From Patescibacteria group bacterium (GTDB taxonomy: Bacteria; Patescibacteriota; Microgenomatia; Levybacterales; UBA12049): a stretch of DNA of 64,000 bases. The position numbers and the translations under genes were made by a program. The notes below the pieces were generated by a model. That model ran no database searches, had not been told where the DNA came from, and saw nothing but the letters and a program-made list of their open reading frames with translations. The DNA lies in NCBI GenBank assembly GCA_023485865.1, contig JAMCZC010000002.1:1000-64999 (forward strand). Reading direction: 5' to 3'. How positions within the stretch are numbered: the first letter of the stretch is position 1; each line of letters begins with the position of its first letter. Shown here one piece after another: positions 1 to 64,000 of the stretch.

Positions 1-43
1 TCAATAATATGTCGCTAAAGTTAATTTGTCAAGTGCTTTTCTG

Positions 44-400
44 TCAAAACCAAAACCTTCCTCTGCCGCCTCCTCCGCCCCCGCCATTTCCCCCACCGCC
101 GAAAATCAAAGTACTTACAATCTGGATAATGAAAAAGGAAGCGGAGATAACAATGAGTCCTACTATTGAATAAATCAGCCTATTTCTGGCAGACTGGATT
201 TTTTGCTTGTCTCCTCCCGACATTGTCCATTGAATTCCGGCAAATATTACAAAGGCCAGAGCCGCAACGTCTGCTAAGACAAACAATATGGTTAGAGCAA
301 CCTGGATAATGCCTATTCCGCTTGTGCCAAAGCCTCCGCTTGGAATGCCGCTCGGCACAGGAATAGGGCTCCCATTCATAGTCAAAGCTAACTCTTTCAT
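44..400 (-). CDS. TrbC/VirB2-like pilin (small two-helix membrane protein with Gly-rich C-terminus)
   Basis: 118 aa with two long hydrophobic helices separated by a short basic loop (QWTMSGGDKQKIQSARNRL), the TrbC/VirB2 pilin architecture. The C-terminus is a poly-Gly tail. ATGA start/stop overlap with the upstream gene on the same strand. Family assignment is from topology and motif only, not a search. Confidence 0.45.
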   Translation of the reverse strand: MKELALTMNGSPIPVPSGIPSGGFGTSGIGIIQVALTILFVLADVAALAFVIFAGIQWTMSGGDKQKIQSARNRLIYSIVGLIVISASFFIIQIVSTLIFGGGGNGGGGGGGRGRFWF

Positions 401-1548
401 GGTTTAAAAGCTGGTATATGCAATATGTCCACGCCGATTATTTGCAGTATAACAAGAGCGAAAATGATAAACAATAAGCCGACAATAGCCGCCGTAAGCT
501 GTTCCCTTGCCCCCTTAAGCGCTTCGGGATTGCCTTGGGATGATAATATTTTGTAGCCGGAAATGATAATTAATAGAAGCGCAACTCCCCCAGAAATGCT
601 CAATATTAAACCGAAAGCCCAAGCAATAAAACCTGAAGGATTAGTAGAAATACTTCCTAATGCAGTTTTGCAACTGTCTCCAAAGCAATTGATTTGGTTA
701 AACTGGTCCTGCGTTGTTCCTTTTTGACAAGTAAATTTCTGGTAGTCGGCGTCCGGCAGGCAAACGTATACCCCGTTGCCACAAGAGTTAGCCTTACTCG
801 GGTCGCACTCGCCAGTGGGAACACACGTGTAGGTAGAATTTAATGTAGGGTGGGAGCATGTAGTACTGCCTGTGCAGGCCGGAGAGCATCCTGTATTGGG
901 GACAAAATTGCATTTGCCAATTGTATTAACTCCATCTATGAAGTTGGCGTAAGTTCCAGAAGCGTATTCGCAAATTAAATTACTGCAACATGTCGCTTGG
1001 GTTCCTGCACTGCCAATGCACCCTGTTTGATCTTGTTTAATGCAGTTCGGGACAGGAGGCCTAACAGGAGAACCTTTAGGGTACGCACACCACATTTTGC
1101 CCGCATTATCAAATGAATAACAATACCCTGAACCTGAACATGAGGCTGAACCATAGCCCCATGCAGAACAATCATGGGTGCTGGTGGGGCATCTTGGATC
1201 TCTGTTGGCGCAGTTATAGATAGGGACTGGTGGCGCACCAGTTTTATAAGCACAAAAATGTGCATTATTTTCAGTAGAAAAATAACAACCATTAAGTGTA
1301 TGGCAGTCATTAGCGGGGGTTGCGCTACTTGTTAAATCCTTGCAGTTAGGGTATAGGGAGGTATTTTGCGGGTTACAAGTACTGCTAGTTGGGCTGTTAA
1401 ATCCCGCATTTGGCCTGTTTGAACAGTCAGCTGCATTAGCCTTGCCTGAGAAAGAGGTTAAGAAAAAAGAAATAAAAAAAAATGAAAAAATGAAAATAAA
1501 TATCTTCCTCACACTTTTATCGTACCTTAAGAAATAAACAAAATGCAA
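397..1548 (-). CDS. Secreted Cys-rich protein with C-terminal TrbC/VirB2-like pilin domain (putative pilus-associated adhesin)
   Basis: 383 aa. N-terminal signal-peptide-like hydrophobic segment ending AN-AAD. About 300 aa with roughly 40 Cys, rich in G/S/T/N/P. The last ~80 aa repeat the two-helix-plus-basic-loop pattern of the downstream pilin gene (GFIAWAFGL...YKILSSQGNPEALKGAREQL...IVGLLFIIFALVILQI). 4-nt overlap with the 44..400 gene. Confidence 0.5.
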   Translation of the reverse strand: MHFVYFLRYDKSVRKIFIFIFSFFFISFFLTSFSGKANAADCSNRPNAGFNSPTSSTCNPQNTSLYPNCKDLTSSATPANDCHTLNGCYFSTENNAHFCAYKTGAPPVPIYNCANRDPRCPTSTHDCSAWGYGSASCSGSGYCYSFDNAGKMWCAYPKGSPVRPPVPNCIKQDQTGCIGSAGTQATCCSNLICEYASGTYANFIDGVNTIGKCNFVPNTGCSPACTGSTTCSHPTLNSTYTCVPTGECDPSKANSCGNGVYVCLPDADYQKFTCQKGTTQDQFNQINCFGDSCKTALGSISTNPSGFIAWAFGLILSISGGVALLLIIISGYKILSSQGNPEALKGAREQLTAAIVGLLFIIFALVILQIIGVDILHIPAFKP

Positions 1549-1572
1549 GCCCTGCCCCTATAGATTTCCGAT

Positions 1573-1959
1573 TTATGATTTTTGATTAATGAATGTTTTA
1601 CTTTTTCTGATAAGGCCCTGCAAAAGCGGCCCAACGATATTTGATTGTTTACTTAAAATTGTAAATTGGCTTTCGGTTAAATAGCCTACGTCTTTTGCAA
1701 TAAGTATAAAATTTTTAAGCTCGGATAATGAACCTTTTGCTAAATAATAAAACTGGACTTTTTCTTTATAAGTTTGCCTTCCAAACCCCTCCGCGATATT
1801 TGCAGTTATTGAAGCCGCAGCTCGTCTCATCTGGTCGATTAGCGAGTAGGTTTCTTCTCTTGGGAAATCTTTGGTTATTTTATATACCAAAACAACTAAT
1901 TCATGCCCCTCTTTCCATACGTTCAGATCGGTAAATGATTCAATCTTTCCGTTATTCAT
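1573..1959 (-). CDS. four-helix-bundle protein (23S rRNA intervening-sequence protein family, TIGR02436-like)
   Basis: 128 aa, all-helical. Sequence pattern (W..GHELVVLVYKITKDFPREETYSLIDQMRRAAASITANIAEGFGR...YYLAKGSLSELKNFILIAKDVGYL) matches my memory of this family. Confidence 0.55.
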   Translation of the reverse strand: MNNGKIESFTDLNVWKEGHELVVLVYKITKDFPREETYSLIDQMRRAAASITANIAEGFGRQTYKEKVQFYYLAKGSLSELKNFILIAKDVGYLTESQFTILSKQSNIVGPLLQGLIRKSKTFINQKS

Positions 1960-1996
1960 AAATCTTTAATCAATAATCAGTAATCTTTAAATTTAC

Positions 1997-3382
1997 TTAC
2001 ACAGTAAATTTGAATCCGCGGCCTTTTACCGTTTGGATATGGTTTGGGGTATTGGGGTCGTTTTCTATTTTTTTTCTAAGCCTGAAAATAAGCTGGTCAA
2101 GGGCCTGGTTGGTAACTCCTGCAGTTGACTGCATATTTTCCCAAACTGCATTTATAATTTCTTCTCTTTCAATTATTTTTCCGGCATTTACGATAAAAAA
2201 TTTTAAGAGCTTAAATTCAGACGACGTAAGCTTATCCGAAATAACTAAATTCCCCTTTTTAACCTCATTGGAATTTTGGTCAAAAACAATCTTTTCATTT
2301 TCCGCCGAAAGCTTATTTTTTTCTAAAGCATAGTCTTTTAAAAGCGGAATCGTTAATTTGTTTTTGTCGATTAAACCAACGTTTTCAAGATAAGAAATGT
2401 CCTGATTGGCAAAATTTAAAAGCGTTAATAAGTTTTGTTCGAAAGGGTTTAGGCAGTTCCAAATGCCAAAAAGAGCGCTTCTTACGGGTTTTTGTTTAAG
2501 AAAAAACTCGCCCAGCTCCGAGCTAGACGCTAATGGTTGATTTTTGATTATTGATTTTTGATTATTGATTGTTAGAATTGCCTCCAAACAATGCCTGGTT
2601 AAATTTCCATGTCCTCCGGTTAAGGAAAGAACTTTCCCAAGCGTTTTCTTATCTATTTTTTTGCCTGTTACCTTTTCAAGATATGCAATTCTAAAATCAA
2701 GACCCGGTTTATCTAAAATAGGCAGGTACACAATTTTTCCTGCCATAAATTCGTAAAAATCTCCAAAAAATATAGGTTCAAAAATATCCTCCAGAGGTCT
2801 GGTTGCAGAAAAAACAACGGAAAAGCGGTATTTTGCCCTGTTTCTTAAAACTCTTAAGTTAGCGAAAAAATCAGCGGTTAAAGCGGGAACATATTCTTCG
2901 AACCTGTCTAAAAGGAAAACAATCGCAAGCTCTTTTTCTATGGCCAAAAAATCAATTGCCCTTTTTAGCCCCTGAAATAAAATCAACTCATCATTTAATT
3001 CGATGCTCTCTCTAAAAATTTTATTAACCGCGTCGTATTCATTTTCCATTTTTCTGCCTCTTAAAGAATCTAAAAGCCCTAGGAATATAAATTTAGTTGC
3101 GTCAAAAAGCGGTTTTTTTCTTATTTCCGAAAAATTTAAAAGCACAAAATGAAACCATTTTTGGTTTTCACCTAAATGTTTTAAGCGCACATTTCGGTTA
3201 TAAGCCAAGAGCCCTAAAAGGTTAGATCTTCCTATTCCGGGGACGCCAATTATTTGGCAGGAATTGCCCTCTTTAACAAAAGACAGAATTTTTTCAATCT
3301 CAGGAAATCTCGTATCTTCCGGATACAAAGATTCAAAATGAGAGGAATCGATTGTTAAATTGTTAAATTGTTTCATCTTCAT
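1997..3382 (-). CDS. Transcriptional regulator: N-terminal P-loop ATPase domain fused to C-terminal OmpR/PhoB-type winged-helix DNA-binding domain
   Basis: 461 aa. Walker-A-like GVPGIGRSNLLGLL near the N-terminus (Arg in place of Lys). The C-terminal ~100 aa has the OmpR trans_reg_C signature (FKLLKFFIVNAGKIIEREEIINAVWE...QALDQLIFRLRKKIE...IQTVKGRGFKFTV). Contains an in-frame 15-nt-period tandem repeat at 2536..2571. Confidence 0.55.
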   Translation of the reverse strand: MKMKQFNNLTIDSSHFESLYPEDTRFPEIEKILSFVKEGNSCQIIGVPGIGRSNLLGLLAYNRNVRLKHLGENQKWFHFVLLNFSEIRKKPLFDATKFIFLGLLDSLRGRKMENEYDAVNKIFRESIELNDELILFQGLKRAIDFLAIEKELAIVFLLDRFEEYVPALTADFFANLRVLRNRAKYRFSVVFSATRPLEDIFEPIFFGDFYEFMAGKIVYLPILDKPGLDFRIAYLEKVTGKKIDKKTLGKVLSLTGGHGNLTRHCLEAILTINNQKSIIKNQPLASSSELGEFFLKQKPVRSALFGIWNCLNPFEQNLLTLLNFANQDISYLENVGLIDKNKLTIPLLKDYALEKNKLSAENEKIVFDQNSNEVKKGNLVISDKLTSSEFKLLKFFIVNAGKIIEREEIINAVWENMQSTAGVTNQALDQLIFRLRKKIENDPNTPNHIQTVKGRGFKFTV

Positions 3383-3424
3383 ATCAAAAATAAAATTTTA
3401 AATATAGAATACACATAGTAAAAA

Positions 3425-3796
3425 TCAAATATTATTCCTTTTCCCTTTTAAAGTCAGGACGCTCGATCCGAATATTTTGGAAATTTCATCAAGTTCTGCC
3501 AAAATTGAATCTGCTTCCTCTTTCTCACCGTTACCTGTATCTCGCAATATCAAAACCCAAACCTTGCTTTCATTTGCCGACTTTAGAGAATGATGGAAAT
3601 AGTTCGTATAATCTTTCTTTGAACTTGCAGACTGGCCTTCTATGTAATTACCTAAAATACTTGTCCCGCTTCTTATTAATTGATCTCCGACAATTCTAGT
3701 TGTTTGGGACTTTTTACAATTTTCAACAAATTTAATAATCCTTAAAATAAGGCTATATAAACGTCTTTTAAATTCTCTTTCCCTATTATCTTTCAT
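3425..3796 (-). CDS. four-helix-bundle protein (TIGR02436-like), second copy
   Basis: 123 aa helical protein with the same family pattern (IVGDQLIRSGTSILGNYIEGQSASSKKDYTNYFHHSLKSANESKVWVLIL). It flanks the regulator on the other side. Confidence 0.5.
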   Translation of the reverse strand: MKDNREREFKRRLYSLILRIIKFVENCKKSQTTRIVGDQLIRSGTSILGNYIEGQSASSKKDYTNYFHHSLKSANESKVWVLILRDTGNGEKEEADSILAELDEISKIFGSSVLTLKGKRNNI

Positions 3797-3962
3797 ATTT
3801 AAAATTTAATATTTTATTTAAGTTTTGATATGTATTTTTTATATTTTATATTTAATCTTTTAATTCTCTTCCGCCTTTTGAATTGCTCTGTGGAACTATT
3901 GTAATTTTTTTGTTAGCTAAATATCAAGTTTTTTGTTTGCTTTGGGAATAGAATGACGGCAT

Positions 3963-6900
3963 ATGACAGAGCGAGGGCCAAGAGCAATTGATTTGACAAA
4001 CCAGGCTAATCCTCATAGACTGAATGTAAGAGGAGATATTTTTATGCCAGGAGAACCAGGTGGCGGAGAAACGCCGCCAATACATCATCCAGCAGCAGAA
4101 ACAAGCAAAAAGCCTAGCGAGCCAGCGGAGTCAAAACCAACCTCAAGATATTTACCTGTCACGTTTGAGAGGCAGCAAGAGGTAAGGGAAGCATGGATGA
4201 GAAGACGGGAAGAACAAGAAAGAGGCGGGGAAAGAATAACAAGGGAACAGCTCGAAACGGAAGAAAAACTTATAAGAATGGGAATTCCACCTATTTCAGG
4301 AGGTTCCGGTGATGAACCGGAAGATTCTCAAGGCCAACCTACGGAAACCGATGCGCAAGCTCCTGAAAGAAGAACATTTAAGCCATCTGCTGAATGGCAA
4401 GAAATTCCAAGAAGTGTGGCAATTCCTCCAGGGGCAACAATAAGAATGGATATGGAGTCAGGCAAAAGTTATGCCAAATGGGACACGCCTCCCGAAACAG
4501 AGATTGAATATGAATTTGGAGCAGAAAGTGCCGGAGATGGCGGAGGACAAGAGCCCCCAGTGCGAGGGGCGGGCCCTCCTGCCAGCCCCCCCGGCGGCGA
4601 TGGAGGAGGTAATGAACCGCCCGCTCCGCCAGTAACTCCACCAGGAGGAGAAGGCGGAAATGGAAATGGTGACGAAAATCCTCGGGAAGAACAAGAACCG
4701 GCAAACGAAGGAGCAGATGCGGCTCATGAGCCTGAATCTCCTACGTCGGCCGCAGATCCTATTAGCAAAGCATTGTCTAGGATTCCTGAAGACTTAACTA
4801 AGGATGAAAAAGATTTCATTAGCGAAAATTATGGTGAAGACGCAGAAGACTTAATAAAAAGAGCCACGGAACAAAGAAGGGCGCTAAAACTCTACGCAGA
4901 TCAATTTAGAGAAGAGCGATTTGATAGACTATTCGATCCGGAGCGCTCGTATTATAAATTGAGTGAAGCCATAAGAATGGGAGAGGTCTCCGCGGTAGAG
5001 GCTGAAGAGCTTCGAATGGCAATAGCAACAAGCGCTGTAGCGGAAAGATTACGAAGACAACCCCCTGAAGAAAGGGATGAGATAAGAGATCTACTAGAGA
5101 GAACAAAGGATGGTACGCCGGAAGCAAAACTAGAGAGAAGGAATGGTCTTAAGGGGTGGATTGAAAGAATTAATCCTGATTACATAACAGTTGATCCAAA
5201 TTTCATGCGAGCGGTTGCCGAAGACCCGGAAGCCGCGGAGATGTTTCTTGATAAGATAATTTCAAAACCCTTTGCCTCTCCTGAAGACCAATACAGCCTA
5301 AGCTTTTATGCGGCAATAAATTTATCGGGTTTCTTAACAGAAGTAAATGCCGTAAGTAGACAACGGCACACCGATTATGTGCGGAAAAAAGAAGCTTCGC
5401 TTAGGTTTCATGAAATGAACAGAACCATAATCTCCGAATCGGGCAATCTTGAAGCGTTTTTGAGTATCTCGCGATCGGTAACTCCTCAACACATACAAAC
5501 AGCAACAGAGATAACAGGGGCAGCGCACATGCGACATCTGATTGAAAGCGCCTTTAAAAGGCTATATGCGGCAAAAAATCAAGTAGAGGAACATGACTTT
5601 CCGGAGCAAATTATTGAACGGTCAATAAGGCAATTCTATAGAGATGCAGGGTATGAGCTTGTCGTTGAGCCCGGCGAAAATGAGGGGAAATGGGTATATA
5701 AAGGAAGAGACGTTATCAAAAGCGAATTCCGCGATGCCGATAATAACAAGAGACCCTTAGAAGTTTGGGAAATTGAAAGAGCAGTTGCATTTGGAAGAAA
5801 TATGTCTGCGGCCTTTTACCGTCTATCGGAGCTTGTTTCATGGAGTCATGTTTCCCCGGAAGCGCCGGAATGGCTTAAGTCTATGCCCTCGGAAACCGTG
5901 GTAAGAAATCTCGGAGGCCTTAAAATGCTTCAAGAAAGATTTAAATACGGCCAAACCAAAGGGGGTCCGCAGTTTGTTGCTCTTCTTTACGACAAACTAC
6001 AAAAAGGTTTTAAAGATAAATCCAAAGATTATAACGAAAAGCACGAGAAAGACGGAGAAAGAATGATTACTAAAATTGGCAAACTAAGCATTTTAACAGA
6101 CATACTTCCCACCGGTTTTTATAAGGCCTCGGGATTTGACAAGGGCTGGAGAACTATTGCCGCATACCTTGATACAAAAGTAGCAAGTATAACTATACCT
6201 GATTCAAACATTTTTCCTAATCTAACCAAAAAAGATTTTCCCGAACTCGATCCGAAAAACTTCCCTGACTATAAACCGGAGGATGTGCCAGGCATGGTGA
6301 GAAAAGCAATAGAAGAACTTATGGGTAAAATAAAAGGGAATGAAACAACCTTATATAGATTTCTTCTAAGCCAAGAGCTTGCTGCCCAGCTCGCTACCGC
6401 TGTAAGCGACAAGGAAGCTACGGCTGCCGGGGTATTAACTCCAAAGGAAGACAGACCGTTTAACGCTAAAATACAAAAAATACTTGTTGAACAAGCATTG
6501 ATGCCGCTTTTAGGATATAAATATAACCCGGAGGGAGCTAAGAAAAGAGCTAAAGAGAAAAACCCGCAAGAAGCTAATTGGATAGGTCCGTGGGAATATA
6601 AAGGAGATGCAGAAGCGGGAGATAGGATGGTAGACCAAATAAATCTATCTTTAGGGATTTTGATAGGAAATGGCTCGTCTTCGGAAAGAGTCAAAACTGC
6701 TCTCTGGAAGAAAACTGCGTCTTTCCTGCCGCTTGAAGTTGGGCAACTCTTATCAGAAGCAGGCGTCAGAGAACTTATCGATGATTATGATGTACACAAA
6801 GCCCCCAACGAAAAAATTCAAGGGGAGGGCGAGTTTCTTTTTAGCGACGAATTTGAGAGAAAATTATTCAGGGCGGAACAATCAAGAATTAGAGCGCAAG

Positions 6901-7679
6901 TTCAAGAGCAAGAGAGGGCGGTGGGCGCAGAGGCTAAAGCTGAAAGAATAGCTGGGAGAATTGAGCTCGACAGTTTTCTTGCAACAGCCGGTCTTGATGC
7001 GGATGAAATTGCTTTTGTAAGAAAACTTCAGAAGTTTGGTAAAGATAGAGCCGAACAACTTGCGATGGTTTCTTTCCCGCACATTCCCTTTCTGGAAGAC
7101 GTTCCTTTTGATAAGGCAGATTACATTAGTCTTGGCGCAGAAGTTTTTCCAAGACGAATCGGAAGAGATTTTAGCGGTTATGCAAAAGCAACAGAAGAAG
7201 GCGGAAATATTATCGGCCACCTTGAATTACCATACGAAAACTTTCTTGAAATAGTAGGAAAAGTAGAGGATAGCCTTTCGGGTCCGGAGGGTTCGATAGC
7301 TGCCCAAGATTTGGGCTCAACTTTTCTAAAAACATATATTGATCTTGCCAAACAATGGGGGATTACGCGTTTGCCGCTGGTTAAAGGGGTACGTGAGTTT
7401 AGGGGATTACCAACTTCCGGATTTCAGAAGATCTTCGGACGAGAAGCCCCCTCTTGGGGACCAACGGAGATAAACCATGAAGTTAATGTGGCGCTTGGTA
7501 AAGGACTGATAAGAAGGGAAATAATTCCTGGCGAAAAAGAGTCTCAGACGGATGAAATTTTGCATCACGCACGCGCTGCGTGGCTAAATGTTTTGAATGA
7601 GCAGGGGCCAAAAGGACTGATGTTTCTAATAATGACTGCTCTTTTTAAATTCTTCAAAGAGGTCACGAAAAGTAAGTAA
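3963..7679 (+). CDS. Large acidic hypothetical protein (1238 aa) with Pro/Gly/Glu-rich disordered N-terminal region
   Basis: Single long ORF with no competing frames. No signal peptide or TM segment is visible. Residues ~30-260 are low-complexity (PGGEGGNGNGDE, PPASPPGGDGGG) and locally GC-rich; the remainder looks globular. No domain recognised. The start could instead be the internal MPGEPGG. Confidence 0.6.
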   Translation: MTERGPRAIDLTNQANPHRLNVRGDIFMPGEPGGGETPPIHHPAAETSKKPSEPAESKPTSRYLPVTFERQQEVREAWMRRREEQERGGERITREQLETEEKLIRMGIPPISGGSGDEPEDSQGQPTETDAQAPERRTFKPSAEWQEIPRSVAIPPGATIRMDMESGKSYAKWDTPPETEIEYEFGAESAGDGGGQEPPVRGAGPPASPPGGDGGGNEPPAPPVTPPGGEGGNGNGDENPREEQEPANEGADAAHEPESPTSAADPISKALSRIPEDLTKDEKDFISENYGEDAEDLIKRATEQRRALKLYADQFREERFDRLFDPERSYYKLSEAIRMGEVSAVEAEELRMAIATSAVAERLRRQPPEERDEIRDLLERTKDGTPEAKLERRNGLKGWIERINPDYITVDPNFMRAVAEDPEAAEMFLDKIISKPFASPEDQYSLSFYAAINLSGFLTEVNAVSRQRHTDYVRKKEASLRFHEMNRTIISESGNLEAFLSISRSVTPQHIQTATEITGAAHMRHLIESAFKRLYAAKNQVEEHDFPEQIIERSIRQFYRDAGYELVVEPGENEGKWVYKGRDVIKSEFRDADNNKRPLEVWEIERAVAFGRNMSAAFYRLSELVSWSHVSPEAPEWLKSMPSETVVRNLGGLKMLQERFKYGQTKGGPQFVALLYDKLQKGFKDKSKDYNEKHEKDGERMITKIGKLSILTDILPTGFYKASGFDKGWRTIAAYLDTKVASITIPDSNIFPNLTKKDFPELDPKNFPDYKPEDVPGMVRKAIEELMGKIKGNETTLYRFLLSQELAAQLATAVSDKEATAAGVLTPKEDRPFNAKIQKILVEQALMPLLGYKYNPEGAKKRAKEKNPQEANWIGPWEYKGDAEAGDRMVDQINLSLGILIGNGSSSERVKTALWKKTASFLPLEVGQLLSEAGVRELIDDYDVHKAPNEKIQGEGEFLFSDEFERKLFRAEQSRIRAQVQEQERAVGAEAKAERIAGRIELDSFLATAGLDADEIAFVRKLQKFGKDRAEQLAMVSFPHIPFLEDVPFDKADYISLGAEVFPRRIGRDFSGYAKATEEGGNIIGHLELPYENFLEIVGKVEDSLSGPEGSIAAQDLGSTFLKTYIDLAKQWGITRLPLVKGVREFRGLPTSGFQKIFGREAPSWGPTEINHEVNVALGKGLIRREIIPGEKESQTDEILHHARAAWLNVLNEQGPKGLMFLIMTALFKFFKEVTKSK

Positions 7680-7709
7680 TAATCAGGGTCAGTCTCAAGC
7701 CTAAGATTT

Positions 7710-9428
7710 TCATTTACGCGTAAATGACGGCAATTTAGGGAGCCTTCTTCTTATATAATCCCCGGCTTCAAATACGAGCGCCTGTTTAACGATCGCACTC
7801 GCCGCAGATCCTGGAGCGCCTACAACCGCAGTTCCTGTTCCGAGGTATCTGCCTATCGGAGCAAGGTCAATTTTCGGAGCCTTAAAAGCAGCTTTTGTCA
7901 TATTTACAACACTCGGTGTGGAAAGTATGACTCCGACTGTGATTAAAGCACCTATTGCGCCGGATACTCCGGGGTTGCCAACAAGAGGAGGGACAAATTG
8001 TCCGCCGGTTTGCGTTGCGCCGACAGCAGTACTTAACATTTTTCCAATAAGGAACATAGCTATGGTTACCGGAAAAGCGGAAAGATTAGCAACTATATCT
8101 CTTAGCCAGGCACCGAAGCCTACATTTTGTGAATTCCCCCCAGGCATAAGGCCGGCTATTATCCAAAACGGCGCAAAAATAACATCCACCAAAACCATAA
8201 CGTAGGCTATAATAAGAGTAAACCAAAGCCTGATTAGCGCGGCAAAAACGGCAATAAAAATTATTAAAAATATAATTGTATTAGGGATAATTTCTCTTAA
8301 AAGGACTTCAAAGCCTGCGAGAGAAATAATTCCCGCCCCGCCCCCGATAAGAGTATTTAAGCCAGGTATGTTGCCGAAGAAACCTGCTGGATTTGCTTGA
8401 GCCACTTGTATGCCTGTCATTATTGCTGCTATGCTGCTTATTGTATGAATTAATATGTTTACAGGACTGTTATCAAGTACTCCTCCCAATGGCCCCCCGA
8501 TTCCTATAATGCTCCTAAACATATCTCCGAATGGACCTGCTACCCCCATTATTGCGTTAAAGCCTCCGCCTCCGCTTGCTCCGCCCTTTGCCATCGCATC
8601 AAAAGCTGCAAAAGGAGTGTTGCCTTGGAGAAAAACAGGATTTAGAGTACTTAAGTCAGCATTGGGAACGGACTTAGCAGTTTCAGAAAAAACATTAAAA
8701 AATAAATAAATAGCCACATACATTACGTCGATAAGAAATCCTGCAATTGCAAAGGAAAAAGTCACCATGAGTAATCCGATTATTATTTTGGGAATTTGGT
8801 TTTGAATAGTCATTACGGTTCTTGGGTCAATTTTGACTCTTAGCATGATTGCGATGCCTATAATTACAAACACTAAGATAAAAATAAGATAAACAATATT
8901 TCTGAAAACAGACCAAACGCCAATTAAGTTTAATTTGCTTAGCCCGCAAAACCCAATTCCGCGCGGGTCCTGATAGCAAGGGTTGGGGGCAGGAGATACG
9001 GCGTATGTGGGTTTTGAAATACCAAAATTTTGAGATAAATAGTTAATATAATCTCTGGAGCGTATGGGCGGAGTATATAGGATGGTAATTAAATTACCCA
9101 TTACCCCTACCGCGCCGCCGCCGTTTTCGACAAACCCGATTTTTCCGGTTTTTTGGTCAACGCCTAAGCATTTTGCCGAAGGATTGGTGGGGTCAACTCC
9201 TGCCAGCTGGCAAGTCATTGCCGACATTACTTCTATCATTACGTTTTGCGTCCAGTTGTGGAGATTATTCGGAACATCCGGATTTGTGTTTGGCGAGGTA
9301 TAAGAATTAACCGGTTGAGTTTGCGGCTGAACAGGTGCTTGGGCGAAGGTCGGTGCCTTAATAAGCAACAGCGAAAAAAATACAAGAAGAACAAAAATTA
9401 TGGATTTAAACAAGGCAGCTTTCCTCAT
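7710..9428 (-). CDS. TrbL/VirB6-like polytopic membrane protein (type IV secretion inner-membrane component-like)
   Basis: 572 aa. Signal peptide (MRKAALFKSIIFVLLVFFSLLLIKAPTFAQA) followed by a soluble N-terminal region. At least 6 TM helices and Gly-rich loops (GGASGGGGFNAIMGVAGPFG), typical of TrbL/VirB6. Assignment is from architecture; in the same locus as the pilin genes. Confidence 0.45.
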   Translation of the reverse strand: MRKAALFKSIIFVLLVFFSLLLIKAPTFAQAPVQPQTQPVNSYTSPNTNPDVPNNLHNWTQNVMIEVMSAMTCQLAGVDPTNPSAKCLGVDQKTGKIGFVENGGGAVGVMGNLITILYTPPIRSRDYINYLSQNFGISKPTYAVSPAPNPCYQDPRGIGFCGLSKLNLIGVWSVFRNIVYLIFILVFVIIGIAIMLRVKIDPRTVMTIQNQIPKIIIGLLMVTFSFAIAGFLIDVMYVAIYLFFNVFSETAKSVPNADLSTLNPVFLQGNTPFAAFDAMAKGGASGGGGFNAIMGVAGPFGDMFRSIIGIGGPLGGVLDNSPVNILIHTISSIAAIMTGIQVAQANPAGFFGNIPGLNTLIGGGAGIISLAGFEVLLREIIPNTIIFLIIFIAVFAALIRLWFTLIIAYVMVLVDVIFAPFWIIAGLMPGGNSQNVGFGAWLRDIVANLSAFPVTIAMFLIGKMLSTAVGATQTGGQFVPPLVGNPGVSGAIGALITVGVILSTPSVVNMTKAAFKAPKIDLAPIGRYLGTGTAVVGAPGSAASAIVKQALVFEAGDYIRRRLPKLPSFTRK

Positions 9429-9642
9429 AAACTATACGCTAGACGCTAATTGCTAAACGCTAAATATAGTTTGTCCTATTTTCTTATGGATGTCAACCCC
9501 GTTAAAACTCTGGTTATAAACTTGAATTTAATATGGGGATTGAAAATAGTCAGTTGAGCTTTGAACTAACAAAAGAAACAAAGTTTTAACGGGGTAAGGT
9601 TTGTTAAAAAACATAAATTGAAGTAAAATACCCTTAGGATAT

Positions 9643-9716
9643 GCTCTCGTAGCTCAGCTGGATAGAGCGCGACGTTGCGGACGTCGAGGCCGAAGGTTCG
9701 AATCCTTTCGAGAGCG
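9643..9716 (+). tRNA. tRNA-Arg (anticodon GCG)
   Basis: Manual cloverleaf. Acceptor GCTCTCG/CGAGAGC, D-stem GCTC/GAGC, anticodon stem CGACG/CGTCG with loop TTGCGGA (U33, G37). A20 present (Arg identity element). T-arm GAAGG-TTCGAAT-CCTTT, discriminator G. No CCA encoded. Confidence 0.75.
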
Positions 9717-9720
9717 CTAG

Positions 9721-9807
9721 GGAGGAGTGCAAGAGCGGTTTATTTGGCCGGTTTCGAAAACCGAGCGGGTCGTAAGACTCACACAGGTTCAAATCCTGTC
9801 TCCTCCG
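9721..9807 (+). tRNA. tRNA-Ser (anticodon CGA), type II
   Basis: Acceptor GGAGGAG/CTCCTCC. Anticodon loop TTCGAAA. Long variable arm. T-arm ACAGG-TTCAAAT-CCTGT. Closely resembles E. coli tRNA-Ser(CGA). Confidence 0.8.
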
Positions 9808-9808
9808 C

Positions 9809-10237
9809 ATGAAGTTTCAATTTTCAGCGGGCGGAGTAGTTTATAAGAAAAAAAACGGCGAGACTTTTATTTTGGTTGCCCAGCATTCCCAACATCACGG
9901 CTGGGTTTTCCCAAAAGGATTAATCGGCGATCATGTTGAAAACGAAGATAAAAACGAAACCGCCTTAAGGGAAGTTGAGGAAGAAACCGGAGTCCGTGGT
10001 AAAATTATAAAAACATTAAGCCCTACCGACTATTGGTATGTTTTTGAAGGCGAAAAAATAAAGAAAACAGTTTATTATTATTTAATGACTGTTGTTTCCG
10101 AAGACATAACGAAACATGACAAAGAAATGGAAAACGTAGAATGGCTATCTGCCGAAAAGGTGGAACAAAGATTAACCTATCCATCTGAAAAAAGAGTCTG
10201 GCAGGAAGCCTTAAAAATTTTAAATTTGAAATTTTAA
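9809..10237 (+). CDS. NUDIX hydrolase
   Basis: 142 aa. Nudix box GDHVENEDKNETALREVEEETGV (GX5EX7REUXEEXGU). Starts 2 nt after the tRNA-Ser. Confidence 0.8.
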   Translation: MKFQFSAGGVVYKKKNGETFILVAQHSQHHGWVFPKGLIGDHVENEDKNETALREVEEETGVRGKIIKTLSPTDYWYVFEGEKIKKTVYYYLMTVVSEDITKHDKEMENVEWLSAEKVEQRLTYPSEKRVWQEALKILNLKF

Positions 10238-10253
10238 ATTTGAAATTGAACTT

Positions 10254-10340
10254 GGTGGGATGTCCGAGTGGTTTAAGGAGCACGCTTGGAGAGCGTGTAT
10301 GGTCGCAAGATCATCCCGGGTTCGAATCCCGGTCCCACCG
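10254..10340 (+). tRNA. tRNA-Ser (anticodon GGA), type II
   Basis: GGTGGGA...TCCCACC acceptor. Anticodon stem-loop CACGC-TTGGAGA-GCGTG. Long variable arm. T-arm CCGGG-TTCGAAT-CCCGG. Near-identical in layout to E. coli tRNA-Ser(GGA). Confidence 0.85.
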
Positions 10341-10377
10341 CAAGTAAAACTTAGCTGGTACGTTCGATGCACCGCAC

Positions 10378-10983
10378 TTAAACGCCTTCAAGAGGGAAAT
10401 TTTTGGATAGCCAATCGGCTGATTTATCCATAAAAGTCGGTTTAATATATTCCCTGTAGGGAAGGAAAGGCAAAAGTACGGATTTAACGTGTTCTTCGCT
10501 TATATCTCCCAAAGTTATTGTTAACTCGCCCGGTATAAAAGCATGGGTTCTGACGTGTAAAATATCAATGCCATTTCTTTTTTTAAAATAAAAATCGTAA
10601 AGCTCCTGCCACAAGAAAAAATGATCTTCCACAGTTATTCCTTCAGTGCTAATTCTATAGTGAAAATCTCTGGGCGGAACAGTAGCCAGGGCAAAGGCCA
10701 CAAAAACGAGAGACAAAACAACGAGCATTAACATATATTGGGAAAAAAGAAAAAGAATTACCTCGACAAAAAGCATAATTAAAAGACTGGTTAAGTAATA
10801 CTGTTTTGTCCTTTTTTTAAAAGGCCTACCGGGAGCTGTCCAGGAAAGCAAAGTTTTAACCTCGTTTGGAACGTGATTTTGCAAAAAATCAGGAGCTCTT
10901 TGGGTTTCGTTCAGTTTTCCGCCAGAGGCGGATTTCACTTTCGCCGAGTCAGACTCGGCTTTGTTCAATTTTTGAGCAGCCAT
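10378..10983 (-). CDS. hypothetical membrane protein (two adjacent TM helices)
   Basis: 201 aa ORF with a central hydrophobic hairpin (LLIMLFVEVILFLFSQYMLMLVVLSLVFVAFALA). No recognisable catalytic motif. Confidence 0.45.
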   Translation of the reverse strand: MAAQKLNKAESDSAKVKSASGGKLNETQRAPDFLQNHVPNEVKTLLSWTAPGRPFKKRTKQYYLTSLLIMLFVEVILFLFSQYMLMLVVLSLVFVAFALATVPPRDFHYRISTEGITVEDHFFLWQELYDFYFKKRNGIDILHVRTHAFIPGELTITLGDISEEHVKSVLLPFLPYREYIKPTFMDKSADWLSKNFPLEGV

Positions 10984-11033
10984 AGTTTTACTTTATATCA
11001 ATAAAAATTTTAAGTCAACTGCGACGCTTGGCG

Positions 11034-11123
11034 TGGCGGAGAGGGTGAGATTCGAACTCACGGCTACCTATTGGCAACAAAGGTTTTCAAGACCTTCTCC
11101 TTAAGCCACTCGGACACCTCTCC
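11034..11123 (-). tRNA. tRNA-Ser (anticodon TGA), type II, CCA encoded
   Basis: Reverse complement reads GGAGAGG...anticodon stem-loop AAGGT-CTTGAAA-ACCTT...long variable arm...GTGAG-TTCGAAT-CTCAC-CCTCTCC-G-CCA. Confidence 0.8.
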
Positions 11124-11177
11124 TTAGCTTAATATTATAATTCAACTAAAGGTCGATTGCTAGAAGCTAGAGGCTGA

Positions 11178-12986
11178 CTACCTGCTGGCTCTTAAAGCGT
11201 TAATTATTACCGCAACGTCAATCGCTTCCTGGATAAACGCCCCGCCGATTGGGGGAATTAGGCCAAAAGAGGCTAAAACCATTCCCAAAACACTTATACC
11301 AATTCCCCAAAAAATGCTTTGTTTTGCAATATAAATTGTTTTTTTGGCAATATTTAGCGAATCAAGAACTAGTGAAAAATTACCGCCTAAAAAGACAATA
11401 TCGGCCGCTTCCGAAGCCGCGGTTTGTTCTTCGTTACTAAAAACCATACCAACGTCTGCTAAGGCTAGGGCCGGCGCGTCATTTATTCCGTCTCCGACCA
11501 TTGCGGTAATTTTTCCCTGTTTTTTTAGCTCGTGGATTCCTTTTTGCTTGTCTTCCGGAGCGCACTCGGCTTTTACAATGACATCTCTGCCTAATTGCGC
11601 GGCTACCTTATCTGCAGCTTCTTTTTTATCCCCGGTAAAAATAAAAATCTGAAACCCGGCCTTTTTGAGGTTGGTAATTATATTTTTTGAATCCTGTTTT
11701 ATTTCGTCTTCAAATCTAAAAATTCCGATGGATTTATTATTCTCCAAAATTTCGATTGCCATGCCGTCTGCCGATTTTAACTTGGAAAGAGTGTATTTTT
11801 CGCCGTTTACCGTTCCTGATATTCCAACCCCTACCTTTTCTTGGATTTTTTCAGCGTGGATAACATTTGCATTTTTTTCTTTGGCAAAGTTAACTATAGC
11901 TTTGGCTAAAGGATGCAAAGAGTTTCTTTCGATGCTTTCGGCAATTGCCAAAAGCTCTTTGTCCGTATAGTTTTTGGCTGAATTTTTGAATTCAAGTACT
12001 CTGGGTTTGCCAAGTGTTATGGTACCTGTTTTATCAAAAATCAGTGCCTGGGTACGGGATAGGATTTCAATGCTGGCTAACTTTTTAACGATAATGTGTT
12101 TTTTTGAGGCCGAATTTACTCCTCCCAAAAGCGCAATCGGTGTTGCAATAATTAAAGGACAGGGTGTTGCAATAGCCAAAACTGCCAAGGCCCTGGTTAA
12201 ATCAAAACCCGAGTAAATATATGAAAATCCGGTTATAATTAAAGTGACAAGAGTAAAAATTCCGCTGTATTTATCTGCCATTCTAACCAGCGGTGATTTT
12301 TCGTCCTGCGCCTTTTTAACCATATCGATAATCTTGTTGTAGGTTGAGTCCGCCTGGACTTTGGTTATTTTTATAACTATCGGGTCGCCGATATTAATGG
12401 TTCCGCTTCTGATACTGTCGCCTTTTATTTTTTCAATCGTATAGGGCTCGCCTGTTAAGGAGGATTCGTCGGTTAAGCCGGCCTCGGATTCTAAAATTCC
12501 GTCGAGCCCGATTACTTCGCCTTTTCTGATTAAGACGAAATCGCCTATTTTTACTTTGCCGATAGTTATTTTTGCCCCGGCCCTGGCGCCTGTCCCGTTT
12601 GACGGGATTTCCCACAAAATTACTTCGCTTGGAATTCTTTCCGCCAGTTTTGTCAGGGACTTTTTAGCTTGGGCAACGCCGTAATCTTCCAGGGTTCTGC
12701 CCGAGGAAATCATCAAGGCCAAAATTGAGGCAACGAGATATTCTTTGGTAATTAAAGAAACGACAATTGCCAAAATTGCAATGTAATCCAGAGCAAAGCG
12801 TTTTTTTAAAAGATTTAAGAATGTTTCCTTAAAAAGTCTGTAGCTTCCCAAAATTGTGACAAGAATGGCAATTATTACTGCGGGAGTGTTTTGCTTTAAA
12901 AGCTCTAAGGCAACATATAAAACGATGCCAAAAAGAATTATCGCGGGGACTTTGAAAGTGTTGAGCAGAGCAGTTTTGTTGTTCAT
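11178..12986 (-). CDS. Heavy-metal (Cu+/Zn-type) translocating P1B-type ATPase
   Basis: 602 aa. Phosphorylation motif DKTGTITLG, hinge GDGINDAPAL, and membrane CPC motif (ATPCPLIIATP) characteristic of P1B ATPases. No N-terminal metal-binding domain. Confidence 0.85.
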   Translation of the reverse strand: MNNKTALLNTFKVPAIILFGIVLYVALELLKQNTPAVIIAILVTILGSYRLFKETFLNLLKKRFALDYIAILAIVVSLITKEYLVASILALMISSGRTLEDYGVAQAKKSLTKLAERIPSEVILWEIPSNGTGARAGAKITIGKVKIGDFVLIRKGEVIGLDGILESEAGLTDESSLTGEPYTIEKIKGDSIRSGTINIGDPIVIKITKVQADSTYNKIIDMVKKAQDEKSPLVRMADKYSGIFTLVTLIITGFSYIYSGFDLTRALAVLAIATPCPLIIATPIALLGGVNSASKKHIIVKKLASIEILSRTQALIFDKTGTITLGKPRVLEFKNSAKNYTDKELLAIAESIERNSLHPLAKAIVNFAKEKNANVIHAEKIQEKVGVGISGTVNGEKYTLSKLKSADGMAIEILENNKSIGIFRFEDEIKQDSKNIITNLKKAGFQIFIFTGDKKEAADKVAAQLGRDVIVKAECAPEDKQKGIHELKKQGKITAMVGDGINDAPALALADVGMVFSNEEQTAASEAADIVFLGGNFSLVLDSLNIAKKTIYIAKQSIFWGIGISVLGMVLASFGLIPPIGGAFIQEAIDVAVIINALRASR

Positions 12987-12999
12987 AGAAAAGAGGACT

Positions 13000-13093
13000 T
13001 GGCGGAGGAGGTGAGATTCGAACTCACGCGAGCCTTATTCAGGCTCAAGGGTTTAGCAAACCCTCGCAATGGACCATGCTATGCGACTCCTCC
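13000..13093 (-). tRNA. tRNA-Ser (anticodon GCT), type II, CCA encoded
   Basis: Reverse complement: GGAGGAG acceptor. Anticodon stem-loop AGGGT-TTGCTAA-ACCCT. Long variable arm. T-arm GTGAG-TTCGAAT-CTCAC. 3' end CTCCTCC-G-CCA. Confidence 0.8.
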
Positions 13094-13124
13094 TTTTGGT
13101 CTTTTCGATTATACCACCAAACAG

Positions 13125-13685
13125 TTAAATTTCGTACGAGTAGATTTTGCTGGGGGTGTGCTCAAAAGAACACATTTCGTCAATTGTTATGTGCTCAAAA
13201 TATCTTCGCATCGGCCTTAAAGAGTTGCCGTGGGCCGAAATAAAAATAACATCATCTTTTTTCCAAGTTGGAATAACATCATTTAAAAACTCCAAAACCC
13301 GTTTTTCTACATCTTTTATGCTCTCTCCGCCGGCCGGGGGAACATCATATGAGCGGTGCCACTGTTTATACTGTTCGGGGCTTTGTTTTTCTATTTCAAT
13401 CTTACTTTTGCCCGTTAAGTCACCGTAGTCCCGCTCTTTAATCCTTGCATCGGTGATTATTTCTACATTTTTGTGCCAGCCGTTTAAAACAAGTTCCAGG
13501 GTGTGCTGAGATCTGATTAAATCAGATTGATAAGCTTTGGTTACTTTTTCGTTTTTTAATTTCTCCGCTATTCCTTTTACTTCTTCAATGCCTTCCGGTG
13601 TTAAATCGCTTTGCCTAAAACCCGAAAAGATTTTTTCTTTGTTGTCAAAAGTCTGACCGTGCCGAAAAACAAAAATTTTTGCCAT
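13125..13685 (-). CDS. Histidine phosphatase superfamily protein (phosphoglycerate-mutase-like)
   Basis: RHG catalytic motif at the N-terminus (MAKIFVFRHGQTFDN). Start moved to the MAK ATG; the ORF track begins 4 codons upstream. Confidence 0.75.
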   Translation of the reverse strand: MAKIFVFRHGQTFDNKEKIFSGFRQSDLTPEGIEEVKGIAEKLKNEKVTKAYQSDLIRSQHTLELVLNGWHKNVEIITDARIKERDYGDLTGKSKIEIEKQSPEQYKQWHRSYDVPPAGGESIKDVEKRVLEFLNDVIPTWKKDDVIFISAHGNSLRPMRRYFEHITIDEMCSFEHTPSKIYSYEI

Positions 13686-13792
13686 TTTTATTAGCAACTA
13701 GCAAATAGCATTTAGCAACTAGTTAAGAAATAATATAAACTAATTTACAACAACTAGCAATTAGTTAACTAAAGGCTAGTGGCTAGAAGCTG

Positions 13793-14500
13793 ATGGCTAA
13801 TTTTCTTGATTTTATTTTTCCCAAAAAATGCGTTTCTTGCAAAAAATTAGGCAGTTATCTTTGCGAAAATTGTTTTGCCTATCTTTCTTTTGATGCAAAT
13901 AGTCTTTGTCTTGTTTGTGATAAGCCTTCTTACAATGGCCTAACTCATCCAATCTGTCGAAAAAAATATACGATTGACGGCTGTTTTTCCGCGCTTTCCT
14001 ATAATAAAACTGCGCAAAAACTGATTTATAATTTTAAATACAAGCCTTACTTAACAGATTTAAAAACTGTTCTGGCTGATTTATTTTACGAAAGCTTAAT
14101 TCAAAACGAAAATTTCAACAAAGAATTGGAAAAAGGAGAATGGGCTTTTGTCCCGATTCCGCTTTTTGCCTCAAAATTTCGTAAAAGAGGCTATAACCAA
14201 GCGGAAATTCTGGCAAAAGAATTATCTAAAAACTTTAATTCTAAAACTATGAATATTCTCAAAAGAACAAGAGATACAAAAACGCAAGTAGGACTTTCAA
14301 ATATAGACAGGAAACTTAACATCAAAGATGCATTCGAATTAAATTCATCATTTATCATTAATCATTTATCACTGAAAAATGCAAACATTTTTCTTGTTGA
14401 TGATGTGGTTACAACCGGCGCGACTCTTTTGGAAGCTGCAAAAATCCTTAAAAAAGCAGGGGCAAAAAGAGTGATTGGCCTAACTCTTGCGAGAGATTGA
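13793..14500 (+). CDS. comFC: ComFC-like phosphoribosyltransferase (competence protein F family)
   Basis: 235 aa. N-terminal double CxxC zinc-finger (CVSCKKLGSYLCENC...CLVCDKP). C-terminal PRTase motif IFLVDDVVTTGATLLEAAKIL. Confidence 0.75.
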   Translation: MANFLDFIFPKKCVSCKKLGSYLCENCFAYLSFDANSLCLVCDKPSYNGLTHPICRKKYTIDGCFSALSYNKTAQKLIYNFKYKPYLTDLKTVLADLFYESLIQNENFNKELEKGEWAFVPIPLFASKFRKRGYNQAEILAKELSKNFNSKTMNILKRTRDTKTQVGLSNIDRKLNIKDAFELNSSFIINHLSLKNANIFLVDDVVTTGATLLEAAKILKKAGAKRVIGLTLARD

Positions 14501-14501
14501 A

Positions 14502-14864
14502 TTAGGCGGTGTCTGGTATTTCAGGAGTTGGTTTAGGCAGTTTTCTTGCAATGAATGAATCCAGCGCTTGTTCTAAGGCAGCGTCTATTTCTTCTTCGCC
14601 TAAGCCTGTTTTTTGTAATGCGGAGGATTTGCCATCAAGAAAATAAGCGGCTTCTGTCAATAATACAATAGCATTTGGTGTTATATTTGTTCCTGTAATT
14701 TCAATCGGAACAAATTTAGAATCTGCAGTTTTTGGTTGTCCTTCGGCTATGGCGACAATGCCGGGAATAGCAGTTGCGGCCAGTTGATAAAATGGAACAT
14801 CTTTTGAAGCAATTAAGTATGGGAATCGTACCGTGTGCAAACCATCTGCAACTGCCTCTGTCAT
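14502..14864 (-). CDS. hypothetical protein (leaderless; consensus promoter directly upstream)
   Basis: ORF with ATG at 14864 (MTEAVADGLHTV...). On the minus strand, TTGACG-17 nt-TATAAT lies immediately upstream with only 6 nt to the ATG. The ORF-track start is an upstream TTG inside the promoter. Product unknown. Confidence 0.5.
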   Translation of the reverse strand: MTEAVADGLHTVRFPYLIASKDVPFYQLAATAIPGIVAIAEGQPKTADSKFVPIEITGTNITPNAIVLLTEAAYFLDGKSSALQKTGLGEEEIDAALEQALDSFIARKLPKPTPEIPDTA

Positions 14865-14870
14865 GAAGTA

Positions 14871-14899
14871 ATTATAGTTAGGCCTTGTCCCTTCGTCAA
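14871..14899 (-). promoter_or_regulatory. sigma70-type promoter (TTGACG-17-TATAAT) for leaderless gene 14502..14864
   Basis: Read on the minus strand: TTGACGAAGGGACAAGGCCTAACTATAATTACTTCATG. Confidence 0.5.
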
Positions 14900-15007
14900 G
14901 CAATTAATAAACCCCTCGTAATCAAATTAAATGTTAATTTCCATCAGATCTGAATTAGCTTCGCAAGGCGAGGCCTTGCGAAGCTGGATGTCAAAACGGC
15001 GCAAAAT

Positions 15008-15037
15008 TTGCATTTCTATATAGAAAAGTGATATAAT
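15008..15037 (+). promoter_or_regulatory. Promoter of tmRNA gene (TTGCAT-18-TGaTATAAT, extended -10)
   Basis: TTGCAT at 15008-15013 and TATAAT at 15032-15037 preceded by TGa. The predicted TSS falls at or just before the tmRNA 5' GGGG (15048). Confidence 0.55.
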
Positions 15038-15047
15038 GCTAAGCATT

Positions 15048-15409
15048 GGGGATGCATTGCATCGACAAGATTCGCACTTTAAAAACTGCAAGCCGACAAC
15101 GACTAAATGTCGCAAAACTAGTCAAAATATAAATGCTAATCGTCAAGATTATGCACGCGCTTACGCATTTGCCTAATAACAAATTCGTAATGAGCTGTTC
15201 ATAAAGTCTTTTCTCAGCGGGACTTTTTGAGCATAAATACAGTTGAGAAATTAATAAGGAGGCCGATTAGTTCCTTATCAAATTTATAATCTTGGTTTTA
15301 TTTATTCCCTTCTATTGGAAAAGAATAGAACGACTTTTAAAAGTAGAATAAGCTTGTAGAAGTTTTTAAAATGTTTTCTTGGACTCCGGTTCATTGCCGG
15401 ACATCTCCA
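15048..15409 (+). ncRNA. ssrA: tmRNA (ssrA), standard one-piece; predicted tag peptide ANRQDYARAYAFA
   Basis: 5' end GGGGAUGCAUUGCAUCGACAAG matches the tmRNA 5' consensus (GGGG..UUCGAC). The 3' end is GGACU-CCGG-UUCAUUG-CCGG-A-CAUCUCC-A, a T-arm plus an acceptor strand pairing with the 5' GGGGAUG. That pairing includes a G3:U wobble, the AlaRS identity element, and ends with discriminator A. Internal ORF GCU AAU CGU CAA GAU UAU GCA CGC GCU UAC GCA UUU GCC UAA UAA (15135..15179) ends in the typical double stop and A-rich hydrophobic tail. Length 362 nt. Located next to smpB. Confidence 0.7.
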
Positions 15410-15413
15410 CAAA

Positions 15414-15440
15414 TAAAACCGCTCGAAAGGGCGGTTTTTT
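15414..15440. terminator. Bidirectional intrinsic terminator between ssrA and smpB
   Basis: AAAACCGC-TCGAAAGG-GCGGTTTTTT: hairpin flanked by A-run and T-run, positioned 5 nt after the tmRNA 3' end and 19 nt after the smpB stop. Confidence 0.6.
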
Positions 15441-15458
15441 ATTGACGAACGAATAAAT

Positions 15459-15893
15459 TTAGCTTGAAAGGTCGGTTTCCAACTCTCTTTGCAGGTCTTT
15501 TTTCTTAATACTTTGCTTTTTATCATATTTTTTCTTGCCTTTTCCTAAAGCCAGCTCAACTTTTACAAGATGGGATTTTAAATATAAAGATAAAGGGACA
15601 ATGCTTAAATTTTGACTGTCCATTTTTGATTTTAAAGCAATTATTTCGCTTTTGTGTAAGAGCAGTTTCCTGGTTCTTTTTTCGTCATAGTCATCACTTC
15701 TTGCATTCTCGTAAGGAAAAATTTTGGCATTAATTAAATATGCCTCACTGCCTATAATTTTAACAAAACTGCCGGTTAAATCGGCGTGTCCCAAACGGAT
15801 TGCTTTTACTTCCTGGCCATATAAATTAATCCCGGCTTCAAAGCGGTCTAAAACTTCAAAATTAAAAAAAGCTTTTCGGTTGGTTATCTTCAT
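15459..15893 (-). CDS. smpB: SsrA-binding protein SmpB
   Basis: MKITNRKAFFNFEVLDRFEAGINLYGQEVKAIRLG... is the typical SmpB N-terminus. SD AAGGAGG upstream of this ATG; the ORF-track start is an upstream TTG. Confidence 0.9.
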   Translation of the reverse strand: MKITNRKAFFNFEVLDRFEAGINLYGQEVKAIRLGHADLTGSFVKIIGSEAYLINAKIFPYENARSDDYDEKRTRKLLLHKSEIIALKSKMDSQNLSIVPLSLYLKSHLVKVELALGKGKKKYDKKQSIKKKDLQRELETDLSS

Positions 15894-16073
15894 CCCGTTA
15901 GAAAGACCTCCTTTCAAGGCTTTTAATTAGAATTGTGCAATTTATATAAAAATAAAGCTTTCTAACGGGATTCATTAGCCAATAATACCACACTTCGCTG
16001 TTTTACAGCTACGAGCGGCAGGCTTCAAAAGAGGCCAAGTGGCAATTTACCCTGTACCTAAGTGGTGCGGGGT

Positions 16074-17888
16074 TTACTTAAGGTTGATTTGATAGATTTT
16101 GCCCGAGGAGAGAGTGTAAACCTTTTTACTGCCTTCCAAGACTTCAAAATCACTTGCATTTTTTAGAATATCGGCTTGGTACTGGGCTTTATAGGTACCA
16201 TTTTTATCTAATACTACAATTCTTGAATTGCCCTGGTCTAAAATATAAACATTGCTAAAATCAACAGTTGTGTAAATTCTTAAAGGATTTGAAAAACCCT
16301 TGTCAAGTCCGCTGACAGAAAAGGCATCCGCCTTTCCTTTGGTGAATTTTTCTATTGTTCCGTCTTTAAATAAAATCCAGATTGAGCCGTCAATTGTAAT
16401 TGAAACTGCCCCTGATAAATCAGGCGAAACACCGGAGGCAAAATAATTAGCTTGTCCAAACCCGCTTGAAGTTTGGATAAATTTATTTATTTGCTTTCCG
16501 TCTTTATCTAAAATGTAAACGTTGCCATAATAAATTCCTAACCCCCCGATATTTTTTGGCAAATCACTTGGTTTAATAATCACCTTTGCGTTTCCGCCTG
16601 ATTTACTTTGGGAAGAAATTCCGCTTGAATCCGCAAAATAAACATTCTTATCATCTTGGGTAACATAACTTACTCCTGAATTTTTTATCTCCGCGGACAA
16701 AATACTGCTGACACTATTCTCAACGCTTTGTGCCTTTACCAAATTAACCCCGGAAGAAGCACTAAGAGCTTGGTTTACTTTTTGCAGAAGTGCAAGAATT
16801 TGCTGTTCTTCTTTTGATTTTGGCGGGAATTTTGCTTTTCCGTCTTCAAGCATTTTTTGCGAGGCAGTAAAACTATCGTGAGCTAAATTTTGATTAAGGC
16901 TCAACAGGTTTTGTCCCTCATCGTATTTTTTCTGAGCCGGAGGATAAACCTGATTGAACAAAGCTAAAGTTTTTTCGTCGTTTTGTTTTTTTATGGCCAG
17001 AAAAATACTTGCGGCAAAAATGACGGCAATAATAACAGCGACGGTTAGCAAAAGCTTTTTAGAATGGCTAAAAGCCTCCATTTTAGGAAACTTGATTCTC
17101 TCAAAAATTGACGATAAGAAACCCCCTAATTTTGAGAAAACGCCGGAAGAGGCAATTGCTACGGCAGCTTGCGGTATTTCTCCCGTTTCTTCTTCCGTAA
17201 CCTCTTCGGGCAGAATAGCCGCTTCTTTTTCTATTACTCCAGATTTTACTTCTTCTTCAGCCTCTGCGGATTTTTCAGGGCCTTTATAAGCAAGAATTAT
17301 CGCGGCTGCTCCGGATTGCTCTTTTTCGTTTCCGTGGATTTTGGGAGCAAGAATCTCGGCGATTTCGCTTGGAGGCTGACTATCAAGAGAAGCGGCCAGT
17401 ACTTCTGACGCGATAATCTGGGTAAATTGTTGTGTTTGCAAGACTATAACATCGCCGTCTTGTAGAAATCCCGAAGCAGCCTTAACCGACGAGGGAAGGC
17501 CTTCTTCAACCTGTAAAATTGTTCCCAACTTACCCTCTCTTTTTACATCGATTTTGCCCTTCCCGAGAATAAAAGCGTATAAAAGATTATCAACGAGAGC
17601 GCAAATTACAAAAGAACAAAAAACGTCTTCAGGTATTTTTTTAGAGGTTACAAGGACGGCGTTTTTAATTGAATCCAAGTCTTTTGTTTCAAGGGTAAAA
17701 AATTCCTGTTCCAGATTGTCTAAAATCTCTTTCCCTAAGAGATTTAAAGCGTCTTTTTCTTCTAATTCTTCCTCGTTTCTTTCAAGCGACAAAACAGCGA
17801 AAAGCTTGCCCGCGTTGTAGGCCTGTGACCAGGAATAAGGAGTCGGGTTGGCGACAATTTTTGCAAAAGTAACGTTTGTTTCCGGCAT
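16074..17888 (-). CDS. Single-pass membrane protein: cytoplasmic N-terminal domain, acidic linker, extracellular beta-propeller-like repeats
   Basis: 604 aa with one TM (LLLTVAVIIAVIFAASIFLAI) in the middle. The C-terminal half carries repeated NVYILD/NVYFAD motifs (KNVYFADSSG, GNVYILDKDGKQ, SNVYILDQGNSRIVVLDKNG) suggesting a propeller. The N-terminal domain is possibly PP2C-like but key metal-binding motifs could not be confirmed. Confidence 0.45.
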   Translation of the reverse strand: MPETNVTFAKIVANPTPYSWSQAYNAGKLFAVLSLERNEEELEEKDALNLLGKEILDNLEQEFFTLETKDLDSIKNAVLVTSKKIPEDVFCSFVICALVDNLLYAFILGKGKIDVKREGKLGTILQVEEGLPSSVKAASGFLQDGDVIVLQTQQFTQIIASEVLAASLDSQPPSEIAEILAPKIHGNEKEQSGAAAIILAYKGPEKSAEAEEEVKSGVIEKEAAILPEEVTEEETGEIPQAAVAIASSGVFSKLGGFLSSIFERIKFPKMEAFSHSKKLLLTVAVIIAVIFAASIFLAIKKQNDEKTLALFNQVYPPAQKKYDEGQNLLSLNQNLAHDSFTASQKMLEDGKAKFPPKSKEEQQILALLQKVNQALSASSGVNLVKAQSVENSVSSILSAEIKNSGVSYVTQDDKNVYFADSSGISSQSKSGGNAKVIIKPSDLPKNIGGLGIYYGNVYILDKDGKQINKFIQTSSGFGQANYFASGVSPDLSGAVSITIDGSIWILFKDGTIEKFTKGKADAFSVSGLDKGFSNPLRIYTTVDFSNVYILDQGNSRIVVLDKNGTYKAQYQADILKNASDFEVLEGSKKVYTLSSGKIYQINLK

Positions 17889-17891
17889 TTT

Positions 17892-18113
17892 CTATAGTAT
17901 AACAAGTGCTGTCAAAAAAAGCGAAAGTGCAAAAATAAGATGAGCTATAGAAGTGAAACTTAATATCCGCGACGAATTTGGTACATATACAATGGTATTC
18001 ATAGCTCTTATTTGATTAAAAACGACAAAAGCAAATACGCTATACATCCCAGTTACCAAAAGAAAAATTATTTTTATGATTAAATTAATGTTAAAAATGT
18101 TAAATAAGTCCAT
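17892..18113 (-). CDS. small hydrophobic membrane protein (hypothetical)
   Basis: 73 aa, two hydrophobic segments, 3 nt from the neighbouring genes on the same strand. Could be spurious. Confidence 0.3.
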   Translation of the reverse strand: MDLFNIFNINLIIKIIFLLVTGMYSVFAFVVFNQIRAMNTIVYVPNSSRILSFTSIAHLIFALSLFLTALVIL

Positions 18114-18115
18114 GC

Positions 18116-18781
18116 TTATCCGCTTCCGTCCCCATGTCCGATAGAGTCTGAAATTATATGCGCTCCTCTTGCCGGGTTTGGCACGCCCAATGCTTCGAGA
18201 TTTTCCCTTCCTCCCGCAGTTTGCACGAAAATATCACCGTAATTAAACAAAGAACGAAAAAATCCGACCTTTGTGTAATTGACGTCTTCTACTAAGTTGA
18301 AATTTGTGAAAGCCACATCGTGGTATAAAAGATCGGAATAATCTATGTCGACTACCCCCAAATTAGTAATTAAGGTTATGTTGTAAAACCAATTTAAGAA
18401 ATGTAAAAAAGCGTAGGCAAAAACAAGCAGGTAATAAAAAGTTAATAAAAAGGGAATAAAATTACCCGGCACGAAAGAAAAGAGATTCGTAAACAGACTG
18501 GAGAAGGCAACTGCTAAGAAAGGGACAGAAATTAAGATGAGCGTAATAACTACCCACAGGAAATTGGTAATTAAATGAGCTCTTAAGAATAAAACGATTT
18601 CTTCGTGGGTTTTTTGATTTGCAAAAGTAACTCCGTGAGGTTTTTCCACATAAGCTTTAAAAAATCCCATTTTTTTACGGGTTGATTGAGGCGGCGGGTT
18701 ATCCTCAATTTTTGTGTGGGGCAGAGGCGTTTCTATTTTTTCTTTTTTAGTTTTTGCTTCCGCTACAAAAATATCCGGCAT
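18116..18781 (-). CDS. Membrane protein with bacterial PH-like domain (DUF304/bPH_2-like)
   Basis: 221 aa. Two TM helices followed by a domain ending GDIFVQTAGGRENLEALGVPNPARGAHII, reminiscent of YdbS/YdbT-type bPH_2 proteins. Assignment from memory only. Confidence 0.4.
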   Translation of the reverse strand: MPDIFVAEAKTKKEKIETPLPHTKIEDNPPPQSTRKKMGFFKAYVEKPHGVTFANQKTHEEIVLFLRAHLITNFLWVVITLILISVPFLAVAFSSLFTNLFSFVPGNFIPFLLTFYYLLVFAYAFLHFLNWFYNITLITNLGVVDIDYSDLLYHDVAFTNFNLVEDVNYTKVGFFRSLFNYGDIFVQTAGGRENLEALGVPNPARGAHIISDSIGHGDGSG

Positions 18782-18785
18782 ATAC

Positions 18786-20522
18786 TTATCTTTGCTCTAC
18801 ATTATACAACGGTCCGACAATATTTATATTGCCCGGGGCCCTAATGTTAAAATAGGTCTTAAAAAAATCGCCTGAAAAACTGGCTGAGCCGGCATCTCCG
18901 TTAATATGGACCGTTGTGACTTTTCCAACTCCAAAGTCTGCGTCTACACTCGCACTGGAAACAAAATTAAAAGGAGAAATATTTCTGTTTCTTAATTCCT
19001 GTTTTACTCTGTCCGAACTCCAGGTGTCTGTTCCTGCAGGATTAGATTTGTCGGTTTGATATAAATGTTCTTTGGTGCCCGAGTCGGCTTGAACTAAAAG
19101 CATAACGTTGGCAATATCGGCAACTTCCTCTTGTCTTAGCCAGGCTGTTCCGCCTCTTGAGCCCCAATCGCAGTAAAACCAGGGCGAAGCTTTGTCATAG
19201 GCATTATTTTGTAAATCGGAAAAGCTGTTAATTGGTCCCGATGCGTCCTGGGCCCGTTTTGTAAATGAAGTCCCGCTCCAGCCGATATCGGAAGAAGAAA
19301 AAACATATCCTCCGTGTGTTGAGGAAAACCAGGCCTTAATCGGGCTTCCGCCCTGAACCATCGCTTTTCCGGCGGTGGCGTTGACTGCCTGTTCCCAATT
19401 CCCGCCCTTAGGATCCGTTTTAAATACCTGGCATTGGTCGGTTGGGCATATTGAGCCGCTGCCGTTATTTGTATAAGCGAGTACATAAGAGCGCGCGGCA
19501 ACCGCCTGGGCTTTAAGGGCGGCTAAATTATTGTCTGTCCAGGAATCAGGAACCTCGTAAATTCTTTTCATATAGTCTTCCAAAGATCCGGTCCAGTCAA
19601 TACCATTTCCCGATACGTGAATTTGCGTAGACTGGCTGACATCGGAAATTGAATCAAAATTATAATAAGCCTGGAGAATTTGGTTATAATCCTGGCCTGC
19701 TTTTGCTCTTCCTAAAGCTCCGAATTGGTTAAGCCCGACCCTGTTTGGAACGCCATAAGTAAAAAAGCCGATTTTAGGAGAAAATCCGGGGTCCGGCGCG
19801 CCAGGCAAAATATCGCTTTTGCACCCCCCAAGCATACTATAAGAATTTAAAGAAATTCCCAAAGAGCCGTATTTTTGCGCCAACAATTGCTGTTGGGTTG
19901 CGGAGAGTTCTGCTATTTGAGTTGAAAGATTAGCCTGATATGCTCTTGCGCCGGTTACTATTTTATCAAGCTTTGCCGATTGCTCGTCTAAATTCGATTT
20001 TGCAGCTGTTAATTTTGTCTTTTCATCTTCCAAGGCTTTTTTGTCTATCTCAAGCGTTTCAATTAAAGTCGCAAGGTTATAAATAGTGGCTTTATTCTGA
20101 TTTTCAACCGCCTGTTGGTAGCCTAAAACTCTGGTGATATCTTCAACTGATGAGCCGGATAAAAACGGTATAAGCGGAGAATCTTTATAGCTGTCGATAT
20201 AGTATCTTCTTACAGCCTGATTAAAAATTTCCTGTTGTCTTGCCAAATCTTTATATCTTTGGTCTATGCTTTTTTCTTTTGCCGCAACGCCTTGCTCAAT
20301 TGCAGCCACTCTATTTTTTATATCCTGTATTTGTGACTTTAAACTATCAAGCTGAGACTGCAAGGGCCTAGTTGCATTAATAGACATATTAAGTGCACTG
20401 GTCAAGTCGTTTATTTGTTTTGTAATATCGTCTAATTGATCAGAGGAGCTTTTAGGAACGATAACAAATGAAGCAATAAATAAAAATATGCATAAAAATA
20501 ACAGGGAAAGCACTTTTTTCAT
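18786..20522 (-). CDS. Secreted SpoIID/LytB-domain protein with N-terminal coiled-coil
   Basis: Signal peptide, ~230 aa heptad-rich region, then SpoIID-type motif NLAALKAQAVAARSYVLAYTNNGSGSICPTDQCQVF. Confidence 0.65.
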   Translation of the reverse strand: MKKVLSLLFLCIFLFIASFVIVPKSSSDQLDDITKQINDLTSALNMSINATRPLQSQLDSLKSQIQDIKNRVAAIEQGVAAKEKSIDQRYKDLARQQEIFNQAVRRYYIDSYKDSPLIPFLSGSSVEDITRVLGYQQAVENQNKATIYNLATLIETLEIDKKALEDEKTKLTAAKSNLDEQSAKLDKIVTGARAYQANLSTQIAELSATQQQLLAQKYGSLGISLNSYSMLGGCKSDILPGAPDPGFSPKIGFFTYGVPNRVGLNQFGALGRAKAGQDYNQILQAYYNFDSISDVSQSTQIHVSGNGIDWTGSLEDYMKRIYEVPDSWTDNNLAALKAQAVAARSYVLAYTNNGSGSICPTDQCQVFKTDPKGGNWEQAVNATAGKAMVQGGSPIKAWFSSTHGGYVFSSSDIGWSGTSFTKRAQDASGPINSFSDLQNNAYDKASPWFYCDWGSRGGTAWLRQEEVADIANVMLLVQADSGTKEHLYQTDKSNPAGTDTWSSDRVKQELRNRNISPFNFVSSASVDADFGVGKVTTVHINGDAGSASFSGDFFKTYFNIRAPGNINIVGPLYNVEQR

Positions 20523-20588
20523 AAGAGTAAATTCATTATACCAAATTAAGTATGCCTCGGGTTGCTAAATGCATAAAGAGGTGGTATT

Positions 20589-21197
20589 ATGCAAAAAAGC
20601 AATATGGAAGAGAATCAATTTCAAGAAATATCCCGAACTTTTACTCCGGGAAGACCAAAAAAAAGCCTTCCTAAAAAAACCGTAGTTTTGATCGTAGTCG
20701 TTGTTTTAATAATTCTGGCGTTCTTATTCGTAAAATTAAGCGGTAAATCGGCCAAACAATCAACTTCAACCGCTTCAACCACGCCTTCAGCTACAGAAAT
20801 TCCAATGCAAACCGGAACACCTATTCCTTCTTCTTCCGAAACCCCAACTCCTACCCCAACAGCAAGTCCTACCCCCAAGCCAAGCGTTAATCCTGTCGAT
20901 AAAGCAACGGGTTTGGATAGAAGCAAGCTTTCGGTTACTATTCAAAACGGAAGCGGACAGGCAGGTGTTGCCGGTACAGCTTCGGATTACCTTACGGGTT
21001 TAGGTTATAACGTGTTTTCAACAGGTAATGCGGATAATTACAATTATACCAACGTTTTTATAAAGGTAAAGGCCGGCAAAAGCGATTTCCTTAGTCTTTT
21101 GAAAAAAGATTTGGGCTTTAAGTACACAATAGGCACAAATTCAGCTGATCTTTCCGACAGCTCCTCCGAAGATGCTTTGGTTATAATAGGAAAATAA
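20589..21197 (+). CDS. LytR_C-domain membrane protein (Pro/Thr-rich linker)
   Basis: N-terminal TM. PT-rich linker (TPTPTPTASPTPKPS). C-terminal LSVTIQNGSGQAGVAGTASDYLTGLGYNV, typical LytR_C. Confidence 0.6.
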   Translation: MQKSNMEENQFQEISRTFTPGRPKKSLPKKTVVLIVVVVLIILAFLFVKLSGKSAKQSTSTASTTPSATEIPMQTGTPIPSSSETPTPTPTASPTPKPSVNPVDKATGLDRSKLSVTIQNGSGQAGVAGTASDYLTGLGYNVFSTGNADNYNYTNVFIKVKAGKSDFLSLLKKDLGFKYTIGTNSADLSDSSSEDALVIIGK

Positions 21198-21237
21198 ACT
21201 AGTTGATGGGAAATCGTTCATGGTTCATAATAAACAC

Positions 21238-21687
21238 ATGAAAGTATTTATTGCTGCGGATCACGCCGGTTTTGAATTAAAAGAAGAAGTTAAGAAATTT
21301 CTTATTGCTCAAAACTATGAAGTTGAAGACTGCGGCGCTTTTTCTTTTGAAAAAGGTGATGATTACCCCGACTTAATTGTAAAAGCGGCAGAAAAAGTAT
21401 CCCAGGATCCGCAGTCAAAAGGAATCGTTTTTGGCAAATCCGGAACAGGGGAAGCAATAGTTGCCAATAAGTTTAAAAACGTAAGAGCTGTTTTGGGATT
21501 TTCCGTGGATAACGTCAGATTATCAAGGGAACATAACGATACCAATGTTTTGTCTTTGGGCTCCGAGTTTGTCAGCGCCGAACAGGCAAAAAAGCTAGTG
21601 CAGGTTTTTCTTGAAACTCCATTCTCAAACGAAGCAAGACACGTAAGGAGAATAGAGGAAATACAGGAAATAGAGGATAGAGAGTAG
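21238..21687 (+). CDS. rpiB: Ribose-5-phosphate isomerase B (RpiB/LacAB family)
   Basis: MKVFIAADHAGFELKEEV... canonical RpiB N-terminus. Start moved to this ATG; the track start is 6 codons upstream. Confidence 0.8.
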   Translation: MKVFIAADHAGFELKEEVKKFLIAQNYEVEDCGAFSFEKGDDYPDLIVKAAEKVSQDPQSKGIVFGKSGTGEAIVANKFKNVRAVLGFSVDNVRLSREHNDTNVLSLGSEFVSAEQAKKLVQVFLETPFSNEARHVRRIEEIQEIEDRE

Positions 21688-21787
21688 AAGCTAGAGGTTA
21701 GAATTTGAGGTTAGATAGTAGAAGTTCGAAAATCTAATTTCTAATTTCAAGATCCAACTTCCAGTTTCCATTGTCCAGTATCAAACT

Positions 21788-22423
21788 ATGAGTGAAATTA
21801 TTCCCGGAATTTTGGAAAAAGATTTTGCAGAAATCGAAAAAAAAATAGAATTAGTTAAAGGTTTTGCAAAAACAATACATATAGATATTATTGACGGAAA
21901 ATTTGCTCCAAACACAACTTTTCTAAATCCCAAACCGTTTGAAAAATACTCTAAAGACATTTTTTTAGAAGCTCACCTAATGGTTGAGGAACCGATTAAT
22001 TATTTAGATTCTTTTGCAGCCGCCGGTTTTAAAAGATTTTTGGGACACATTGAACATATGTCAAGCCAGGAAGATTTTGTTGCCAAAGGAGAGCTTTTAG
22101 GAGAAGTCGGGTTGGCATTAGATGTAAATACACCTCTGGAAAGTTTAAAAGCAGATTATCAGGATCTTGATTGCGTATTAGTGATGAGTGTTAAGGCCGG
22201 TTTTTCCGCACAGGAATTTATGCCCGAAGTTTTGGAAAAAGTCAAAAAAATAAGAGAAATTAGCCCAATTCCAATTGAGATTGACGGGGGAATAAATGAC
22301 AAAACAATTACTCAGGGGTCAGGCTGTGGGGTAAGTCGTTTTGTAACAACAAGCTTTCTTTTTAATGGAGATTTCTCTCAAAATTACCAGAAGCTACGCT
22401 CGCTTTTAAAGATTAACGATTAA
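21788..22423 (+). CDS. rpe: Ribulose-phosphate 3-epimerase
   Basis: IIPGILEKDFAEIEKKIELV...IHIDIIDGKFAPN and overall TIM-barrel RPE pattern. Confidence 0.8.
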   Translation: MSEIIPGILEKDFAEIEKKIELVKGFAKTIHIDIIDGKFAPNTTFLNPKPFEKYSKDIFLEAHLMVEEPINYLDSFAAAGFKRFLGHIEHMSSQEDFVAKGELLGEVGLALDVNTPLESLKADYQDLDCVLVMSVKAGFSAQEFMPEVLEKVKKIREISPIPIEIDGGINDKTITQGSGCGVSRFVTTSFLFNGDFSQNYQKLRSLLKIND

Positions 22424-24761
22424 CCGGAATTGCGCTCGGAGTAGCAATAAAATTACAGTTAACCAAGCCTTCGGTCCCTTTTACAAAATATTCAACTCTT
22501 CCTAAACAGGGTTTTTGAATAATATCATCTGGTATTTTTAAGGGTGCGTCAGAAACGTTGCCCAAAAGAGTAGTCATAATTTTGTTCCAAATAGGAGCCG
22601 CCCCTGTGATTCCGGAAGCAAGGCTTTGACTCATCGGAGAGTTATCGTTATTTCCGACCCAAACCGCAACCAATCTTGCCGGGGTAAAGCCGATTGTCCA
22701 ATTGTCTCTTTTGTTATCCGAAGTTCCTGTTTTAACGGAAACTGTATGGTTGGGAATATTTAAAGGAGAATTTGTGCCAAATTCAAAAGAGCGGGAAAGG
22801 TTGTCGGATAAAATATTTGAGATTATAAACGCAACCCCTTCGTCAATTACAGATTTTTCTTCCGGCGTATTTTTTTGATAGACAAGATTCCCCTGATAAT
22901 CGGTTATTTTTAAAATGGGGTCAAGAGCGACTTTATTACCGGAATTTGCTACTGCGCCATAAACAGTTGCCATGTCTGTCATTTTTACTTCTGCGGCTCC
23001 TAAAGTTATTGCCAAACCATATTGATTAGGCTCTCCCCAAGTAGTAATCCCCATTTTTTTGCCCATATCAATCATATTTCCAATGCCTATTTTTTGCAGC
23101 GTCTTAACTGCAGGGATATTAAAAGAATTTGCAAAAGCAATTCTTAAAGGAATCCTTCCATGGTATGCTCCGTCGTAGTTAACAGGTGAATAGGGAGGGT
23201 TCCCTGGAAAAGTTATCGGTGAGTCGTCAAGTATTGTTGCGGCTGTAAAACCATTTGACAGAGCCGCTGCATAAGTAACAACTTTTATGGAAGAACCGGG
23301 CTGTCTTAGGGATGTAGTTAAATTTACATTGCCGCCGTTTGGGTCGTTATAGTCTCGGCTTCCCGCCATTGCCAAAATGTCACCGTTTTTGGGATTAGTT
23401 ACCAAAGCAGCCCCGTTTGTAAGATGAAGATAAAAATCGTTGTCAACTTCTGTTTTTACAATATTTTGGACTTCATCCTGAAGTTTCAAATCAAGACTCG
23501 TAGTTACGCTTAAACCGCCTTTTTCAACCAGAGGCAGTCCGTACTTTTTAATCAAGAGATCTTTAACATACATCACGAAATGAGGTGCATAAATTGGTGT
23601 TTGGGGAGGTAGGAAAGACAGGTCCTCACTTAGTGCGTTTTCCAGTTGATTTTGGCTTATGTAGTCTTGATCCTGCATTTTTTGCAATACATCTTTTTGT
23701 CTTTGCTTCCAGAGATTAGGGTTTTCTCCGTAAGGCGAGTAAACGGTTGGCGCTTGGGGCATACCTGCTAAAAAAGCACTTTCTGCAAGGTCTAAATCTT
23801 TGACGCTTTTCCCAAAGTATACTTCGGATGCGGCTTCTACCCCCCAGGCTGTCCCTCCATATGGGACTTGGTTAAAATACATCTGTAAAATTTCATCTTT
23901 TGTATAAGTTTTTTCAGTCCAAACGGCCAAAATAATTTCTTTAATCTTTCTTCCGATGCTTATTTCCGGGGTTAAAAGTGTTGATTTTATCAGCTGTTGG
24001 GTGATAGTAGACCCCCCCTGTATCGGTTTTCCTGAAAGGTCGGCAATGGCGGCTCTTGCTATCGCGTTTGCGTCAAACCCCGGATTTTTGTAAAAATCTT
24101 TATCTTCAATAGCGATTGTCGCATTAATAAGGTCTTTTGGGATAAGGTTTAAAGGTACCAAGGTTCTATTTTCATTGGCATAAATTTGATATAAAAGAGT
24201 GCCGTTTCTGTCATAGATTTTTGTCGTTTGGGAAATTTCCCGAAGTGATAAACTTTTCGGATTCGGGAGGTTTTGCAAAAAGATTAAAAATAAAAGAGGC
24301 AGGAATATAAAAATAAGGGAAAAAAATCCTCCGAAAAGAAAATATTTTATTCTTAGTCTTACTAAATGCGGTCTTTTGTAAACAACGGTTGTCTTTACTT
24401 TTTTTACTTTCTTAGGCTTTGGTTTTGCTTTTGGCAGTTTTAGCTTAAAAGAAAACCTTTTGAAAGCAGGCAATTTAAGTTTAATTTTTGGGATCTTTGG
24501 CAACGTAAGCCCAAGCTTTGGTAAAGAAAATTTTACATTCTGTTTTGTTTGCAAAATCTGATTTTTCCTAAACGCATAGCGACCGGAAATATCCTGTTTC
24601 TCCCGTTCAGTCGCTATTTTTATCCGCTTAAAACTTGTCTTAAGTTTTTTTGATGCCAAGCGAATAATTCGGAGAAAAAACTTAATAACCAGTAAAACAA
24701 CATCCCCTATTTTAATAAGAAGATTTAAAATTAAAACAATAGCGTCCAAAAACAGCTTCAT
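22413..24761 (-). CDS. Class A penicillin-binding protein (bifunctional transglycosylase/transpeptidase), copy 1
   Basis: GT51 motifs ATIAIEDKDFYKNPG and GGSTITQQL. Transpeptidase SSIK, and KTGT(S)D. Long basic N-terminal tail with TM. Confidence 0.85.
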   Translation of the reverse strand: MKLFLDAIVLILNLLIKIGDVVLLVIKFFLRIIRLASKKLKTSFKRIKIATEREKQDISGRYAFRKNQILQTKQNVKFSLPKLGLTLPKIPKIKLKLPAFKRFSFKLKLPKAKPKPKKVKKVKTTVVYKRPHLVRLRIKYFLFGGFFSLIFIFLPLLFLIFLQNLPNPKSLSLREISQTTKIYDRNGTLLYQIYANENRTLVPLNLIPKDLINATIAIEDKDFYKNPGFDANAIARAAIADLSGKPIQGGSTITQQLIKSTLLTPEISIGRKIKEIILAVWTEKTYTKDEILQMYFNQVPYGGTAWGVEAASEVYFGKSVKDLDLAESAFLAGMPQAPTVYSPYGENPNLWKQRQKDVLQKMQDQDYISQNQLENALSEDLSFLPPQTPIYAPHFVMYVKDLLIKKYGLPLVEKGGLSVTTSLDLKLQDEVQNIVKTEVDNDFYLHLTNGAALVTNPKNGDILAMAGSRDYNDPNGGNVNLTTSLRQPGSSIKVVTYAAALSNGFTAATILDDSPITFPGNPPYSPVNYDGAYHGRIPLRIAFANSFNIPAVKTLQKIGIGNMIDMGKKMGITTWGEPNQYGLAITLGAAEVKMTDMATVYGAVANSGNKVALDPILKITDYQGNLVYQKNTPEEKSVIDEGVAFIISNILSDNLSRSFEFGTNSPLNIPNHTVSVKTGTSDNKRDNWTIGFTPARLVAVWVGNNDNSPMSQSLASGITGAAPIWNKIMTTLLGNVSDAPLKIPDDIIQKPCLGRVEYFVKGTEGLVNCNFIATPSAIPVNR

Positions 24762-24824
24762 AATCTGGGGCAGAAAAACTGACCGAATTATACTATAGGA
24801 GTATCAGCTTTGAAAGGGGTAAAA

Positions 24825-27017
24825 CTAATGTCCCGGCGCGGGGGTCGGGGTAGGAGTCGGATGCGGACAACTTAGGCAATACCTATCTCCTACTGGGTCG
24901 GTATATATGTTTTCGTTTTTGGTTTCCAAATTATCCGTTTGTCCTTTTGCCGGTAAGTCTTGGGTTGTTTTGTCAACAGCAACGTTTTCGGATGAGAGTT
25001 TGCCGGTGGAGTTTTCGGTCCCCTTTATAAAATATTCAAATCTTGTAGGACAGGTTGTTCCGCCCGGCGCAATGGAGGGGAAAAATCCGACGTCGGAACA
25101 AACCTGTTTTTGAATTACCGATGGCGGTCTTGAAATTGCTTCGGGAGTTTTTCCCTTAAGAAGATAAGACATAATATCATTCCAAATTGGAGCCGCCCCG
25201 GTAATTCCGGATACCAATCCGCTCATTTGAGTGTTGTCGCTATTGCCAACCCATGTTGCAACCAGAAACGAGGGGGTGTAGCCGATTGTCCAATTGTCTT
25301 TATAGTCATTGGTGGTTCCGGTTTTAACCGATACGGTTTGTCCCCGTATCTTAAGTTGAGAATTGTCTCCGAATTCCAAAAGTCTTGCCCCGTTATCAGC
25401 TAAAATATCGGAAATTATGTAAGCGACTCCTTCGGGGAGTACTTTTTTGCCAAATATCGGACTGGACGGAGGCTTATATTCTTCCAATACTTTACCGGTT
25501 TTATCTGTAACCTTAAGAATTGGATGAAGGTTAATTCGATAACCCGAGTTTGCAAAGACCCCAAAAGCGGTTGCCATGTCTGTCATTCTTACTTCTGCTC
25601 CTCCCAAAGTTAAAGAAAGCCCGTAATTTTCAGGGTGAGTAAAAGTGGTTATTCCCATGGCCGAGGCGGTAGCGATCATACTGTTAATTCCATTTAGCTT
25701 AAGCATTTTAACGGCAGGAATATTGAGGGAATTTCCCAAGGCGTAGCGCATTTGAACAAGTCCATGCCATTTGCCGTCGTAGTTAAGCGGACAGTAGTCT
25801 TTTCCTCCCTGATTTGGAAAACAGATAGGCCCGTCTACAAATGTAGTAGCGGCGTTATACTTATTGATTAGGCCTGCGGCATAATTTATTGGCTTTATGG
25901 AAGAGCCGGGTTGTCTTAAGGCGGTAGTTATATTAAAGTTTCCGGCAATTTTTGTGTCAAAATAGTCTTTGCTTCCAACCATAGCTAAAATTTCTCCGGT
26001 TGCGGGATTTGTTACCAAAGCGGCTCCGTTTGTAACGTGATAGTAGCCGGGAAGATCGTTAACTTCTCCGGAAACAGATGCCTCGGCGTAGGCTTGGATA
26101 TTAGCATCAAGGCTGGTAATTACTTTTAAGCCCCCCTCTTCAACGGTTTTTTGTCCATATTTTGCTATCAAAAGATCTTTGACATACAAAACAAAATGCG
26201 GAGCCTCGATATTATTTGAAATCCTTTTGTAATTTAAAACTTCACTTTCGGCCTTTTTTTCCTGGTCGCGGCTTATATATCCAAGTTCTTGCATCGTCTT
26301 TAAAACCTCAACCTGCCTTGCTTTTCCAAGTTCCGGATGCGCCCCAAAGGGAGAAAATTGTGTGGGAGCTTGAGGAAGACCGGCCAAAAGTGCACTTTCT
26401 GCCAAGTCCAACTCTTTGGCGTGTTTATTAAAGTAAGCTTCGGAGGCCGTTTCAACTCCATAGGCAGGTCCTCCATACGGACTTTGATTTAGATACATTT
26501 CCAAAATCTGGTTTTTAGAATAAATAAATTCTGTTGCAAAAGCCAGAATTATTTCTTTTATTTTTCTTGGAATAGTTTGTTCTTGACTTAACAAACTGTT
26601 TTTAACCAGCTGCTGGGTTAAGGTTGAACCTCCTTGGATTTGCTTATGAAAAACTATTGATACCGCCGCTCTTACAATACCCCGCAAATCAACAGCTCCG
26701 TGGGTATAAAAATTCCTGTCTTCAATGGCAATTGTTGCTTGCTGCATTGTTTTTGGAATGCTTGACAGAGGAACAAACGACTGATTCTTCTTATCATAAA
26801 TGTTGTACAATAGTTTTCCGTTTCTATCATAAATTAGGGTTGATTGAGGTGTTGAGGAGCTGCTTAATCTGGTGGGTAAAGGAAGATCTTTTAAAATCGT
26901 AAAATAAAAAAACAAAGAAAATACTGCTAACGCTAGTATTATAAAACCAGTTACGAAACTATTTCTCTTAAAATGCCTTTTGTAAACTTTATATGGTTTT
27001 TTGAGGTAATTTTGCAT
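24825..27017 (-). CDS. Class A penicillin-binding protein, copy 2 (tandem paralog)
   Basis: ATIAIEDRNFYTHGAVD, GGSTLTQQL, SSIKP, KTGTTND. C-terminal PTPTPTPAP tail. Confidence 0.85.
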   Translation of the reverse strand: MQNYLKKPYKVYKRHFKRNSFVTGFIILALAVFSLFFYFTILKDLPLPTRLSSSSTPQSTLIYDRNGKLLYNIYDKKNQSFVPLSSIPKTMQQATIAIEDRNFYTHGAVDLRGIVRAAVSIVFHKQIQGGSTLTQQLVKNSLLSQEQTIPRKIKEIILAFATEFIYSKNQILEMYLNQSPYGGPAYGVETASEAYFNKHAKELDLAESALLAGLPQAPTQFSPFGAHPELGKARQVEVLKTMQELGYISRDQEKKAESEVLNYKRISNNIEAPHFVLYVKDLLIAKYGQKTVEEGGLKVITSLDANIQAYAEASVSGEVNDLPGYYHVTNGAALVTNPATGEILAMVGSKDYFDTKIAGNFNITTALRQPGSSIKPINYAAGLINKYNAATTFVDGPICFPNQGGKDYCPLNYDGKWHGLVQMRYALGNSLNIPAVKMLKLNGINSMIATASAMGITTFTHPENYGLSLTLGGAEVRMTDMATAFGVFANSGYRINLHPILKVTDKTGKVLEEYKPPSSPIFGKKVLPEGVAYIISDILADNGARLLEFGDNSQLKIRGQTVSVKTGTTNDYKDNWTIGYTPSFLVATWVGNSDNTQMSGLVSGITGAAPIWNDIMSYLLKGKTPEAISRPPSVIQKQVCSDVGFFPSIAPGGTTCPTRFEYFIKGTENSTGKLSSENVAVDKTTQDLPAKGQTDNLETKNENIYTDPVGDRYCLSCPHPTPTPTPAPGH

Positions 27018-27079
27018 TCATTTATAATACCATTATATCTAATGACTGACAACCATTTCGGGATTGTATATAATAGACA

Positions 27080-28111
27080 ATGTTTATGGATATTAATGCT
27101 CTTCTTTCCTTGATCTCCATATCTAGCTTAGGATTTAACTGGATTGATATTTTAATACTAATTGTTGTTATTTTTTATGGCTTCGAAGGTTACGCCCTCG
27201 GTTTTTACGTAGCTTTAGTAGATTTAATAAGTTTTATTGTTTCTTTTGCTTTCGGTCTTTTGTTTTACGCAGTTATAGGCGGGATTCTGGTTAAAGTTTT
27301 CTCGATGCCTTCCGGTTTTGCCAATGCGATAGGATTTTTTATGGTGGCATTTATTACAGAAATTATTATTAGCTACATTTTAAAACATCTTGTTTTAAGT
27401 GCGACATTTATTGCCGAGTTTGAAAATCAACCAGAGAATATTAAAATACTCAATAATTTCCTTGGCATTCTTCCGGCTGTTTTTTCCGGGCTTTTGCTTC
27501 TTTCTTTTATACTGACAATGATTATTGCTCTACCTGTTTCAACTTTTCTTAAACATTCCGTATCCTCTTCTAGAGTAGGAAACGTTTTGGTTACCAATAC
27601 CCAGGGGCTTGCAAAAGACTTAAACAGCGTTTTTGGCGGTGCGGTTAACGAAACTTTGGCTTTCCTAACGGTTGAACCAAAGAGCAACGAAGTGGTTAAT
27701 CTTAATTTTAAAACCAGTAGCTTTAGCGTCGACCAAGTTTCCGAAGAAAAAATGTTCACTATGGTAAATCGGGAAAGAACTTCCCGGGGAGTGTCCGCGC
27801 TTTTGTTGTGGGACAAGTTAACGGATGTTGGTAGGGCTCATTGTGAAGATATGCTAAAAAGAGGTTATTTTTCTCATTACACACCCGAAGGAATTTCTCC
27901 TTTTGACAGAATGGCTAAGGCTGATATTGAATTTACTTTTGCCGGGGAAAATCTTGCTCTGGCACCAAACACGGAATTGGCAATGCAGGGGTTTATGCAA
28001 AGCCCCGGGCACAGGGCAAATATTTTATCAGCAGATTTCCACAGGATCGGAATAGCGGCAATAGACGCCGGAGTTTACGGACAAATGTATTGCCAGGAAT
28101 TCTCTGACTAA
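27080..28111 (+). CDS. CvpA-family membrane domain fused to C-terminal CAP/SCP (YkwD-like) domain
   Basis: N-terminal ~170 aa with 4 TM helices of CvpA type. The C-terminal domain contains GYFSHYTPEG...SPGHRANIL...RIGIA, a CAP/SCP signature. Confidence 0.55.
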   Translation: MFMDINALLSLISISSLGFNWIDILILIVVIFYGFEGYALGFYVALVDLISFIVSFAFGLLFYAVIGGILVKVFSMPSGFANAIGFFMVAFITEIIISYILKHLVLSATFIAEFENQPENIKILNNFLGILPAVFSGLLLLSFILTMIIALPVSTFLKHSVSSSRVGNVLVTNTQGLAKDLNSVFGGAVNETLAFLTVEPKSNEVVNLNFKTSSFSVDQVSEEKMFTMVNRERTSRGVSALLLWDKLTDVGRAHCEDMLKRGYFSHYTPEGISPFDRMAKADIEFTFAGENLALAPNTELAMQGFMQSPGHRANILSADFHRIGIAAIDAGVYGQMYCQEFSD

Positions 28112-28114
28112 AAT

Positions 28115-28140
28115 AATGATAAATGATTAAGGATTAATGA
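28115..28140 (+). repeat. 26-nt conserved motif AATGATAAATGATTAAGGATTAATGA (copy 1 of 3; contains SD-ATG of pgk)
   Basis: Identical 26-mer at 60730..60755; close variant (24/26) at 41272..41297. Confidence 0.6.
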
Positions 28141-29177
28141 TTAGATTAAAAAAAATACAAGAAGCCGATGTTAAGAATAAAACGGTTCTTTTAAGAGCGG
28201 ATTTGGATATTCCTCTCGCGGGGGGGAAGATTGCAGACGATTTTCGTTTAATTACTTCTCTTGAAACTATCAATTATTTTTTAAAGCAAACAAAGACAAT
28301 AGTTATTATCGGTCACCTCGGACGTCCGGAAGAAGGAGATAAAAGTTTAAGTTTGAAAGTTGTGGCGAAGTGGTACGCCAAAAATTTCAAATTTCAAATT
28401 TCAAATTTCAAATTAAAGGATTTTACTGGATGGAAAATTGGAGAAAAGTTAATTCTTTTGGAAAATCTTAGATTCTTTCAGGGCGAAGAAAAAAATGATC
28501 AGGGTTTTTCTAAACAATTAGCCTCACTTGCCGATATTTATGTTAACGACGCTTTTGCTTCTTCGCATAGAGCGCATGCTTCAATAGTCAGTGTCACTAA
28601 ATATTTGCCTTCCTTTGCAGGATTAAGGCTTGAAAAAGAAGTCGAAGAACTTTCAAAAATTCTAAATGGCCCCAAACGGCCGCTGGTGGTGATAATAGGC
28701 GGGGCAAAAATCGAGACAAAACTTCCCCTGGTTGAAAAAATGCACCACTTTGCCGACTATGTTTTGGTGGGCGGGGAAATTGCGGAAAATGATAAAGTTC
28801 TTCTTAAAGTTCAACATGAAAAAATTACAGGCAGAAAATCAATTCTTCTGGTGGCCGATTCGAACGAAGATTTAAACGATATTACTTCCAAATCGGCTGA
28901 AAACTTTGTTCAGATAATTCAAAATGCAAAAACAATTGTTTGGAATGGTCCGATGGGTGTTACGGAAGAAAAAGAAAATCAAAACGGAACAAATATTTTG
29001 GCAGAAGGCATAGTCCAAACATCCGCGGATACAATAGTTGGGGGAGGAGACACACTGGCATTTTTAAAAGAAAAAAATCTGCTTGATAAATTTTCTTTTG
29101 TTTCAACAGGAGGCGGCGCAATGCTGGAATTTTTGGCAGATGAAAATCTCCCGGGCCTGGAAGTGTTGGATATTTAA
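28137..29177 (+). CDS. pgk: Phosphoglycerate kinase
   Basis: VLLRADLDIP..., GHLGRPEEG, and a C-terminal GGGDT-type motif (VGGGDTLAF). Carries an in-frame 7-nt-period repeat (28382..28413) encoding KNFKFQISNFKL. The 3' end (29115..29177) is duplicated downstream at 29767..29832. Confidence 0.9.
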   Translation: MIRLKKIQEADVKNKTVLLRADLDIPLAGGKIADDFRLITSLETINYFLKQTKTIVIIGHLGRPEEGDKSLSLKVVAKWYAKNFKFQISNFKLKDFTGWKIGEKLILLENLRFFQGEEKNDQGFSKQLASLADIYVNDAFASSHRAHASIVSVTKYLPSFAGLRLEKEVEELSKILNGPKRPLVVIIGGAKIETKLPLVEKMHHFADYVLVGGEIAENDKVLLKVQHEKITGRKSILLVADSNEDLNDITSKSAENFVQIIQNAKTIVWNGPMGVTEEKENQNGTNILAEGIVQTSADTIVGGGDTLAFLKEKNLLDKFSFVSTGGGAMLEFLADENLPGLEVLDI

Positions 29178-29197
29178 CTTTAATTTTTCGGGGGGTT

Positions 29198-29226
29198 GAC
29201 AATTTTGTAACTATTGTATATACTTT
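29198..29226 (+). promoter_or_regulatory. Consensus sigma70 promoter (TTGACA-17-TATACT) with flanking inverted repeat, for the relB-yafQ cassette
   Basis: TTGACAattttgtaactattgtaTATACT. An inverted repeat TTGTAAC...GTTACA brackets the -10 and is a candidate autoregulatory operator. Only ~8 nt from the -10 to the ATG (near-leaderless). Confidence 0.5.
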
Positions 29227-29234
29227 GGTTACAT

Positions 29235-29510
29235 ATGAGAACTGTAATTTATATTAAAACAGACAACGAAATAAAAAAGAACGCCCAGAAACTAGCCCTA
29301 GAGCTAGGGCTTAATCTAAGTGACGTAATTAATGCATCTCTTAGAAATTTTATAAGAACTCGAGAGGTCTATTTTTCTTCTATTCCTAAAATGACTTTAG
29401 AGCTTGAGAGAATTCTCGGGCCGATAGATGAAGACATAAAAAGAGGTAGGAATCTTTCCCGACAACTTTCTGATTCTTCTGAAGTAAATGATTACCTCAA
29501 TTCCTTATGA
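29235..29510 (+). CDS. RelB/DinJ-family antitoxin
   Basis: MRTVIYIKTDNEIKKNAQKLALELGLNLSDVINASLRNFI is the RelB/DinJ RHH pattern. 4-nt ATGA overlap with the downstream toxin. Confidence 0.7.
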   Translation: MRTVIYIKTDNEIKKNAQKLALELGLNLSDVINASLRNFIRTREVYFSSIPKMTLELERILGPIDEDIKRGRNLSRQLSDSSEVNDYLNSL

Positions 29511-29764
29511 TAGTTCGCGTTCATAAAAACTTTGAAAAACAATATAAGAAATTAAAAAAAACAGAGAAAGATAAATTTAAAGAGAGAATTAATATTTTTA
29601 TTACAGATGAATTCAATCCAATACTTAATAATCACCCGCTTAGAGGTAAATATTTAGGTTATAGAAGTATTAATGTGACAGGAGATCTTCGGGCAATATA
29701 TAAAAGAGAAGAAAATCTAACAATTTTTGTTGCAGTTAATTCGCACAGCAACCTATATCGATAA
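29507..29764 (+). CDS. RelE/YafQ-family mRNA-interferase toxin
   Basis: 85 aa, basic. Matches the YafQ/RelE pattern (…FKERINIFITDEF…LRGKYLGYRSINVTGDLRAIY…IFVAVNSHSNLY). Confidence 0.7.
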   Translation: MIVRVHKNFEKQYKKLKKTEKDKFKERINIFITDEFNPILNNHPLRGKYLGYRSINVTGDLRAIYKREENLTIFVAVNSHSNLYR

Positions 29765-29766
29765 TT

Positions 29767-29832
29767 GGCGCAATGCTTGAATTTTTAGCCGGCGAAAATC
29801 TCCCGGGCCTGGAAGTCTTGGAACAAAGCTAA
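29767..29832 (+). repeat. Diverged duplicate of the pgk 3' end (~85% identical to 29115..29177), right boundary of the TA cassette
   Basis: GGCGCAATGCTTGAATTTTTAGCCGGCGAAAATCTCCCGGGCCTGGAAGTCTTGGAACAAAGCTAA compared with GGCGCAATGCTGGAATTTTTGGCAGATGAAAATCTCCCGGGCCTGGAAGTGTTGGATATTTAA. The reverse-strand six-frame ORFs at both sites share the same peptide (…LPGPGDF…). Confidence 0.8.
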
Positions 29833-29878
29833 ATAAAAGCACACAATAAGATAAATAAAATAGATCTATTTTTGATAT

Positions 29879-29907
29879 CTTGACAAATAGATTTATTTTT
29901 GTTATTA
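29879..29907 (+). promoter_or_regulatory. sigma70-type promoter (TTGACA-17-TATTAT), near-leaderless, for the DGQHR gene
   Basis: TTGACAaatagatttatttttgtTATTATaattttgttATG. Confidence 0.45.
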
Positions 29908-29917
29908 TAATTTTGTT

Positions 29918-31054
29918 ATGCAAAAAGATAGTATAAGTTTCAAAATTCCAGCAATACGCCTTTTCCAAAGAGAGACAGAGGGGAAAGCAATTTACGTAGG
30001 AGTTATTAAGGCTTCAGATTTATCTTCTCATCCGCAAGAAAGATTTAGGATTGCCTATTTTGACAGAGAAAACAAAAATGCAGGTTATCAAAGAAGACTT
30101 CAGGATAATAAAGTCGAGAAACTTAAGGAATTTATACTTAAAGAGACTAAGACCCCATTGTTCCCAACTGCAATATTAGTTAATTCAAGAGAAATGTTAG
30201 ATTTTAAAGAAATCTCTAAGGGGGTAGGAACACTTCATGTAAATGAGCCACTTTTTGTGATTGATGGACAGCATCGTGTTACAGCGTGGAGAGCAATTGT
30301 GGATGAAACCGATCTTGCGGATAAATGGAAGGATTATGAATTTCCAATTGTACTAATGAGCGGTTTTAAAATCCTAGAAGAGATGGAGCAATTTTATGTG
30401 ATAAATTCTAGGCAAACGAAAATCAAAACAGATCTGGTTCACAGCTTGCTACTTGAGTTTGAGAAAAAAGATGAGACTAGAAATTTAGTTAAAGAAAAAG
30501 ACAAATGGATACCTAGGGCAGTAGTAATAACAGAAAATTTAAACAAATCTGGGGCATGGAAAGATAGAATTGGTTACGATTCAGATAGCGATTTAATGCG
30601 AAAGACAAGAGTTATTCAGGCCACGTCAGTTGTCGGAGCTTTAAAGCATTTATTTGTAGGAAATAAAAAGTTATTTGACATAGAAAATCCTAAAATTGAC
30701 GAGTGGATAAAATTTCTAAATGATTATTGGGAAATTATTGCAGATATTTATCCAAATGCAGTTAACAATGCAAACGATTATTCGTTAATGAAGACGGTTG
30801 GAATAAATGTAATGCATATTTTACTAGCCGATAAGTCTTACGATTTAGGCTTAGGCATAGAACAAAAAGAGGAACTCTTAAAAAAAATGAGAGAAACTTT
30901 AGTTCGTGCTGCGATTAGCGATATCCCTGAGGATTTTTGGAGATCTGATGTTTCTAAACAAACAAGAGAGAGAGGAAGATATGCCGGAGCTTTTTCATCC
31001 TCTGCGGGACATAAGAGACTAGCCACAGCAATATTCATAAACAGATTTGATTAA
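29918..31054 (+). CDS. DGQHR-domain protein (DndB-like, ParB/sulfiredoxin-fold nuclease superfamily)
   Basis: 378 aa containing the eponymous motif FVIDGQHRVTAW, with the surrounding pattern of DndB/DGQHR proteins. No dndCDE or other partner genes nearby. Confidence 0.6.
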   Translation: MQKDSISFKIPAIRLFQRETEGKAIYVGVIKASDLSSHPQERFRIAYFDRENKNAGYQRRLQDNKVEKLKEFILKETKTPLFPTAILVNSREMLDFKEISKGVGTLHVNEPLFVIDGQHRVTAWRAIVDETDLADKWKDYEFPIVLMSGFKILEEMEQFYVINSRQTKIKTDLVHSLLLEFEKKDETRNLVKEKDKWIPRAVVITENLNKSGAWKDRIGYDSDSDLMRKTRVIQATSVVGALKHLFVGNKKLFDIENPKIDEWIKFLNDYWEIIADIYPNAVNNANDYSLMKTVGINVMHILLADKSYDLGLGIEQKEELLKKMRETLVRAAISDIPEDFWRSDVSKQTRERGRYAGAFSSSAGHKRLATAIFINRFD

Positions 31055-31099
31055 TCTCCTCTTGCTCATTTTTTAATTCCTCTGTTATACTAAATTACT

Positions 31100-32158
31100 A
31101 TGATTAAAGTCGCGATTAATGGATACGGAAGAATTGGCAGGTTGGCACATCGGGTTGTTTTGGAAAGATATACTCAAGACATTGATATAGTTGCTATAAA
31201 TGCGGGCTCCTCAACGGATATTAAGGGTTGGATGTATTTGTTAAAATACGATACTACCTACGGGCCGATACTTGATAGGCCTATTTCTTATCAGGAAGCC
31301 GAGGGGAATTCGGTAACGAGCAAACTTTTGGGTTATCTTCTTGTCGGAAACGCAAAAATCCCGGTTTACTCCGAAAAAGACCCGACACTTTTACCTTGGA
31401 AAGATTTAAACGTTGACGTTGTAATAGAATCAACCGGTCATTTTACAACGGAAGAAAAATTAAAAACTCATCTTCAGGCGGGTGCAAAAGCGGCAGTTTT
31501 ATCCGCTCCGGTAAAAGAAGGGGACATTAATACTTACGTTTTATCGGTTAACGCCCAAAACTACAACGGAGAAAATTTAATCAGTAATGCCTCTTGTACT
31601 ACCAATTGCATTGCTCCAGTTGCAAAAATTATGGTAAATCATTTTGGGGTTGAAAAGGCAATGATGACAACTGTCCATGGATATACATCTGATCAAAAAC
31701 TTCAAGACGGAGGACACAAAGATTATAGACGCGCCAGGGCGGCCGCTTTGAATATTGTCCCAACTTCAACCGGCGCGACAATTGCGGCGGCAAAAGCGGT
31801 GCCGGAACTTGCGGGACTTTTTTCTGGTCTTGCGATTAGGGTCCCTGTTCCTGCGGGTTCGCTTTCGGATTTTACCTTCATTTTAAAAAAAGAAACTACA
31901 AAAGAAGAAGTAAATAGTATTTTTAAACAGGAAGCGCAAAGCCAGAATTTTGAAGGAATACTGATGGTAACGGAAGATCCTTTGGTTTCTAGTGATATAA
32001 TCGGAAATCCATACTCGGCTATTGTAGATTTATCTTTAACCCAAGTTTTGGGAAATTTAGTAAAGGTAATTGCCTGGTACGATAATGAATACGGATATGC
32101 TAATAGGCTGGTTGAGGAAACCATAATGATTGGCAGTAAGCTTACAAGTACAATATGA
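31100..32158 (+). CDS. gap: Glyceraldehyde-3-phosphate dehydrogenase
   Basis: MIKVAINGYGRIGR, SNASCTTNCIAP active site, WYDNEYGY. Confidence 0.9.
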   Translation: MIKVAINGYGRIGRLAHRVVLERYTQDIDIVAINAGSSTDIKGWMYLLKYDTTYGPILDRPISYQEAEGNSVTSKLLGYLLVGNAKIPVYSEKDPTLLPWKDLNVDVVIESTGHFTTEEKLKTHLQAGAKAAVLSAPVKEGDINTYVLSVNAQNYNGENLISNASCTTNCIAPVAKIMVNHFGVEKAMMTTVHGYTSDQKLQDGGHKDYRRARAAALNIVPTSTGATIAAAKAVPELAGLFSGLAIRVPVPAGSLSDFTFILKKETTKEEVNSIFKQEAQSQNFEGILMVTEDPLVSSDIIGNPYSAIVDLSLTQVLGNLVKVIAWYDNEYGYANRLVEETIMIGSKLTSTI

Positions 32159-32742
32159 AAACTCCCGTTGAACTTCCCGGCATTAGAAATATTACTATCT
32201 CCGGCAGAATCGGAGCAGGAGCAACTACCTTGGCTAAAAAACTTTCCGAAAAACTAAACTGGCCTTTGCTTGAGGGAGGGGAAATATTTGCAAAAATCCA
32301 CAAAGAGTTAGATATCAGCCAAGTAGATGTTTTACAAAGGCCGGATAGTTTCGATCTTAAATTTGAAGCACAAATAAAAAAAACACTTGCCAAAGAAAAG
32401 CATCAAATCATCCAAAGCCATTTGGCAGGATTTGACGCCCAGGGAATTGAGGGCGTTTTTAAAATTTTGATTATTTGCCGCGATGAAGAAGGCGATGACA
32501 AGGCTGATATTAGGATAGACAGGCTTATGAATAGAGATGGTATTTCTCTTGAGCAGGCAAAACATGAAATTCTAGAAAGAGAAAAAGCTAATATAGAAAA
32601 ATTCAGAAAACTTTATGCTAAAAACGACCCGAATTGGGTTTATTGGAATAAAAAATATTACGATTTTATAGTAAATACATATTCGCATAATCAGGAAGAA
32701 ACTCTAGATCTGGTCTTACGGGGGATAGGATATGGAAAATAG
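32155..32742 (+). CDS. Cytidylate-kinase-like P-loop NMP kinase
   Basis: ITISGRIGAGATTLAKKL P-loop at the N-terminus; size and layout as (d)CMP kinase family. 4-nt overlap with gap. Confidence 0.55.
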   Translation: MKTPVELPGIRNITISGRIGAGATTLAKKLSEKLNWPLLEGGEIFAKIHKELDISQVDVLQRPDSFDLKFEAQIKKTLAKEKHQIIQSHLAGFDAQGIEGVFKILIICRDEEGDDKADIRIDRLMNRDGISLEQAKHEILEREKANIEKFRKLYAKNDPNWVYWNKKYYDFIVNTYSHNQEETLDLVLRGIGYGK

Positions 32743-32792
32743 AATCAACCTCTTTATCTACTGTGCTATAATACCAGCTAGCTTTAATAACA

Positions 32793-33338
32793 ATGAAAAA
32801 AATTTTATTTTTAGTAATTTTAAGTTTAATATTTTTTATTAATATCGGACGCGCTTATGCGCAACAGACGGCCAGTCCAACTTCCACTGCATCTGTTGAT
32901 TATTCTCTTCCATATCCCGGAATTTTGCCCGATAACCCTTTATATTTTATGAAAGCCTTAAGAGATAGAATTGTTTCATTTTTCATTTCCGATCCTTTGA
33001 AAAAAGCTGAATTTGATTTATTAATGGCGGACGTTAGGTTAAATGCGGCTCAATATCTTTTTGCAAAAGGAGAAAACAAATATAGTCTTGCCGAAACAAC
33101 AATTTCTAAAGGAGAAAATTATTTTTATAACTCACTAGCGATGACTAACGACGCAAAGCAGCAGGGGATGAGGTTTAATGATTTTGTTCCAAAACTTATA
33201 ATTGCCGCCAAGAAACACCAACAAGTTATCAAAGGCTTGGAAGTTAAAAGCCCGCCTTTTATAAGGGATAGACTTGCGGAAGATGAAAAACGGGCCAAAG
33301 ATTTTGAAATAAGAGCAATTCAGATAAAGCTTAATTAA
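32793..33338 (+). CDS. secreted hypothetical protein
   Basis: Signal peptide MKKILFLVILSLIFFINIGRAYAQQ. No recognisable domain. Confidence 0.5.
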   Translation: MKKILFLVILSLIFFINIGRAYAQQTASPTSTASVDYSLPYPGILPDNPLYFMKALRDRIVSFFISDPLKKAEFDLLMADVRLNAAQYLFAKGENKYSLAETTISKGENYFYNSLAMTNDAKQQGMRFNDFVPKLIIAAKKHQQVIKGLEVKSPPFIRDRLAEDEKRAKDFEIRAIQIKLN

Positions 33339-33497
33339 CAATCCAAAAACCAAATAAAGAACAATTTTTATATTAGTCATTTTAGGACAGTCTTTACATC
33401 GAACAAATTTTCTTATTCAAATTTCCCCTCTTTTTAAAATCAACAAAGATTTGAAGCTAAAAATTAACTTGGCCTAGTTTGATATAGAAATTAATAG

Positions 33498-33549
33498 TTG
33501 ACAGGGTAGATCTAGTGTCATACTATCCTTCTTGGCACTACAAGTAGTG
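33498..33549 (+). promoter_or_regulatory. nrdR-nrdJ promoter (TTGACA-17-TACTAT) with NrdR-box
   Basis: CACTACAAGTAGTG (33536..33549) fits the palindromic NrdR-box consensus acaCwAtATaTwGtgt. A weaker half-palindrome TAGTGTCATACTAT overlaps the -10. Confidence 0.5.
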
Positions 33550-33605
33550 ATTTAAAGTTAAAATTCAAAAGTCAAAGGTCAAAAGTTAATAATTTTGAAT
33601 TTTTT

Positions 33606-34055
33606 ATGAAATGTCCTTATTGCGGTAGCAAAGATACAGAAGTAGTAGAAACAAGAGACAGCGAAGACTTGGAAACCATTAGGAGAAGAAGGGCTTGCCT
33701 TAAGTGTGAGAAGAGATTTACTACTTACGAAAGAGTTGAAAATGTCAATTTGGTAGTAATAAAAAAAGACGGAAGACGAGAACAATTTAACAGAGATAAA
33801 TTAAAAAACGGAATAATCAGGTCTTGCGAGAAAACAAAAGTATCTCTTGATGACATAGAAAGAATAGTAACGGAAGTTGAAAGAGAATTAAGGGGAGAGT
33901 CGGGTGTCGAAGTGGAAAGCAAAAAAATAGGACAGCTGGTTGCAACAAGACTTAAGAAAATTGACAAGGTTGCATACATAAGATTTTCGAGCGTCTTCAG
34001 AAGGTTTGTTGACGTAGAAGATTTTGAAAAAGAAGTAAAAAAACTAATTAAATAA
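33606..34055 (+). CDS. nrdR: Transcriptional repressor NrdR
   Basis: MKCPYCGSKDTEVVETRDSEDLETIRRRRACLKCEKRFTTYERVE: zinc ribbon plus ATP-cone, highly conserved. Confidence 0.9.
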   Translation: MKCPYCGSKDTEVVETRDSEDLETIRRRRACLKCEKRFTTYERVENVNLVVIKKDGRREQFNRDKLKNGIIRSCEKTKVSLDDIERIVTEVERELRGESGVEVESKKIGQLVATRLKKIDKVAYIRFSSVFRRFVDVEDFEKEVKKLIK

Positions 34056-34058
34056 ATT

Positions 34059-36500
34059 ATGAAACTTGACGGAATAAGACAAAAAGTATTTTTAGACAGA
34101 TATTCTTTTAAAGATAAACAGGGTAATCCTATGGAAAAAACTCCCGAGGAAATGTGGAGGAGGGTTGCCAAAGGAATTGCCGGAGTTGAAAAACCGAAAG
34201 AGCGAAAAAAATGGGAAAAGAAATTTTATGATGTAATGGATGATTTCAAATTCTTGCCCGGCGGAAGAATTCTGGCAGGCGCCGGAACCGGATTTGATGT
34301 TACTTATTACAACTGTTTTGTTATCCCAAATCCGCCTGATTCTAGGGGCGGAATAATGGCAAACCTTACCCAGATGATAGAAATTATGGCCCACGGTGGC
34401 GGAGTCGGGCTTAATCTTTCAAGTCTTCGTCCAAGGGGTTCAAGGGTTAAAAAAGTAAATGGCTTTTCTTCGGGTCCGTTAAACTGGGCGGAACTTTATT
34501 CTCTGGCGACAAAAGATATTGTCCAGCAGGGTGGAAGTCGAAGGGGCGCTTTAATGCTTATGCTTTGGGATTGGCATCCCGATATCGAAGAGTTTATAAC
34601 CGTTAAACAGGATTTAAATAAAATAAACGGTGCCAATCTTTCGGTCTGCATTTCGGACGCTTTTATGGAAGCGGTAAAAAAGAACGCCGATTGGGATTTG
34701 GTTTATCCGGACTTGGATGATCCAAAATATGATAAAAAATGGACAGGAGATTTAAGTGCATGGAAAAAAGCGGGCGGGAAAATAGTTGTTAAAAAAACAG
34801 TTAAGGCGCAATATCTTTGGGATTTAATTTGTCAGGCAGCCTGGAGAAGTGCCGAGCCGGGACTCCACTTCTTAGATAGAAGCAATAAACGAAGCAATAC
34901 CTGGTATTTTGAGACATTGCTTTCAACAAATCCCTGCGGTGAACAACCTCTTTCCGCTTGGGCAGTTTGCAATTTGGGCGCAATGAATTTAGCGGCTTAT
35001 GTAAGAAGCGGAAAATTTGATTTTGAAAATTTTGGCAAAGACGTAAAAGTTGCGATGAGATTTTTGGACAATGTTATTGATGATACGTATTATTTCTACA
35101 AAGAAAACGAGAAAGTTGCCAAAGACATAAGAAGAACGGGCTTAGGAATTTTAGGCCTTGCCGATGCTTTAATAAAAATGAAAGTTAAATACGGCTCGGA
35201 AGAATCTTTAAAAATTATTGACAAAATCTTTAAAACCCTAAGGGATAATGCCTATATTGCTTCATCGGATATTGCCGAAGAAAAAGGTACTTTTCCAAAA
35301 TATAACAAGGAAAAATATCTTGCGGGATGGCATATTAAAAAATTACCGGAGGAAATAAAAGCAAAAATTGCTAAACAAGGAATAAGAAATGCAGTTTTGC
35401 TAACGGTTGCTCCGACCGGAACAACATCGCTTATCTCGGGAGTTTCATCGGGGATAGAACCGGTTTACGAATTTGAATTTTTAAGAAACGACAGACTTGG
35501 CCAGCATTTAATGTATCATCCTTTGTATGAAGAATGGAAAAAAACAAATCCCGGGAGAGCAAAACCCGACTATTTTGTTTCGGCAAACGACTTAACTCCG
35601 GAAGAGCATGTTAAAGTTCAGGCAATTGCGCAGGAATACGTTGATTCTTCGATTAGCAAAACAGTAAATGCTCCAAAGGAACATACAGTTGACGATGTAA
35701 AAAATCTCTATATGCTTTCTTATGACTCCGGTCTTAAAGGCGTTACTTATATGCGGGATGGTTCCCGTCAGGGAGTTTTGGAAAGAATAGATGATAAAAA
35801 AGAAAAAACGCAAGAAAAAGCGTCAATTCCTGTTGTAGCTCCGGTTGTTCCAAGACCTGTTATGGTTGAAGGAGTTACTTATCAAACCGAAACTCCGGTT
35901 GGAAAAACTTTTATAACGATTAATCATAACGAGAATAAAGACCCGTTTGAGGTATTTATAACCGTTGGTAAATCAGGTTCCGATGTTACCGCAATGGCAG
36001 ACGCATTGGGCAGAATGATCTCTTTAAACCTTCGTCTTAACGGAGCGCTTTCCTCAAGAGAAAGAATAAAACAGGTGGTGGCCCAGCTTATAGGTATCGG
36101 CGGAGCAAGAAGCGTTGGTTTTGGAGAAAACAAAGTCCGTTCTCTTCCTGATGCAATTGCTAAAGTTTTGTCAAAACACTTTGAATTTAGAGTAAACGGA
36201 GTTGTTGAAGATAAATCTAAGAACGGAACAAGCGGCAATGGAGCAGTTTATAAAAACGGCACCACAAACGGTCTTTCTAATGAGCATATAAAGCTTACAG
36301 CTGACGGAGTTGAAAAAAAACAAACGGATGAAATAATTAAGCTGGAACAGTTAACGCTTGGGACACAAGAAGGGCCTATGATAGCAGGGGAGGATCCGGC
36401 AACAGGACTTTCCGATATCTGCCCCGAGTGCGGAGGAGCGAGCCTTGCCTACGAAGAGGGCTGTAAAAAATGCTACGCCTGCGGATATTCGGAATGTTAA
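34059..36500 (+). CDS. nrdJ: Class II (adenosylcobalamin-dependent) ribonucleotide reductase
   Basis: 813 aa. Catalytic NPCGEQPL motif. C-terminal Zn-ribbon CPECGG...CKKCYACGYSEC typical of monomeric NrdJ. Confidence 0.85.
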   Translation: MKLDGIRQKVFLDRYSFKDKQGNPMEKTPEEMWRRVAKGIAGVEKPKERKKWEKKFYDVMDDFKFLPGGRILAGAGTGFDVTYYNCFVIPNPPDSRGGIMANLTQMIEIMAHGGGVGLNLSSLRPRGSRVKKVNGFSSGPLNWAELYSLATKDIVQQGGSRRGALMLMLWDWHPDIEEFITVKQDLNKINGANLSVCISDAFMEAVKKNADWDLVYPDLDDPKYDKKWTGDLSAWKKAGGKIVVKKTVKAQYLWDLICQAAWRSAEPGLHFLDRSNKRSNTWYFETLLSTNPCGEQPLSAWAVCNLGAMNLAAYVRSGKFDFENFGKDVKVAMRFLDNVIDDTYYFYKENEKVAKDIRRTGLGILGLADALIKMKVKYGSEESLKIIDKIFKTLRDNAYIASSDIAEEKGTFPKYNKEKYLAGWHIKKLPEEIKAKIAKQGIRNAVLLTVAPTGTTSLISGVSSGIEPVYEFEFLRNDRLGQHLMYHPLYEEWKKTNPGRAKPDYFVSANDLTPEEHVKVQAIAQEYVDSSISKTVNAPKEHTVDDVKNLYMLSYDSGLKGVTYMRDGSRQGVLERIDDKKEKTQEKASIPVVAPVVPRPVMVEGVTYQTETPVGKTFITINHNENKDPFEVFITVGKSGSDVTAMADALGRMISLNLRLNGALSSRERIKQVVAQLIGIGGARSVGFGENKVRSLPDAIAKVLSKHFEFRVNGVVEDKSKNGTSGNGAVYKNGTTNGLSNEHIKLTADGVEKKQTDEIIKLEQLTLGTQEGPMIAGEDPATGLSDICPECGGASLAYEEGCKKCYACGYSEC

Positions 36501-36640
36501 AAAAGCTAATTGCTGAGGTCGCTTACGAAATTTTTTCCGGTACGTGCGCGATGGGACTTAATCAGTCCATCAACTAATGCCCGCTAATCCGTTCCTCAAA
36601 AATTTGTAAGCTCCCCGCAATTATAATTTTGAATTAATTT

Positions 36641-37180
36641 ATGTCAGTCTATACAAGATTTGGGGATAAAGGTAAAACTTCTTTATACGGCGGGAAAGCG
36701 GTTTCTAAAGGCAGTTTAAGAATTGATGCATATGGTAGTCTTGATGAATTAAATAGCGCGATAGGGGTTGTTCTTACCGAAATTCAAAACCCCGGCGTAA
36801 AAAAAGAGTTGTTGCTTATCCAAAACGACTTATTTGCAATCGGCGCAAGTCTTGCAAGCAACATGGAGAATAAAAAACTTGGAGAATATTTAAAAAAGAG
36901 GGTTAGGGATTTTGAAAAACAAATAGACAGCTTATCGGAAAAGCTTCCCGAGCTTATGAATTTTATACTTCCGGGAGGGGGAAAAGCGGGTTCGTTTTTG
37001 CACCTTGCAAGAACTGTTTGCAGACGCTCCGAAAGAAGGGTCGTTGAACTTTTGGAAAAAGAGAACGTCAATAAAGAAACGTTAATCTATATTAATAGGC
37101 TTTCGGACTTGCTTTTTACTTTCGCAAGATATATAAATTACCAAGAAAAGAAAAAAGAAATTATCTGGTCTTCCAGATAA
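36641..37180 (+). CDS. PduO-type ATP:cob(I)alamin adenosyltransferase
   Basis: MSVYTRFGDKGKTSLYGGKAVSKGSLRIDAYGSLDELNSAIG matches the PduO/MMAB N-terminal signature. Confidence 0.8.
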   Translation: MSVYTRFGDKGKTSLYGGKAVSKGSLRIDAYGSLDELNSAIGVVLTEIQNPGVKKELLLIQNDLFAIGASLASNMENKKLGEYLKKRVRDFEKQIDSLSEKLPELMNFILPGGGKAGSFLHLARTVCRRSERRVVELLEKENVNKETLIYINRLSDLLFTFARYINYQEKKKEIIWSSR

Positions 37181-37184
37181 AATC

Positions 37185-37330
37185 TTTCGGGTGAAGAGGG
37201 TGGAATTCCCTCGCTGTGCCGCAACTGTATAGTCAGAACCCCGTTCTGCAAAGCAGAATTTGCAGAGAAAAATCTTCCGAGCAGAAGTGCATTTTTATTT
37301 TACACAACTTCTCGGAATGGGGAGTTTTTT
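37185..37330 (+). promoter_or_regulatory. Candidate cobalamin riboswitch (B12 element) in 5' leader of gene 37332..38444
   Basis: Contains GAGGG-UGGAAUU-CCCUC (the GGUGnnAAnUCC hairpin of B12 elements). This is followed by GCUGUGCCGCAACUGUA, matching the conserved GCUGnnCCGCAACnGUAA junction, then AGUCAGAACCCCG resembling the B12-box AGYCMGGAGACCKGCC. Called from memory of the consensus; not verified by a covariance model. Confidence 0.4.
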
Positions 37331-37331
37331 T

Positions 37332-38444
37332 ATGGCCGAAGCGCAATCTTACAATTACCAAAGACCAAGGGAGCTTGCCGATTCTAAAAATTTTGCCGTT
37401 GAGTACGCACCGATTGTTAACAGAAGAGAAATAGAAGACGATATCATTGCTTATCTTGGTGAATTCAGATTTGGATTAAAGAAATCCGATTATCGTTTGG
37501 TATTTTCTCGCACAGACGATGAGGGTTGGAGACTTCGTGACCCCCACAGGCTGGAATCAATGGCAATTAAAGCGCAAAGGGCGATAACAGAAAGAAGACA
37601 ACGGGGGGAAATTACGCCTAGGGAAACAGCGGAGGCTAGTGGTCTTAATTTTTTAGATCAACAGTTGCAAACTGCAAGCGAAGAGGGTTCAATCGTTTGG
37701 GCCAGTCCGCCGGGAGCAGAAAGCCAAGGCTACGGAGATTATGGATTCTTCTACATCGGACAAATTGGGAGAATGATTGCCAACAGAAGAGAAGTTGCAA
37801 TGACGGCAATCAGAGTTAACGGAAGAAGCCTTCCTGATTATGAAAAAGCTTTTAAAAGGTTGTCCGGAATTGACTTCAAATTTAAAAACCCGGAAGATTT
37901 TTTAAGAATGCCGGTGATTTTAAATGACAGTTTGCCTAAAGAGCTTATTGACAGTACTCTGGGTACTATTTTTCCAAATCAAGAAAATGTAAGCGACAAT
38001 TCGGTTGAATTTCAGTTAGCTATTGCAAGAATAAAAAATAGAATAGGAGAATTCATAGATTATTGTGCTTTTGCAACTCCGACCGAAAAAGCTAAAGCTT
38101 TTCATGCCTTAGAGAATTATTTTCTTGAGGTTAGAGAAGAGATTAGATCCGGAAAAACAGTTGTTTATCAAAAGAAACGGGAGTTCAAACAGTTGGTTGC
38201 TGACTATGGTAGCAGAAAAACTCCTGAAGTTAAAGGAAGCTGTCCTATCTCAAGCCAGAACCCTTTAAATAGCAGTAACATTTTTAATGGTGGATTTGAA
38301 GCTTTGAACAACCTAATAAACCAGGAATGGTTTACTTGTCCCAAATGTCATTACAAAGCAGACGGGCCGGTTGGAAATACCTGTCCAGGTTGTGGTTTGA
38401 CAAAGGAGGCTTATGCGCAAGAATCAGGGCAAATCTGCGAGTGA
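37332..38444 (+). CDS. hypothetical protein with C-terminal Zn-ribbon (CPKCHYK...CPGCG)
   Basis: ATG at 37332 with GGGGAG SD 9 nt upstream. The ORF-track N-terminal extension would overlap the structured leader. No family recognised. Confidence 0.5.
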   Translation: MAEAQSYNYQRPRELADSKNFAVEYAPIVNRREIEDDIIAYLGEFRFGLKKSDYRLVFSRTDDEGWRLRDPHRLESMAIKAQRAITERRQRGEITPRETAEASGLNFLDQQLQTASEEGSIVWASPPGAESQGYGDYGFFYIGQIGRMIANRREVAMTAIRVNGRSLPDYEKAFKRLSGIDFKFKNPEDFLRMPVILNDSLPKELIDSTLGTIFPNQENVSDNSVEFQLAIARIKNRIGEFIDYCAFATPTEKAKAFHALENYFLEVREEIRSGKTVVYQKKREFKQLVADYGSRKTPEVKGSCPISSQNPLNSSNIFNGGFEALNNLINQEWFTCPKCHYKADGPVGNTCPGCGLTKEAYAQESGQICE

Positions 38445-38488
38445 GAGTTCATTGTCGAAGACCTTCAATCGTGTTATGATTATTATGT

Positions 38489-38896
38489 ATGGATGATACG
38501 TCTCAAAAGCAAAATCAACATCAAGTTCAAGGTCAAAATCAAACCCAACAACCTGTAAGTCCCGTAAGCACTCCTCAAAAAGAGGTTGAAGCGGCCCCTG
38601 TTAGTGACTATATTGTGCCTTCGGAGGTAACGCCTAGAATCGAAAAGGAAGTTTCTGAAGCGGGAGTCAAAGAAGTGGGTAAGGCTCCACAACTTACAGA
38701 AGAGCATTTTAAAACCGGGATTAAGCATGCGCCGGAGTCAACTCCGGTTCCAAAAGAACCAACGGGAGCAGTTAAATTGCCAATGACGAAAAGCCAAGCA
38801 GAGCAACAAGCTAAAGGAAATCCCGACGACGCTGCTACTTGGCTTGCGAATTTTATTTTAAGACTGTTAAAGAAAATGCGACTGGTAAATAATTAA
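38489..38896 (+). CDS. Gln/Pro-rich low-complexity small protein with C-terminal amphipathic helix (hypothetical)
   Basis: 135 aa, QNQHQVQGQNQTQQP... Ends 4 nt before the ATPase gene and is probably co-transcribed. Confidence 0.45.
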   Translation: MDDTSQKQNQHQVQGQNQTQQPVSPVSTPQKEVEAAPVSDYIVPSEVTPRIEKEVSEAGVKEVGKAPQLTEEHFKTGIKHAPESTPVPKEPTGAVKLPMTKSQAEQQAKGNPDDAATWLANFILRLLKKMRLVNN

Positions 38897-38899
38897 AGT

Positions 38900-41272
38900 A
38901 TGTTTTTACGAACTTTTTCTCTGGACAATTTGATGTCTCTTTTTATTTCCTTATTGATTGGTCTTTTTATTGCGGCCATTTTAGTTTTGCTTTTGGTTTT
39001 GCTGTCTTATGTTTTTGTTCTTTGGTATAGAAATAGAGACAGAGAAAGGCAGTCTTTAGAATCGACTCTTTTACAAGTTACTCTTCCCAGGGACAACGAG
39101 ATAAAAATCGATGCGGCAGAGCAGCTTTTTTCAAGTTTTGGCTCAATGAGAAAAGGCGGAAGGCTGTCTTTTTTAAAGCTTCAGCCCCATTTGTCTTTTG
39201 AAATTGTCGGAATGCCGGGAGATATCCGTTTTTACGTTAACACCCCTAATAAATTTAAAGATTTAGTTGAAAAACAAATAAACGGAGCATATCCTGATGC
39301 GGAGATTAAGGTAGTCGATGAAAAATCCCAGAAGCCGGGTTATGTCTTAGGCAACGAATATAATATTTTTGCCGACAATGCCAAGGTTGCTTTTGCAAGC
39401 CTTAGACTCAAAAGTTCAAACTACGCACCGATAAAAGTATTTAAGGATTTGCCAACAGACCCCCTGTCTTCAATTACTTCAGTTCTGGCAAAAATGACTT
39501 TGGGGGAGGGAGCGGCAATTCAGGTCTTAATCAGTCCTGCCGATTCAAAATGGAAAAAAATGGGAAGAAAGTACATTGCCAGAACAAAAAAGAACGAGTC
39601 AAATCCCGAGACGGCAAAGTATTCGGCAGATCCAAAAGAGCTTGAGGGAATAGAAAATAAAATAGGCAAACCCGGGTTTAATACGGTTGTAAGAATTGTT
39701 GTTTCTTCAAGCTCCGTGGAGGCTGCTTCTGCGCATCTTGGTAATATAACCAGTGCCTTTTCCCAATTTGACGGGGCAAATTCATTCACTAAAAACAAGC
39801 ATCGGTTTAAAGGAATGTTTATGACAGATTTTATCTATAGATTTTTGCCGATGAGAGGGCAAACGTCGGTTTTAACCAGCGAAGAATTGGCAACAATTTT
39901 TCATTTCCCAAATAAAAGTGTTTCAACGCCTCATATCTTTTGGATTTCCTCCAAAAGAGCACCTGCTCCGGCTCAAATTCCGGACAGCGGTTTATACCTT
40001 GGAATGAGTACTTTTAGAGGCTTGAGCAGGCCTGTTTATATGCAAAGAGATGACAGAAGAAGGCATATGTATGTAATTGGAAAAACCGGTGTCGGAAAAT
40101 CGGAATTTCTAAAAGATATGATTTTGCAGGATATTAAAAACGGGGAAGGGGTTTGTTTTATAGACCCTCACGACACAATAGACAAACTGTTGCCGCTTAT
40201 TCCGCCCGAGCGAGCCGAAGACGTAATCCTTTTTGACCCTTCGGATACCGACAGGCCGATGGGTTTGAATATGCTTGAGGCAAATACCGAATCGGAAAAA
40301 CATTACGTTGTCTCATCAATTGTCGGTCTTATGTACAAACTTTACGATCCCAATAAAACAGGTATTATCGGGCCTCGTTTTGAACACGCAATAAGAAACG
40401 CAATGTTAACCGTAATGTATGAAAAAGGCAGTACTTTTGTCGAGGTTGTAAGAGCTTTGACAGACGCAACTTTTGTCCAGGAGCTTTTGCCAAAAGTTCA
40501 GGACCCTATTATCAGACGTTATTGGACAGACCAGATTGCCCAGACTTCAGACTTTCACAAATCCGAAGTTTTAGATTACATTGTTTCCAAATTCGGCCGT
40601 TTTGTTACCAATAAAATGATGAGAAACATTATCGGCCAATCTTCCTCGGCTTTTGATTTTAGAAAAGTTATGGATGAGGGAAAAATTCTTTTAGTTTCTC
40701 TTTCTAAAGGGAAAATAGGAGAGGAAAATGCCAGCTTTTTAGGCTTAATTCTGGTCCCTAAAATTTTGGTGGCCGCAATGAGCAGGCAAGATATCCCTGA
40801 AGAACAAAGACGGGATTTCTTTCTGTATGTTGACGAGTTCCAAAACTTCGCCACTCCCGATTTTGCCCAAATATTGTCGGAGGCAAGAAAATACAGGCTT
40901 GATTTAATTGTTGCCAATCAGTTTATCGGGCAAATGGACGAAGAGGTTAAGAACGCAATTTTTGGCAATGTCGGAACGCTTGTTTCTTTTAGGGTAGGAG
41001 TAACGGATGCAAATTATCTTGCGCATGAATTCCAGCCGACTTTTACGGAAGCCGATTTAATCAATGTAGACGTCTACAATACTTATGTTAAAACAATAGT
41101 GCATAATGAACCGGTTACGCCTTTTTCTATGGATTTAACCCGTGATATGAGTAAAGAAAAAGATCTTGCCAATCCAAGAGTGGCAGAGTTAATAAGAGAG
41201 CTTTCAAGGCTAAAATTCGGTAAAGATGTCCGAACGATAGAAGGAGAAATTGCCCAAAGAGCCAGGCTCTAA
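38900..41272 (+). CDS. Type-IV-secretion coupling-protein-like ATPase (VirD4/TraG/TraD-VirB4 superfamily) with N-terminal TM anchor
   Basis: 790 aa. N-terminal TM helix. Walker A GKTGVGKSEF. Walker B FFLYVDEFQNF, followed by RKYRLDLIVANQFIGQ...IFGNVGTLVSFRV, the pattern seen after the DEF box in TraG/VirD4-type T4CPs. Subfamily cannot be settled by eye. Confidence 0.55.
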   Translation: MFLRTFSLDNLMSLFISLLIGLFIAAILVLLLVLLSYVFVLWYRNRDRERQSLESTLLQVTLPRDNEIKIDAAEQLFSSFGSMRKGGRLSFLKLQPHLSFEIVGMPGDIRFYVNTPNKFKDLVEKQINGAYPDAEIKVVDEKSQKPGYVLGNEYNIFADNAKVAFASLRLKSSNYAPIKVFKDLPTDPLSSITSVLAKMTLGEGAAIQVLISPADSKWKKMGRKYIARTKKNESNPETAKYSADPKELEGIENKIGKPGFNTVVRIVVSSSSVEAASAHLGNITSAFSQFDGANSFTKNKHRFKGMFMTDFIYRFLPMRGQTSVLTSEELATIFHFPNKSVSTPHIFWISSKRAPAPAQIPDSGLYLGMSTFRGLSRPVYMQRDDRRRHMYVIGKTGVGKSEFLKDMILQDIKNGEGVCFIDPHDTIDKLLPLIPPERAEDVILFDPSDTDRPMGLNMLEANTESEKHYVVSSIVGLMYKLYDPNKTGIIGPRFEHAIRNAMLTVMYEKGSTFVEVVRALTDATFVQELLPKVQDPIIRRYWTDQIAQTSDFHKSEVLDYIVSKFGRFVTNKMMRNIIGQSSSAFDFRKVMDEGKILLVSLSKGKIGEENASFLGLILVPKILVAAMSRQDIPEEQRRDFFLYVDEFQNFATPDFAQILSEARKYRLDLIVANQFIGQMDEEVKNAIFGNVGTLVSFRVGVTDANYLAHEFQPTFTEADLINVDVYNTYVKTIVHNEPVTPFSMDLTRDMSKEKDLANPRVAELIRELSRLKFGKDVRTIEGEIAQRARL

Positions 41273-41297
41273 AATGATTAATGATTAAGGATTAAAG
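41272..41297 (+). repeat. Variant copy of the 26-nt AATGAT(A/T)AATGATTAAGGATTAA(T/A)GA motif
   Basis: AATGATTAATGATTAAGGATTAAAGA immediately after the ATPase stop codon; 24/26 identical to the other two copies. Confidence 0.5.
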
Positions 41298-41358
41298 AAA
41301 TTTAAATTCCTCGATTATTCTTGCCTAATTAAGAGCCATTTGTTAAAATCGTTTTGTT

Positions 41359-41431
41359 GGAGCTGTAGTTCATCGGTCAGAACGCGACTCTTATAAAGTC
41401 GATGCAGATGGTTCAACTCCATCCAGCTCCA
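41359..41431 (+). tRNA. tRNA with anticodon UAU (tRNA-Ile decoding AUA)
   Basis: Acceptor GGAGCTG/CAGCTCC. D-stem GTTC/GAAC. Anticodon stem-loop CGACT-CTTATAA-AGTCG with U33 and anticodon T-A-T. T-arm GATGG-TTCAACT-CCATC. Discriminator A. No CCA. Confidence 0.7.
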
Positions 41432-41523
41432 CAAGCAGATGTTCTTGCCTGCCCTTCCGAAGTTTTAACGAAGGAGGGGTTCGAACCCAAGCAGACGCAC
41501 CGCGTCAAACGCTGCTTCGCCTA

Positions 41524-42390
41524 TTAGAGTTCGGTAAGCGCGGCGCCTTCTTTGCTTTTTCCAACCTCTCCGACGTATTGAAGATATCTTTCGGTTGTTG
41601 AAAGTCTTTTGTGTCCTAAAACTTTGGACAAAACAATTAATGAAACGCCGTGTTTTAAGTGGTGGGCGACAAAAGTGTGCCTCAAATCGTTAACTTTCGC
41701 TTCTCTTATTTCTGCTAAGCGGAAATATCTTTCAACAGCCGTTCTAATATTTCTTATCAAAAACGGCTTGCCGGATTTTGTTATGAACAAATGGTCCTCT
41801 TTAACGCTTGGCCGAATATTCATGTACCTAGTTAAAGCTTCCCTGGCGCTTTTATTAAGGGGAACAATTCTGTCTTCATGCTTTTCAAAAGGAGCTATGT
41901 GCAGGCTGTCTTTGGTAACATCCGAAAGTCTTAAGTTTGAAAGCTCGCCGATTCTAATCCCCGTTTGTAAAAGAAGCTCTATAATTGCAAACATTCTCGG
42001 GTCGTTTTTTGCGGCGTCTCTTAATGCCCTATATTCTGTTGGGGTTAAGATTCGCGGGGGCGCCAGCTGATATTTGGGGTGGGATACCAAAAGGGAGGGG
42101 TCATCCGTAACGTATTCGTTTACTTTTAAAAATCGATAAAAGGTTCTGGTTGAATTTATTTTTCTTGAAATTGATTTAGGTGTATAGTTATCCTTGCTCA
42201 TTTTGGCTAGAAAAGCTTCGATGTCTTCCTTAGATACCTCGTGGACCTCGTTTCTTTGCAGTTCTTCCAGGAACGAAAGTAATTGGTCAATATCTTTTCC
42301 GTACGCAATTACGGTGGAGTTTGATTTATTATTTTCCTTTAAATATTTTTTAAATTCTTCGTGGGCATCGCGAAGCTTAATCGGCTTCAT
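41524..42390 (-). CDS. Tyrosine site-specific recombinase (XerC/XerD-like)
   Basis: 288 aa. N-terminal SAM-like core-binding domain. C-terminal catalytic residues within LRHTFVAHHLKHGVSLIVLSKVLGHKRLSTTERYLQY (H-x-x-R ... Y). Its size suits Xer better than a phage integrase. Lies ~90 nt from the tRNA 3' end. Confidence 0.7.
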   Translation of the reverse strand: MKPIKLRDAHEEFKKYLKENNKSNSTVIAYGKDIDQLLSFLEELQRNEVHEVSKEDIEAFLAKMSKDNYTPKSISRKINSTRTFYRFLKVNEYVTDDPSLLVSHPKYQLAPPRILTPTEYRALRDAAKNDPRMFAIIELLLQTGIRIGELSNLRLSDVTKDSLHIAPFEKHEDRIVPLNKSAREALTRYMNIRPSVKEDHLFITKSGKPFLIRNIRTAVERYFRLAEIREAKVNDLRHTFVAHHLKHGVSLIVLSKVLGHKRLSTTERYLQYVGEVGKSKEGAALTEL

Positions 42391-42522
42391 ATTTCAATTC
42401 CTTCAATATTCCCTTGAGCTTGTCGACGGGTCATAGTGTCCTATAATATCACTAATTTGGGTTATAGTCAAGGCCAAGAATTTAGGAATCTTTGAAATGT
42501 GCTAGTATGTTTAAAGATAAAT

Positions 42523-42858
42523 ATGCTAAAAAAAGCCATCTTTATAGTTGTTGTAATCGTTCTTTTGGTTATTATTAATAACCTTGTGCGTTCCATTTAT
42601 GATATTTGGAGTAAGCAAGACTTATTAAATCAGGCTCAAAAAGAATTAACCAGGGAAGAGCAGAAAAACCAAAAACTAAAAGCGGAATTGTCTTTCGTCC
42701 AAACTCCTAAATTTATCGAAGAAGAGGCAAGGAATAAGCTGTTTTTAGTAAAACCGGGAGAACAGCAAGTGTTAATACCAAATAAATCTACGGAAAGCTC
42801 AAAAAAGCAGGAGGTTCAAATCCCTAATTGGCAAAAATGGCTCAATTTGTTCTTTTAA
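42523..42858 (+). CDS. FtsB/DivIC-like septum formation initiator
   Basis: N-terminal TM, coiled-coil, then EEEARNKLFLVKPGEQQVLIP, the conserved FtsB/DivIC C-terminal motif. Start moved to MLKKAIF. Confidence 0.55.
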   Translation: MLKKAIFIVVVIVLLVIINNLVRSIYDIWSKQDLLNQAQKELTREEQKNQKLKAELSFVQTPKFIEEEARNKLFLVKPGEQQVLIPNKSTESSKKQEVQIPNWQKWLNLFF

Positions 42859-43849
42859 CCGGTCCGACAGGGAAGATTTCAACTCGCTCCGCATCTGCCG
42901 GTTTAGGTTTTTTATTCTCAGGATGAACTTTCTGCCAAATACCCCTAAGCTTAGCATGGATTTTAAGAAAGGGAACAGCAAATGAGGCCTCATCTATTTT
43001 GCCGTTAAGTTTGTACACGTCAAATGGGAGATTCATGCCTAAGACGGTCCACACATGTCCTTTGTCTGTTCTGGTTTCTCTATTTTTTTGTTCCAGCACA
43101 TTGTAATCAAAGCCAGGCATATTGATAACTAATTTTTTTAATAATTCATAGGGTGGATACAAAAGTCCAAATCTGGAAAATTTCCATCTTCTGTAGAGAT
43201 GCGCATAATGATTGTGTTCGTGTTCGACATAAACAGGCTCTTGGTATACTACTCCGGTTGGGTGGGTTTTTATTCTTACATAATCTCTGCTGAATTTATG
43301 AGCGCCTTTTTCTTTTATAATGTCTTCAACAGATTTAAATTCAACGCCTTCCTTTCCCGGAGTTCTGCGAAGAAATGAGAGGAAGCCTTTTAAATAACCC
43401 ATTATTGATTTAGGATTGTGGTTTATCCCATCCGGATGGTTAAATAACCATTTAATTGTTCTAAAATGTGTTCCGTGCGCAATATCTATCGTTTTTATAG
43501 ATTCAGATGGTAGGGCGGCTTGAACCTCCCCCAAGGTGCTATATGCGTCTCCTTGTCTAACTATTGCTTCAGGCGGTACTTCGCGAGATTTAATATCGCT
43601 TGCCATGCTCTCGCCTTCGTTTTGATTTTGCGGCCCCCATAAGTGGCCTAACGGCAACACTATCTGCGGGGGTTTTTCGTCTCTTGCAATAGCTTGATCC
43701 GCCTGAGCTTGGTTTTCTAAAGCGGTTGCTAAATCTACAAGTCGGGTCATTAGACCTATTCCGGTTATATGTTCGCTGGGCCAATAACCGTGAGATAATA
43801 TTTTTACTCGCACTGATTCCTTGTGTTGAGTGGGTGCTTCTACTGTCAT
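42842..43849 (-). CDS. hypothetical protein (His-rich patch HEHNHYAH; possible metal-dependent enzyme)
   Basis: 335 aa clean ORF. No family recognised. Confidence 0.5.
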   Translation of the reverse strand: MTVEAPTQHKESVRVKILSHGYWPSEHITGIGLMTRLVDLATALENQAQADQAIARDEKPPQIVLPLGHLWGPQNQNEGESMASDIKSREVPPEAIVRQGDAYSTLGEVQAALPSESIKTIDIAHGTHFRTIKWLFNHPDGINHNPKSIMGYLKGFLSFLRRTPGKEGVEFKSVEDIIKEKGAHKFSRDYVRIKTHPTGVVYQEPVYVEHEHNHYAHLYRRWKFSRFGLLYPPYELLKKLVINMPGFDYNVLEQKNRETRTDKGHVWTVLGMNLPFDVYKLNGKIDEASFAVPFLKIHAKLRGIWQKVHPENKKPKPADAERVEIFPVGPVKRTN

Positions 43850-43891
43850 AGGGGGGAATTATAGCGCTGGAGTTACTATAAGTCAAATTAG

Positions 43892-43964
43892 TACCAGGGG
43901 CGAGGATCGAACTCGCGACCACCGGGATATGAATCCGGCGCTACTACCACTGAGCTACCCTGGC
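43892..43964 (-). tRNA. tRNA-Met (anticodon CAT; elongator-type, could alternatively be lysidine-modified tRNA-Ile2)
   Basis: Reverse complement: GCCAGGG-TA-GCTC-AGTGGTAG-TAGC-G-CCGGA-TTCATAT-CCCGG-TGGTC-GCGAG-TTCGATC-CTCGC-CCCTGGT-A. The 1:72 pair is G:U, not the C-A mismatch of initiators. Confidence 0.75.
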
Positions 43965-44024
43965 TTCAAAAACTATTTTATCATCTGCTTTAATTGAAAG
44001 CAATTTTATGCTACAATACACAAA

Positions 44025-44340
44025 CACGCGGGGTAGTGTACAGTGCACGTGAGGCTTAACATAATGGGCCGTTTTGATAGTAATAACAAAACAGTATTCA
44101 GCTATATCGGTGAACTCCTAAAATTTTAGGACAATACCGAGGGAAGACTCGCCTAGGCGAGAACCCGTAGAGACTACACGCTGGGCCCCCCGATTAAATC
44201 GGGGGTGAAGATATAGTCCGACACTTCAAGTAATTGAAGAAACAGATGCATAATCTCACAGGCTAGGCGCAACTCCTAGCCCCGCAACACTTCGACTCAC
44301 TTACGTTCACTCAGTGTAAGCACTTTAAGAATGAAAAGAA
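44025..44340 (+). ncRNA. Candidate structured ncRNA or long structured murD leader (unclassified)
   Basis: ~320 nt with no ORF over 20 codons. GC content is clearly above the surrounding intergenic DNA. Promoter-like TGcTACAAT at 44009..44017. At least five strong hairpins, including CUUCAA-GUAA-UUGAAG (GNRA loop), CCCCCG-AUUAAAU-CGGGGG, GGCUAGG-CGCAACU-CCUAGCC and CUCGC-CUAG-GCGAG. Does not fit RNase P, SRP, tmRNA or 6S consensus by eye. Confidence 0.35.
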
Positions 44341-44371
44341 TGAAGTGAGTTTTTATTGTATAATTGGGCGT

Positions 44372-45724
44372 ATGGATTTTAAAAATTCCAGATCTGCCTT
44401 TGGCGGAAAGAAAATTGCAGTGATAGGGGAAGGTCTGGAGGGCATATCGAGCGCTAAGTATTTAAAAAAGCACGGCGCTGATGTTAATATCTTAGACCAA
44501 AAGCAAGGAAAGGACTACCTAGAAAATTTAGATAAATACGATTTAATTGTCAGAAGCCCGGGTGTCAAGATTTCTGATTTAGAAAAGTATGTTCCTAAAG
44601 GGAAAATTACTTCTCAAACAAGAATTTTTATGGAGCTTTGTCCTTGTAAAATAATCGGAGTAACGGGAACAAAAGGAAAAGGAACCACATCCTCTTTAAT
44701 CTACGAAATGCTTAAAAAACAATCCTCCTTCGCCAAGGCTTCAGGGGATAGGGGCTTTGATGTGTATTTAGGTGGTAATATTGGTAAGCCTCCATTAGAG
44801 TTTTTGGATAAATTAAATGTTCAATCGATAGTTGTCCTGGAGTTATCTAGTTTTCAGCTTTTAGACCTTACCCAAAGTCCTCATATTGCCGTAATGCTTA
44901 TGACAACCAGCGAACATCTTGATTACCATCAAGATGTTGATGAGTATGTTGATGCGAAACGAAACATTTTAAAATTTCAAACCGAAAATGACTTTGCTAT
45001 CGTTAACAGAGATTATCCTGCCAGTAACGAATCGGATATTCATACAAACGGTAAAGTATTTTATGTAAGCACAGAAAGAAATGGATACGAGGGATGTTCT
45101 GTGAAAAAGAATGCAGTTTTTCTAAAACTAAACGGAAAAGAAGAGAGGGTTATTGACGCTTCGCAAATTCTTTTGCCCGGGAAACACAATCTGGAAAATG
45201 TCTGCGCAGCTTCTATGGCTGCATATTTGGCTGGGGTTTCGGTTCAAAATATTGCCTATGTTCTAAAAACTTTTAAAGGCCTTGAGCATAGGCTGGAACT
45301 TGTTGCGGAAGTTAACGGCGTTAAATATTATGATGATTCTTTTTCAACAATTCCAGAGACAACAATAGCAGCTATAAATGCTTTTAAAAATCCGGAGATT
45401 TTAATTCTTGGAGGATCAAGCAAAAGCAGTAATTTTAAAGAATTAGGAGAGGTTATTGCAAAAGCGGAAAATATAAAAGCAATAATAGGCATTGGGGTTG
45501 AATGGGGAAAAATAAAATCAAAAATCAAAAATCAAAAATCAAAAATCCTTTTAGTTGAAGGAGCAGATAGTATGGAAAAAATAGTCAAAGCAGCTTCAAA
45601 AATCGCCTTGCCGGGAGACTTAGTTTTGTTAACACCTGCCTGCGCCTCTTTTGATATGTTTAAAAACTATAAAGACAGAGGAAGCCAGTTTAAGTCGGAA
45701 GTTTTAAAACTTAAAACTCCCTAA
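44372..45724 (+). CDS. murD: UDP-N-acetylmuramoylalanine--D-glutamate ligase
   Basis: KKIAVIGEGLEGISSAKYL, IIGVTGTKGKGTTSSLIYEML (Mur ligase P-loop). In-frame 7-nt repeat at 45512..45548 encoding KIKSKIKNQKSKI. Start set at MDFKNS; the track start is an upstream GTG. Confidence 0.85.
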   Translation: MDFKNSRSAFGGKKIAVIGEGLEGISSAKYLKKHGADVNILDQKQGKDYLENLDKYDLIVRSPGVKISDLEKYVPKGKITSQTRIFMELCPCKIIGVTGTKGKGTTSSLIYEMLKKQSSFAKASGDRGFDVYLGGNIGKPPLEFLDKLNVQSIVVLELSSFQLLDLTQSPHIAVMLMTTSEHLDYHQDVDEYVDAKRNILKFQTENDFAIVNRDYPASNESDIHTNGKVFYVSTERNGYEGCSVKKNAVFLKLNGKEERVIDASQILLPGKHNLENVCAASMAAYLAGVSVQNIAYVLKTFKGLEHRLELVAEVNGVKYYDDSFSTIPETTIAAINAFKNPEILILGGSSKSSNFKELGEVIAKAENIKAIIGIGVEWGKIKSKIKNQKSKILLVEGADSMEKIVKAASKIALPGDLVLLTPACASFDMFKNYKDRGSQFKSEVLKLKTP

Positions 45725-45846
45725 ATTTTCAATTTCAAATTTTTAATTTTTAATGAATTTCCAATGACCCAATTTTAAAATTAAAGAATTTAAATATATT
45801 TAATCTGTGTTTTTAATATTTAATTTTTGATATTTAATATTGAATT

Positions 45847-47082
45847 ATGAGGCCGACTTTCAAAATAATCAAAAAAGACAAGAAATCAAAAGCCAGAGCT
45901 GGTATTATCAAAACCCCCCATGGTGAGATCGAAACGCCGATTTTTATTCCGGTCGGGACCCAAGGGACGGTAAAAGCAGTTTCACCGCGTGACCTAAAAG
46001 AAATGGGGGCGCAAATAGTTTTGGCAAATACCTATCATTTACACTTAAGGCCGGGAGAAGACCTTATTCAAAAGTTCGGAGGTTTGGCAAAGTTCATGGG
46101 GTGGGAAGACGGTCCCCACTTCGCCAAGACTTCGAGGGGCAGGCCGACGATGACAGACTCCGGAGGTTTTCAGGTTTTTTCTTTAGGGGTAGGAAAGATG
46201 GGCGGAGGGGTGAAATTCCTCAAAGAGGAAATATCAAATTTAAAATATCAAATTTCAAATATAGAAGAGGCAAGGCCAAGACTTAATAAAATTACTGAAG
46301 AAGGGGTGACTTTTCAGTCGCATATTGACGGGTCAAGCCATAAACTGACTCCGGAAAGCTCAATCAAAATTCAGGAAAAGCTCGGAGCCGATTTAATTGT
46401 TGCTTTTGACGATTTGGAGTCGCCCAAATACTCTTTTGAAGAAACAAAAAAATCACTCGAACTTACAAACAGATGGGAGTTGCGTTCGAAAAAAGCTCAC
46501 AAAAGGAAAGATCAATTGCTGTACGGCGTAACTCACGGAGGGCCGTTTAGAGACTTAAGAGAACTTTCCGCCAAATTTGTTGACGAGAACTTTGACGCTA
46601 TTGGTATGGGCGGAGCACACTTGTCAAAGAAAAATTTATATGAGGTAGTTAGTTGGACAACGGATATTGTTTCGGATGAAAAGCCGAGGCATCTTTTGGG
46701 AATTGGAGAAGTTGATGATATTTTTGAAATTATTCAAAGGGGCGTTGATACTTTTGACTGCGTAATTCCAACAAGAATTGGAAGAACTGGATTTTTCTTT
46801 GTTTTCCCGCCCAAAGGCACAGTCAAAAACCGCTTTAGAACAGACATAGACAAGCCAAATTTTAGAACCGACCCAAAACCTTTGGATTTAAATTGCAAAT
46901 GTTATGCTTGTCAGAATTTCAGTAGAGCTTACATCCATCACTTATTTCGAAGCAAGGAACTATTGTCGTATCATCTTTTAAGCCTTCACAACGTCCGTTT
47001 TCTCATTAACCTTACAAAACAAATTAGGAAAGCGATTTTAGAAGATAAGTTTCAAAACCTAAAAAAAGACTGGATTGGTTGA
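45847..47082 (+). CDS. tgt: Queuine tRNA-ribosyltransferase (tRNA-guanine transglycosylase)
   Basis: TPIFIPVGTQGTVK, DSGGFQVFSLG. Zn site CKCYACQNFSRAYIHHLF. Carries an in-frame repeat-derived insertion (46229..46263, KYQISNIEE). The 3' ~90 nt is duplicated downstream at 48709..48796. Confidence 0.85.
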   Translation: MRPTFKIIKKDKKSKARAGIIKTPHGEIETPIFIPVGTQGTVKAVSPRDLKEMGAQIVLANTYHLHLRPGEDLIQKFGGLAKFMGWEDGPHFAKTSRGRPTMTDSGGFQVFSLGVGKMGGGVKFLKEEISNLKYQISNIEEARPRLNKITEEGVTFQSHIDGSSHKLTPESSIKIQEKLGADLIVAFDDLESPKYSFEETKKSLELTNRWELRSKKAHKRKDQLLYGVTHGGPFRDLRELSAKFVDENFDAIGMGGAHLSKKNLYEVVSWTTDIVSDEKPRHLLGIGEVDDIFEIIQRGVDTFDCVIPTRIGRTGFFFVFPPKGTVKNRFRTDIDKPNFRTDPKPLDLNCKCYACQNFSRAYIHHLFRSKELLSYHLLSLHNVRFLINLTKQIRKAILEDKFQNLKKDWIG

Positions 47083-47107
47083 TATTACAATATAGATTTG
47101 ATACTAT

Positions 47108-47719
47108 TTGAGTATGTCAGAGGCCAAAGATGTTTCAGGATCTTATTCAGAAACAGAAGCCCCTACCATAAAAAGATTTTCTAAAGAAGCACTTTCGGCG
47201 CTGGAAAGAAATGGTTTTTGGTTAGGAGAATTAACAGGACAAAGCATAGCAGGTTATGAAAAAGCAGGGAGAAGATTTTATACTAAAACAATTGATAGAT
47301 ACCCTGAGATTAAAGATTTGCTTTCAAGAGCCTCTGAGGTAGCAATAGGAGATCCTCTTAATAAACCATACGATTATATTCTTCCTGATTATAACTGGAA
47401 GAGTTTTAGTGATTATTTTGGGATGATTGATGAATATAATAAAGATTTGCAGGAAAAGATTCCGGACGTAGAGGCTGTAATAGGTGAAGCTCCGGATTAT
47501 GTTGAACTTCTTTGTTCTTTTAGGGATGAAACAGGATTAATACTACTTGATGGTTTGGCATATGCCGCAACAAAAACAAGAGTTGGTAAGAGTACAGTAT
47601 CTGTAGGTCATCAAGATTTTACACCTGATTATGAAATGATCATTCATGCGAATGAAATGCCGGCAGATTATAAATATTTTCTTTCTATGTATTGCGTGCC
47701 CCTTGTTTTTCCTAAGTAA
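47108..47719 (+). CDS. hypothetical protein (cargo of the tgt-associated insertion)
   Basis: 203 aa, no recognised motif. Lies between the two copies of the tgt 3' end. Confidence 0.45.
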   Translation: MSMSEAKDVSGSYSETEAPTIKRFSKEALSALERNGFWLGELTGQSIAGYEKAGRRFYTKTIDRYPEIKDLLSRASEVAIGDPLNKPYDYILPDYNWKSFSDYFGMIDEYNKDLQEKIPDVEAVIGEAPDYVELLCSFRDETGLILLDGLAYAATKTRVGKSTVSVGHQDFTPDYEMIIHANEMPADYKYFLSMYCVPLVFPK

Positions 47720-47899
47720 ATATTATTAATAAAATTTAACTTCTGTGATAATATAGAGGAAATGAGTAAAGTTGTTTTTTCGGGGGTTCAGCTAAGCGAA
47801 ATCTTAAGAGTCAAATAAATGATATGCTAAAAATATGCCTATTGTTTTTTCGACCCACTCCAAAAATCAGCTCAAAAGGCGGCTAAAGAGAAAAATAAT

Positions 47900-48106
47900 A
47901 TGAAAGTTCAATACGCCCCTAAAATAGACGCAATTTATATAGAATTAGCAAAAGGAACATACAAAAATACACGTAAAGTTTCCGATGCTATCTTAGTGGA
48001 TGAAGATAAAAAGGGAAAAGTTTTGGGGATTGAAATTTTAGATGCGACAAAAAACGTTAACGCTTTTAATCCTAAAAATCCAAAACTTTTTATAAGCCCC
48101 CAATAA
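47900..48106 (+). CDS. DUF2283-family small protein
   Basis: 68 aa. MKVQYAPKIDAIYIELAKGTYKNTRKVSDAILVDEDKKGKVLGIEILDA matches the DUF2283 pattern as I remember it, often the small partner in two-gene TA-like pairs. Confidence 0.5.
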   Translation: MKVQYAPKIDAIYIELAKGTYKNTRKVSDAILVDEDKKGKVLGIEILDATKNVNAFNPKNPKLFISPQ

Positions 48107-48138
48107 TCACAAAACTGCTATAATTGCCTCATAGGAAA

Positions 48139-48624
48139 ATGAAGACTTTAAGGATTAAGATTATACTTACTTGTTGGGAAAAAGAACTCGTATGGCGCGT
48201 GATTGAGATTCCTGAAAACAAAACGCTTCATCAGCTGCATCTTGCAATTCAGAAAGCATTTGGCTGGTACAACGATCATTTATATTCATTTTTCATGAGC
48301 AACAACAGGATGGATAGAAAGGGAGAATACACGAGTCCGGTTGACATTGAAGAAGCAGGAGAGGATGCGTTATCGGCAGCAGAAACAAAGTTAAAAGATT
48401 TGAACTTACAGTTAAAGAAAAAATTTCTCTACCTCTATGATTTTGGTGATAATTTAGATCATGAAGTAGAAGTGGTAGGCTTTGGTGAAACGGACGACTT
48501 CCATAAATATCCTCAACTCATAGGCGCATTCGGCGCAGCGCCTGAACAGTACGCAATCCGGCGAGCAGGTATGGAAGAGACAGAGAATGAGAAGTCCCCA
48601 AAATATACAGAAGAGAAAAATTAG
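48139..48624 (+). CDS. pRiA4b ORF-3-like family protein
   Basis: LHQLHLAIQKAFGWYNDHLYSFFM...YLYDFGDNLDHEV. The W..DHLY.F core matches my memory of this family. Start moved to MKTLRIK. Confidence 0.45.
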   Translation: MKTLRIKIILTCWEKELVWRVIEIPENKTLHQLHLAIQKAFGWYNDHLYSFFMSNNRMDRKGEYTSPVDIEEAGEDALSAAETKLKDLNLQLKKKFLYLYDFGDNLDHEVEVVGFGETDDFHKYPQLIGAFGAAPEQYAIRRAGMEETENEKSPKYTEEKN

Positions 48625-48708
48625 TTCTAAACTACAGCACTACATAGTACTATACTTTAGTGAGGTATATCAAAAATTCTCGGGTTAAATCATAATGTTT
48701 ATTTTTTG

Positions 48709-48796
48709 ATTAACCTTACAAAACAAATAAGAAATTCAATTTTGGAAGATAAATTTCAGAAAATGAAAAAAGAATGGCTGGTGTGATAATATAGGG
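48709..48796 (+). repeat. Diverged duplicate (~80% identity) of the tgt 3' end, right boundary of the 1.6-kb insertion
   Basis: ATTAACCTTACAAAACAAATAAGAAATTCAATTTTGGAAGATAAATTTCAGAAAATGAAAAAAGAATGGCTGGTGTGATAATATAG compared with copy 47005..47096. It keeps the in-frame stop at the corresponding position. Confidence 0.75.
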
Positions 48797-48798
48797 AT

Positions 48799-49797
48799 AT
48801 GAAAAGAGTTTTAACAGGAGATACGCCAACCGGCAAACTTCATTTAGGCCATTATGTCGGGACACTCGAAAACAGAATAAAACTGCAAAACGAATATGAA
48901 ATGTTTATTCTTTTTGCAGACACACATGCCTTAACTACGCTAAGTTCCACTCCGAAAATGATTGCGGAATATACAAAAGAAGTTCTTTTGGACAATTTAT
49001 CTGTCGGTTTAGACCCTAAAAGTGTCACTTTTTTTGTTGAATCGGCAATTCCGGAAATATATGAACTAGCTGCAATTTTTAGCATGTACGTTTCCCATAA
49101 TAGGGCATTAAGAAATCCCACAATAAAAGATGAGATTAAATCAAAAGGACTTGGAGATCAATATAGTTTAGGCTTCATAAATTATCCGATTTTCCAGGCT
49201 GCGGATATTCTCTGCGTTAAAGGTCAAGTTGTCCCGGTCGGAAGAGATCAGGAAGCACATCTTGAGCAAACAAGAGAAATCGCAAGAGAATTGAATAAGC
49301 TTACTAATTCAGATATTTTCCCCGAGCCGCAGGCTTTAGCCGGAAGAGTAGGGAAGTTAATTGGAACCGACGGCAATCCTAAGATGGGAAAAAGCCTTAA
49401 TAACACAATTTATCTTTCCGATTCAAAGGATGAAGTTGAAAAAAGGGTTATGAACATGTATACCGACCCAAAAAGAATTCATCCGAGCGATCCGGGAACA
49501 GTGGAAGGGAACCCCGTTTTTATTTATCTCGATACCTTTGCGGCAGAAAAGGACAAAAGACAAATTGAAGAATACAAAAATAAATATAAAAAAGGAGAAG
49601 TAGGGGATGTAGAAGTTAAGAAGTTTTTAACAGGTATCTTGAACGAATTTCTGGAGCCGATAAGACAAAGGCGTGCAGAATATGAAAAAAAACCCGATCT
49701 TTTGCAATCAATTTTGGACAAAGGAAACGTAAGGGTCAGGGAAGATGCAGCAAGGACATTAAATGAATTAAAGCAAAAAATGGGATTGGACCTCTAA
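48799..49797 (+). CDS. trpS: Tryptophan--tRNA ligase
   Basis: Class I HIGH-type motif TGDTPTGKLHLGHYVG and KMSKS-type KMGKSLNN. Confidence 0.85.
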   Translation: MKRVLTGDTPTGKLHLGHYVGTLENRIKLQNEYEMFILFADTHALTTLSSTPKMIAEYTKEVLLDNLSVGLDPKSVTFFVESAIPEIYELAAIFSMYVSHNRALRNPTIKDEIKSKGLGDQYSLGFINYPIFQAADILCVKGQVVPVGRDQEAHLEQTREIARELNKLTNSDIFPEPQALAGRVGKLIGTDGNPKMGKSLNNTIYLSDSKDEVEKRVMNMYTDPKRIHPSDPGTVEGNPVFIYLDTFAAEKDKRQIEEYKNKYKKGEVGDVEVKKFLTGILNEFLEPIRQRRAEYEKKPDLLQSILDKGNVRVREDAARTLNELKQKMGLDL

Positions 49798-49832
49798 TTC
49801 TTTCAAGAAATGGTGGTAATTGAGTTCAGGCT

Positions 49833-51710
49833 GTGGTATACTTTGCCGTACCTATGGCAAACGGAAAAAGAACAAAAAACTTAAAACGCATCAAGTTAAA
49901 GATGAATCTTTCGTGGAAAAACCTGATTATTTATGCATTTCTGCTTCTTTTTGTGAGTTTTATTTTCTTAGGGCTTAACGAGCAAAACGGGTCTTTCCAG
50001 GAAACAAAAACCGTTCCTCTTTCTAAAGTTATCTCCGATGTAAAAGCAGGAAAAGTTACAAGCATCGAGGTTTTACCTAACAAGCTGACTGTTCACGAAA
50101 AGACGGGAGATTTGCAAAGCTTTAAAGAGCAAAGCTCAAACATTTATCAGCTTTTCAAGGATGCGGGAGTGCCTTTGGACAAAACAAACGTTGTTATAAA
50201 AGATGAAACTACTATTAATAACTGGATAAATATTATTTCTTCAATTCTTCCGGTTATTTTAATGGTGGCTTTTTTCTACTTTATTTTTAGGCAGGCTAGG
50301 GGAGCACAGGAAAGCGTTTTTTCTTTTGGCCAATCAAAAGCAAAAGTATTTAACAAAGACAACCCAAAAATTACTTTTGCAGATGTTGCGGGAGTTGATG
50401 AAGCTAAGCAAGAATTAATGGAAATTGTTGATTTTCTAAAAAATCCCGGCAAATACAAAGCAATGGGGGCTCGTACGCCAAAGGGCGTATTAATGATTGG
50501 TCCTTCGGGAACAGGAAAAACACTTTTAGCAAGGGCAACAGCTGGGGAAGCCGGCGTTCCGTTTTTTTCAATGGCAGGAAGTGAATTTATGGAAATGCTA
50601 GTTGGAGTTGGAGCTTCTAGAGTCAGAGATTTATTCTCAACTGCCAAAAAAGCCCAGCCCGCAATTATTTTTATAGATGAGATAGATGCAATTGGAAGGC
50701 AGAGAGGGTATGGGCTAATGGGCGGACACGACGAAAGAGAGCAGACTTTAAATCAAATTCTAGTTGAAATGGATGGGTTTTCCCCCACAGAGCAATTAGT
50801 AGTAATAGCGGCAACCAATAGGCCCGATGTTTTGGACCCTGCGCTTGTCAGGCCCGGAAGATTTGACAGACGTGTGGCTTTGGATATGCCGGATGTTAAC
50901 GGCAGGAAAGCAATTTTGGCAATCCACGCAAGAGGCAAGCCTTTTGTAAAAAATGTAATTTGGGAAAAAATTGCCAAGAGAACAGTCGGTTTTTCCGGAG
51001 CGGATTTGGAAAATATGTTAAACGAAGCTGCAATTTTAGCAGCGCGTCTTGGCAAAAAAGCAATTGATATGAGCGATTTGGAAGAGGCGGCTACTAAAGT
51101 AAAATTAGGGCCGGAAAAAAAGAGATTGCAGACGGAAGAAGATAGGAAAATGACGGCTTATCACGAGGCCGGTCACGCCTTAGTCTCATGGTTTATGCCG
51201 GGCATGGACCCAGTACATAGAATTTCAATTGTTTCAAGGGGAATGTCTTTGGGGCATACAATGATGGAGCCAATGGACAGAATTCATGAAACCAAAACCC
51301 ATCTTTTGGAACAAATTGCCGTAATGCTTGGCGGAAGAGCCGCGGAAAACCTCGTTTTCAAAGAAATGACAACCGGCGCATCCGATGATATTGCCAAAGC
51401 AACAGAGGTGGCAAGGACAATGGTGGTTGAATTCGGAATGAGCGAGTTAGGGCCCATTAACCTGGACGGAGAAAGACGCATGCCATACGAGCAATCTCAA
51501 GTTTCTCCGGAAATGGCTGCTAAAATTGACGGGCAAGTTAAAAAAATAACCGATGAGGCTTATGGGAAAGCTTCGGATATTCTTAAAAAATTAATGGACA
51601 AATTGGATGTTTTGGCCGAAGAGCTTTTGAAAAAAGAAACAATAGAATCCGAAGAGTTTGTCAGAATAATCGGTCCTAAGAAAGTTGTTTTGGCAAAAGT
51701 CAGAGCCTAG
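49833..51710 (+). CDS. ftsH: ATP-dependent zinc metalloprotease FtsH
   Basis: AAA motif [16 protein letters not shown] region, HEAGHAL zinc site. The true start is probably an internal ATG (e.g. MNLSWKN at 49902). Confidence 0.9.
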
Positions 51711-51748
51711 TTGACAATTATCCTCCCCCGTGAGATTATCAAAAAGAT

Positions 51749-52408
51749 ATGGCAGCAGCTAAAAAGAATTCGTCTTCAAAAACTTCGGCAAAACCGCACT
51801 TTTCTAAAAAAGAAGCCATAAACTTTGGGTTTGAAATTGCCAAGAAAAACATAATATTTTTTATCGGACTTTTTGTTGTAGTTGTTGTTGTCTCTGCCTT
51901 GACATCACTTATTCAATTTGGAGCAACCTTAGAAAAACAGCCTCTTTTATATATTGTTTTGTATGTCGTAACATTTATTATCAATACAATTATCGGAATG
52001 GGGCTTATTAAGATATCTTTAGAATTTGTAGATAAGAAAAAACCCAAATTCAAAGACCTTTTTCACACGAAAAATCTGGTAAATTTTATTTTAGTTTCTT
52101 TAATAAGAGGAGTAATAACTCTAATTGGATTTATTTTACTGATTATCCCCGGAATAATTTTTTCTATAAGACTTCAATATGCTACCTATCTTGTTATTGA
52201 TAAAAATCTGTCGCCTGTTGATGCCGTTAAAAAAAGTTGGGATATGACAAGGGGAAATGTTTGGAACTTATTCTTTTTTGTAATCTTACTTGCTCTTGTA
52301 AATATTTTAGGAGCTCTTCTTCTTTTGGTGGGGCTTTTTGTAACAGTGCCTTTGATGATGATTGCTACAACCTTTGTCTACCGTAAGCTCCTCAATGTAA
52401 GTAAATAG
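51749..52408 (+). CDS. polytopic membrane protein (hypothetical)
   Basis: 219 aa with 5-6 TM helices. Confidence 0.5.
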   Translation: MAAAKKNSSSKTSAKPHFSKKEAINFGFEIAKKNIIFFIGLFVVVVVVSALTSLIQFGATLEKQPLLYIVLYVVTFIINTIIGMGLIKISLEFVDKKKPKFKDLFHTKNLVNFILVSLIRGVITLIGFILLIIPGIIFSIRLQYATYLVIDKNLSPVDAVKKSWDMTRGNVWNLFFFVILLALVNILGALLLLVGLFVTVPLMMIATTFVYRKLLNVSK

Positions 52409-52447
52409 CGATTAGCGTATAGCGTTTAGTTCTTGTATAATCAACCC

Positions 52448-53374
52448 ATGCAGAAACTGGTTATAATTGACGGCAATGCGATTGTGCACCGTGCCTTCCA
52501 CGCTTTACCTTCGATGAATACTCAAGACGGCCAGTTAACAAACGCAGTATATGGGTTTTTTGCCATGCTGTTAAAGCTGTTAAATGACCTTAAGCCTCAA
52601 TATCTGATTGTTTGTTTTGACCGCCCCAAACCTACTTTTAGGAAGCAAATGTATGTCGGGTATCAGGCAAAAAGACCCAAGATGTCGGATGATTTAGCTC
52701 CGCAAATAGACCTTTTGCATAAAGTTTTGGAAAGAGCAAAAATTGAGCATTTTGAAATAGACGGATATGAGGCCGACGATATTATCGGAACAATTGCCAC
52801 CCAATCCGCTGCAAAAAACCTTCAGACAATTATTGTTTCGGGGGATAGGGATATGCTTCAGCTTGTAAATCATAAAGTTCTTGTTCTGGCGCCAATTTCG
52901 GGAATTACTAAAATGGCACTTTTTGACGACGAAAAAGTAAAAGAAAAATACGGTTTAAAAGCCTCTCAATTCATAGACTACAAAGCTTTGGTGGGTGATA
53001 GTTCGGATAATTACCCGGGAGTTTCGGGAATCGGGCCAAAAACAGCAGCAGAGCTTATTAATAAATATCAAACTTTTGAAAATCTCTACGCGCATATTTC
53101 GGAACTGCCTCAAAATTTAAGTTCAAAACTGGCTACGGATGCGGAACAGGCGGCTCTTGCCAAAAAACTGGCAACAATCGCCCTTGACGCGCCTATTAAA
53201 ATAAATTTGGAAAAAGCAAAGGTAGGAAAGATTGATAAACTTGGACTCTTGGAGGCTTTTAAAGAGCTTGGCTTCAAAACCTTAATAGGAAGAGTATTAA
53301 ATTCAGATTCGAGTAAAAATATGAATAAGCCTAAAGAGAAGAAGAGCAATGATGAACAGTTGGGGCTTTTGTAA
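52448..53374 (+). CDS. 5'-3' exonuclease (Pol I N-terminal/FEN-like domain only)
   Basis: MQKLVIIDGNAIVHRAFHALP, plus downstream acidic clusters and a helix-hairpin-helix region. No polymerase domain. TATAAT sits 7 nt upstream of the ATG, so the gene is probably leaderless. Confidence 0.8.
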   Translation: MQKLVIIDGNAIVHRAFHALPSMNTQDGQLTNAVYGFFAMLLKLLNDLKPQYLIVCFDRPKPTFRKQMYVGYQAKRPKMSDDLAPQIDLLHKVLERAKIEHFEIDGYEADDIIGTIATQSAAKNLQTIIVSGDRDMLQLVNHKVLVLAPISGITKMALFDDEKVKEKYGLKASQFIDYKALVGDSSDNYPGVSGIGPKTAAELINKYQTFENLYAHISELPQNLSSKLATDAEQAALAKKLATIALDAPIKINLEKAKVGKIDKLGLLEAFKELGFKTLIGRVLNSDSSKNMNKPKEKKSNDEQLGLL

Positions 53375-53470
53375 ATTTCTAATTTCTAATTCTTAATTTC
53401 TAATGAAATCAAAATGCTTAAATTTAAAACATTAAAAATTGATTGAAAATTGAAAATTAATAATTGAAAA
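53375..53470. repeat. A/T-rich 7-nt tandem repeat tract (AATTTCT / TGAAAAT units), intergenic
   Basis: aaatttctaatttctaattcttaatttctaatg...attgaaaattgaaaattaataattgaaaatt. Belongs to the same repeat family seen inside CDSs at 28382, 45512, 46229, 61053 and 63254, and in intergenic DNA at 21688..21780, 45725..45846, 10206..10252, 33551..33600 and 59561..59626. Confidence 0.7.
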
Positions 53471-53474
53471 TTAT

Positions 53475-54692
53475 ATGCGAGTTGCAATTGTTCACGATTA
53501 TATAAAAGAATATGGTGGGGCAGAGAGGGTTTTGGAAAAACTCCATGAAGTTTTTCCCGACGCGCCAATCTACACAACGGTTTACTTGCCTTCGTTTTTA
53601 GGGCCTCATAAAAAAAGGTTTGAGGGGATGAATATTAAAACGTCGTTCTTGCAATTTTTTCCGTTTAAATCAAAGCTAATCAGCCCTTTTAGACTTTTGG
53701 CACAAACGGCATTCAGAAGCTTTGATTTTTCCGCATATGATGTAATAATTGTTTCCCAAACCGGTTCGTATTTTCCAAACGCGGTTAAAAAAAGAGGAGC
53801 TAAGCTTATTTGTTATTGCCATACGCCGCCAAGGTATCTTTATGGGTTTGAAACGGCAAGAGACTGGAAAAAAAATAAGCTATTTATGGTTTTGAGCATG
53901 ATTTCGATTCACTTTTTAAGAATGACAGATTTTAAATCTTCGCAAAACGTAGATTATTTTATCGCGAACTCGGAAAACGTCAGAAAAAGAATCCAGAAGT
54001 TTTATCGCAAAGACGCTGTTGTAATCTATCCGCCGGTTTCGGTGGGTGACGGTAGAGGATCGAAAATAGATGGTAGAACTTCGAAGACGGAAGATAGAAG
54101 ATTGATCCATCCTCAATCCTCAACCCTCAAAAATCTATCTTCTGCCCTCCATGATCTATCGTCTAGGGAATACTATCTGGCCGGAGGAAGGCTGGCAAGG
54201 CCCAAACACGTTGATTTAATAGTGGAGACTTTTTCAAAACTAAATCTTCCCTTAAAAATATTCGGAAAGGAATTTGCAGGGCATGGAGAAGAATTGAAAT
54301 CAAAAATCATCCATTCGACAAGCTCAGGACAAAAATCAAAAATAGAATTTCTGGGAGAAATAACGGACGAAGAAAAATATGAGCTTATGAAAAGAGCAAA
54401 AGCATTTGTTTTTGCTTCGGAAGATGAGGATTTCGGCATAACTCCGGTTGAAGCGGAAAGCTTGGGGACGCCCGTTATAGCTTTTGCATCGGGAGGAACA
54501 TTGGAAACCGTAGTTGACGGGAAAACAGGGGTATTTTTTAATAAATTATCAGTTGAGTCACTTTCAAAAGCAATAGAAAAGTTTAATAAAGCCAAGTTCA
54601 ATATTGAAGTTATTAGAAATCAGGGTAAAAAGTTTTCGGAAAGCATTTTTAAATCTAAAATAAAGGAGTTTGTAGCTTCTAAAATAAAGTAA
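53475..54692 (+). CDS. Glycosyltransferase family 4 (GT-B fold)
   Basis: MRVAIVHDYIKEYGGAERVLEKL at the N-terminus; EDFGITPVEAESLGTPVIA (EX7E-type) at the C-terminus. Unusual ~45-aa low-complexity insert (GRGSKIDGRTSKTEDRRLIHPQSSTLKNLSSALHDLSS). Confidence 0.75.
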   Translation: MRVAIVHDYIKEYGGAERVLEKLHEVFPDAPIYTTVYLPSFLGPHKKRFEGMNIKTSFLQFFPFKSKLISPFRLLAQTAFRSFDFSAYDVIIVSQTGSYFPNAVKKRGAKLICYCHTPPRYLYGFETARDWKKNKLFMVLSMISIHFLRMTDFKSSQNVDYFIANSENVRKRIQKFYRKDAVVIYPPVSVGDGRGSKIDGRTSKTEDRRLIHPQSSTLKNLSSALHDLSSREYYLAGGRLARPKHVDLIVETFSKLNLPLKIFGKEFAGHGEELKSKIIHSTSSGQKSKIEFLGEITDEEKYELMKRAKAFVFASEDEDFGITPVEAESLGTPVIAFASGGTLETVVDGKTGVFFNKLSVESLSKAIEKFNKAKFNIEVIRNQGKKFSESIFKSKIKEFVASKIK

Positions 54693-55211
54693 TTAGCGTC
54701 GTTTTACGGCAGGAACAACAATGTCTTTGCCAGTGGCGGGATAAAAGTAACCATCGCTTGCTTTTGCAACCATCTCCGGAGCTTTTCCGCCTGATTGTGC
54801 CCAATCCAAAGCTTTCCTGCCTGCATATTCCATTTTAGCAGCTTCCTCCGGAGTAAATAATTTAACATAGTCTCCTACCCAGATATTTCTAGATTCTGGT
54901 ACCGCTTCTAAAAAATCAGTTGACTTACCATCAATTGCAACTCTTACTTTTCTTCTGATCTCTTCATGAATACCCAGAAATCTCTCTGTGCCAGTACTGC
55001 CTGGCATTGAATTATTTTGATGAACAATTACCATGCTCGCATAATCGCCTGTATCTTTTCCAAATTGTCCTTGATTAGCAACGAGGCTTTCATCCAAAGG
55101 CTCTATTAATAATCCACTTCGACCCCTGACAACTAAAAGTTCTCTTTTTATTTCAGGGGGTAGTACTTCTACGCTTTCAGCAGATGGTTTATATTCACCT
55201 GATTCTGACAT
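54693..55211 (-). CDS. hypothetical protein
   Basis: 172 aa ORF with SD. No motif recognised. Confidence 0.4.
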   Translation of the reverse strand: MSESGEYKPSAESVEVLPPEIKRELLVVRGRSGLLIEPLDESLVANQGQFGKDTGDYASMVIVHQNNSMPGSTGTERFLGIHEEIRRKVRVAIDGKSTDFLEAVPESRNIWVGDYVKLFTPEEAAKMEYAGRKALDWAQSGGKAPEMVAKASDGYFYPATGKDIVVPAVKRR

Positions 55212-55338
55212 ATCTTGCTTATTATATGAGTTTTTTTCTAAAAATCAAGTTAATGATTTGGTATAATCAAAAATAAAATATATTTTCTATTTACTATGTG
55301 TATTTACTATTTAATATTTAATATTTTATATTTCAAAC

Positions 55339-56202
55339 ATGCCTGAACTTCCAGAAATAGAAACAGTCAAATTAGGGCTGAAAAAATATCTTGTCGGGCA
55401 CAAGATCGAAAATATTGAGGTCAGAATTCCTAAAATGTTTGCCGGATCTGCAAAGCAGATTATAGGAGTAAAAATAATCAATATTAAGAGGATAGGTAAG
55501 GGATTAATTATTGAATTTGAGAATGATTATCTTTTGGCGGTGCATTTTAAAATGACCGGCCAGCTGGTTTTTAGAGACGCTAAAAATAATCAACCCCTTT
55601 CTCCAAAAGTCGGCGGAGATATTCTTCCGTCCAAATATTCCCATATTATTTTTACTTTAGATAAAGGAGCAATGCTTTATTATAACGATCTTCGCCAGTT
55701 TGGCTGGGTAAAGGTTTTAAAAAAAGATGAGTTAATGCATATGCCCTTTTTTGGCGAAATGGGACCTGAACCAAAAGTAGGAAATGATTTGGCAGGTAAA
55801 GAATTAACATTTGATTATTTCAAGAGCGTTTTGTTAAAAAGTAATTTACCTATCAAGGTAATTTTAATGGACCAGAAAAAAATCGGCGGAATAGGCAATA
55901 TCTATGCCAACGACGCTTTATTTAAAGCAGGAATTGACCCGAGAAAAAAAGGAAAAACGCTTTCTGGGGAAGAATTAGATAAGCTGTATAAGGCAATATT
56001 TTTTGTTTTGGAAAAAAGTTTAGAATACGGGGGTTCTTCGGATGAGAATTTCGTCAACGCGCTTGGACAAGATGGGGCATATCAAAATCACACTTTAGTT
56101 TATGGTAAAAAAGGCGAGAAATGTCCTAATGGAAACGGAACAATTGAAAAAATCCAGCTTGGCGGCCGCGGAACTTTCTTTTGCCCCGCCTGCCAGCGCT
56201 AG
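55339..56202 (+). CDS. mutM: Formamidopyrimidine-DNA glycosylase
   Basis: MPELPEIETV N-terminus (catalytic Pro2, Glu3). C-terminal zinc finger CPNGNG...CPACQR. Confidence 0.85.
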   Translation: MPELPEIETVKLGLKKYLVGHKIENIEVRIPKMFAGSAKQIIGVKIINIKRIGKGLIIEFENDYLLAVHFKMTGQLVFRDAKNNQPLSPKVGGDILPSKYSHIIFTLDKGAMLYYNDLRQFGWVKVLKKDELMHMPFFGEMGPEPKVGNDLAGKELTFDYFKSVLLKSNLPIKVILMDQKKIGGIGNIYANDALFKAGIDPRKKGKTLSGEELDKLYKAIFFVLEKSLEYGGSSDENFVNALGQDGAYQNHTLVYGKKGEKCPNGNGTIEKIQLGGRGTFFCPACQR

Positions 56203-56339
56203 GCGCAGGCTTTGCGGGCAGGCCCAAATGCCAAAATAATGCATTTGATTTATTTGACAATTAATGATAGTATTTACATCTAGCACTATCCGAACAGGAA
56301 AATGCTAGTTTTTTATGGTTCGGCAAGCTCACCATTATT

Positions 56340-57041
56340 ATGGCGTATAAAGATAGAATCGTAATGTCCATAGGAGGATCCCTCATCGTTCCAAACGGAG
56401 GGATTGACACTAAGTTTCTTAAGGAACTTAATCAATTCGTTAGAAAAGAACTGGCAGAAAATAAAAATCGCCAGTTTTTTTTGATAATTGGGGGAGGAAA
56501 AATTTCCAGAAAATATAGAGACGCCGGAAGAGAGGTAATAGGCCACGAGTTAACAAGAGACGATTTGGATTGGCTGGGAATACACGCAACCAAGCTCAAC
56601 GCGCATCTTGTCCGCACTATCTTCAGGGACATTGCCCACCCCTACATCATTAAACACTACGAAATTATCAGAAAAGCCGAAGAACCGGTTGTTGTTGCCG
56701 CCGGCTGGAAGCCAGGATGGTCAACTGATTACCCAGCGGTTTTACTTTGTGAAGATTATAATGTAAAAGAAATGCTCAATTTAAGTAATGTTGCCCAAGT
56801 TTATGACAAGGACCCAAAACAAAACAAAGACGCAAAGCCGATAAAGAAAATTTCCTGGCCGGATTTTAGAGAATTGGTTGGGGATGAATGGATTCCCGGA
56901 ATGAACGCTCCTTTTGATCCGGTTGCGTCTAAAAAAGCTCAAGAACTTGGTGTTAAAGTGGTAGTTATATCAGGCCACGATTTTGCTAATTTAGAAAAAT
57001 ATTTTAAAGGCGAAGATTTTGTTGGCACTGTGATAGAATAA
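56340..57041 (+). CDS. pyrH: Amino-acid-kinase-fold protein, probable UMP kinase
   Basis: IVMSIGGSLIVP...FFLIIGGGKISRKYR matches the AAK fold of uridylate kinases. Confidence 0.6.
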   Translation: MAYKDRIVMSIGGSLIVPNGGIDTKFLKELNQFVRKELAENKNRQFFLIIGGGKISRKYRDAGREVIGHELTRDDLDWLGIHATKLNAHLVRTIFRDIAHPYIIKHYEIIRKAEEPVVVAAGWKPGWSTDYPAVLLCEDYNVKEMLNLSNVAQVYDKDPKQNKDAKPIKKISWPDFRELVGDEWIPGMNAPFDPVASKKAQELGVKVVVISGHDFANLEKYFKGEDFVGTVIE

Positions 57042-57045
57042 CCTC

Positions 57046-58155
57046 GTGTTAAAAAGTATTTCTCTTCAAAACTTCAGAAGCTATAAGAAGGCAGAATTTA
57101 ATTTCTCAGGCGGCACGACTATTGTTATTGGTCCTAACACCTCGGGTAAAACCAATTTTATTGAGGCTATTTTTCTTCTCTCAACCGGTAAAAGTTTTCG
57201 GACGGATAAAGATACTCAAATGATCTCTTTTAGGGAAGATTTGGCAAGGGTTAAGGCTAGGGTCGGTGATCCTTCGGCAAACTCAGGACAAGTTACGGAA
57301 CTTGAGGTAATAATCACAAACGGGCAAATAGGCGGGAAAACGTCTCAATATAAAAAGTTTCTGGTAAACGGAGTTAGTAAAAGAAGGGTTGATTTTGCCG
57401 AAAATTTAACTGCTGTTTTGTTTTCGCCGGAAGACTTAGAAATTATTGTTGATTCCCCCTCGCTTCGCAGGAAATTCCTGGACAGCGTTTTAGAGCAAGT
57501 TGATAGGGAATATCGGCTAGCTGTTAGTGCATATACAAAGGCCCTGCGGCAAAGAAATGCGCTTTTGGAAAATGCCAGGGAAACGGGGGTTAGGAACGAA
57601 AAACAGTTTGAGTACTGGGATAATTTGGTAATTGAAAACGGGGAGTTGATTACTAAGAAAAGAGAAGAATTTATTAATTTTGTGAATAACGAGGCCAAGG
57701 ATATTTTTGATTTTGTGGCATTTTACGATAAAAGCGTAATTTCAAAACAAAGGCTTCTGCAGTATAAAGAAGCGGAAGTGGCCTCAGGGGTAACCTTAGT
57801 AGGCCCTCATAGAGACGATTTTTCTGTTTCAATGTTCAATCCTTCGACCAGCTCAGGACAAGCAACGACGCATGATATCAAATTTTACGGCTCCCGCGGT
57901 CAGCAAAGATTGACAATTCTGCAGCTTAAAATGCTCGAACTTTTGTTTGTTGAAAAAAAATTAGGGCAAAGGCCGGTTTTAATACTTGATGACATTTTTT
58001 CGGAATTAGACGAAGGACACATAAAGCTTATTTTAGAAATGATTAATCTTCAGCAGACGATTATTACAACAACTCACAAGGAATTTATTCCGGCCAATGT
58101 TCTAAATAAGATGCAAGTCCTGCATTTTTCTAAAGAGCAACAAAAAACAGGATAA
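57046..58155 (+). CDS. recF: DNA replication and repair protein RecF
   Basis: LQNFRSYKKAEFNFSGGTTIVIGPNTSGKTNFIEAI (Walker A). C-terminal signature/Walker B LILDDIFSELD. Contains two copies of the CTCAGGACAAG short repeat encoding SGQ. Confidence 0.8.
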   Translation: MLKSISLQNFRSYKKAEFNFSGGTTIVIGPNTSGKTNFIEAIFLLSTGKSFRTDKDTQMISFREDLARVKARVGDPSANSGQVTELEVIITNGQIGGKTSQYKKFLVNGVSKRRVDFAENLTAVLFSPEDLEIIVDSPSLRRKFLDSVLEQVDREYRLAVSAYTKALRQRNALLENARETGVRNEKQFEYWDNLVIENGELITKKREEFINFVNNEAKDIFDFVAFYDKSVISKQRLLQYKEAEVASGVTLVGPHRDDFSVSMFNPSTSSGQATTHDIKFYGSRGQQRLTILQLKMLELLFVEKKLGQRPVLILDDIFSELDEGHIKLILEMINLQQTIITTTHKEFIPANVLNKMQVLHFSKEQQKTG

Positions 58156-58184
58156 ATGATAAAATTAGCTAAGGAGGAAAAATA

Positions 58185-59003
58185 ATGGAAGAATTTAACG
58201 TTAATGATTTAAAGAAACTTTATGTCCCGGTAAAGGATTCTCATAAAGGACAAAACGGAAAGTTGATGGTTATCGGCGGATCAGTTCTTTTCCACGCCGC
58301 ATCGCTTTGGGCGTTGAATATTGCATCGCGAATTGTCGATATGGTGTTTTATTCTTCGGTTGATTCGAATAACGAAATTGTTCAGAAAGAAAAGCAGGAA
58401 TTTAGAGACGGAATCATTGTTCCAAGAGATAAAATTGAGCATTATATTGACGAAGCGGACGCTATTTTAATCGGTCCCGGCCTTCCCAGAGAAGAGGGAG
58501 TTGAAAAAGGAGACGACGATACAAAACTCCTTACGGAAAGTCTTCTTCAAAAATATCCCCAAAAAAAGTGGGTTATAGACGGAGGGTCTTTGCAGGTAAT
58601 AAATCCTGAAGTTTTGCCAGAAACAACAATAATAACTCCTCACAAAAAAGAGTTTGAAACCCTTTTTTCTTTAGAGCCTGCATTTGACAATGCTGAAAAA
58701 ATGGCGCAAAAATATAACATAACGATACTTTTAAAAGGAAAAGAGGACATTATCTGTAATGATAAAAAATCAATTATCATTAAGGGAGGAAATCAGGGCA
58801 TGACAAAAGGTGGAACAGGCGATGTTTTGGCAGGTTTGGTGGCAGCCTTATATTGCAAAAACGATGCATTTCTATCAGCAAAATGCGCTTCTTTTATTAA
58901 CAAAAAAGCAGGAGGGGAACTTTACAAAACTATGGGGCTATACTATAATGCCTCCGATTTAGCTTTAGAAATACCAAAAGTTATGAAGAAATTTATTTTA
59001 TAA
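58185..59003 (+). CDS. nnrD: ADP-dependent NAD(P)H-hydrate dehydratase (YjeF C-terminal family)
   Basis: GGTGDVLAGLVAAL motif and carbohydrate-kinase fold layout. Confidence 0.7.
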   Translation: MEEFNVNDLKKLYVPVKDSHKGQNGKLMVIGGSVLFHAASLWALNIASRIVDMVFYSSVDSNNEIVQKEKQEFRDGIIVPRDKIEHYIDEADAILIGPGLPREEGVEKGDDDTKLLTESLLQKYPQKKWVIDGGSLQVINPEVLPETTIITPHKKEFETLFSLEPAFDNAEKMAQKYNITILLKGKEDIICNDKKSIIIKGGNQGMTKGGTGDVLAGLVAALYCKNDAFLSAKCASFINKKAGGELYKTMGLYYNASDLALEIPKVMKKFIL

Positions 59004-59021
59004 AGAAAGGAGGAGAATGAT

Positions 59022-59258
59022 ATGAGAGCGCGATGTGAATTACCTAGCGACCCTGCATTACTAGAATCTATACAGATTTGTCACGAAAGGGGAAGGGGAA
59101 GGGTTTATACCGCTGGCTTAGATCCAGAGGTTTTTGCTGACAGACAAATTTTGGGACATGAAAGACATACAAACGGAGCAGTAGAGGCACAGCGTCAAGA
59201 CTTAGATTATCACGGTGGATCAAGCACAGTAGATATAGTAGACAGCTTGGATTTGTAA
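59022..59258 (+). CDS. small hypothetical protein (78 aa)
   Basis: Strong SD AAGGAGG 8 nt upstream of the ATG. GC content is above neighbours. The overlapping reverse ORF 59068..59307 lacks an SD. Confidence 0.4.
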   Translation: MRARCELPSDPALLESIQICHERGRGRVYTAGLDPEVFADRQILGHERHTNGAVEAQRQDLDYHGGSSTVDIVDSLDL

Positions 59259-59260
59259 AT

Positions 59261-59554
59261 TTATTCATTAATTTTTTCGCTAAGTTTTGAAAGTTGGTAA
59301 GTAACAAACACTGCCAATGCAGTTATCGCTACGGCATAAATCAGAAGAGAAATTATTCCGCTATTTGCAGGAAGCCACTTTTTAACGTAAGAATTTACAA
59401 ACTCCTGAATAAGACTGTTCCACGCTAAAGCCGCGACTAAACCAAAACCGCTTGTTGCAAGGGTTAGCATCTGTCTTATAAGTTCAATATGTAATTTCTT
59501 ATCAGCGACTGTTTCTTTTCGGGAATTCTTCGGCATATATTTGATATAATACAA
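59261..59554 (-). CDS. small membrane protein (two TM helices), hypothetical
   Basis: 97 aa; TM segments LATSGFGLVAALAW and ISLLIYAVAITALAVFV. Confidence 0.45.
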   Translation of the reverse strand: MYYIKYMPKNSRKETVADKKLHIELIRQMLTLATSGFGLVAALAWNSLIQEFVNSYVKKWLPANSGIISLLIYAVAITALAVFVTYQLSKLSEKINE

Positions 59555-59640
59555 GATAGAAAGTCAAAATTCAAAGGTTAAAACTCAAAAGTTTAAGTAA
59601 AAGGTCAAAAGTTTTTAATTTTGCCTTTTAACTTTTTATT

Positions 59641-60717
59641 ATGTATCAGCCCAAATTTACCATTACCAATAAAATCCTCAAAAATATCGGCAGTATTGAA
59701 GCCTCAAAAGAAATAATCGATAAAGCTCCGCTTTTACCTTACTACGAAAAAGAATTCAGGCAAGACGCAATTGTCAGAAGTGTTCACTTTGGAACGCACA
59801 TTGAGGGAAACGAGCTTAATCTTTCGCAGGCTGAAAAAGTTTTGGAGGGAGTAGAGATTGCCGCCAGAGAAAGAGATATCCAGGAAGTTATTAATTACCG
59901 GAAAGTAATGGAGTATATAGGAGAATCTAGGATTCAGAATTCCCCAGCCTCGACAAGCGAAGCGGGGCGGGCAGAATTTAAAATAGACGAAGAATTAATA
60001 AAACATCTTCACAAGCTTACTGTTAATAAAATTCTGGAGCCTGAAAAGTGCGGAATTTTTAGAAAAACACAGGTTGTGGTTAAAAATAGCCTTACGGGTG
60101 AAGTTTCGTTTAAACCGCCGATGGCGGTTGCGGTGCCTTTTCAAATTAAAGATTTGCTTTTATTTATTAACACTCCGTCCGAAATCCACCCGGTTTTAAA
60201 AGGGGGGATAGTCCATTACGAATTAGTCAGAATCCATCCCTTTTTGGATGGCAACGGAAGGGTTGCCAGGGTACTTTCAACCTTAATCTTGTTTCAGGAA
60301 GGCTATGATATTAGAAAATTTTTCTCTTTGGAAGAATACTTTGACTCCGACGCCGGAGCATATTATGATGCTTTGCAAAGCGTTTCCAAAAGTGAAGGGG
60401 ATTTGACGGGTTGGCTTGAGTATTTTTCCCTGGGGCTTTCTATAGAGCTTTCCAAAATAAAAGAGAAGGTGGAAAATATTTCAATTGACGCAAAATTAAA
60501 GGAAAAATTGGGGGGAAAACCGCTGCTTTTATCAAATAGACAGTTAAGAATAATTGAATATATTCAGAAAACGGGGTTTTTGCAAAATCAAGCTTTCGGA
60601 AGTCTTTTTCCAATGGTTTCCGAAGATACGATTTTAAACGAATTAAAATCTCTGGTTGCTTCGGGAATTGTAAAAAAACACGGAGTTACCAAAGGCGCGA
60701 AGTACATTATGGCCTAA
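59641..60717 (+). CDS. Fic/DOC family protein (AMPylation-type motif) with C-terminal winged-helix domain
   Basis: Canonical Fic motif HPFLDGNGRVARVL, with the N-terminal helical extension and C-terminal wHTH found in long Fic proteins. Confidence 0.8.
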   Translation: MYQPKFTITNKILKNIGSIEASKEIIDKAPLLPYYEKEFRQDAIVRSVHFGTHIEGNELNLSQAEKVLEGVEIAARERDIQEVINYRKVMEYIGESRIQNSPASTSEAGRAEFKIDEELIKHLHKLTVNKILEPEKCGIFRKTQVVVKNSLTGEVSFKPPMAVAVPFQIKDLLLFINTPSEIHPVLKGGIVHYELVRIHPFLDGNGRVARVLSTLILFQEGYDIRKFFSLEEYFDSDAGAYYDALQSVSKSEGDLTGWLEYFSLGLSIELSKIKEKVENISIDAKLKEKLGGKPLLLSNRQLRIIEYIQKTGFLQNQAFGSLFPMVSEDTILNELKSLVASGIVKKHGVTKGAKYIMA

Positions 60718-60729
60718 AGGCCAATAATT

Positions 60730-60755
60730 AATGATAAATGATTAAGGATTAATGA
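60730..60755 (+). repeat. 26-nt motif AATGATAAATGATTAAGGATTAATGA (copy identical to 28115..28140)
   Basis: Exact 26/26 match, located just upstream of the ligase gene start. Confidence 0.6.
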
Positions 60756-60762
60756 ATAAAAT

Positions 60763-62499
60763 ATGAAGTATAAAGACTTATCAGAATATTTTGAAAAATT
60801 GGAATATACGTCATCCCGTTTGGTGTTGATAGAAATTCTCTCGGAACTATTCAAAGAAACGCCAGGCAGTGAAATTGAAAAAATAGTTTATCTATTACAA
60901 GGAAGGCTGTCGCCTTTTTTTGTACAGGTTGAAATCGGGATGGCGGAAAAAACAGTTGCTCAATCAATTGCCAATGCTTATGGCTCAACAAGAGAGGAAG
61001 TTCTAAAACTTTATCAAAGGTTTGGGGATATGGGATTAGTCGCAGAGCGACTAAATATCAAATATAAAATATCAAATATAAAATATCCAATAGACGTTGA
61101 TGAGGCGTTCAATACTCTTACAGAGATTGCCAATACCAAAGGCGAAGGAACTGTGGAAAAAAGGCAAAAACTTTTATCGGATTTGCTGCAAAAACTCGAC
61201 CCTATTTCCGCAAAACATCTGGTTAGAATTCCTTTAGGCAATACGCGCCTGGGGATTGGTGACCCGACAGTTTTAGACGCCTTAGCAACTGCAAAATTGG
61301 GAGATAAAAGCAACAGAAAACTTTTAGAAGGCGCTTATAATAGAACTTCGGATTTGGGTTTAATCGCAAAGACTTTATGGGAAAAGGGATTAACAGGCGT
61401 TGAAAAACTGCAAGTAAGGGTTGGTGCGCCTATACGTTCGGAATTATGTGAAAGGCTTCCGACTCCTGAAAAAGTAATAGAGAAAATGGAAGAAGTTGAT
61501 GTCCAGTATAAATACGACGGATTTAGAGTTCAAATCCATAAAAAAGGCGACGAAATTAGAATGTTTTCCAGAAACTTGGAAGAAATGACGCATATGTTTC
61601 CCGAGCTTACCAAAGCCGCAAAGAAGCAAATTAAAGCCGATTCGGTAATTTTGGATTCGGAAGCGCTGGCTTATAATCCGCAGTCCGAGGAGTTTTTGCC
61701 TTTCCAGGAAACAACCAAAAGAAGAAGAAAGCACGGTATTGAGGAAATGGCGGGGAAGCTTCCTCTAAAAGCTTTTGTTTTTGACATTTTGTATAAAAAC
61801 GGAAAACAGCTTTTAGACGAACCGCTTAAAAAAAGAATGGAGATTTTGTCTTCAACAATTGCAGAAGACGGCGTTTTAATCAGAACGAAAAACCAGACCG
61901 TAAGGGATGCAAAAACTTTGGGAATTTTGTTGGAGGACGCTATTTCAAAAGGTCTGGAGGGGTTAGTTGTAAAGCGCTTGAAAAGCCCGTACGAAGCCGG
62001 TGGGCGCAACTTTAATTGGGTTAAGCTGAAAAGACACAGTAGCGGCGAATTAAGCGATACAATTGATTGTGTCATTTTGGGATACATTACGGGAAAAGGT
62101 AAGAGAGCGGAGTTCGGAGCAGGAGCATTATTGGTTGGTGTTTACGACGACAAAAAAGACGAATTTGTTACCGTTTCTAAAATCGGCACCGGTCTTACGG
62201 ATGAAGAGTGGAGAGAAGTCCATAAGAGAGCAGACAGAATAAAACTTGATCACAAACCTGCAAGAGTTAACTCACAAATTATTCCTTCGGTTTGGATAAA
62301 ACCGGAAATTGTTATTGAGGTTTTGGCAGACGAAATAACGAGAAGTCCTATTCATACGGCAGGAAAAACAGATGGAGAGCCGGGGTACGCACTTAGATTT
62401 CCGCGTTTAGTATCTTTCAGGAGTTTAGACAAAAAGGCCGAAGACGCAACTTCGGTTTCCGAATTAATAGAAATGTACAAACAGCAGGGCCGAGTCTGA
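60763..62499 (+). CDS. ATP-dependent DNA ligase
   Basis: Adenylation motif I KYDGFRVQIH (KxDG). OB-fold domain motifs EGLVVK and WVKLK. In-frame 7-nt repeat insertion (61053..61088, NIKYKISNIKY). Confidence 0.85.
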   Translation: MKYKDLSEYFEKLEYTSSRLVLIEILSELFKETPGSEIEKIVYLLQGRLSPFFVQVEIGMAEKTVAQSIANAYGSTREEVLKLYQRFGDMGLVAERLNIKYKISNIKYPIDVDEAFNTLTEIANTKGEGTVEKRQKLLSDLLQKLDPISAKHLVRIPLGNTRLGIGDPTVLDALATAKLGDKSNRKLLEGAYNRTSDLGLIAKTLWEKGLTGVEKLQVRVGAPIRSELCERLPTPEKVIEKMEEVDVQYKYDGFRVQIHKKGDEIRMFSRNLEEMTHMFPELTKAAKKQIKADSVILDSEALAYNPQSEEFLPFQETTKRRRKHGIEEMAGKLPLKAFVFDILYKNGKQLLDEPLKKRMEILSSTIAEDGVLIRTKNQTVRDAKTLGILLEDAISKGLEGLVVKRLKSPYEAGGRNFNWVKLKRHSSGELSDTIDCVILGYITGKGKRAEFGAGALLVGVYDDKKDEFVTVSKIGTGLTDEEWREVHKRADRIKLDHKPARVNSQIIPSVWIKPEIVIEVLADEITRSPIHTAGKTDGEPGYALRFPRLVSFRSLDKKAEDATSVSELIEMYKQQGRV

Positions 62500-62518
62500 C
62501 TCGGCAGGGGAAATAAGT

Positions 62519-63931
62519 ATGGAATACGTAGCGGATCTTCATTTACACTCAAAATATTCAAGAGCAGTCTCCCGCGATATGGTTTTGCCGACAATGGCTT
62601 TATGGGCCAAGAAAAAAGGAATTAATATTCTTTCAACCGGAGACTTTACTCATCCGTTATGGTTTAGAGAAATAAAAGATCAGCTTGAAGAGGCGAGCGA
62701 AGGCCTCTTTAAACTCAAATCAGCAATCAGCAACCCGCCAGCTGGCGAGGCAGGTCAGCAATCAGCAATCAGCAAGGATCTGTTGTTTTTATTATCGGTT
62801 GAGATTTCCAGTATTTATTCGCAAGGCGGAAGAGGGCATAGGATACATAATCTGGTTTTTGCACCGAGTTTTGAAACAGCGGAAAAAATAAACAAGGAGC
62901 TTGTCAAAAGAGGGTCTAACTTAGCTTCGGATGGGCGTCCGATAATAGGACTTTCTTCAATTCAACTATTAGAGCTTATTCTCTCTATTGATAAAAACGC
63001 GATTCTTATTCCTTGCCATGCCTGGACGCCGTGGTTTTCTTTATATGGTTCAAGCTCGGGCTTTGATTCAATAGACGAGGCTTTCGGAGGTTATGCAAAA
63101 TATATTTATGGGGTTGAAACCGGTCTTTCAAGCGATCCTTATATGAATTGGCAAATTCCCGAGCTTGAAAAGCGTTCGATTTTATCTTTTTCCGATGCCC
63201 ATTCTCCAATGAAAATGGGAAGAGAAGCGACCGTCTTTGTCCGCAAAGACGGAATTTCCAATTCTCAATTTCCAATTTCCAATGACGATAAGATTTCATA
63301 TCAAGATATAATATCAGCCATAAAAAAAGAAGAATCGGCAAAATTCAAAATTGGATACACAATAGAATTTTATCCGGAAGAGGGAAAGTATCACTACAAT
63401 GGACACAGGAATTGTCAGGTTGTGCAAACACCTGGCGAAACAAAAGAAAAAGGGGCAATTTGTCCTGTCTGCCACCGCCCGCTAACGGTTGGCGTAATGC
63501 ATAGAGTTGAGGAACTGGCAAAAGGAAATGATTGGTTCGGGAACGAAACAATAAAGTCGAATGCAAACGGAGTCAAGTGGATTCTGGACGAAAACGGTAA
63601 ACATCCGCCTTTTGTAAAACTTGTGCAGCTTATTCAAATTATTGCTGAAAGCCTTTCTTCGACGGTATCAAGCCTTAAAGTCATAAACGCGTACGACGAG
63701 CTTTGTTTGAAATTCGGTTCGGAACTTACGGTTTTATTAAAAACTCCGGTTGATGAAATAAAAAAAGAAGCGGGGGAAAAAATTGCGGAAGGCATAGACA
63801 AAGTCAGAAAAGGAGACATAGTTATATTACCCGGATTTGACGGTCAGTATGGAATTGTAAAAATCTGGGATGATAAGAAAGTTTCCGAAAAGCAAACGAA
63901 TCTAGTTAGCCAACTCGGTATTGATTTTTAA
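62519..63931 (+). CDS. PHP-domain protein, endonuclease-Q-like
   Basis: N-terminal ADLHLHSKYSRA (PHP metal-binding His). Internal CPVCHRPLTVGVMHRVEEL zinc-binding cluster. Size and layout resemble the EndoQ/TIGR00375 family. Two in-frame low-complexity repeat insertions. Confidence 0.55.
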   Translation: MEYVADLHLHSKYSRAVSRDMVLPTMALWAKKKGINILSTGDFTHPLWFREIKDQLEEASEGLFKLKSAISNPPAGEAGQQSAISKDLLFLLSVEISSIYSQGGRGHRIHNLVFAPSFETAEKINKELVKRGSNLASDGRPIIGLSSIQLLELILSIDKNAILIPCHAWTPWFSLYGSSSGFDSIDEAFGGYAKYIYGVETGLSSDPYMNWQIPELEKRSILSFSDAHSPMKMGREATVFVRKDGISNSQFPISNDDKISYQDIISAIKKEESAKFKIGYTIEFYPEEGKYHYNGHRNCQVVQTPGETKEKGAICPVCHRPLTVGVMHRVEELAKGNDWFGNETIKSNANGVKWILDENGKHPPFVKLVQLIQIIAESLSSTVSSLKVINAYDELCLKFGSELTVLLKTPVDEIKKEAGEKIAEGIDKVRKGDIVILPGFDGQYGIVKIWDDKKVSEKQTNLVSQLGIDF

Positions 63932-64000
63932 TCGTGGTTGGTTTACTATCAATTTATAAGGAACCCGCCTAAGTTTTCCGTTCGAACCCGTCAGACGGGT

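Follow-up and report, generated by a model that had tools for sequence, protein, structure and literature searches.

A patescibacterial-type T4SS/pilus locus in a Levybacteria genome, with an AAA+/winged-helix regulator, a candidate bidirectional operator and a hypervariable giant protein

Introduction

The genes at one end of a 64-kb stretch of Levybacteria (Microgenomatia) DNA (64,000 nt of contig JAMCZC010000002.1, hereafter the window) raise the question of whether they form a minimal secretion apparatus complete in itself or the end of a larger machine, and of how their expression may be controlled. An earlier note, made from the letters of the sequence, had favored a compact, minimalist T4SS/pilus-like apparatus with its own ATP-dependent transcriptional switch. 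All seven genes that it listed are real, and the designation as a T4SS/pilus-like locus is correct, gene order being conserved in related genomes.

Patescibacterial T4SSs have already been described (PMC12102498, PMC10633639), including that of Southlakia epibionticum, SEML1_0006-0019 (PMC10633639). In the sections of these two papers that were consulted, such systems possess VirB2 arrays and an unlinked coupling protein; those of PMC12102498 further report a conjugative ancestry, VirB8 homologues that are rarely detected in Patescibacteria, and scarce VirB6 in Microgenomatia. In the same sections of both papers there is no mention of the regulator, operator and giant protein treated here. The T4SS itself is known, while these three components appear to be undescribed, with the functions that we infer below. 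The regulator, the two-way promoter and the fast-changing giant protein represent good handles on the role of the machine. The reading that best explains the whole, to which we assign a probability of about 0.6, is that of a T4SS locus end under the control of the regulator and its box, with the giant protein as an accessory and with mobile IVS cassettes inserted.

Extent and Gene Content of the Locus

Positions 1-9428 of the window are the regulator-proximal end of a chromosomal T4SS/pilus locus of the patescibacterial type, which is related to monoderm conjugation systems. In 80 species-level related genomes the genes follow the order POLY (VirB6-like), BIG (the giant protein), REG (the regulator), pilins, a PrgI-like gene, TrsD and VirB4, and the co-occurrence check across relatives suggested earlier was strongly positive (80 species-level genomes). 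The terms compact and minimalist fail, as the first letter of the window already lies within the locus, which is cut by the window edge. Beyond this edge, about 50 related Levybacteria genomes carry on in the same order: further pilins come first, followed directly by a PrgI/VirB3-like gene, TrsD and a true VirB4. The VirB4, TrsD and PrgI part is extrapolated from these relatives, since the 64-kb window contains none of the three genes. In one such locus (L001), the adjoining VirB4 scores 382 bits on NCBIfam conju_CD1110 (cut-off 325), and TrsD is likewise detected. The window starts 43 nt past the stop codon of a pilin gene. A promoter-like site (TTGACA-N17-TATTAT, 4..32, minus strand), a consensus match only (11/12 positions in a consensus scan), faces the edge where relatives carry the next pilin gene, so that the gene downstream of it would lie outside the window.

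The two genes called VirB2-like pilins are borne out by Pfam T4SS_pilin (PF18895; cut-off 26.6). The small pilin (118 aa; 44..400, minus strand; 28.0 bits) has two predicted membrane helices, and its counterparts in relatives are part of an array of about four pilin genes. The large pilin (383 aa; 397..1548, minus strand; 31.2 bits at residues 307-371) has three parts, a signal/anchor helix, an outer domain that is Cys-rich and hypervariable, and a VirB2-like domain at the C-terminus, and aligns with its relatives over the C-terminal ~23% only. The mean Cys content of large pilins is 3.75%, and the pilin genes that follow REG in variant-A loci begin with a large one.

At the other end, POLY (572 aa; 7710..9428, minus strand) is a membrane protein with a signal peptide and approximately eight hydrophobic helices, the polytopic VirB6-like protein of the earlier note. 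No Pfam model matched POLY itself; among its 880 homologues, two (P0151 and P0165, 51-52% identical to it) score 32 bits on Pfam TrbL (cut-off 25.9) and cover positions 42-209 of the 215 of the TrbL/VirB6 profile (PF04610). By transitive homology through these two proteins, POLY is a probable divergent member of the TrbL/VirB6 family, with which it shares its polytopic nature and its location in a T4SS locus. Unlike that family, it has at its N-terminus an outer domain of ~130 aa that is conserved, its central region varies, and REG, the giant gene and the pilins stand between its gene and virB4.

The ATPase that the earlier note had matched to this locus (790 aa, with an N-terminal membrane helix; 38900..41272, plus strand) is a VirD4/TraD/TrwB-type coupling-protein homologue, with PDB matches to TrwB and DotL. 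The alternative label, VirB4, was rejected since the protein passes the Pfam cut-offs of two coupling-protein families only, TraG-D_C (24.9 bits, cut-off 22) and TrwB_AAD_bind (23.1 bits, cut-off 20.5). Nor is it linked to the locus: no relative of it was found within 10 kb of REG (88 loci, 80 related genomes), and the conserved operator box was not found near the gene. In Patescibacteria, the gene for the coupling protein and virB4 are typically unlinked.

Taken against the patescibacterial T4SSs (MPF-FATA-related; consulted sections of PMC10633639 and PMC12102498), the locus is likewise chromosomal, with an array of divergent VirB2-like pilins, a VirD4-like gene elsewhere in the genome and, in its relatives, a CD1110-type VirB4, TrsD and a PrgI/VirB3-like gene. 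Unlike the systems presented in those sections, the Levybacteria form has its own AAA+/winged-helix regulator, a bidirectional operator that is conserved and a giant protein that is hypervariable, and its VirB6 has diverged too far to be detected directly.

The Regulator REG

REG (461 aa; 1997..3382, minus strand) joins an ORC/STAND-like AAA+ domain to an OmpR/PhoB winged helix at the C-terminus. The Walker A motif reads G-V-P-G-I-G-R-S, the position of the Lys being taken by Arg52. Conservation of this Arg, a point raised in the earlier note, is nearly complete among close homologues (G-x-G-R-S in 114/115), and in most species the Lys is replaced by Arg, Gln or an otherwise degenerate motif being seen as well, while the Walker B position is D-R/K, not D-E. 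An ATP-hydrolysis switch is thus unlikely, since the Walker A Lys is replaced and the P-loop is degenerate. This degeneracy argues that the AAA+ module is more likely a nucleotide- or ligand-binding oligomerization module than an ATPase motor.

The succession of an AAA+ domain and a winged helix is also found in Orc1/Cdc6 and "archaeal ATPase" proteins (PDB 2qen, 2fna), although sequence identity to these is only 10-14% and REG differs in the OmpR/PhoB (Trans_reg_C) type of its winged helix and in the Lys-to-Arg exchange. Compared with STAND-type MalT and the large SARP/AfsR regulators, REG is far smaller, has a degenerate P-loop and lacks BTAD, TPR or sensor repeat domains, and its domain order is the reverse of that of AfsR. 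In its C-terminal domain, REG shares 28-31% identity with solved DNA-binding domains of the OmpR family, but, unlike OmpR/PhoB response regulators, it has neither a receiver domain nor a phospho-acceptor Asp, and the locus encodes no partner histidine kinase. In the recognition helix, T424, Q426, A427, D429, Q430, L431, R434, L435, R436 and K438 are invariant in 23 sequences.

The Bidirectional Promoter and Candidate Operator

REG and BIG stand on either side of a bidirectional promoter of ~75 bp that is conserved across species. It carries a candidate operator, TTGTAA-N5-TTGTTA-N5-ATATCAAG (3899..3928, plus strand), in which TGTAA repeats are phased at 11 bp. Direct repeats with 11-bp phasing make up the PhoP, PmrA and PhoB boxes, and the candidate operator resembles those of PhoP and PmrA in having hexamer repeats spaced by 5 nt. 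The box anchor was found in 49/68 BIG-upstream regions, and the box matches once in the 64-kb window, against 0.02 matches expected. A position-weight matrix yielded 81 hits in 1.43 Mb, 49 of them directly upstream of the BIG slot; on our reading, the other 32 fall within locus genes and none away from them. In loci with inverted REG, the box stays with the big gene and the -35 base used by the leftward promoter only is relaxed to ATATAAAG, and the sole BIG locus without REG (L006) also lacks the box.

Leftward, a sigma-70-type promoter (TTGATA-N18-TACAAT; 3898..3927, minus strand; 10/12 positions in a consensus scan) overlaps the box and reads toward the second IVS-family gene, REG and the pilins. 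In loci without IVS-family genes, TACAAT is present in 14/18, and its distance to the REG start is 6-15 nt in 15. The TTGTAA repeats are located between the leftward and rightward promoter halves and overlap in part with the leftward -10 element.

Rightward, BIG has two nested conserved starts, ATG(A) at 3963 and ATG(B) at 4044, the latter being Met28 of the protein. The candidate promoter P1 (3949..3965, plus strand) consists of a -10-like TAGAAT followed after 8 nt by ATG(A), and TAnAnT with an ATG 6-10 nt downstream is found at 59/79 box sites. No Shine-Dalgarno sequence precedes ATG(A), whose frame contains a stop in 4/44 loci, versus 43/44 and 44/44 in the other two frames; the spacing and the open frame suggest leaderless translation of the long BIG form. 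A second candidate promoter, P2 (3993..4046, plus strand), lies inside the reading frame and comprises TTGACA-N17-TAGACT (3993-4021) and a ribosome-binding site, GGAG, near 4032, ahead of ATG(B). For the Leu codon TTG is used in 40/40 cases and for the Thr codon ACA in 38/40, and the pattern occurs at 46/79 box sites versus 14 of 5,000 random windows. An N-terminal "motif" of BIG, considered as support for an effector, was rejected, as it corresponds to these promoter and ribosome-binding signals.

The Giant Protein BIG

BIG (3963..7679, plus strand) encodes a Cys-free, mostly alpha-helical protein of 1,238 aa, which fits its earlier portrayal as huge, acidic and signal-less: the pI is 5.2, there is no predicted signal peptide, and residues 1-270 are rich in Pro (14%), Gly (13%) and Glu (14%). 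It also has no internal membrane helix, and it ends in a hydrophobic helix followed by a basic tail. No match was obtained in Pfam, NCBIfam, PDB, PADLOC or PHROGs, and no relatives were detectable outside its own family, which comprises 412 clusters at 50% identity. An AF2 model of low confidence (pLDDT 66, pTM 0.39) is all-alpha and gave no significant fold match.

BIG is hypervariable, its identity being discordant with that of the other locus genes. Pairwise identities of REG correlate with those of VirB4 (Spearman 0.77) and POLY (0.52) more closely than with those of BIG (0.19), and the body of BIG is replaced, with sharp boundaries, between genomes whose REG proteins are 82-89% identical. 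DNA similarity to the closest relatives ends at 4055 and resumes at 8720. Judged from sequence, this hypervariability fits the effector idea of the earlier note; BIG has no recognizable secretion signal. Its low Cys content does not separate cargo from machine, because Cys is just as scarce in core T4SS parts (VirB4 0.11%, PrgI-like protein 0.07%, BIG 0.08%).

Proposed Mechanism and Alternative Explanations

In the preferred reading, REG would bind the TTGTAA repeats via its invariant recognition helix, in the manner of tandem-binding OmpR-family proteins. Bound REG may repress its own promoter, which would also drive the pilin operon, and control the leaderless P1 transcript of BIG, while the consensus P2 with its own ribosome-binding site would provide a basal level of the shorter BIG from Met28. 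Targets of REG beyond the 10-kb flanks examined could also exist. BIG itself would be a lineage-specific T4SS accessory under diversifying selection, and the likeliest roles for it are those of a cargo, an effector or a host-specificity factor that the T4SS handles.

BIG could instead be a cytoplasmic, C-terminally membrane-tethered structural or assembly component of the Levybacteria T4SS rather than cargo, e.g., a functional stand-in for VirB8-like or docking components, which went undetected. This is conceivable but doubtful: a large ORF occupies the slot beside VirB6, convergent with it, in 72 loci, the protein shares the Cys poverty of VirB4 and the PrgI-like protein, the last 10 residues are net positive in 57/68 family members, a hydrophobic segment lies within the last 45 in 31/68, and VirB8 homologues are rarely detected in Patescibacteria, as noted above. 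However, core parts co-diverge with the genome and BIG does not, its replacement between close genomes is unusual for a structural subunit, and the C-terminal segment of the window protein is under the membrane-helix threshold. It is unlikely, moreover, that the 75-bp element is a mere pair of constitutive back-to-back promoters, with REG acting elsewhere or being no transcription factor. The best-conserved blocks are indeed the -35 (TTGATA) and -10 (TACAAT, TAAACT) hexamers, promoter-like matches over the region as a whole are no commoner than in shuffled sequence, and a spacer between sigma-70 promoters could be conserved for other reasons. Yet the middle TTGTAA repeat is conserved within a promoter spacer, normally unconstrained, the 11-bp phasing is exact, as in OmpR/PhoB-family boxes, variant B keeps the element at the big gene, where a leftward promoter is pointless, REG always adjoins the element, and no matrix hit, as we read them, lies away from locus genes.

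The self-contained apparatus of two pilins, VirB6 and one substrate, driven by the 38.9-kb ATPase and switched by an ATP-hydrolyzing regulator, is very improbable. Although its named genes and a coupling-protein-like ATPase exist, it is contradicted by the continuation of the locus in relatives, the outward-pointing promoter-like site at the window start, the unlinked, box-less ATPase and the replaced Walker A Lys. There is still less room for an integrative conjugative element or a recently acquired island in place of a core chromosomal system. The conjugative ancestry of the T4SS, the exchange of the BIG body between lineages and a tyrosine recombinase gene (41524-42390) would be in keeping with it, but the recombinase is XerC/D-like and 32 kb away, no relaxase was noticed among annotated neighbors, the locus genes have a genome-typical GC3, and in distant relatives the same housekeeping genes (NUDIX, His phosphatase, ComF-like, SmpB and SpoIID) flank the locus.

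IVS-Protein Cassettes in the Operon Spacers

Two four-helix-bundle genes of the IVS-protein family do flank REG, and both lie well above the family cut-offs, like 23S rRNA IVS proteins and Avd-like bundles (PF05635, TIGR02436). A functional tie to REG is not upheld, as such genes are found in only 39/85 loci and their position differs between loci. Their behavior is that of mobile cassettes of ~500 nt bracketed by inverted repeats, which would have landed in the untranslated spacers of the operon, outside the logic of the system. In rRNA IVS elements an ORF is enclosed by inverted repeats, and the same arrangement is seen here; unlike those elements, the cassettes occupy spacers of a protein-coding operon, and their number and position vary by species. 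Neither a reverse transcriptase nor a template repeat of a diversity-generating retroelement was found among the mapped ORFs. The gene of cassette 1 (23S_rRNA_IVP/TIGR02436; 1573..1959, minus strand; Pfam 126.5 bits) is framed by arms of 23 nt (1570-1592 and 1963-1985; 83% complementary), and the minimum-energy RNA fold pairs both ends (flank duplex z-score -3.1). Cassette 2 (3367..3865, minus strand; gene 3425-3796, Pfam 67 bits), with arms of 47 nt (3388-3434 and 3819-3865; 74% complementary; flank duplex z-score -1.8), is inserted between the promoter and the REG gene, and the stretch 3367-3863 shares 83% identity with a cassette that occupies a different site in a relative (L009), between the PrgI-like gene and TrsD.

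Gene Content and Conserved Order of the Locus

ORF listing and profile searches confirmed that positions 1–9428 of the window hold seven real genes, so the gene inventory of the earlier note was largely right. These are two T4SS_pilin genes (PF18895; 44–400 and 397–1548, both on the reverse strand), whose scores above the model's cut-off bear out their description as VirB2-like pilins; a four-helix-bundle gene of the 23S rRNA IVS-protein type (1573–1959, reverse strand); REG, a 461-aa regulator with a C-terminal OmpR/PhoB Trans_reg_C domain (1997–3382, reverse strand); a second IVS-protein gene (3425–3796, reverse strand); BIG, an ORF of 1,238 aa (3963–7679, forward strand); and POLY, a polytopic protein of 572 aa (7710–9428, reverse strand). 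The remainder of the window resembles a small Patescibacteria chromosome, with tmRNA, SmpB, NrdR, a class II ribonucleotide reductase and tRNAs. Just 12 close homologues of BIG were found, all of them from Patescibacteria/Levybacteria and lying in the same neighbourhood on their contigs.

An alignment of REG served to retrieve 80 species-level genome loci, in which the genes were mapped with iterated profiles that were based on the window proteins and on one related locus, L001. The canonical order begins with POLY, BIG (convergent with POLY), an IVS-protein gene in some loci, REG (divergent from BIG) and again an IVS-protein gene in some loci, and continues with one large and about three small pilins, then with a PrgI-annotated protein (~400 aa), a TraC-like/TrsD protein (~220 aa) and an ATPase (~650 aa). 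The ATPase of L001 reaches 382 bits on the NCBIfam model conju_CD1110, which describes CD1110-type VirB4 (cut-off 325). The T4SS/pilus-like character proposed for the locus is thus upheld by the same gene order in relatives and by this VirB4. In a minority of loci, here called variant B, REG is inverted and lies upstream of the big gene and co-directional with it; variant A denotes the usual orientation.

The apparatus had also been regarded as compact and minimalist, a description that does not survive comparison with relatives. The window ends 43 nt past the second pilin, where a promoter-like site faces outward, while the order in relatives is longer; therefore, the compact look is an edge effect. 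VirB4 lies downstream of the pilins in 47–49 related loci, and TraC-like/TrsD and PrgI-annotated genes are present in 49–52, all of them in the part that falls outside 1–9428 and is cut off by the window edge; moreover, relatives carry 3–5 VirB2-like pilins per locus against two in the window. By extrapolation from these relatives, the VirB4, TrsD and PrgI-like genes would continue in this very genome. No relaxase was noticed among the precomputed Pfam annotations of the locus neighbours. An exact-protein look-up gave no match for REG or the small pilin, and the large pilin was matched solely on a 1.9-kb contig. An origin from a defence system or a phage was considered and rejected: PADLOC gave no match, and in PHROGs the matches were confined to the generic winged helix and to an Avd-like family.

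In variant-A loci, the pilin gene that comes first after REG (397–1548, reverse strand, in the window) encodes a fusion of 300–500 aa. Its outer domain is hypervariable and rich in Cys (3.75%), its C-terminal domain is VirB2-like, and the fusion is a candidate tip or adhesin pilin. Adjoining the T4SS locus, the region 9643–13093 holds four tRNA-Ser genes (CGA, GGA, TGA, GCT) and one tRNA-Arg gene, interleaved with genes for a NUDIX protein, a 201-aa membrane protein and a P-type ATPase.

Relation to Known Patescibacterial T4SSs

Chromosomal T4SSs of Patescibacteria have been described already. According to a survey (PMC12102498), their VirB4 groups with monoderm MPF-FATA systems and occurs together with TrsD, VirB3/PrgI and VirB2-like pilin arrays whose members are divergent. 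The survey describes VirB6 as 'scarce' in Microgenomatia, most VirD4-like genes as unlinked and relaxases as generally lacking. Epibiotic growth of Southlakia epibionticum, the one species tested, requires the T4SS and its pilin array (PMC10633639; PMC12857230). The locus in the window represents the Levybacteria version of this T4SS, and the T4SS interpretation is right yet already known. A keyword search of the survey text (PMC12102498) turned up neither a winged-helix regulator nor four-helix-bundle genes, and a literature search returned nothing relevant on the Levybacteria T4SS or its regulator, on a patescibacterial winged-helix regulator or on IVS-protein biology. Within the literature searched, what appears to be new is a predicted Levybacteria-specific regulator with a degenerate P-loop and a sharply conserved, putatively bidirectional operator/promoter, together with a hypervariable giant protein with apparent nested starts, BIG, and the cassette-like behaviour of the IVS-protein genes.

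The Regulator REG

REG belongs to a well-conserved family of more than 1,240 proteins that are 60–86% identical to the window protein. Its C-terminus matches the Trans_reg_C winged helix, the recognition helix of which is invariant in an alignment of 23 sequences. This domain is shared with OmpR/PhoB response regulators, whereas their receiver domain is missing in REG: Pfam gave no Response_reg match, and so there is no N-terminal receiver domain with a phospho-acceptor Asp. The N-terminal 360 residues are instead made up of AAA+ plus helical domains, with a P-loop NTPase core fold of the ORC/STAND group. REG shares this core fold with AAA+/STAND P-loop NTPases but lacks both the catalytic Lys of Walker A (GxxxxGK[ST]) and the hhhhDE of Walker B. 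The Walker A motif of the window protein reads G-V-P-G-I-G-R-S, and the Arg is indeed conserved, with 114 of 115 close homologues carrying it. Among 82 species, it holds the majority at this position, with Lys in 6, Gln in 3 and the form G-V-S-R-S in one clade, and the Walker B region reads D-R/K-F-E-E, not D-E. Such changes in P-loop enzymes usually abolish hydrolysis. Therefore, the ATP-dependent transcriptional switch suggested previously is unlikely, and the AAA+ part would more plausibly be a nucleotide- or ligand-binding oligomerisation module. The orientation of REG showed no link to the residue, K, R or Q, found in Walker A.

A Predicted Bidirectional Promoter and Candidate Operator

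Alignment of the spacers upstream of BIG from 68 loci delimited an element, present in 49 of them, that reads on the BIG strand (tgTaa)-N6-TTGTaA-N5-TTgTaA-N5-ATATCAAG-N20-TAaAcT-N8-ATG and on the opposite strand TTGATA-N18-TACAAT, a sigma-70-type promoter facing REG. The REG-side −10 sits 6–15 nt from the REG start in 15 of the 18 loci without an inserted IVS-protein gene. On the other side, the −10-like TAaAcT lies ~8 nt from ATG(A), the box-adjacent start of BIG, and no Shine–Dalgarno sequence is found there; thus, both genes appear to be leaderless or nearly so.

The TGTAA repeats show exact 11-bp phasing, and the middle one falls in the promoter spacer, where conservation is unexpected. 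Proteins of the OmpR/PhoB family bind hexamer repeats 5 nt apart, e.g., in the PhoP and PmrA boxes. The window copy of this box (3899–3928), between REG and BIG, is the sole match in 64 kb, for an expectation of 0.02. A position-weight matrix found 81 sites in 1.43 Mb of related loci, 49 of them directly before the BIG slot, and the remaining 32 read as all lying within the locus genes: some stand before BIG genes with a truncation or an extended ORF call, and others before further acidic proteins with a C-terminal hydrophobic helix that adjoin POLY. In variant B, the element stays with the big gene even though its leftward promoter would fire into the end of REG, and the C needed just for the leftward −35 is relaxed, giving ATATAAAG. 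Moreover, in L006, the single BIG locus without REG, the element is also missing. From the conservation of the box, its 11-bp phasing, its restriction to the locus, its behaviour in variant B and its absence from L006, we infer that REG binds the TTGTAA-repeat element. Bound REG would then repress its own promoter, which would also drive the pilin operon, and would likewise control P1, the box-adjacent promoter of BIG. REG and this sharply defined candidate operator are open to testing in vitro without cultivation of the organism.

Second copies of the box precede genes for extra acidic proteins, which lie upstream of POLY in loci L039, L052, L057, L060, L072 and L081 and are divergent from POLY in L046, L051, L063 and L070. 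These proteins are 260–810 aa long; in the six inspected, the N-terminal part is of low complexity, and the C-terminal hydrophobic helix is accompanied by a basic tail. They share the general build of BIG, which suggests a small family of box-controlled proteins.

Predicted Nested Starts of BIG

Proteins of the BIG slot, and only these, carry the N-terminal motif 'ELT...TL..RGDIFMPEPG', which could be taken for a secretion or docking signal peptide. This possibility was ruled out by conservation at the DNA level, since the blocks underlying the motif are TTGACA, TAnACT, GGAG and ATG. 'ELT' is encoded by GAA-TTGACA, with TTG as the Leu codon in 40/40 sequences and ACA as the Thr codon in 38/40; TAnACT follows 17 nt after TTGACA, and the codon inside this −10 varies between Arg, Thr and Lys. 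'RGDIFM', in turn, corresponds to AGAGGAGATATTTTT-ATG, in which the start codon follows a ribosome-binding site after a spacer of 8 nt. In the window, this second start region, P2, nested within the reading frame, consists of TTGACA-N17-TAGACT at 3993–4021 on the forward strand, GGAG near 4032 and ATG(B) at 4044 (Met28). The nested pattern follows 46 of 79 box sites, compared with 14 of 5,000 random windows. The BIG frame contains a stop between ATG(A) and ATG(B) in 4 of 44 loci, and the other two frames do so in 43 and 44 of the 44. Stops being rare in that frame alone, the N-terminal extension appears to be kept translatable. The simplest reading is that a long BIG would be made from the leaderless P1 and a short BIG from the internal consensus promoter P2. 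This case also carries a methodological warning, as a conserved 'N-terminal peptide motif' is here fully explained by a promoter and a ribosome-binding site inside the frame.

Composition, Variability and Possible Role of BIG

BIG is acidic (pI 5.2) and devoid of Cys, being as Cys-poor as VirB4 and the PrgI-like protein, and residues 1–270 have a high content of Pro, Gly and Glu. No signal peptide or internal membrane helix was predicted; a short C-terminal hydrophobic stretch is followed by a basic tail. For BIG, Pfam, NCBIfam and the PDB sequence set gave no match. When 1.84 billion representatives were searched with its profile, the family comprised 412 clusters, and none of eight sampled members carries a Pfam domain. 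No fold was assigned to BIG: the AF2 model is of low confidence (pLDDT 66, pTM 0.39), and the Foldseek matches in the PDB, to helical repeat proteins, were all insignificant (best E 0.03, TM 0.14).

Sequence identity in BIG does not track genome relatedness. Between genomes whose REG is 82–84% identical, BIG is 22–51% identical over part of its length only, and where REG is 57–60% identical, BIG is 38–45% identical over most of its length; across 1,953 locus pairs, Spearman's rho with REG identity is 0.52 for POLY and 0.19 for BIG, and it is 0.77 for VirB4 in the 741 pairs with VirB4 available. At the DNA level, the three closest relatives are ~80% identical to the window across REG and 76–91% across 3958–4054; from 4055 to ~8720 no similarity to them is detectable, and it resumes beyond. 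This gap comprises the body of BIG and POLY past residue ~236.

The fact that the gap spans both BIG and the C-terminal part of POLY would fit a co-exchange of BIG with the C-terminal half of the VirB6 protein, implying physical contact, but this idea found no support over 700 locus pairs, where BIG correlates no better with the C-terminal half of POLY than with the N-terminal one (rho 0.11 vs. 0.18; 0.49 vs. 0.45 in close pairs). Neither does the high GC content of BIG (0.44–0.49) point to a foreign source: the excess lies in GC1, from codons for Glu, Gly, Pro and Ala, and GC3 (0.346) is at the usual level for the genome, giving no hint of a recent foreign origin. The pattern seen in BIG is instead typical of genes under diversifying selection or allele exchange, and a role as cargo or in host specificity would fit this variability better than one in the core structure. 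No known T4SS secretion signal or domain was found in BIG; the points that bear on it as a putative T4SS substrate are its linkage, its hypervariability and its basic C-terminal tail. The way in which BIG is replaced between close relatives resembles that of host-interaction genes, and BIG can be regarded as a candidate for a cargo or specificity factor.

The functions proposed for REG, the box and BIG are all read from sequence. The fullest form of the proposal, to which a probability of roughly 0.3 is assigned and which is hence tentative, is that REG, a pseudo-ATPase ORC/STAND–OmpR hybrid, may be the master switch of the Levybacteria T4SS. By binding 11-bp-phased TTGTAA repeats in a shared bidirectional leaderless promoter, it would choose between expression of the pilus and regulator and that of two isoforms of the hypervariable giant protein. 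The latter would pass as a cassette from one lineage to another and would be the first candidate for a cargo or a determinant of host specificity in a patescibacterial T4SS.

POLY and the Distant ATPase

The proposal that POLY is VirB6-like stands through its relatives, although the window protein itself matches no model in Pfam or NCBIfam and no entry of the PDB sequence set. Among 26 members of the POLY family (880 homologues), two pass the TrbL/VirB6 model (PF04610) with 32 bits (cut-off 25.9), covering profile positions 42–209 of 215, and these are 51–52% identical to the window protein. A hydropathy scan gave ~8 hydrophobic segments, and POLY is found in 75 of 88 loci. The two passing homologues, the ~8 helices and the fixed place in the locus thus support, by transitive homology, the assignment of POLY to TrbL/VirB6 as a divergent VirB6. 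POLY is, therefore, a candidate for the VirB6 described as scarce in Microgenomatia in the survey (PMC12102498).

The 790-aa ATPase at 38.9 kb had been put forward as the matching VirD4/VirB4-like partner of the locus, a pairing that is not borne out. It passes the Pfam models TraG-D_C (24.9 bits, cut-off 22) and TrwB_AAD_bind (23.1 bits, cut-off 20.5), and one hydrophobic helix is predicted at its N-terminus. In the PDB it matches TrwB and DotL, and every NCBIfam match is far under its cut-off. It is a homologue of VirD4-type coupling proteins, not a VirB4. No counterpart occurs within 10 kb of REG in any locus examined, and the operator box is absent near the gene; its sole tie to the T4SS locus is the shared genome, in agreement with the usual non-linkage of such genes noted in the survey (PMC12102498).

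Upstream of this ATPase gene, an AdoCbl-II riboswitch (37171–37251, forward strand) directly precedes two ORFs without a family match (37260–38444, 394 aa; 38489–38896, 135 aa), which follow genes for a cobalamin adenosyltransferase and the B12-dependent class II ribonucleotide reductase. The two proteins may have a function in B12 uptake or binding.

IVS-Protein Genes as Cassettes

Both four-helix-bundle genes are IVS-protein genes by PF05635 (126.5 and 67.1 bits, cut-off 33.8) and TIGR02436 (115 and 81.7 bits, cut-off 24). The earlier note had listed them as flanking REG. Such genes are present in 39 of 85 loci, and their positions vary: they stand on either side of REG, between pilins, or ahead of the PrgI-like gene or TrsD. 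Their presence next to REG is not a fixed feature. The two window copies (1570–1985 and 3367–3865) are bracketed by inverted repeats, and the genes form discrete cassettes of ~400–500 nt (loci L009–L088). The two ends of cassette 1 pair in the minimum-energy fold. Flank complementarity has a median z of −2.3 for 60 IVS-protein genes, compared with 0.16 for 186 small pilin genes (Mann–Whitney p = 1.6e-19), and cassette 2 (3367–3863) is 83% identical to a differently placed cassette in the relative L009. The inverted-repeat brackets are shared with the IVS elements of rRNA, whereas the location inside rRNA is not, as the window contains no rRNA and the genes occupy operon spacers instead. The genes behave as mobile cassettes and resemble rRNA intervening sequences moved into mRNA spacers.

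The 5' leader of POLY (9431–9470, reverse strand) contains the repeats TTAGCG, TTAGCA, TTAGCG and CTAGCG with a period of 7–8 nt, and repeats of the GCTAAT or GCTAGT type are found in the leaders of IVS-protein genes in L009, L011, L012 and L019. Some of these leader repeats with a 7–8-nt period may be arms of cassette stems.

Elsewhere in the window, a group I intron (Rfam RF00028, 78.8 bits, 44047–44240) lies within 44028–44297 on the forward strand. By eye, with no ARAGORN call, it apparently interrupts a tRNA-Met/fMet(CAT)-like gene in its anticodon loop, with exons that read GCGGGGTAGTG...GTGAGGCT and CATAATCTCAC...CCCCGCA.

Follow-up and report, generated by a model that had tools for sequence, protein, structure and literature searches.

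At the beginning of the window (the whole stretch of 64,000 nucleotides that was analysed) two pilin-type proteins, a long one and a short one, are encoded on the minus strand. As described in the earlier note, the two genes overlap in an ATGA junction, the minus-strand open reading frames 397..1548 and 44..400 sharing positions 397-400. The features of the pair and its upstream neighbour are the following.

1997..3382, minus: putative regulator, 461 aa, the upstream neighbour; N-terminal P-loop-like motif GVPGIGRSNLL, C-terminal OmpR/PhoB-type winged helix
397..1512, minus: long (modular) T4SS pilin gene, 371 aa; GTG start 1512-1510, TGA stop 399-397
1432..1512, minus: putative signal peptide, residues 1-27 (MRKIFIFIFSFFFISFFLTSFSGKANA, followed by A); hydrophobic 1-24, A-x-A cleavage motif
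643..1431, minus: ectodomain, residues 28-290, about 263 aa; 28 Cys (10.6%), rich in S, T, N, G and P
1210..1344, minus: first CAY module (C...C-Y-x-F...C-A-Y-K-x-G-x-P-P-x-P...N-C), residues 57-101; read by eye
1042..1170, minus: second copy of the CAY module, residues 115-157; pattern match
910..1044, minus: knottin-like six-Cys module, residues 157-201; pattern match, signature G-T-Q-x-x-CC-x-N-L-I-C
637..687, minus: juxtamembrane segment, residues 276-292 (C-x4-C-K-T-A-L-G-x-I-x-T-x-P); nearly invariant across long pilins
400..636, minus: pilin anchor, residues 293-371; two long helices, loop SSQGNPEALKGAREQ, PF18895 match
397..400, minus: stop/start overlap (ATGA, 4 nt) of the long and short pilin genes; ATG 400-398, TGA 399-397
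44..400, minus: short T4SS pilin gene, array position 2, 118 aa; identical to NCBI protein M1405_00055
47..100, minus: Gly-rich C-terminal tail of the short pilin, GGGGNGGGGGGGRGRFWF; mixed GGN codons, no homopolymer run
4..32, minus: sigma-70-like promoter match (TTGACA-17-TATTAT, 11/12) just downstream of the short pilin; a consensus match only

Gene start, pilin family and hairpin anchor

The long pilin gene most likely starts with the GTG at 1512, and the TTG at 1548, from which the reading frame was scanned (397..1548, minus, 383 aa), is merely a mechanical ORF start. The GTG is favoured because its product is identical to the database protein P0001 and begins with a classical signal peptide (MRKIFIFIF...GKANA, followed by A), which by the -3/-1 rule would be cleaved after ANA27. 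P0001 (371 aa, 100% identity) was called on three independent contigs of Logan assemblies. That the large ORF could be an assembly or frameshift artefact joining an unrelated Cys-rich gene to a pilin gene, a possibility raised in the earlier note, is refuted by the identical 371-aa product of these three independent assemblies, by a homologue 54% identical across 99% of the length, and by the same architecture, which is shared by every one of the 120 best homologues and recurs in 83 genome loci. Nothing was found in favour of an artefact, and its probability is practically nil.

The ATGA overlap suggests that translation of the long and the short pilin may be coupled. In 35 of 62 related loci at most 10 nt separate the long from the first short pilin gene. 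A promoter scan of 1513-1572, upstream of the long pilin, gave no match at the scan threshold; the candidate promoter at 4..32 could drive the next pilin gene, past the window edge.

Both proteins match the Pfam HMM PF18895 (T4SS_pilin) above its curated gathering cut-off of 26.6 bits, the long one with 31.2 and the short one with 28.0 bits, and in each the match lies in the C-terminal two-helix region. PF18895 was also present in all 120 best homologues of the long pilin and in all 30 homologues of the short pilin that were scanned. The 120 long homologues have the two-helix anchor at the C-terminus, behind a long variable region, and most of them carry an N-terminal segment resembling a signal peptide. 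As the earlier note had anticipated, the C-terminal regions of the two proteins could be aligned: in BLASTP, residues 298-376 of the 383-aa ORF (286-364 of the 371-aa protein) aligned with residues 22-100 of the short pilin with 29% identity (E 9e-10), and judged from this alignment the two hairpins are homologous. Hydropathy analysis of the long protein revealed a signal-peptide-like segment (1-24) and a hairpin (293-324 and 335-370), and that of the short pilin a hairpin (23-60 and 73-103); AlphaFold2 placed the helices at 292-324 and 329-363 in the long, and at 27-60 and 65-101 in the short pilin. The PF18895 matches, the hairpin alignment and the hydropathy profiles thus agree with the earlier reading of a secreted Cys-rich domain on a pilin-type anchor beside a stand-alone pilin.

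Other elements of that reading have to be modified. A two-helix motif with a basic loop had been ascribed to both proteins; the hairpin is indeed present in both, whereas only the loop of the short pilin (SGGDKQKIQSARNR) is net basic, the loop of the long protein (SSQGNPEALKGAREQ) being without net basic character. The designation VirB2/TrbC-like could not be supported independently. Neither window protein matched PF04956 (TrbC/VirB2) at E-values up to 1, and weak matches were obtained with three of the 30 short and one of the 120 long relatives (best E 8.5e-4 and 6.7e-4). Comparison by hhalign of the short-pilin alignment A2 with the VirB2/TrbC alignment A3 (six sequences, rebuilt from annotated plasmids) was not significant (probability 0.45%, E 0.13), with a single VirB2 sequence the probability was 3.8%, and the short-pilin profile found no pilin among the PDB sequences. 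As for the poly-Gly tail of the short pilin, which had been called unusual, it is present, and disordered in the AlphaFold2 model (pLDDT <50), but it is not unique: as read from the tail listing, about 10 of 57 short-pilin orthologues have a Gly-rich tail of varying length.

The anchor of the long pilin is 60-84% identical in hundreds of homologues. In the juxtamembrane segment T283, G286 and P292 are conserved in at least 90% of the long-pilin sequences (alignments A1 and A4), and the N-terminus of the short pilin (MKELALxxNGxxIxxPxGIPSGGF) resembles the ectodomain/anchor junction of the long one.

The cysteine-rich ectodomain

The ectodomain is smaller than the ~300 aa given in the earlier note (about 263 aa, residues 28-290), and the number of its cysteines is 28 (10.6%) rather than about 40. 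All 28 Cys of the long protein are located in the ectodomain, where they would suffice for at most 14 disulfides. Elsewhere in the window the proteins contain 0-3.4% Cys, all but one at most 1.8%, and no disulfide-forming enzyme was seen within the window. The Cys count is even in 75 of 83 ectodomains. AlphaFold2 modelled the ectodomain as a string of small beta-hairpin modules with pLDDT values of ~70-86 for the modules, the model as a whole being of moderate quality (pLDDT 68, pTM 0.29).

Some of these modules recur in other proteins. The CAY module was found in P0179, in one copy by pattern and in further copies by eye, and the second CAY segment and its counterparts in P0005, P0007 and P0010 are 44-48% identical. 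The knottin-like module, whose framework is C-x7-C-x9-CC-x4-C-x19-C, agrees with the six-Cys framework of inhibitor-cystine-knot (knottin) mini-proteins (C-C-CC-C-C within ~30-50 residues); the same pattern is present in P0179 and in three repeats of P0180, and the segment 157-201 is 66% identical in P0002. As to the assignment as a knottin, no Pfam family matched the ectodomain and fold searches yielded nothing specific.

Searches with the whole ectodomain gave only noise in Pfam at E-values up to 10, with no known or recognisable binding domain. In the PDB the best match by sequence was just a trefoil peptide (E 0.12), and there was no match by fold. Among 1.84 billion representative proteins only seven matches were obtained, and the ectodomain has almost no relatives outside the long pilins; one of the seven, P0178, was discarded as a spurious repetitive translation. 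When the 120 long pilins were compared with Pfam, only PF18895, one weak TrbC match and two isolated weak beta-sandwich matches were detected. Similarity to VirB5/TraC was found neither in Pfam or NCBIfam nor in the fold searches.

Conjugative pilins such as TraA and TrbC have unusually long leader peptides. By analogy with these leaders, the Cys-rich region could be a very long pro-region that is cut near the TALG motif, leaving a short mature pilin, and the fragment with the knottin-like module may be set free as a soluble factor. The nearly invariant motif exactly at the ectodomain/anchor junction, the resemblance between this junction and the N-terminus of the short pilin, and a six-Cys framework typical of stable secreted mini-proteins would suit such processing. 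Nevertheless, a folded, disulfide-rich and hypervariable leader of 263 aa is without precedent, the N-terminus already has a classical signal peptide, and no conserved protease gene adjoins the array in the related loci; we consider a pro-region very improbable.

The ectodomain is hypervariable and mosaic, and it is carried by the most conserved anchor of the array. Median identity was 54.5% for the anchor versus 10% for the ectodomain, and among the 141 pairs with anchors at least 70% identical the ectodomain identity was below 25% in 87. Between the window and locus L005 the regulator and the anchor are both 82% identical, whereas the ectodomain is 8% identical; with locus L028 included, the ranges are 82-83% (regulator), 79-82% (anchor) and 8-16% (ectodomain). 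The mosaic structure is seen in P0002, which has modules a-c of the window ectodomain, and in P0003, which has module d and the juxtamembrane segment. In five close relatives the ectodomains measure 248-260 aa and are unrelated in sequence; across the wider family their length varies from <100 to 566 aa.

Hypervariability of the ectodomain would be equally expected from phage or host-defence pressure.

If escape from phages using the T4SS pilus as receptor, or from host defences, were the main cause of the variation, the ectodomain would be a decoy or shield and not a specific adhesin. Its wholesale replacement between genomes whose flanking genes are >80% identical, and the lack of a recognisable binding domain, are consistent with this, and multiple VirB2 paralogues in Bartonella and Anaplasma have been read as antigenic variation or as adaptation to a range of host surfaces (PMC12102498). 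However, the related loci have one, rarely two, long pilins per genome and no silent cassette library, and the search for diversity-generating repeats found no long imperfect direct repeats in 1-10000 and no reverse transcriptase among the neighbours. Moreover, binding specificity and escape are not mutually exclusive. Escape as the main reason for the variation appears improbable to us. Variation driven by a diversity-generating retroelement (DGR), considered on account of an adjacent bAvd-like gene, was rejected on these two negative results; this neighbour is a 23S_rRNA_IVP protein with a bAvd score below the cut-off.

The pilin array and its relatives

The window ends 43 nt past the short pilin, and the remaining cluster of the array lies outside. 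An exact-sequence look-up of the small pilin returned no contig, and the contigs carrying P0001 are just 2.3-2.6 kb long; the protein P0121, 100% identical to the short pilin, is encoded on a 66,270-bp Patescibacteria contig. The organism had been described as episymbiont-like, and its membership of the CPR/Patescibacteria is supported.

The surroundings of the pair were compared in 80 related genome loci, mostly from Levybacteria and other Microgenomatia. The gene order conserved in these loci begins with the regulator and the long pilin, continues with three short pilins and with PrgI-like, TrsD-like and VirB4 genes, and leads on to dnaN/dnaA; in L001, for example, the regulator and the long pilin are followed by three more pilins, PrgI, TraC/TrsD-like, VirB4 and then dnaN/dnaA. 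The regulator matches Trans_reg_C (E 6.8e-20), and in most related loci a homologue of it directly precedes the long pilin. The long pilin is always the first in the array. Tandem PF18895 genes number four to eight in the relatives, the two overlapping genes being those within the window. This conserved arrangement is the published Patescibacteria T4SS pilin array, and judged from the synteny of the relatives, from which the T4SS genes are predicted here, the window pair probably stands at the head of such an array in a T4SS cluster of the VirB4 type. As to an origin from mobile elements, tblastn found no match in 72,556 plasmids and there was no PHROG match.

Among 45 loci that combine one long with three short pilins, the best match in another genome stood at the same array position in 174 of 180 cases, and the anchor of the long pilin was the most conserved of the four pilins (median identity 60%). 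The four pilins of the array are ancient paralogues that are orthologous by position, and what varies is the ectodomain of the first one. Such a fixed set of four suggests a hetero-oligomeric structure, not interchangeable antigenic variants.

These observations also bear on the possibility that the long protein stays in the envelope as a static, membrane-anchored component and is never polymerised, the hairpin serving as an anchor or as a dock to the T4SS channel; it could be, for example, a stalk or cap that spans the wall or S-layer in a Gram-positive-type T4SS lacking a pilus. The VirB4 lineage belongs to the monoderm MPF_FATA type, whose systems are generally without pili (PMC12102498), a fixed contact between proteins is suggested by the near-invariance of the loop and of the juxtamembrane motif, and the 248-260 aa kept in the five close relatives despite unrelated sequence would fit an envelope-spanning spacer. 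In contrast, the joint conservation of four positionally orthologous paralogues is easier to explain by a hetero-polymer, the range of ectodomain lengths in the wider family (<100 to 566 aa) does not favour a spacer, and pilus formation is held plausible in reviews (PMC12857230). Taking into account both sides, we regard a static envelope protein as unlikely, although worth serious consideration.

Proposed role and likeness to known systems

We somewhat favour the interpretation that the pair represents the first two genes of a chromosomal T4SS array of Microgenomatia (Levybacteria-like), whose long, modular pilin presents a lineage-specific host-binding surface. The long pilin would be exported by Sec and its signal peptide probably cut after ANA27; the ~263 residues that follow would fold outside the cell as a chain of small modules, presumably knotted by disulfides, and the C-terminal two-helix hairpin would hold the protein in the membrane with both termini outside. 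The hairpin may be handled by the VirB4-driven machine together with the three short pilins, the first of which would be translationally coupled to the long pilin. Since the ectodomain is bulky, single-copy and exchanged as a whole between close relatives that keep the anchor, the long pilin is most likely a minor or terminal subunit; it may be incorporated into a filament, possibly at the tip. There the ectodomain would offer the host cell a binding surface specific to the lineage and would so set host specificity. The data are compatible with a possible role in contacting the host, either as a minor pilin or at the tip. The pilus-tip or minor-pilin adhesin suggested in the earlier note would be consistent with the hypervariable, mosaic ectodomain on the best-conserved anchor, with its constant first place in the array and with the lack of a known PrgB-type adhesin in these systems (PMC12102498).

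More tentatively, the VirB2-like scaffold of Microgenomatia may be a display platform, in which one position-conserved paralogue carries an exchangeable disulfide-knotted cassette (~250-300 aa) as the host-specificity determinant of the essential CPR T4SS. If so, T4SS pilins would have their first adhesin-bearing ('modular') member, and uncultivated CPR bacteria a host-range marker readable from sequence.

A large part of bacterial diversity belongs to the Patescibacteria, which live attached to other microbes. The function of their T4SS has been called 'completely unknown' (PMC11665869), and in the sole genetically tractable species the T4SS with its pilin array is essential (PMC10633639). 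A paralogous pilin whose outer domain is exchangeable while its anchor is strongly conserved is a concrete, sequence-defined candidate for host contact. In the species mentioned, Southlakia epibionticum, the PF18895 pilin array (SEML1_0014-0019) lies inside the Saccharibacteria T4SS cluster and was shown by Tn-seq to be essential for epibiotic growth (Wang et al. 2023, PMC10633639). All pilins of this array are short (roughly 125-185 aa), with no long form among them (PMC10633639 supplement), whereas the window array opens with a long, ectodomain-bearing pilin; the essentiality is therefore not transferable to the long form.

Arrays of 2-11 pilins near virB4 and dnaA have been described especially in Microgenomatia, and the divergence of pilins within an array was read as versatility towards hosts (Quinonero-Coronel et al. 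2025, PMC12102498). With these Patescibacteria arrays the present one shares PF18895, the tandem pilins and the class Microgenomatia, and the arrays of its relatives adjoin a VirB4/PrgI/TrsD cluster and dnaA/dnaN. Positional orthology refines the published reading of such arrays. A PrgB-type adhesin was not found for Patescibacteria T4SS (PMC12102498), and the main texts on Patescibacteria T4SS pilins (including PMC10633639 and PMC12102498) are silent on pilins that carry a large ectodomain. The signal peptide and the ectodomain of 150-570 aa on the first pilin, the conserved anchor with a hypervariable mosaic ectodomain, and the positional orthology were not found in the searchable literature.

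The pilin termini of the solved F and T pili point to the filament exterior, so an N-terminal graft would be surface-exposed. The Gram-negative VirB2/TrbC (PF04956) and TraA pilins have in common with the window pilins a small two-helix hairpin with a short polar loop and termini predicted outside, and are likewise encoded with VirB3-like and VirB4 genes. They differ in having no large ectodomain and no significant sequence or profile similarity to the window pilins; moreover, the host here is a monoderm, and a T4SS pilus in Patescibacteria is hypothetical. The pilin-like family Mbov_0395 of Mycoplasma ICEs (NCBIfam NF045849) is a T4SS component of a monoderm, without an ectodomain, and matched the hairpins of the window proteins weakly (E 1e-4 and 6e-5; 21.6 and 22.6 bits, far under the 40-bit cut-off).

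The role proposed for the long pilin, a low-copy subunit at the filament end contacting the target cell, is that of the tip minor pilin VirB5/TraC, but VirB5 is a soluble helical protein without sequence or fold relation to a VirB2-type hairpin with a graft. For Patescibacteria-clade T4SS clusters no VirB5 homologue is reported; one was found only in a single rare MPF_T-type cluster (PMC12102498).

A conserved pilin module with a grafted functional or adhesive module is known from the modular type IV pilins and large minor pilins, such as PilB and PilC of Streptococcus sanguinis and CofB of ETEC. The design principle is the same as that of the long pilin, although the filaments (T4P versus T4SS) are unrelated and the order is reversed: there the pilin is N-terminal and the graft C-terminal, whereas here the graft precedes the pilin.

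The gene pair and its hairpins

Two genes on the minus strand overlap in an ATGA at 397-400:

397..1548, minus strand: large ORF, 383 aa counted from TTG
44..400, minus strand: short pilin ORF, 118 aa

The pair described in the earlier note is real and non-random. Tight coupling is frequent: in 35 of 62 loci no more than 10 nt separate the long from the first short pilin. Biologically, translation of the large gene most likely begins at the GTG at 1512, yielding a product of 371 aa, because P0001, a database protein of exactly 371 aa, is 100% identical to the GTG-started product, and because a protein begun there has a signal peptide of textbook form (MRKIFIFIFSFFFISFFLTSFSGKANA|A), as judged from sequence and hydropathy. 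P0001 was called on three independent short assemblies, and the possibility that the large ORF is an assembly artefact is refuted. Directly after the short pilin stop codon there is a near-consensus sigma-70-type promoter match (TTGACA-17-TATTAT; 4-32, minus strand), which points out of the window toward the expected next pilin gene.

Both proteins matched PF18895 (T4SS_pilin) over their C-terminal two-helix regions, the large one with 31.2 and the small one with 28.0 bits, exceeding the gathering score of 26.6 bits. The expected similarity between the two C-terminal regions was borne out by BLASTP (29% identity over 79 residues, E 9e-10). Hydropathy and AlphaFold2 agree on two helices joined by a short loop, at residues 292-324 and 329-363 of the long and 27-60 and 65-101 of the short protein. 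The basic loop ascribed to both proteins was found in the short pilin (SGGDKQKIQSARNR), but the loop of the long pilin (SSQGNPEALKGAREQ) is not basic, yet almost invariant over 120 homologues. Both proteins thus belong to PF18895, but for the description as VirB2/TrbC-like, independent homology to canonical VirB2/TrbC found no support: neither window protein matches PF04956 (a few relatives do so weakly), a PDB search with the short-pilin profile retrieved no pilin, and hhalign gave no significant match to a VirB2/TrbC alignment that had been rebuilt from annotated plasmids. The view that the proteins work like T4SS pilins is therefore founded on family assignment, topology and genomic context, not on demonstrated kinship with VirB2.

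The short pilin carries a Gly-rich tail (GGGGNGGGGGGGRGRFWF), which is encoded by mixed GGN codons and predicted to be disordered. The tail is less unusual than had been thought: comparable tails of variable length, with short hydrophobic ends (...LIPI, ...RFPI, ...IIPI), are carried by about 10 of 57 orthologues. Other orthologues have an ...R/H-[IL]-GG-P end or, like that of the related locus L001, no tail. The tail is thus an extracellular appendage that varies between lineages and does not define the protein. A tail of the form ...G-S/A-x-P-x-x-R/H-[IL]-G-G-[PQA] after the second helix is common to many long (P0002, P0004, P0023, P0035 and others) and short pilins (P0127, P0128, P0131, P0140, P0145, P0147), a similarity that may point to a common motif for C-terminal processing or recognition.

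A variable ectodomain on a conserved anchor

All 28 cysteines of the long protein lie within residues 30-281, and its 263-aa ectodomain is 10.6% Cys. The remaining proteins encoded in the 64-kb window contain 0-3.4% Cys, all except one at most 1.8%. The Cys-richness noted earlier is thus real and extreme for this genome, but the figures of about 40 cysteines and about 300 aa were overestimates. The ectodomain had no match in Pfam or in a PDB sequence search, and when 1.84 billion cluster representatives were scanned in full with HMMER, only seven matched: one artefact, the rest being other long pilins and one small protein of three knottin-like repeats. The following sequence patterns were recognized:

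ectodomain: two copies of a ~45-aa module, 'C...CY.F...CAY.G.PP.P..NC'
residues 157-201: six-Cys module, framework C-C-CC-C-C

AlphaFold2 (26-sequence alignment) modelled the ectodomain as a string of small beta-hairpin modules with local confidence of ~70-86; the domain arrangement in the long-protein model is undefined (pLDDT 68, pTM 0.29).

Each of the 120 best homologues found for the long protein has a variable region ahead of the C-terminal pilin hairpin, and most have an N-terminal signal-peptide-like segment. For the 83 genome-encoded long pilins in which a signal peptide is recognisable, ectodomains have a median length of 275 aa, the cysteine count is even in 75, and Cys content reaches at least 8% in 25. 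Anchors have a median pairwise identity of 54.5%, ectodomains of 10%; where anchors are at least 70% identical, ectodomains fall below 25% in 87 of 141 pairs. Replacement of the ectodomain is seen at the related locus L005, where flanking genes serve as control: the ectodomain is 8% identical to that of the window, while regulator and anchor are each 82% identical. The L005 ectodomain is of a different type, with 10 Cys and nearly the same length. The long pilin P0002 has modules a-c in common with the window (58, 41 and 66%) but differs in the juxtamembrane segment (33%), and P0003 resembles the window in the juxtamembrane segment (88%) and module d (48%) but differs in a-c (11-21%). The long-pilin ectodomain is hypervariable and mosaic. 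Escape from phage or host defence, instead of binding, is an improbable source of this variability, and one compatible with our main explanation. Still less probable is that the ectodomain is a very large pro-region that is cut off at the conserved TALG junction.

Among close relatives the ectodomains differ little in length, even those with unrelated sequences (window 260, L001 257, L005 260, L028 254 and L006 248 aa), and a constraint on length, such as envelope spanning, could be the cause. The longest ectodomains in the wider family have 566 aa.

The pilin array in related genomes

The window starts 43 nt past the stop codon of the short pilin, so that downstream genes are cut off, and the context was taken from related loci. 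P0002, the closest full-length relative (54% identity), is encoded on a 188-kb contig at L001, in the order AAA-like/Trans_reg_C regulator, long pilin (382 aa), pilin (104 aa), pilin (133 aa), PrgI-family, TraC/TrsD-like, VirB4-like ATPase, two more proteins (one with a HELGH motif and SLT-like motifs), dnaN and dnaA. Upstream of the regulator, window genes match L001 genes out to ~13.7 kb. A further pilin had been missed by the gene caller:

L001 11967..12275, plus strand: fourth L001 pilin, pilin-like ORF, 102 aa

In its place the source annotation has a 126-aa ORF encoded by the other strand.

A scan with one genome per species gave 80 loci, those informatively titled being Levybacteria, Daviesbacteria, Microgenomates or 'Patescibacteria group'. 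By ORF, HMM and tblastn analysis, nearly every locus on a sufficiently long contig has this order: one, occasionally two long and three to seven short pilins, then PrgI-like, TrsD-like and VirB4, and, a few kb further, dnaN/dnaA. About 35 other loci, and L005, L007 and L008, are titled 'uncultured Gammaproteobacteria bacterium' in public records; these contigs clearly carry the T4SS and pilin cluster of CPR bacteria, and the organism label of the MAGs looks wrong.

Of the 180 pilins in the 45 loci that have exactly one long and three short ones, 174 had their best other-genome match at the same array position. Median between-genome identities for positions 1 to 4 were 60, 36, 48 and 44%, and the medians between positions within a genome were 25-39%. 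Because best matches fall at the same position, the array is, on sequence comparison, a fixed set of four ancient paralogues, in which the long-pilin anchor is the most conserved.

Other features of the window are as follows:

1573..1959 and 3425..3796, minus strand: two 23S_rRNA_IVP genes (four-helix-bundle, bAvd-like) on either side of the regulator gene, bracketed by inverted repeats 1559-1578 / 1956-1975 and 3379-3434 / 3795-3865, respectively
3963..7679, plus strand: 1238-aa acidic protein, zero cysteines, no Pfam match
7710..9428, minus strand: 572-aa protein, about nine hydrophobic segments, no Pfam match
9643-15412: dense RNA-gene patch with tRNA-Arg, four tRNA-Ser (different anticodons) and tmRNA, small protein genes between
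37171-37251, plus strand: AdoCbl-II (B12) riboswitch aptamer immediately upstream of ORF 37260..38444; upstream of the aptamer, an 813-aa ORF (34059..36500) and a zinc-ribbon ORF (33606..34055)
44047-44240, plus strand: complete group I intron (Rfam 78.8 bits)

The 23S_rRNA_IVP genes look like small inserted cassettes because both are missing in the syntenic L001. The 1238-aa and 572-aa proteins have syntenic L001 counterparts (1044 and 531 aa) adjoining the pilin array and may be a functional part of the T4SS region. The intron flanks (~44028-44287, plus strand) read like class I tRNA halves (acceptor GCGGGGT...CCCCGCA) split in the anticodon loop; ARAGORN called no tRNA there.

Proposed role and known systems

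We propose a mechanism that, taken as a whole chain, is slightly favoured; its identity part is held with high confidence and its adhesin/tip part is tentative. The long pilin would be exported by Sec, its signal peptide cleaved after residue 27, and up to 14 disulfides would form by oxidative folding outside the cell. The hairpin would be inserted with both termini outside and passed, along with the three short pilins, to the VirB4-driven machine. A minor or terminal position is suggested because a 263-aa graft on every subunit would be hard to pack. An unlikely alternative places the long protein in a pilus-less monoderm T4SS, as a non-polymerising envelope-spanning anchor or cap. In the main reading, the long pilin would contact the host surface with a specificity set by the exchangeable ectodomain.

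The T4SS of Patescibacteria comprises an MPF_FATA-related VirB4 and abundant TrsD and PrgI, its VirB2-like pilins have been detected with PF04956 and PF18895, 441 arrays of 2-11 pilin genes are known, with Microgenomatia and Saccharimonadia standing out, and proximity to dnaA has been reported (Quinonero-Coronel et al. 2025, PMC12102498). According to a 2025 review, these systems are unique among monoderm T4SSs since they may build pili (PMC12857230). The window genes belong to this known type of array, and the basic finding is not new. Epibiotic growth of Southlakia epibionticum requires both its PF18895 pilin array and its T4SS (PMC10633639), but the pilins of this species are short (about 125-185 aa) compared with the 371-aa long pilin. 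Long forms are unmentioned in the main texts of PMC12102498, PMC10633639 and PMC12857230, and targeted literature searches were also empty. A long modular pilin whose exchangeable, disulfide-rich ectodomain sits on the best-conserved anchor appears to be undescribed before, and so does the positional orthology of the array; together they provide a specific candidate for the host-contact component that has been missing.

What the first reader, a model, noticed from the sequence alone, without database searches (positions are those of the whole stretch)
29115..29832. relB/yafQ toxin-antitoxin cassette inserted at the 3' end of pgk, bounded by a duplicated pgk terminus
The last ~63 nt of pgk, including its stop (29115..29177), recur as a ~85%-identical copy at 29767..29832. 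Between the copies sit only a consensus TTGACA-17-TATACT promoter with an operator-like inverted repeat and a relB/yafQ-type TA pair. The cassette promoter is near-leaderless, unlike the SD-dependent host genes. Integrative elements that target tRNA or protein gene 3' ends leave the same signature: a surrogate 3' end supplied by the element and the displaced original downstream. Here the element is only ~650 bp and encodes no integrase. It also splits the otherwise conserved pgk-gap glycolytic pair.
Basis: seen in the sequence. Interest (0 to 1): 0.65.

Follow-up and report, generated by a model that had tools for sequence, protein, structure and literature searches.

The report
Toxin-antitoxin cassette splitting pgk's terminus
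A 0.65-kb toxin-antitoxin operon with no recombinase of its own sits inside the last 21 codons of the glycolytic gene pgk of an uncultured Patescibacteria (CPR) bacterium; the gene stays whole because its terminus is present twice, and related genomes show the same site empty, filled with the same cassette, or filled with a different one.

Summary
Window 29115-29170 and 29767-29822 are an ungapped 56-nt direct repeat (50/56 identical, 23-nt exact core) and nothing like it arises in shuffles. The second copy is an out-of-use pgk terminus (AMLEFLAGENLPGLEVLEQS*). Between the copies lie only a TTGACA-17-TATACT promoter and an overlapping RelB/DinJ-like plus RelE/YafQ-family gene pair.

Related Levybacteria-like genomes settle the main question:
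- Five have pgk directly followed by gap (empty site).
- Six lineages, window included, carry this cassette plus remnant.
- Two carry an unrelated TrpR-like gene bounded by a remnant that starts at the same pgk nucleotide.
- In L003 the remnant is contiguous with the spacer that follows intact pgk in the empty-site relative L012, so there the remnant is the displaced original end.

Differences between the working end and the remnant fall mainly at third codon positions, and the region is mosaic.

The signature is not confined to pgk. It recurs in this window at tgt, and around homologous TA cassettes at ksgA and a NUDIX gene in other CPR genomes.

The most likely mechanism is an integrase-less cassette moved by recombination across the duplicated terminus; this is inferred, not shown. 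It is a new variant of known repeat-flanked islands. The claimed contrast with SD-dependent host genes fails.

The parts
28137..29177 (+). pgk (phosphoglycerate kinase), full length, 346 aa
   Evidence: Pfam PGK, E = 1.6e-94. Orthologues sit in the same cvpA-pgk-gap-cmk synteny in the related loci.
29115..29170 (+). Working copy of the duplicated pgk terminus (left direct repeat). It encodes G-AMLEFLADENLPGLEVL and is followed by a 2-codon tail (D I) and the stop at 29175-29177.
29196..29224 (+). Cassette promoter, TTGACA-17-TATACT. The inverted hexamers TGTAAC (29206-29211) and GTTACA (29228-29233) bracket the -10 box and are a candidate operator. The ATG lies 10 nt after the -10 box, so the mRNA is near-leaderless.
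   Evidence: (11/12 consensus match) and the sequence. The 37-nt block is 92-100% conserved among six pgk-linked cassettes and is recognisable in non-pgk contexts.
29235..29510 (+). Antitoxin gene, 91 aa, ribbon-helix-helix RelB/DinJ-like
   Evidence: NCBIfam RelB_DinJ 35 bits, below the 45.65 cut-off. Pfam RelB 16.9 bits, below the 22.4 cut-off. Weak match to CopG. It lies upstream of the toxin gene and overlaps it by ATGA.
29507..29764 (+). Toxin gene, 85 aa, RelE/StbE superfamily, YafQ-like mRNA interferase
   Evidence: Pfam YafQ_toxin 44.9 bits against a cut-off of 30. NCBIfam RelE_StbE 45.6 bits against 27.9. E. coli YafQ structures match at E = 3e-5.
29767..29832 (+). Remnant pgk terminus (right direct repeat, 29767-29822) plus its own tail and stop codon. 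It reads AMLEFLAGENLPGLEVLEQS* and starts 2 nt after the toxin stop codon.
   Evidence: Homologous remnants follow the cassette in L001, L017, L022, L028 and L029.
29880..31054 (+). A separate insertion between the remnant and gap: a promoter (TTGACA-17-TATTAT, 29880-29908) and a solitary DGQHR-domain (DndB/DpdB-like) gene, 29918-31054. It is not bounded by repeats.
   Evidence: no flanking repeat.
31100..32158 (+). gap (glyceraldehyde-3-phosphate dehydrogenase), the native downstream neighbour of pgk
   Evidence: It is adjacent to pgk in the empty-site relatives.

Best explanation
The feature is a 652-bp insertion into the last 21 codons of pgk in a Levybacteria-like CPR bacterium.

What it contains. 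The inserted block brings a working copy of the pgk terminus, so PGK stays full length. It also carries a self-contained type II toxin-antitoxin operon: its own sigma-70-type promoter with a candidate operator, a RelB/DinJ-like antitoxin, and a RelE/YafQ-like ribosome-dependent mRNA endonuclease coupled to it by an ATGA overlap. The former pgk terminus is left untranslated immediately after the toxin stop codon, still joined to the native downstream DNA.

How it behaves (shown). The cassette has no recombinase. Across relatives it behaves as a present/absent/replaceable module at a hot spot between pgk and gap.

How it moves (inferred). Recombination across the duplicated terminus moves it. 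On the cassette's right side the remnant offers a stretch of conserved coding sequence that can pair with the intact pgk end of a recipient lacking the cassette. The pgk body pairs on the left. Incoming DNA, as linear transforming DNA or as a circle excised between the repeats, is then integrated by host recombination functions. This recreates the duplication and leaves the recipient's own terminus as a fresh remnant. Recombination between the two repeats would delete the cassette and restore a single hybrid terminus.

What keeps it there (inferred from the known biology of type II TA systems). Loss of the labile antitoxin frees the toxin, so the TA pair would penalise deletion.

The event that first created the duplication is unresolved. 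The confidence given (0.55) is for the whole statement: the structural and comparative part is well supported, the recombination mechanism much less so.
For: Structure
- The repeat, promoter and overlapping TA genes are as described.
- The toxin passes the family cut-offs and matches YafQ structures.

Polymorphism at the site
- Five loci are empty.
- Six lineages carry TA plus remnant: the window, L001, L017, L022/L018, L028 and L029-31.
- L003 and L015 carry a TrpR-like cassette. Its remnant starts at the same pgk position, GGCGCAATGCT.
- L001 and L003 are 96% nt identical in cvpA yet carry different cassettes. Their pgk sequences diverge sharply from about 25 nt before the repeat.

The remnant is the displaced original end
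- The L003 remnant and its spacer match the L012 pgk end and spacer.
- In L028 the remnant is followed by the gap promoter at native spacing.

The two copies look like two functional alleles
- Differences by codon position (1st/2nd/3rd) are 0/1/6 in the window, 4/4/10 in L001, 6/2/12 in L003 and 2/3/9 in L015. That is 37 of 59 at third positions. In-place decay of a non-coding copy should leave a smaller third-position share.

Recombination inside and around the repeats
- L017 has TA 99% identical to L022 but a pgk end 92% like L028 and only 68% like L022.
- The L017 and L022 remnants share an identical, degraded left part (TTCATCACTTAAATTTTTA) and differ in the right part.

Generality
- In this window the tgt terminus (46986-47087) recurs at 48690-48791 around 1.6 kb of cargo: 73/96 nt identical, codon-position differences 5/2/16.
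- Homologous TA cassettes are bracketed by repeats of the ksgA end (36/42 nt, L035), of a NUDIX gene end (20/20 nt, L099) and of a terminator (L037). Each scores above every one of 500 shuffles.

Other points
- The inserted block has lower G+C (30-35%) than pgk (36-38%) and gap (about 40-42%).
- There is precedent for an integrase-less island flanked by imperfect direct repeats that excises and integrates using host functions (PMC3191183, PMC5426353).
Against: - No excised circle, hybrid empty site or read-level heterogeneity was seen. Four other read sets give the identical arrangement.
- The repeats are short (56 nt, 89% identical, 23-nt exact core), which is near the lower limit for RecA-type recombination.
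- That two unrelated cassettes share exactly the same left boundary is what a site-specific recombinase would give. Homologous recombination predicts it less naturally.
- In L099 the repeat is an exact 20-mer with no diverged homology beyond it. That looks more like a target-site duplication or an att core than like an allelic gene end.
- Six of ten genomic contexts of this TA family show no flanking repeat.
- The working pgk tails of different TA-bearing lineages are not recognisably related, so it is not shown for the TA cassette that the cassette carries the surrogate end. The tails do look related for the TrpR-like cassette (L003 versus L015).
- TA function, repression and toxicity are untested.
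Confidence: 0.55

Rival explanations
1. The cassette is the decayed stump of a site-specific integrative element (a CIME). A tyrosine- or serine-integrase element whose attachment site is the pgk 3' end integrated, supplying a replacement gene end. Later deletions removed everything except the addictive TA operon and the two att sites. The stump can still be moved in trans by the integrase of a related element.
For: - The architecture is the classical one: direct repeats at a gene's 3' end, a restored ORF, the original end displaced, and empty sites in relatives.
- Two unrelated cargos share the same left repeat boundary, as expected from one crossover site.
- The repeat length differs between target genes (20, about 26, 42 and 56-102 nt), as att cores differ between element families.
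- TA modules are plausible last survivors of decay.
- CIMEs are defined as elements that have lost their integration and transfer genes but retain attL and attR (PMC5704250).
- A Xer-like tyrosine recombinase is encoded 12 kb away.
Against: - No integrase-bearing element was found at the pgk end in any of about 25 distinct pgk loci. No viral contig carries a pgk end or pgk.
- In three independent contexts the cargo ends 0-23 nt from the right repeat. That is improbably tidy for random decay.
- Divergence between L001 and L003 begins about 25 nt upstream of the repeat boundary rather than at it.
- Mosaic breakpoints lie at several positions.
- The repeat has no inverted-arm or hairpin architecture.
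Confidence: 0.25
2. The repeats are long target-site duplications made at a one-off illegitimate insertion, for example by staggered breaks with fill-in, by replication template switching, or by a transposase acting in trans that makes long variable duplications. The arrangement was then inherited vertically and spread only by ordinary flanking homologous recombination.
For: - The repeat length varies from 20 to 102 nt between targets.
- The L099 repeat is an exact 20-mer with sharp edges, and the working NUDIX ORF simply reads into the cassette promoter to reach a new stop codon.
- In L035 the ksgA stop codon likewise lies inside the cassette's -35 box.
- No recombinase is present in the cassette.
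Against: - The two copies differ mostly at third codon positions: 37/59 at pgk loci and 16/23 at tgt. A non-coding copy decaying in place should show a flatter distribution.
- All remnants keep an open PGK-like reading frame across lineages whose housekeeping genes are only about 70% nt identical.
- Two different cargos share one boundary.
- No terminal inverted repeats were found at the cassette ends.
Confidence: 0.12
3. The repeat is a chance match, an assembly chimera, or the start of an unrelated gene.
For: None beyond the a priori possibility. MAG assemblies can collapse or duplicate repeats.
Against: - The shuffles rule out chance.
- The same arrangement is assembled identically from four other read sets.
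- It is present, with sequence divergence, in five other lineages.
- The second copy has the pgk reading frame and a stop codon, and no other ORF covers it.
Confidence: 0.01

Closest known systems
CIMEs (cis-mobilizable elements) and integrase-type islands inserted in the 3' ends of genes (definition in PMC5704250; the ICESt1/ICESt3 example at the 3' end of fda is from my own knowledge)
   Same: Direct repeats of a gene's 3' end bound the element. The target ORF is kept intact by element-borne sequence, and the original end is displaced downstream. No integration or transfer genes lie inside. Related genomes have empty sites.
   Different: No parental ICE, IME or prophage with an integrase was found at this site. 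The element is only 0.65 kb, a single operon. The mosaic breakpoints and codon-position pattern point to homologous exchange. The same signature occurs at several unrelated genes with different repeat lengths.
Microcin H47 genomic island of E. coli (PMC3191183, PMC5426353)
   Same: A small island flanked by extensive, imperfect direct repeats that encodes no recombinase. Excision gives hybrid sites formed in segments of identity between the repeats, and mobility depends on host-provided functions.
   Different: The H47 island is 13 kb in E. coli. As far as I read, its repeats were not described as a duplicated gene terminus. Its excision and integration were shown experimentally, whereas here they are only inferred.
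DinJ-YafQ and RelBE type II toxin-antitoxin systems
   Same: An upstream ribbon-helix-helix antitoxin gene overlaps a roughly 85-aa RelE-fold toxin gene. The toxin passes the Pfam YafQ_toxin and NCBIfam RelE_StbE cut-offs. Residues aligned with E. coli YafQ His50, Asp67 and His87 are kept (alignment; residue numbering from memory).
   Different: The toxin falls below the NCBIfam YafQ-specific cut-off (43.6 against 87.25 bits). The position aligned with YafQ His63 is Asn. The antitoxin is below both RelB model cut-offs. Activity is untested.
Integron gene cassettes, which include TA cassettes in chromosomal integrons (own knowledge)
   Same: Compact cassettes are inserted at one site. The recombination-site-like repeat starts right after the last stop codon, and TA cargo carries its own promoter.
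   Different: The repeat does not fold like an attC site (z-scores +0.5 to +1.4). There is no intI or attI next to the site. The repeat is the host gene's own coding end.

Membership tests
Type II TA, RelE/YafQ toxin family | The toxin matches the family profile above the curated cut-off | tested here: met
   Pfam YafQ_toxin 44.9 bits (cut-off 30). NCBIfam RelE_StbE 45.6 bits (cut-off 27.9). The YafQ-specific model TIGR00053 scores 43.6, below its cut-off of 87.25.
Type II TA, RelE/YafQ toxin family | A small antitoxin gene lies immediately upstream in the same operon and encodes a DNA-binding (RHH) N-terminus | tested here: inconclusive
   The gene order and the ATGA overlap are met. RelB_DinJ scores 35 bits (cut-off 45.65) and Pfam RelB 16.9 (cut-off 22.4). 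The CopG-like RHH match has E = 0.15.
Type II TA, RelE/YafQ toxin family | Catalytic residues of YafQ are conserved | tested here: inconclusive
   In the alignment to 4ML2/4Q2U, His in 'nHPL', Asp in 'tgD' and His in 'sHsnlY' are kept. The position of YafQ His63 is Asn. Residue numbering is from memory.
Type II TA, RelE/YafQ toxin family | The toxin arrests growth and the antitoxin neutralises it and represses the promoter | not testable with these tools
   This needs expression experiments.
Integrase-type integrative element / genomic island | Direct repeats (attL/attR) flank the element at the 3' end of a gene, and the ORF is restored | tested here: met
Integrase-type integrative element / genomic island | Related genomes have an empty site with a single att copy | tested here: met
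   L004, L009, L012, L014 and L016.
Integrase-type integrative element / genomic island | An integrase or recombinase is encoded within the element | tested here: not met
   Only two ORFs, the antitoxin and the toxin, lie between the repeats. The nearest tyrosine recombinase is Xer-like and 12 kb away.
CIME (cis-mobilizable element) | attL and attR are retained and the integration and transfer genes are lost | tested here: met
   Met on structure. Definition from PMC5704250.
CIME (cis-mobilizable element) | It derives from, or is mobilised by, a related ICE or IME with the same att specificity | tested here: not met
   No such element occurs at the pgk end in about 25 distinct loci or in viral contigs. 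Sampling was limited, so absence is not proven.
Integron cassette | An attC site: an imperfect palindrome that folds as a single-stranded hairpin | tested here: not met
   Both strands of both repeat copies fold no better than shuffles (z = +0.47 to +1.38).
Integron cassette | An adjacent intI gene and attI site | tested here: not met
   The upstream genes are pgk, cvpA/CAP and a PBP gene.
IS / MITE-type transposable element | Terminal inverted repeats and a short target-site duplication of fixed length | tested here: not met
   There is no inverted repeat at the cassette ends. The flanking repeats measure 20, 26, 42, 56 and 102 nt at different targets.
Integrase-less repeat-flanked island (H47 type) | Imperfect direct repeats flank the island and no recombinase lies inside | tested here: met
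   PMC3191183.
Integrase-less repeat-flanked island (H47 type) | Excision and integration through segments of identity in the repeats, using host functions | not testable with these tools
   Only indirect signs: mosaic repeats. No circle or hybrid junction was observed.

The most novel reading that the evidence does not exclude
CPR/Patescibacteria genomes may host a previously undescribed class of recombinase-less 'terminus-duplicating' cassettes. These would be small accessory modules (TA pairs, regulators and others) that enter the last codons of housekeeping genes such as pgk, tgt, ksgA and a NUDIX gene. Each would carry or create a second copy of the gene's terminus. The conserved duplicated coding end would then serve as the homology arm, or attachment site, for excision, horizontal spread into diverged relatives and cargo swapping. 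That would amount to a general route of gene gain in extremely compact genomes, with the TA cargo protecting the insertion from deletion between the repeats.
Probability: 0.3. Interest if true: 0.7.

Novelty: new variant of a known kind. Interest (0 to 1): 0.5.

Why it matters
CPR bacteria have tiny, tightly packed genomes, and little is known about how they gain and lose genes. This locus gives a clean natural example. One housekeeping-gene terminus appears in four states among relatives: empty, TA cassette, TrpR-like cassette, and other cargo without a repeat. The sequence scars show that a foreign or allelic gene end replaced the original one.

The same scar recurs at tgt in this window, and around homologous TA cassettes at ksgA and a NUDIX gene elsewhere. 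That suggests a recurrent process rather than an accident. If it is general, it offers:
- a simple sequence signature (a gene terminus repeated downstream, in frame, with its own stop codon) for finding recently acquired cargo in uncultured genomes;
- a testable case of mobility without an element-encoded recombinase;
- a concrete setting for the idea that TA modules stabilise insertions against deletion between repeats.

Tried and rejected
- Phage or plasmid carrier. A degenerate pgk-end pattern in viral contigs gave two chance hits in unrelated proteins. The TA promoter/operator pattern gave 35 hits, none with the TA genes except one partial relB at a contig edge. pgk, as a single protein and as an alignment, found nothing in viral contigs.
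- Integron attC or structured RNA. Folding was no better than shuffles, and there were no Rfam matches in 28000-32500.
- A third pgk-end copy after the DGQHR gene, or repeats flanking that gene. None found. The 19-nt inverted match of the repeat start inside the DGQHR gene (I6) is within the range of chance pairs in that list, so I did not pursue it.
- Population heterogeneity. Four other assemblies with the identical toxin are 100% identical across the locus. Raw reads could not be examined.
- A micro-ORF in the remnant. An in-frame ATG exists in the window, L001, L003 and L015 but is lost in the L017/L022/L028/L029 group, so I rejected it as a conserved feature.
- Shared words between the pgk and ksgA targets (GCGCAAT, CCCGGGCC). 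These are not conserved among pgk ends, so I treated them as coincidence.
- A role for the Xer-like recombinase (a dif/IMEX-type module). Not pursued further.
- A retro-copy (RNA-mediated) origin. I considered it because repeat lengths vary. It is unsupported, because the cassette includes its own promoter.
- More contexts for the ksgA, NUDIX and TrpR-like cassettes could not be fetched.
Full report
**1. The observation**

The stretch 29115-29170, the end of pgk, recurs at 29767-29822. The match is 56 nt, ungapped, 50/56 identical, at a spacing of 652 nt. The 40 nt on either side of the two copies are unrelated, 7/40 each. A 23-nt exact core is found twice in the window and never in 100 dinucleotide-preserving shuffles. 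The local alignment scores 82 against a shuffle maximum of 24.

After the repeat the copies differ. pgk ends with D-I-stop; the second copy ends with E-Q-S-stop at 29830-32. The second copy reads AMLEFLAGENLPGLEVLEQS* in the pgk frame, and no ORF of at least 40 aa covers it on the + strand.

Between the copies are:
- a TTGACA-17-TATACT promoter, 29196-29224, matching 11/12 consensus positions;
- inverted hexamers TGTAAC and GTTACA bracketing the -10 box;
- a 91-aa gene (29235-29510) overlapping an 85-aa gene (29507-29764) by ATGA.

**2. The genes**

- pgk, gap, a cvpA/CAP-domain gene and a cytidylate-kinase-like gene are clear.
- The 85-aa protein passes Pfam YafQ_toxin (44.9 bits, cut-off 30) and NCBIfam RelE_StbE (45.6 bits, cut-off 27.9). 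It matches E. coli YafQ structures at E = 3e-5.
- The 91-aa protein is RelB/DinJ-like but falls below the curated cut-offs.
- A 378-aa DGQHR-domain (DndB/DpdB-like) gene with its own strong promoter lies between the remnant and gap. It has no flanking repeat.

**3. Organism and relatives**

pgk-based scans returned Patescibacteria/Levybacteria-type contigs with the synteny PBP (opposite strand), cvpA, pgk, gap, cmk. The states downstream of pgk are:

| State | Loci |
|---|---|
| Empty site, pgk stop to gap start 16-77 nt, one pgk end | L004, L009, L012, L014, L016 |
| This TA cassette plus a pgk-end remnant | window, L001, L017, L022/L018, L028, L029-31 |
| A 147-aa TrpR/YerC-like gene with its own promoter plus a pgk-end remnant | L003, L015 |
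| Other cargo, no detectable remnant | L002, L005, L008/L019/L021, L011 |

Supporting calls: 10-12, 17-21, 26, 27, 29, 31, 33, 34.

L012 and L014, both empty, are among the closest relatives of the window; gap is 85% and 81% nt identical. L001 (TA) and L003 (TrpR-like) are 96% identical in cvpA yet carry different cassettes. Turnover at this site is therefore fast relative to sequence divergence.

**4. Which copy is the original?**

In L003 the remnant is followed by TTATTGATGGATTTTTTTTATTAAGTTATACTAA. The same spacer follows the intact pgk stop codon in the empty-site relative L012. In L028 the remnant is followed, at native distance, by the gap promoter and start. In those loci the remnant is therefore the displaced original terminus, and the terminus now in use came in with the insertion; I take the window's remnant to be the same.

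For the TrpR-like cassette, the last codons, stop codon and following 70 nt are conserved between L003 and L015 although their hosts are distant. This fits a cassette-borne surrogate end. For the TA cassette, the working tails differ between lineages, so this point is not shown.

Both cassette types have a remnant that begins at the same pgk position, GGCGCAATGCT, the G-A-M-L codons.

**5. How the two copies differ**

Working end versus own remnant, differences by codon position (1st/2nd/3rd):

| Locus | 1st | 2nd | 3rd |
|---|---|---|---|
| window | 0 | 1 | 6 |
| L001 | 4 | 4 | 10 |
| L003 | 6 | 2 | 12 |
| L015 | 2 | 3 | 9 |

In total, 37 of 59 differences are at third positions. All remnants keep an open PGK-like frame. 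A non-coding copy decaying in place should show a flatter distribution. The pattern fits two termini that each evolved as part of a working pgk gene, that is, an allelic or foreign end meeting a resident one.

**6. Mosaicism**

Segment-wise identities are discordant:

| Pair | pgk body | pgk end | relB | yafQ | remnant |
|---|---|---|---|---|---|
| L017 vs L022 | 86% | 68% | 99% | 99% | 74% |
| L017 vs L028 | n/a | 92% | 83% | 81% | n/a |

The remnants of L017, L022, L028 and L029 share an identical, degraded left part (TTCATCACTTAAATTTTTA). The right part of L017 differs from the others.

The pgk genes of L001 and L003 alternate between about 94% and about 63% identity. They diverge sharply from about 25 nt before the repeat.

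TA genes are often more similar between lineages than the flanking housekeeping genes. For the window versus L017: cvpA 67%, pgk 69%, gap 75%, TA 80%.

These are the marks of repeated homologous exchange with breakpoints in the conserved promoter and in the repeats.

**7. The signature is not confined to pgk**

(a) In this window the last 32 codons of tgt (46986-47087) recur at 48690-48791. Identity is 73/96 nt, the copy is in frame with its own stop codon, the left edge is sharp, and the codon-position differences are 5/2/16. About 1.6 kb of cargo lies between, including a PRiA4_ORF3-family gene, and trpS follows. These two are the only high-complexity direct repeats in the 64 kb.

(b) The toxin family is widespread in CPR: 699 homologues were found. 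I examined ten distinct genomic contexts, and four have significant flanking direct repeats of the local upstream sequence:
- pgk;
- ksgA in L035, 36/42 nt; the remnant reads SEDLRLENWACLIKSVVS*;
- a NUDIX gene in L099, 20/20 nt; the working ORF reads through the cassette's -35 box to a new stop codon, WFLEDWKILTDI* against the remnant's WFLEDWKVL*;
- a terminator hairpin in L037.

Each scores above all 500 shuffles. The other six contexts have no repeat.

**8. Mechanism**

Shown:
- a repeat-bounded insertion with no recombinase of its own;
- empty, occupied and alternatively occupied sites;
- a displaced original terminus;
- mosaic repeats.

Inferred: the cassette is moved by recombination across the duplicated terminus using host functions. 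The remnant gives the cassette a conserved coding homology arm on its right. It can pair with the intact gene end of a recipient lacking the cassette, while the gene body pairs on the left. Integration recreates the duplication and turns the recipient's own end into a fresh remnant. This would explain three things: the third-position bias, the hybrid remnants, and the survival of recognisable remnants across deep lineages. Recombination between the repeats would delete the cassette, and the TA pair would penalise that loss.

A precedent exists. The 13-kb H47 island of E. coli is flanked by imperfect direct repeats, encodes no recombinase, and excises and integrates through segments of identity using host functions, even without RecA (PMC3191183, PMC5426353).

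The main rival is a decayed integrase element, a CIME (definition in PMC5704250). The shared boundary of the two cargos favours it. Against it, I found no integrase element at any pgk end and no phage carrier, although sampling was limited. The exact 20-mer in L099 keeps a target-duplication model alive. Integron, IS/MITE and chance or artefact readings fail direct tests.

**9.

The claimed contrast with SD-dependent host genes is not supported. Only 8 of 56 ORFs have an SD-like motif. Nineteen of 56, including gap, cvpA and the PBP gene, have a -10-like hexamer close to the start codon. The operator-like inverted repeat is present, but only its TAAC...GTTA core is conserved among homologues. 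The inserted block has lower G+C, 30-35%, than pgk (36-38%) and gap (about 40-42%).

**10. Verdict**

The finding is confirmed and its core interpretation is supported. The TA pair itself is ordinary. The interest lies elsewhere: a miniature insertion module without a recombinase that duplicates a gene terminus, the swapping of cargo at one boundary, and the recurrence of the same scar at other housekeeping genes in CPR genomes.

I classify it as a new variant of known repeat-flanked islands (CIME or H47 type), with interest 0.5. The mechanism is inferred, and read-level and experimental tests are needed.

Noticed in passing
window 46986-47087 and 48690-48791 (cargo 47083-48689): A second duplicated gene terminus in the same window. 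The last 32 codons of tgt, with the stop codon, recur 1.7 kb downstream: 73/96 nt identical, in frame, reading HNVYFLINLTKQIRNSILEDKFQKMKKEWLV*. The differences fall mostly at third codon positions (5/2/16). The cargo between the copies is a 203-aa ORF with no Pfam match, a 68-aa ORF and a PRiA4_ORF3-family gene; trpS follows. An internal stretch (47742-47770) resembles the trpS promoter and start region that follows the remnant, so the island may hold two cassettes.
   Followed up: partly
L035 2572-2613 / 3282-3323; L099 2156-2175 / 2772-2791; L037 (terminator copies ending 6 nt before the -35 box and starting 64 nt after the toxin stop): Homologues of this TA cassette in other CPR genomes are bracketed by direct repeats of the 3' end of ksgA (36/42 nt), of a NUDIX gene (20/20 nt) or of an upstream terminator. 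In L035 and L099 the working host ORF ends inside the cassette's promoter. Six other contexts have no repeat.
   Followed up: partly
window 29880-31054: A solitary DGQHR-domain gene (DndB/DpdB-like: NCBIfam DGQHR 100 bits, PADLOC DpdB 2e-18) with its own TTGACA-17-TATTAT promoter. No other dnd or dpd genes lie beside it. It sits between the pgk remnant and gap and has no flanking repeat.
   Followed up: partly
window 28375-28416 (inside pgk); similar motifs at 10208, 45716, 46222, 53366, 61053: An (AAATTTC)n-type low-complexity repeat lies inside the pgk coding sequence, encoding FKFQISNFK. Related repeats are scattered through the window. Three of four independent assemblies of this organism start their contig at 28386-28387, within this repeat.
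   Followed up: no
window 28111-28157 and 60726-60772: A 47-nt AT-rich stretch upstream of pgk (AATAATGATAAATGATTAAGGATTAATGA...) recurs at 83% identity upstream of the gene that starts at 60763. It may be a shared leader or ribosome-binding region.
   Followed up: no
window 41524-42390 (-), next to tRNA-Ile 41359-41432: A 288-aa Xer-like tyrosine recombinase (XerC/XerD models about 172 bits, below the equivalog cut-offs) lies beside a tRNA-Ile(tat) gene. It was the only recombinase among the window ORFs I scanned, which were not all of them. No link to the pgk or tgt repeats was established.
   Followed up: partly
whole window (56 ORFs): Few genes have an SD-like motif (8/56). Many have a -10-like hexamer 5-20 nt before the start codon (19/56). 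Near-leaderless expression therefore looks common in this genome.
   Followed up: partly
L001 vs L003, locus coordinates 6300-7084: pgk is a mosaic between two genomes that are 96% identical in the neighbouring cvpA gene. Blocks of about 94% identity alternate with blocks of 61-76%.
   Followed up: partly
L022 1190-1260 vs L029 3800-4297: L022 looks like L029 after a deletion that fused the end of the pgk remnant to the last 17 codons of the downstream HAD-hydrolase gene (YYKDYLKLRNQIEQYLG*). This shows deletional erosion at the same hot spot.
   Followed up: no
L003 7735-7779 and L002 7690-7730: In these two relatives the gap gene has an extra 5' leader of about 45 nt with a conserved hairpin-like sequence (GGCACTTCGATTTCGCTTGAGTGTC), which the window lacks.
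   Followed up: no
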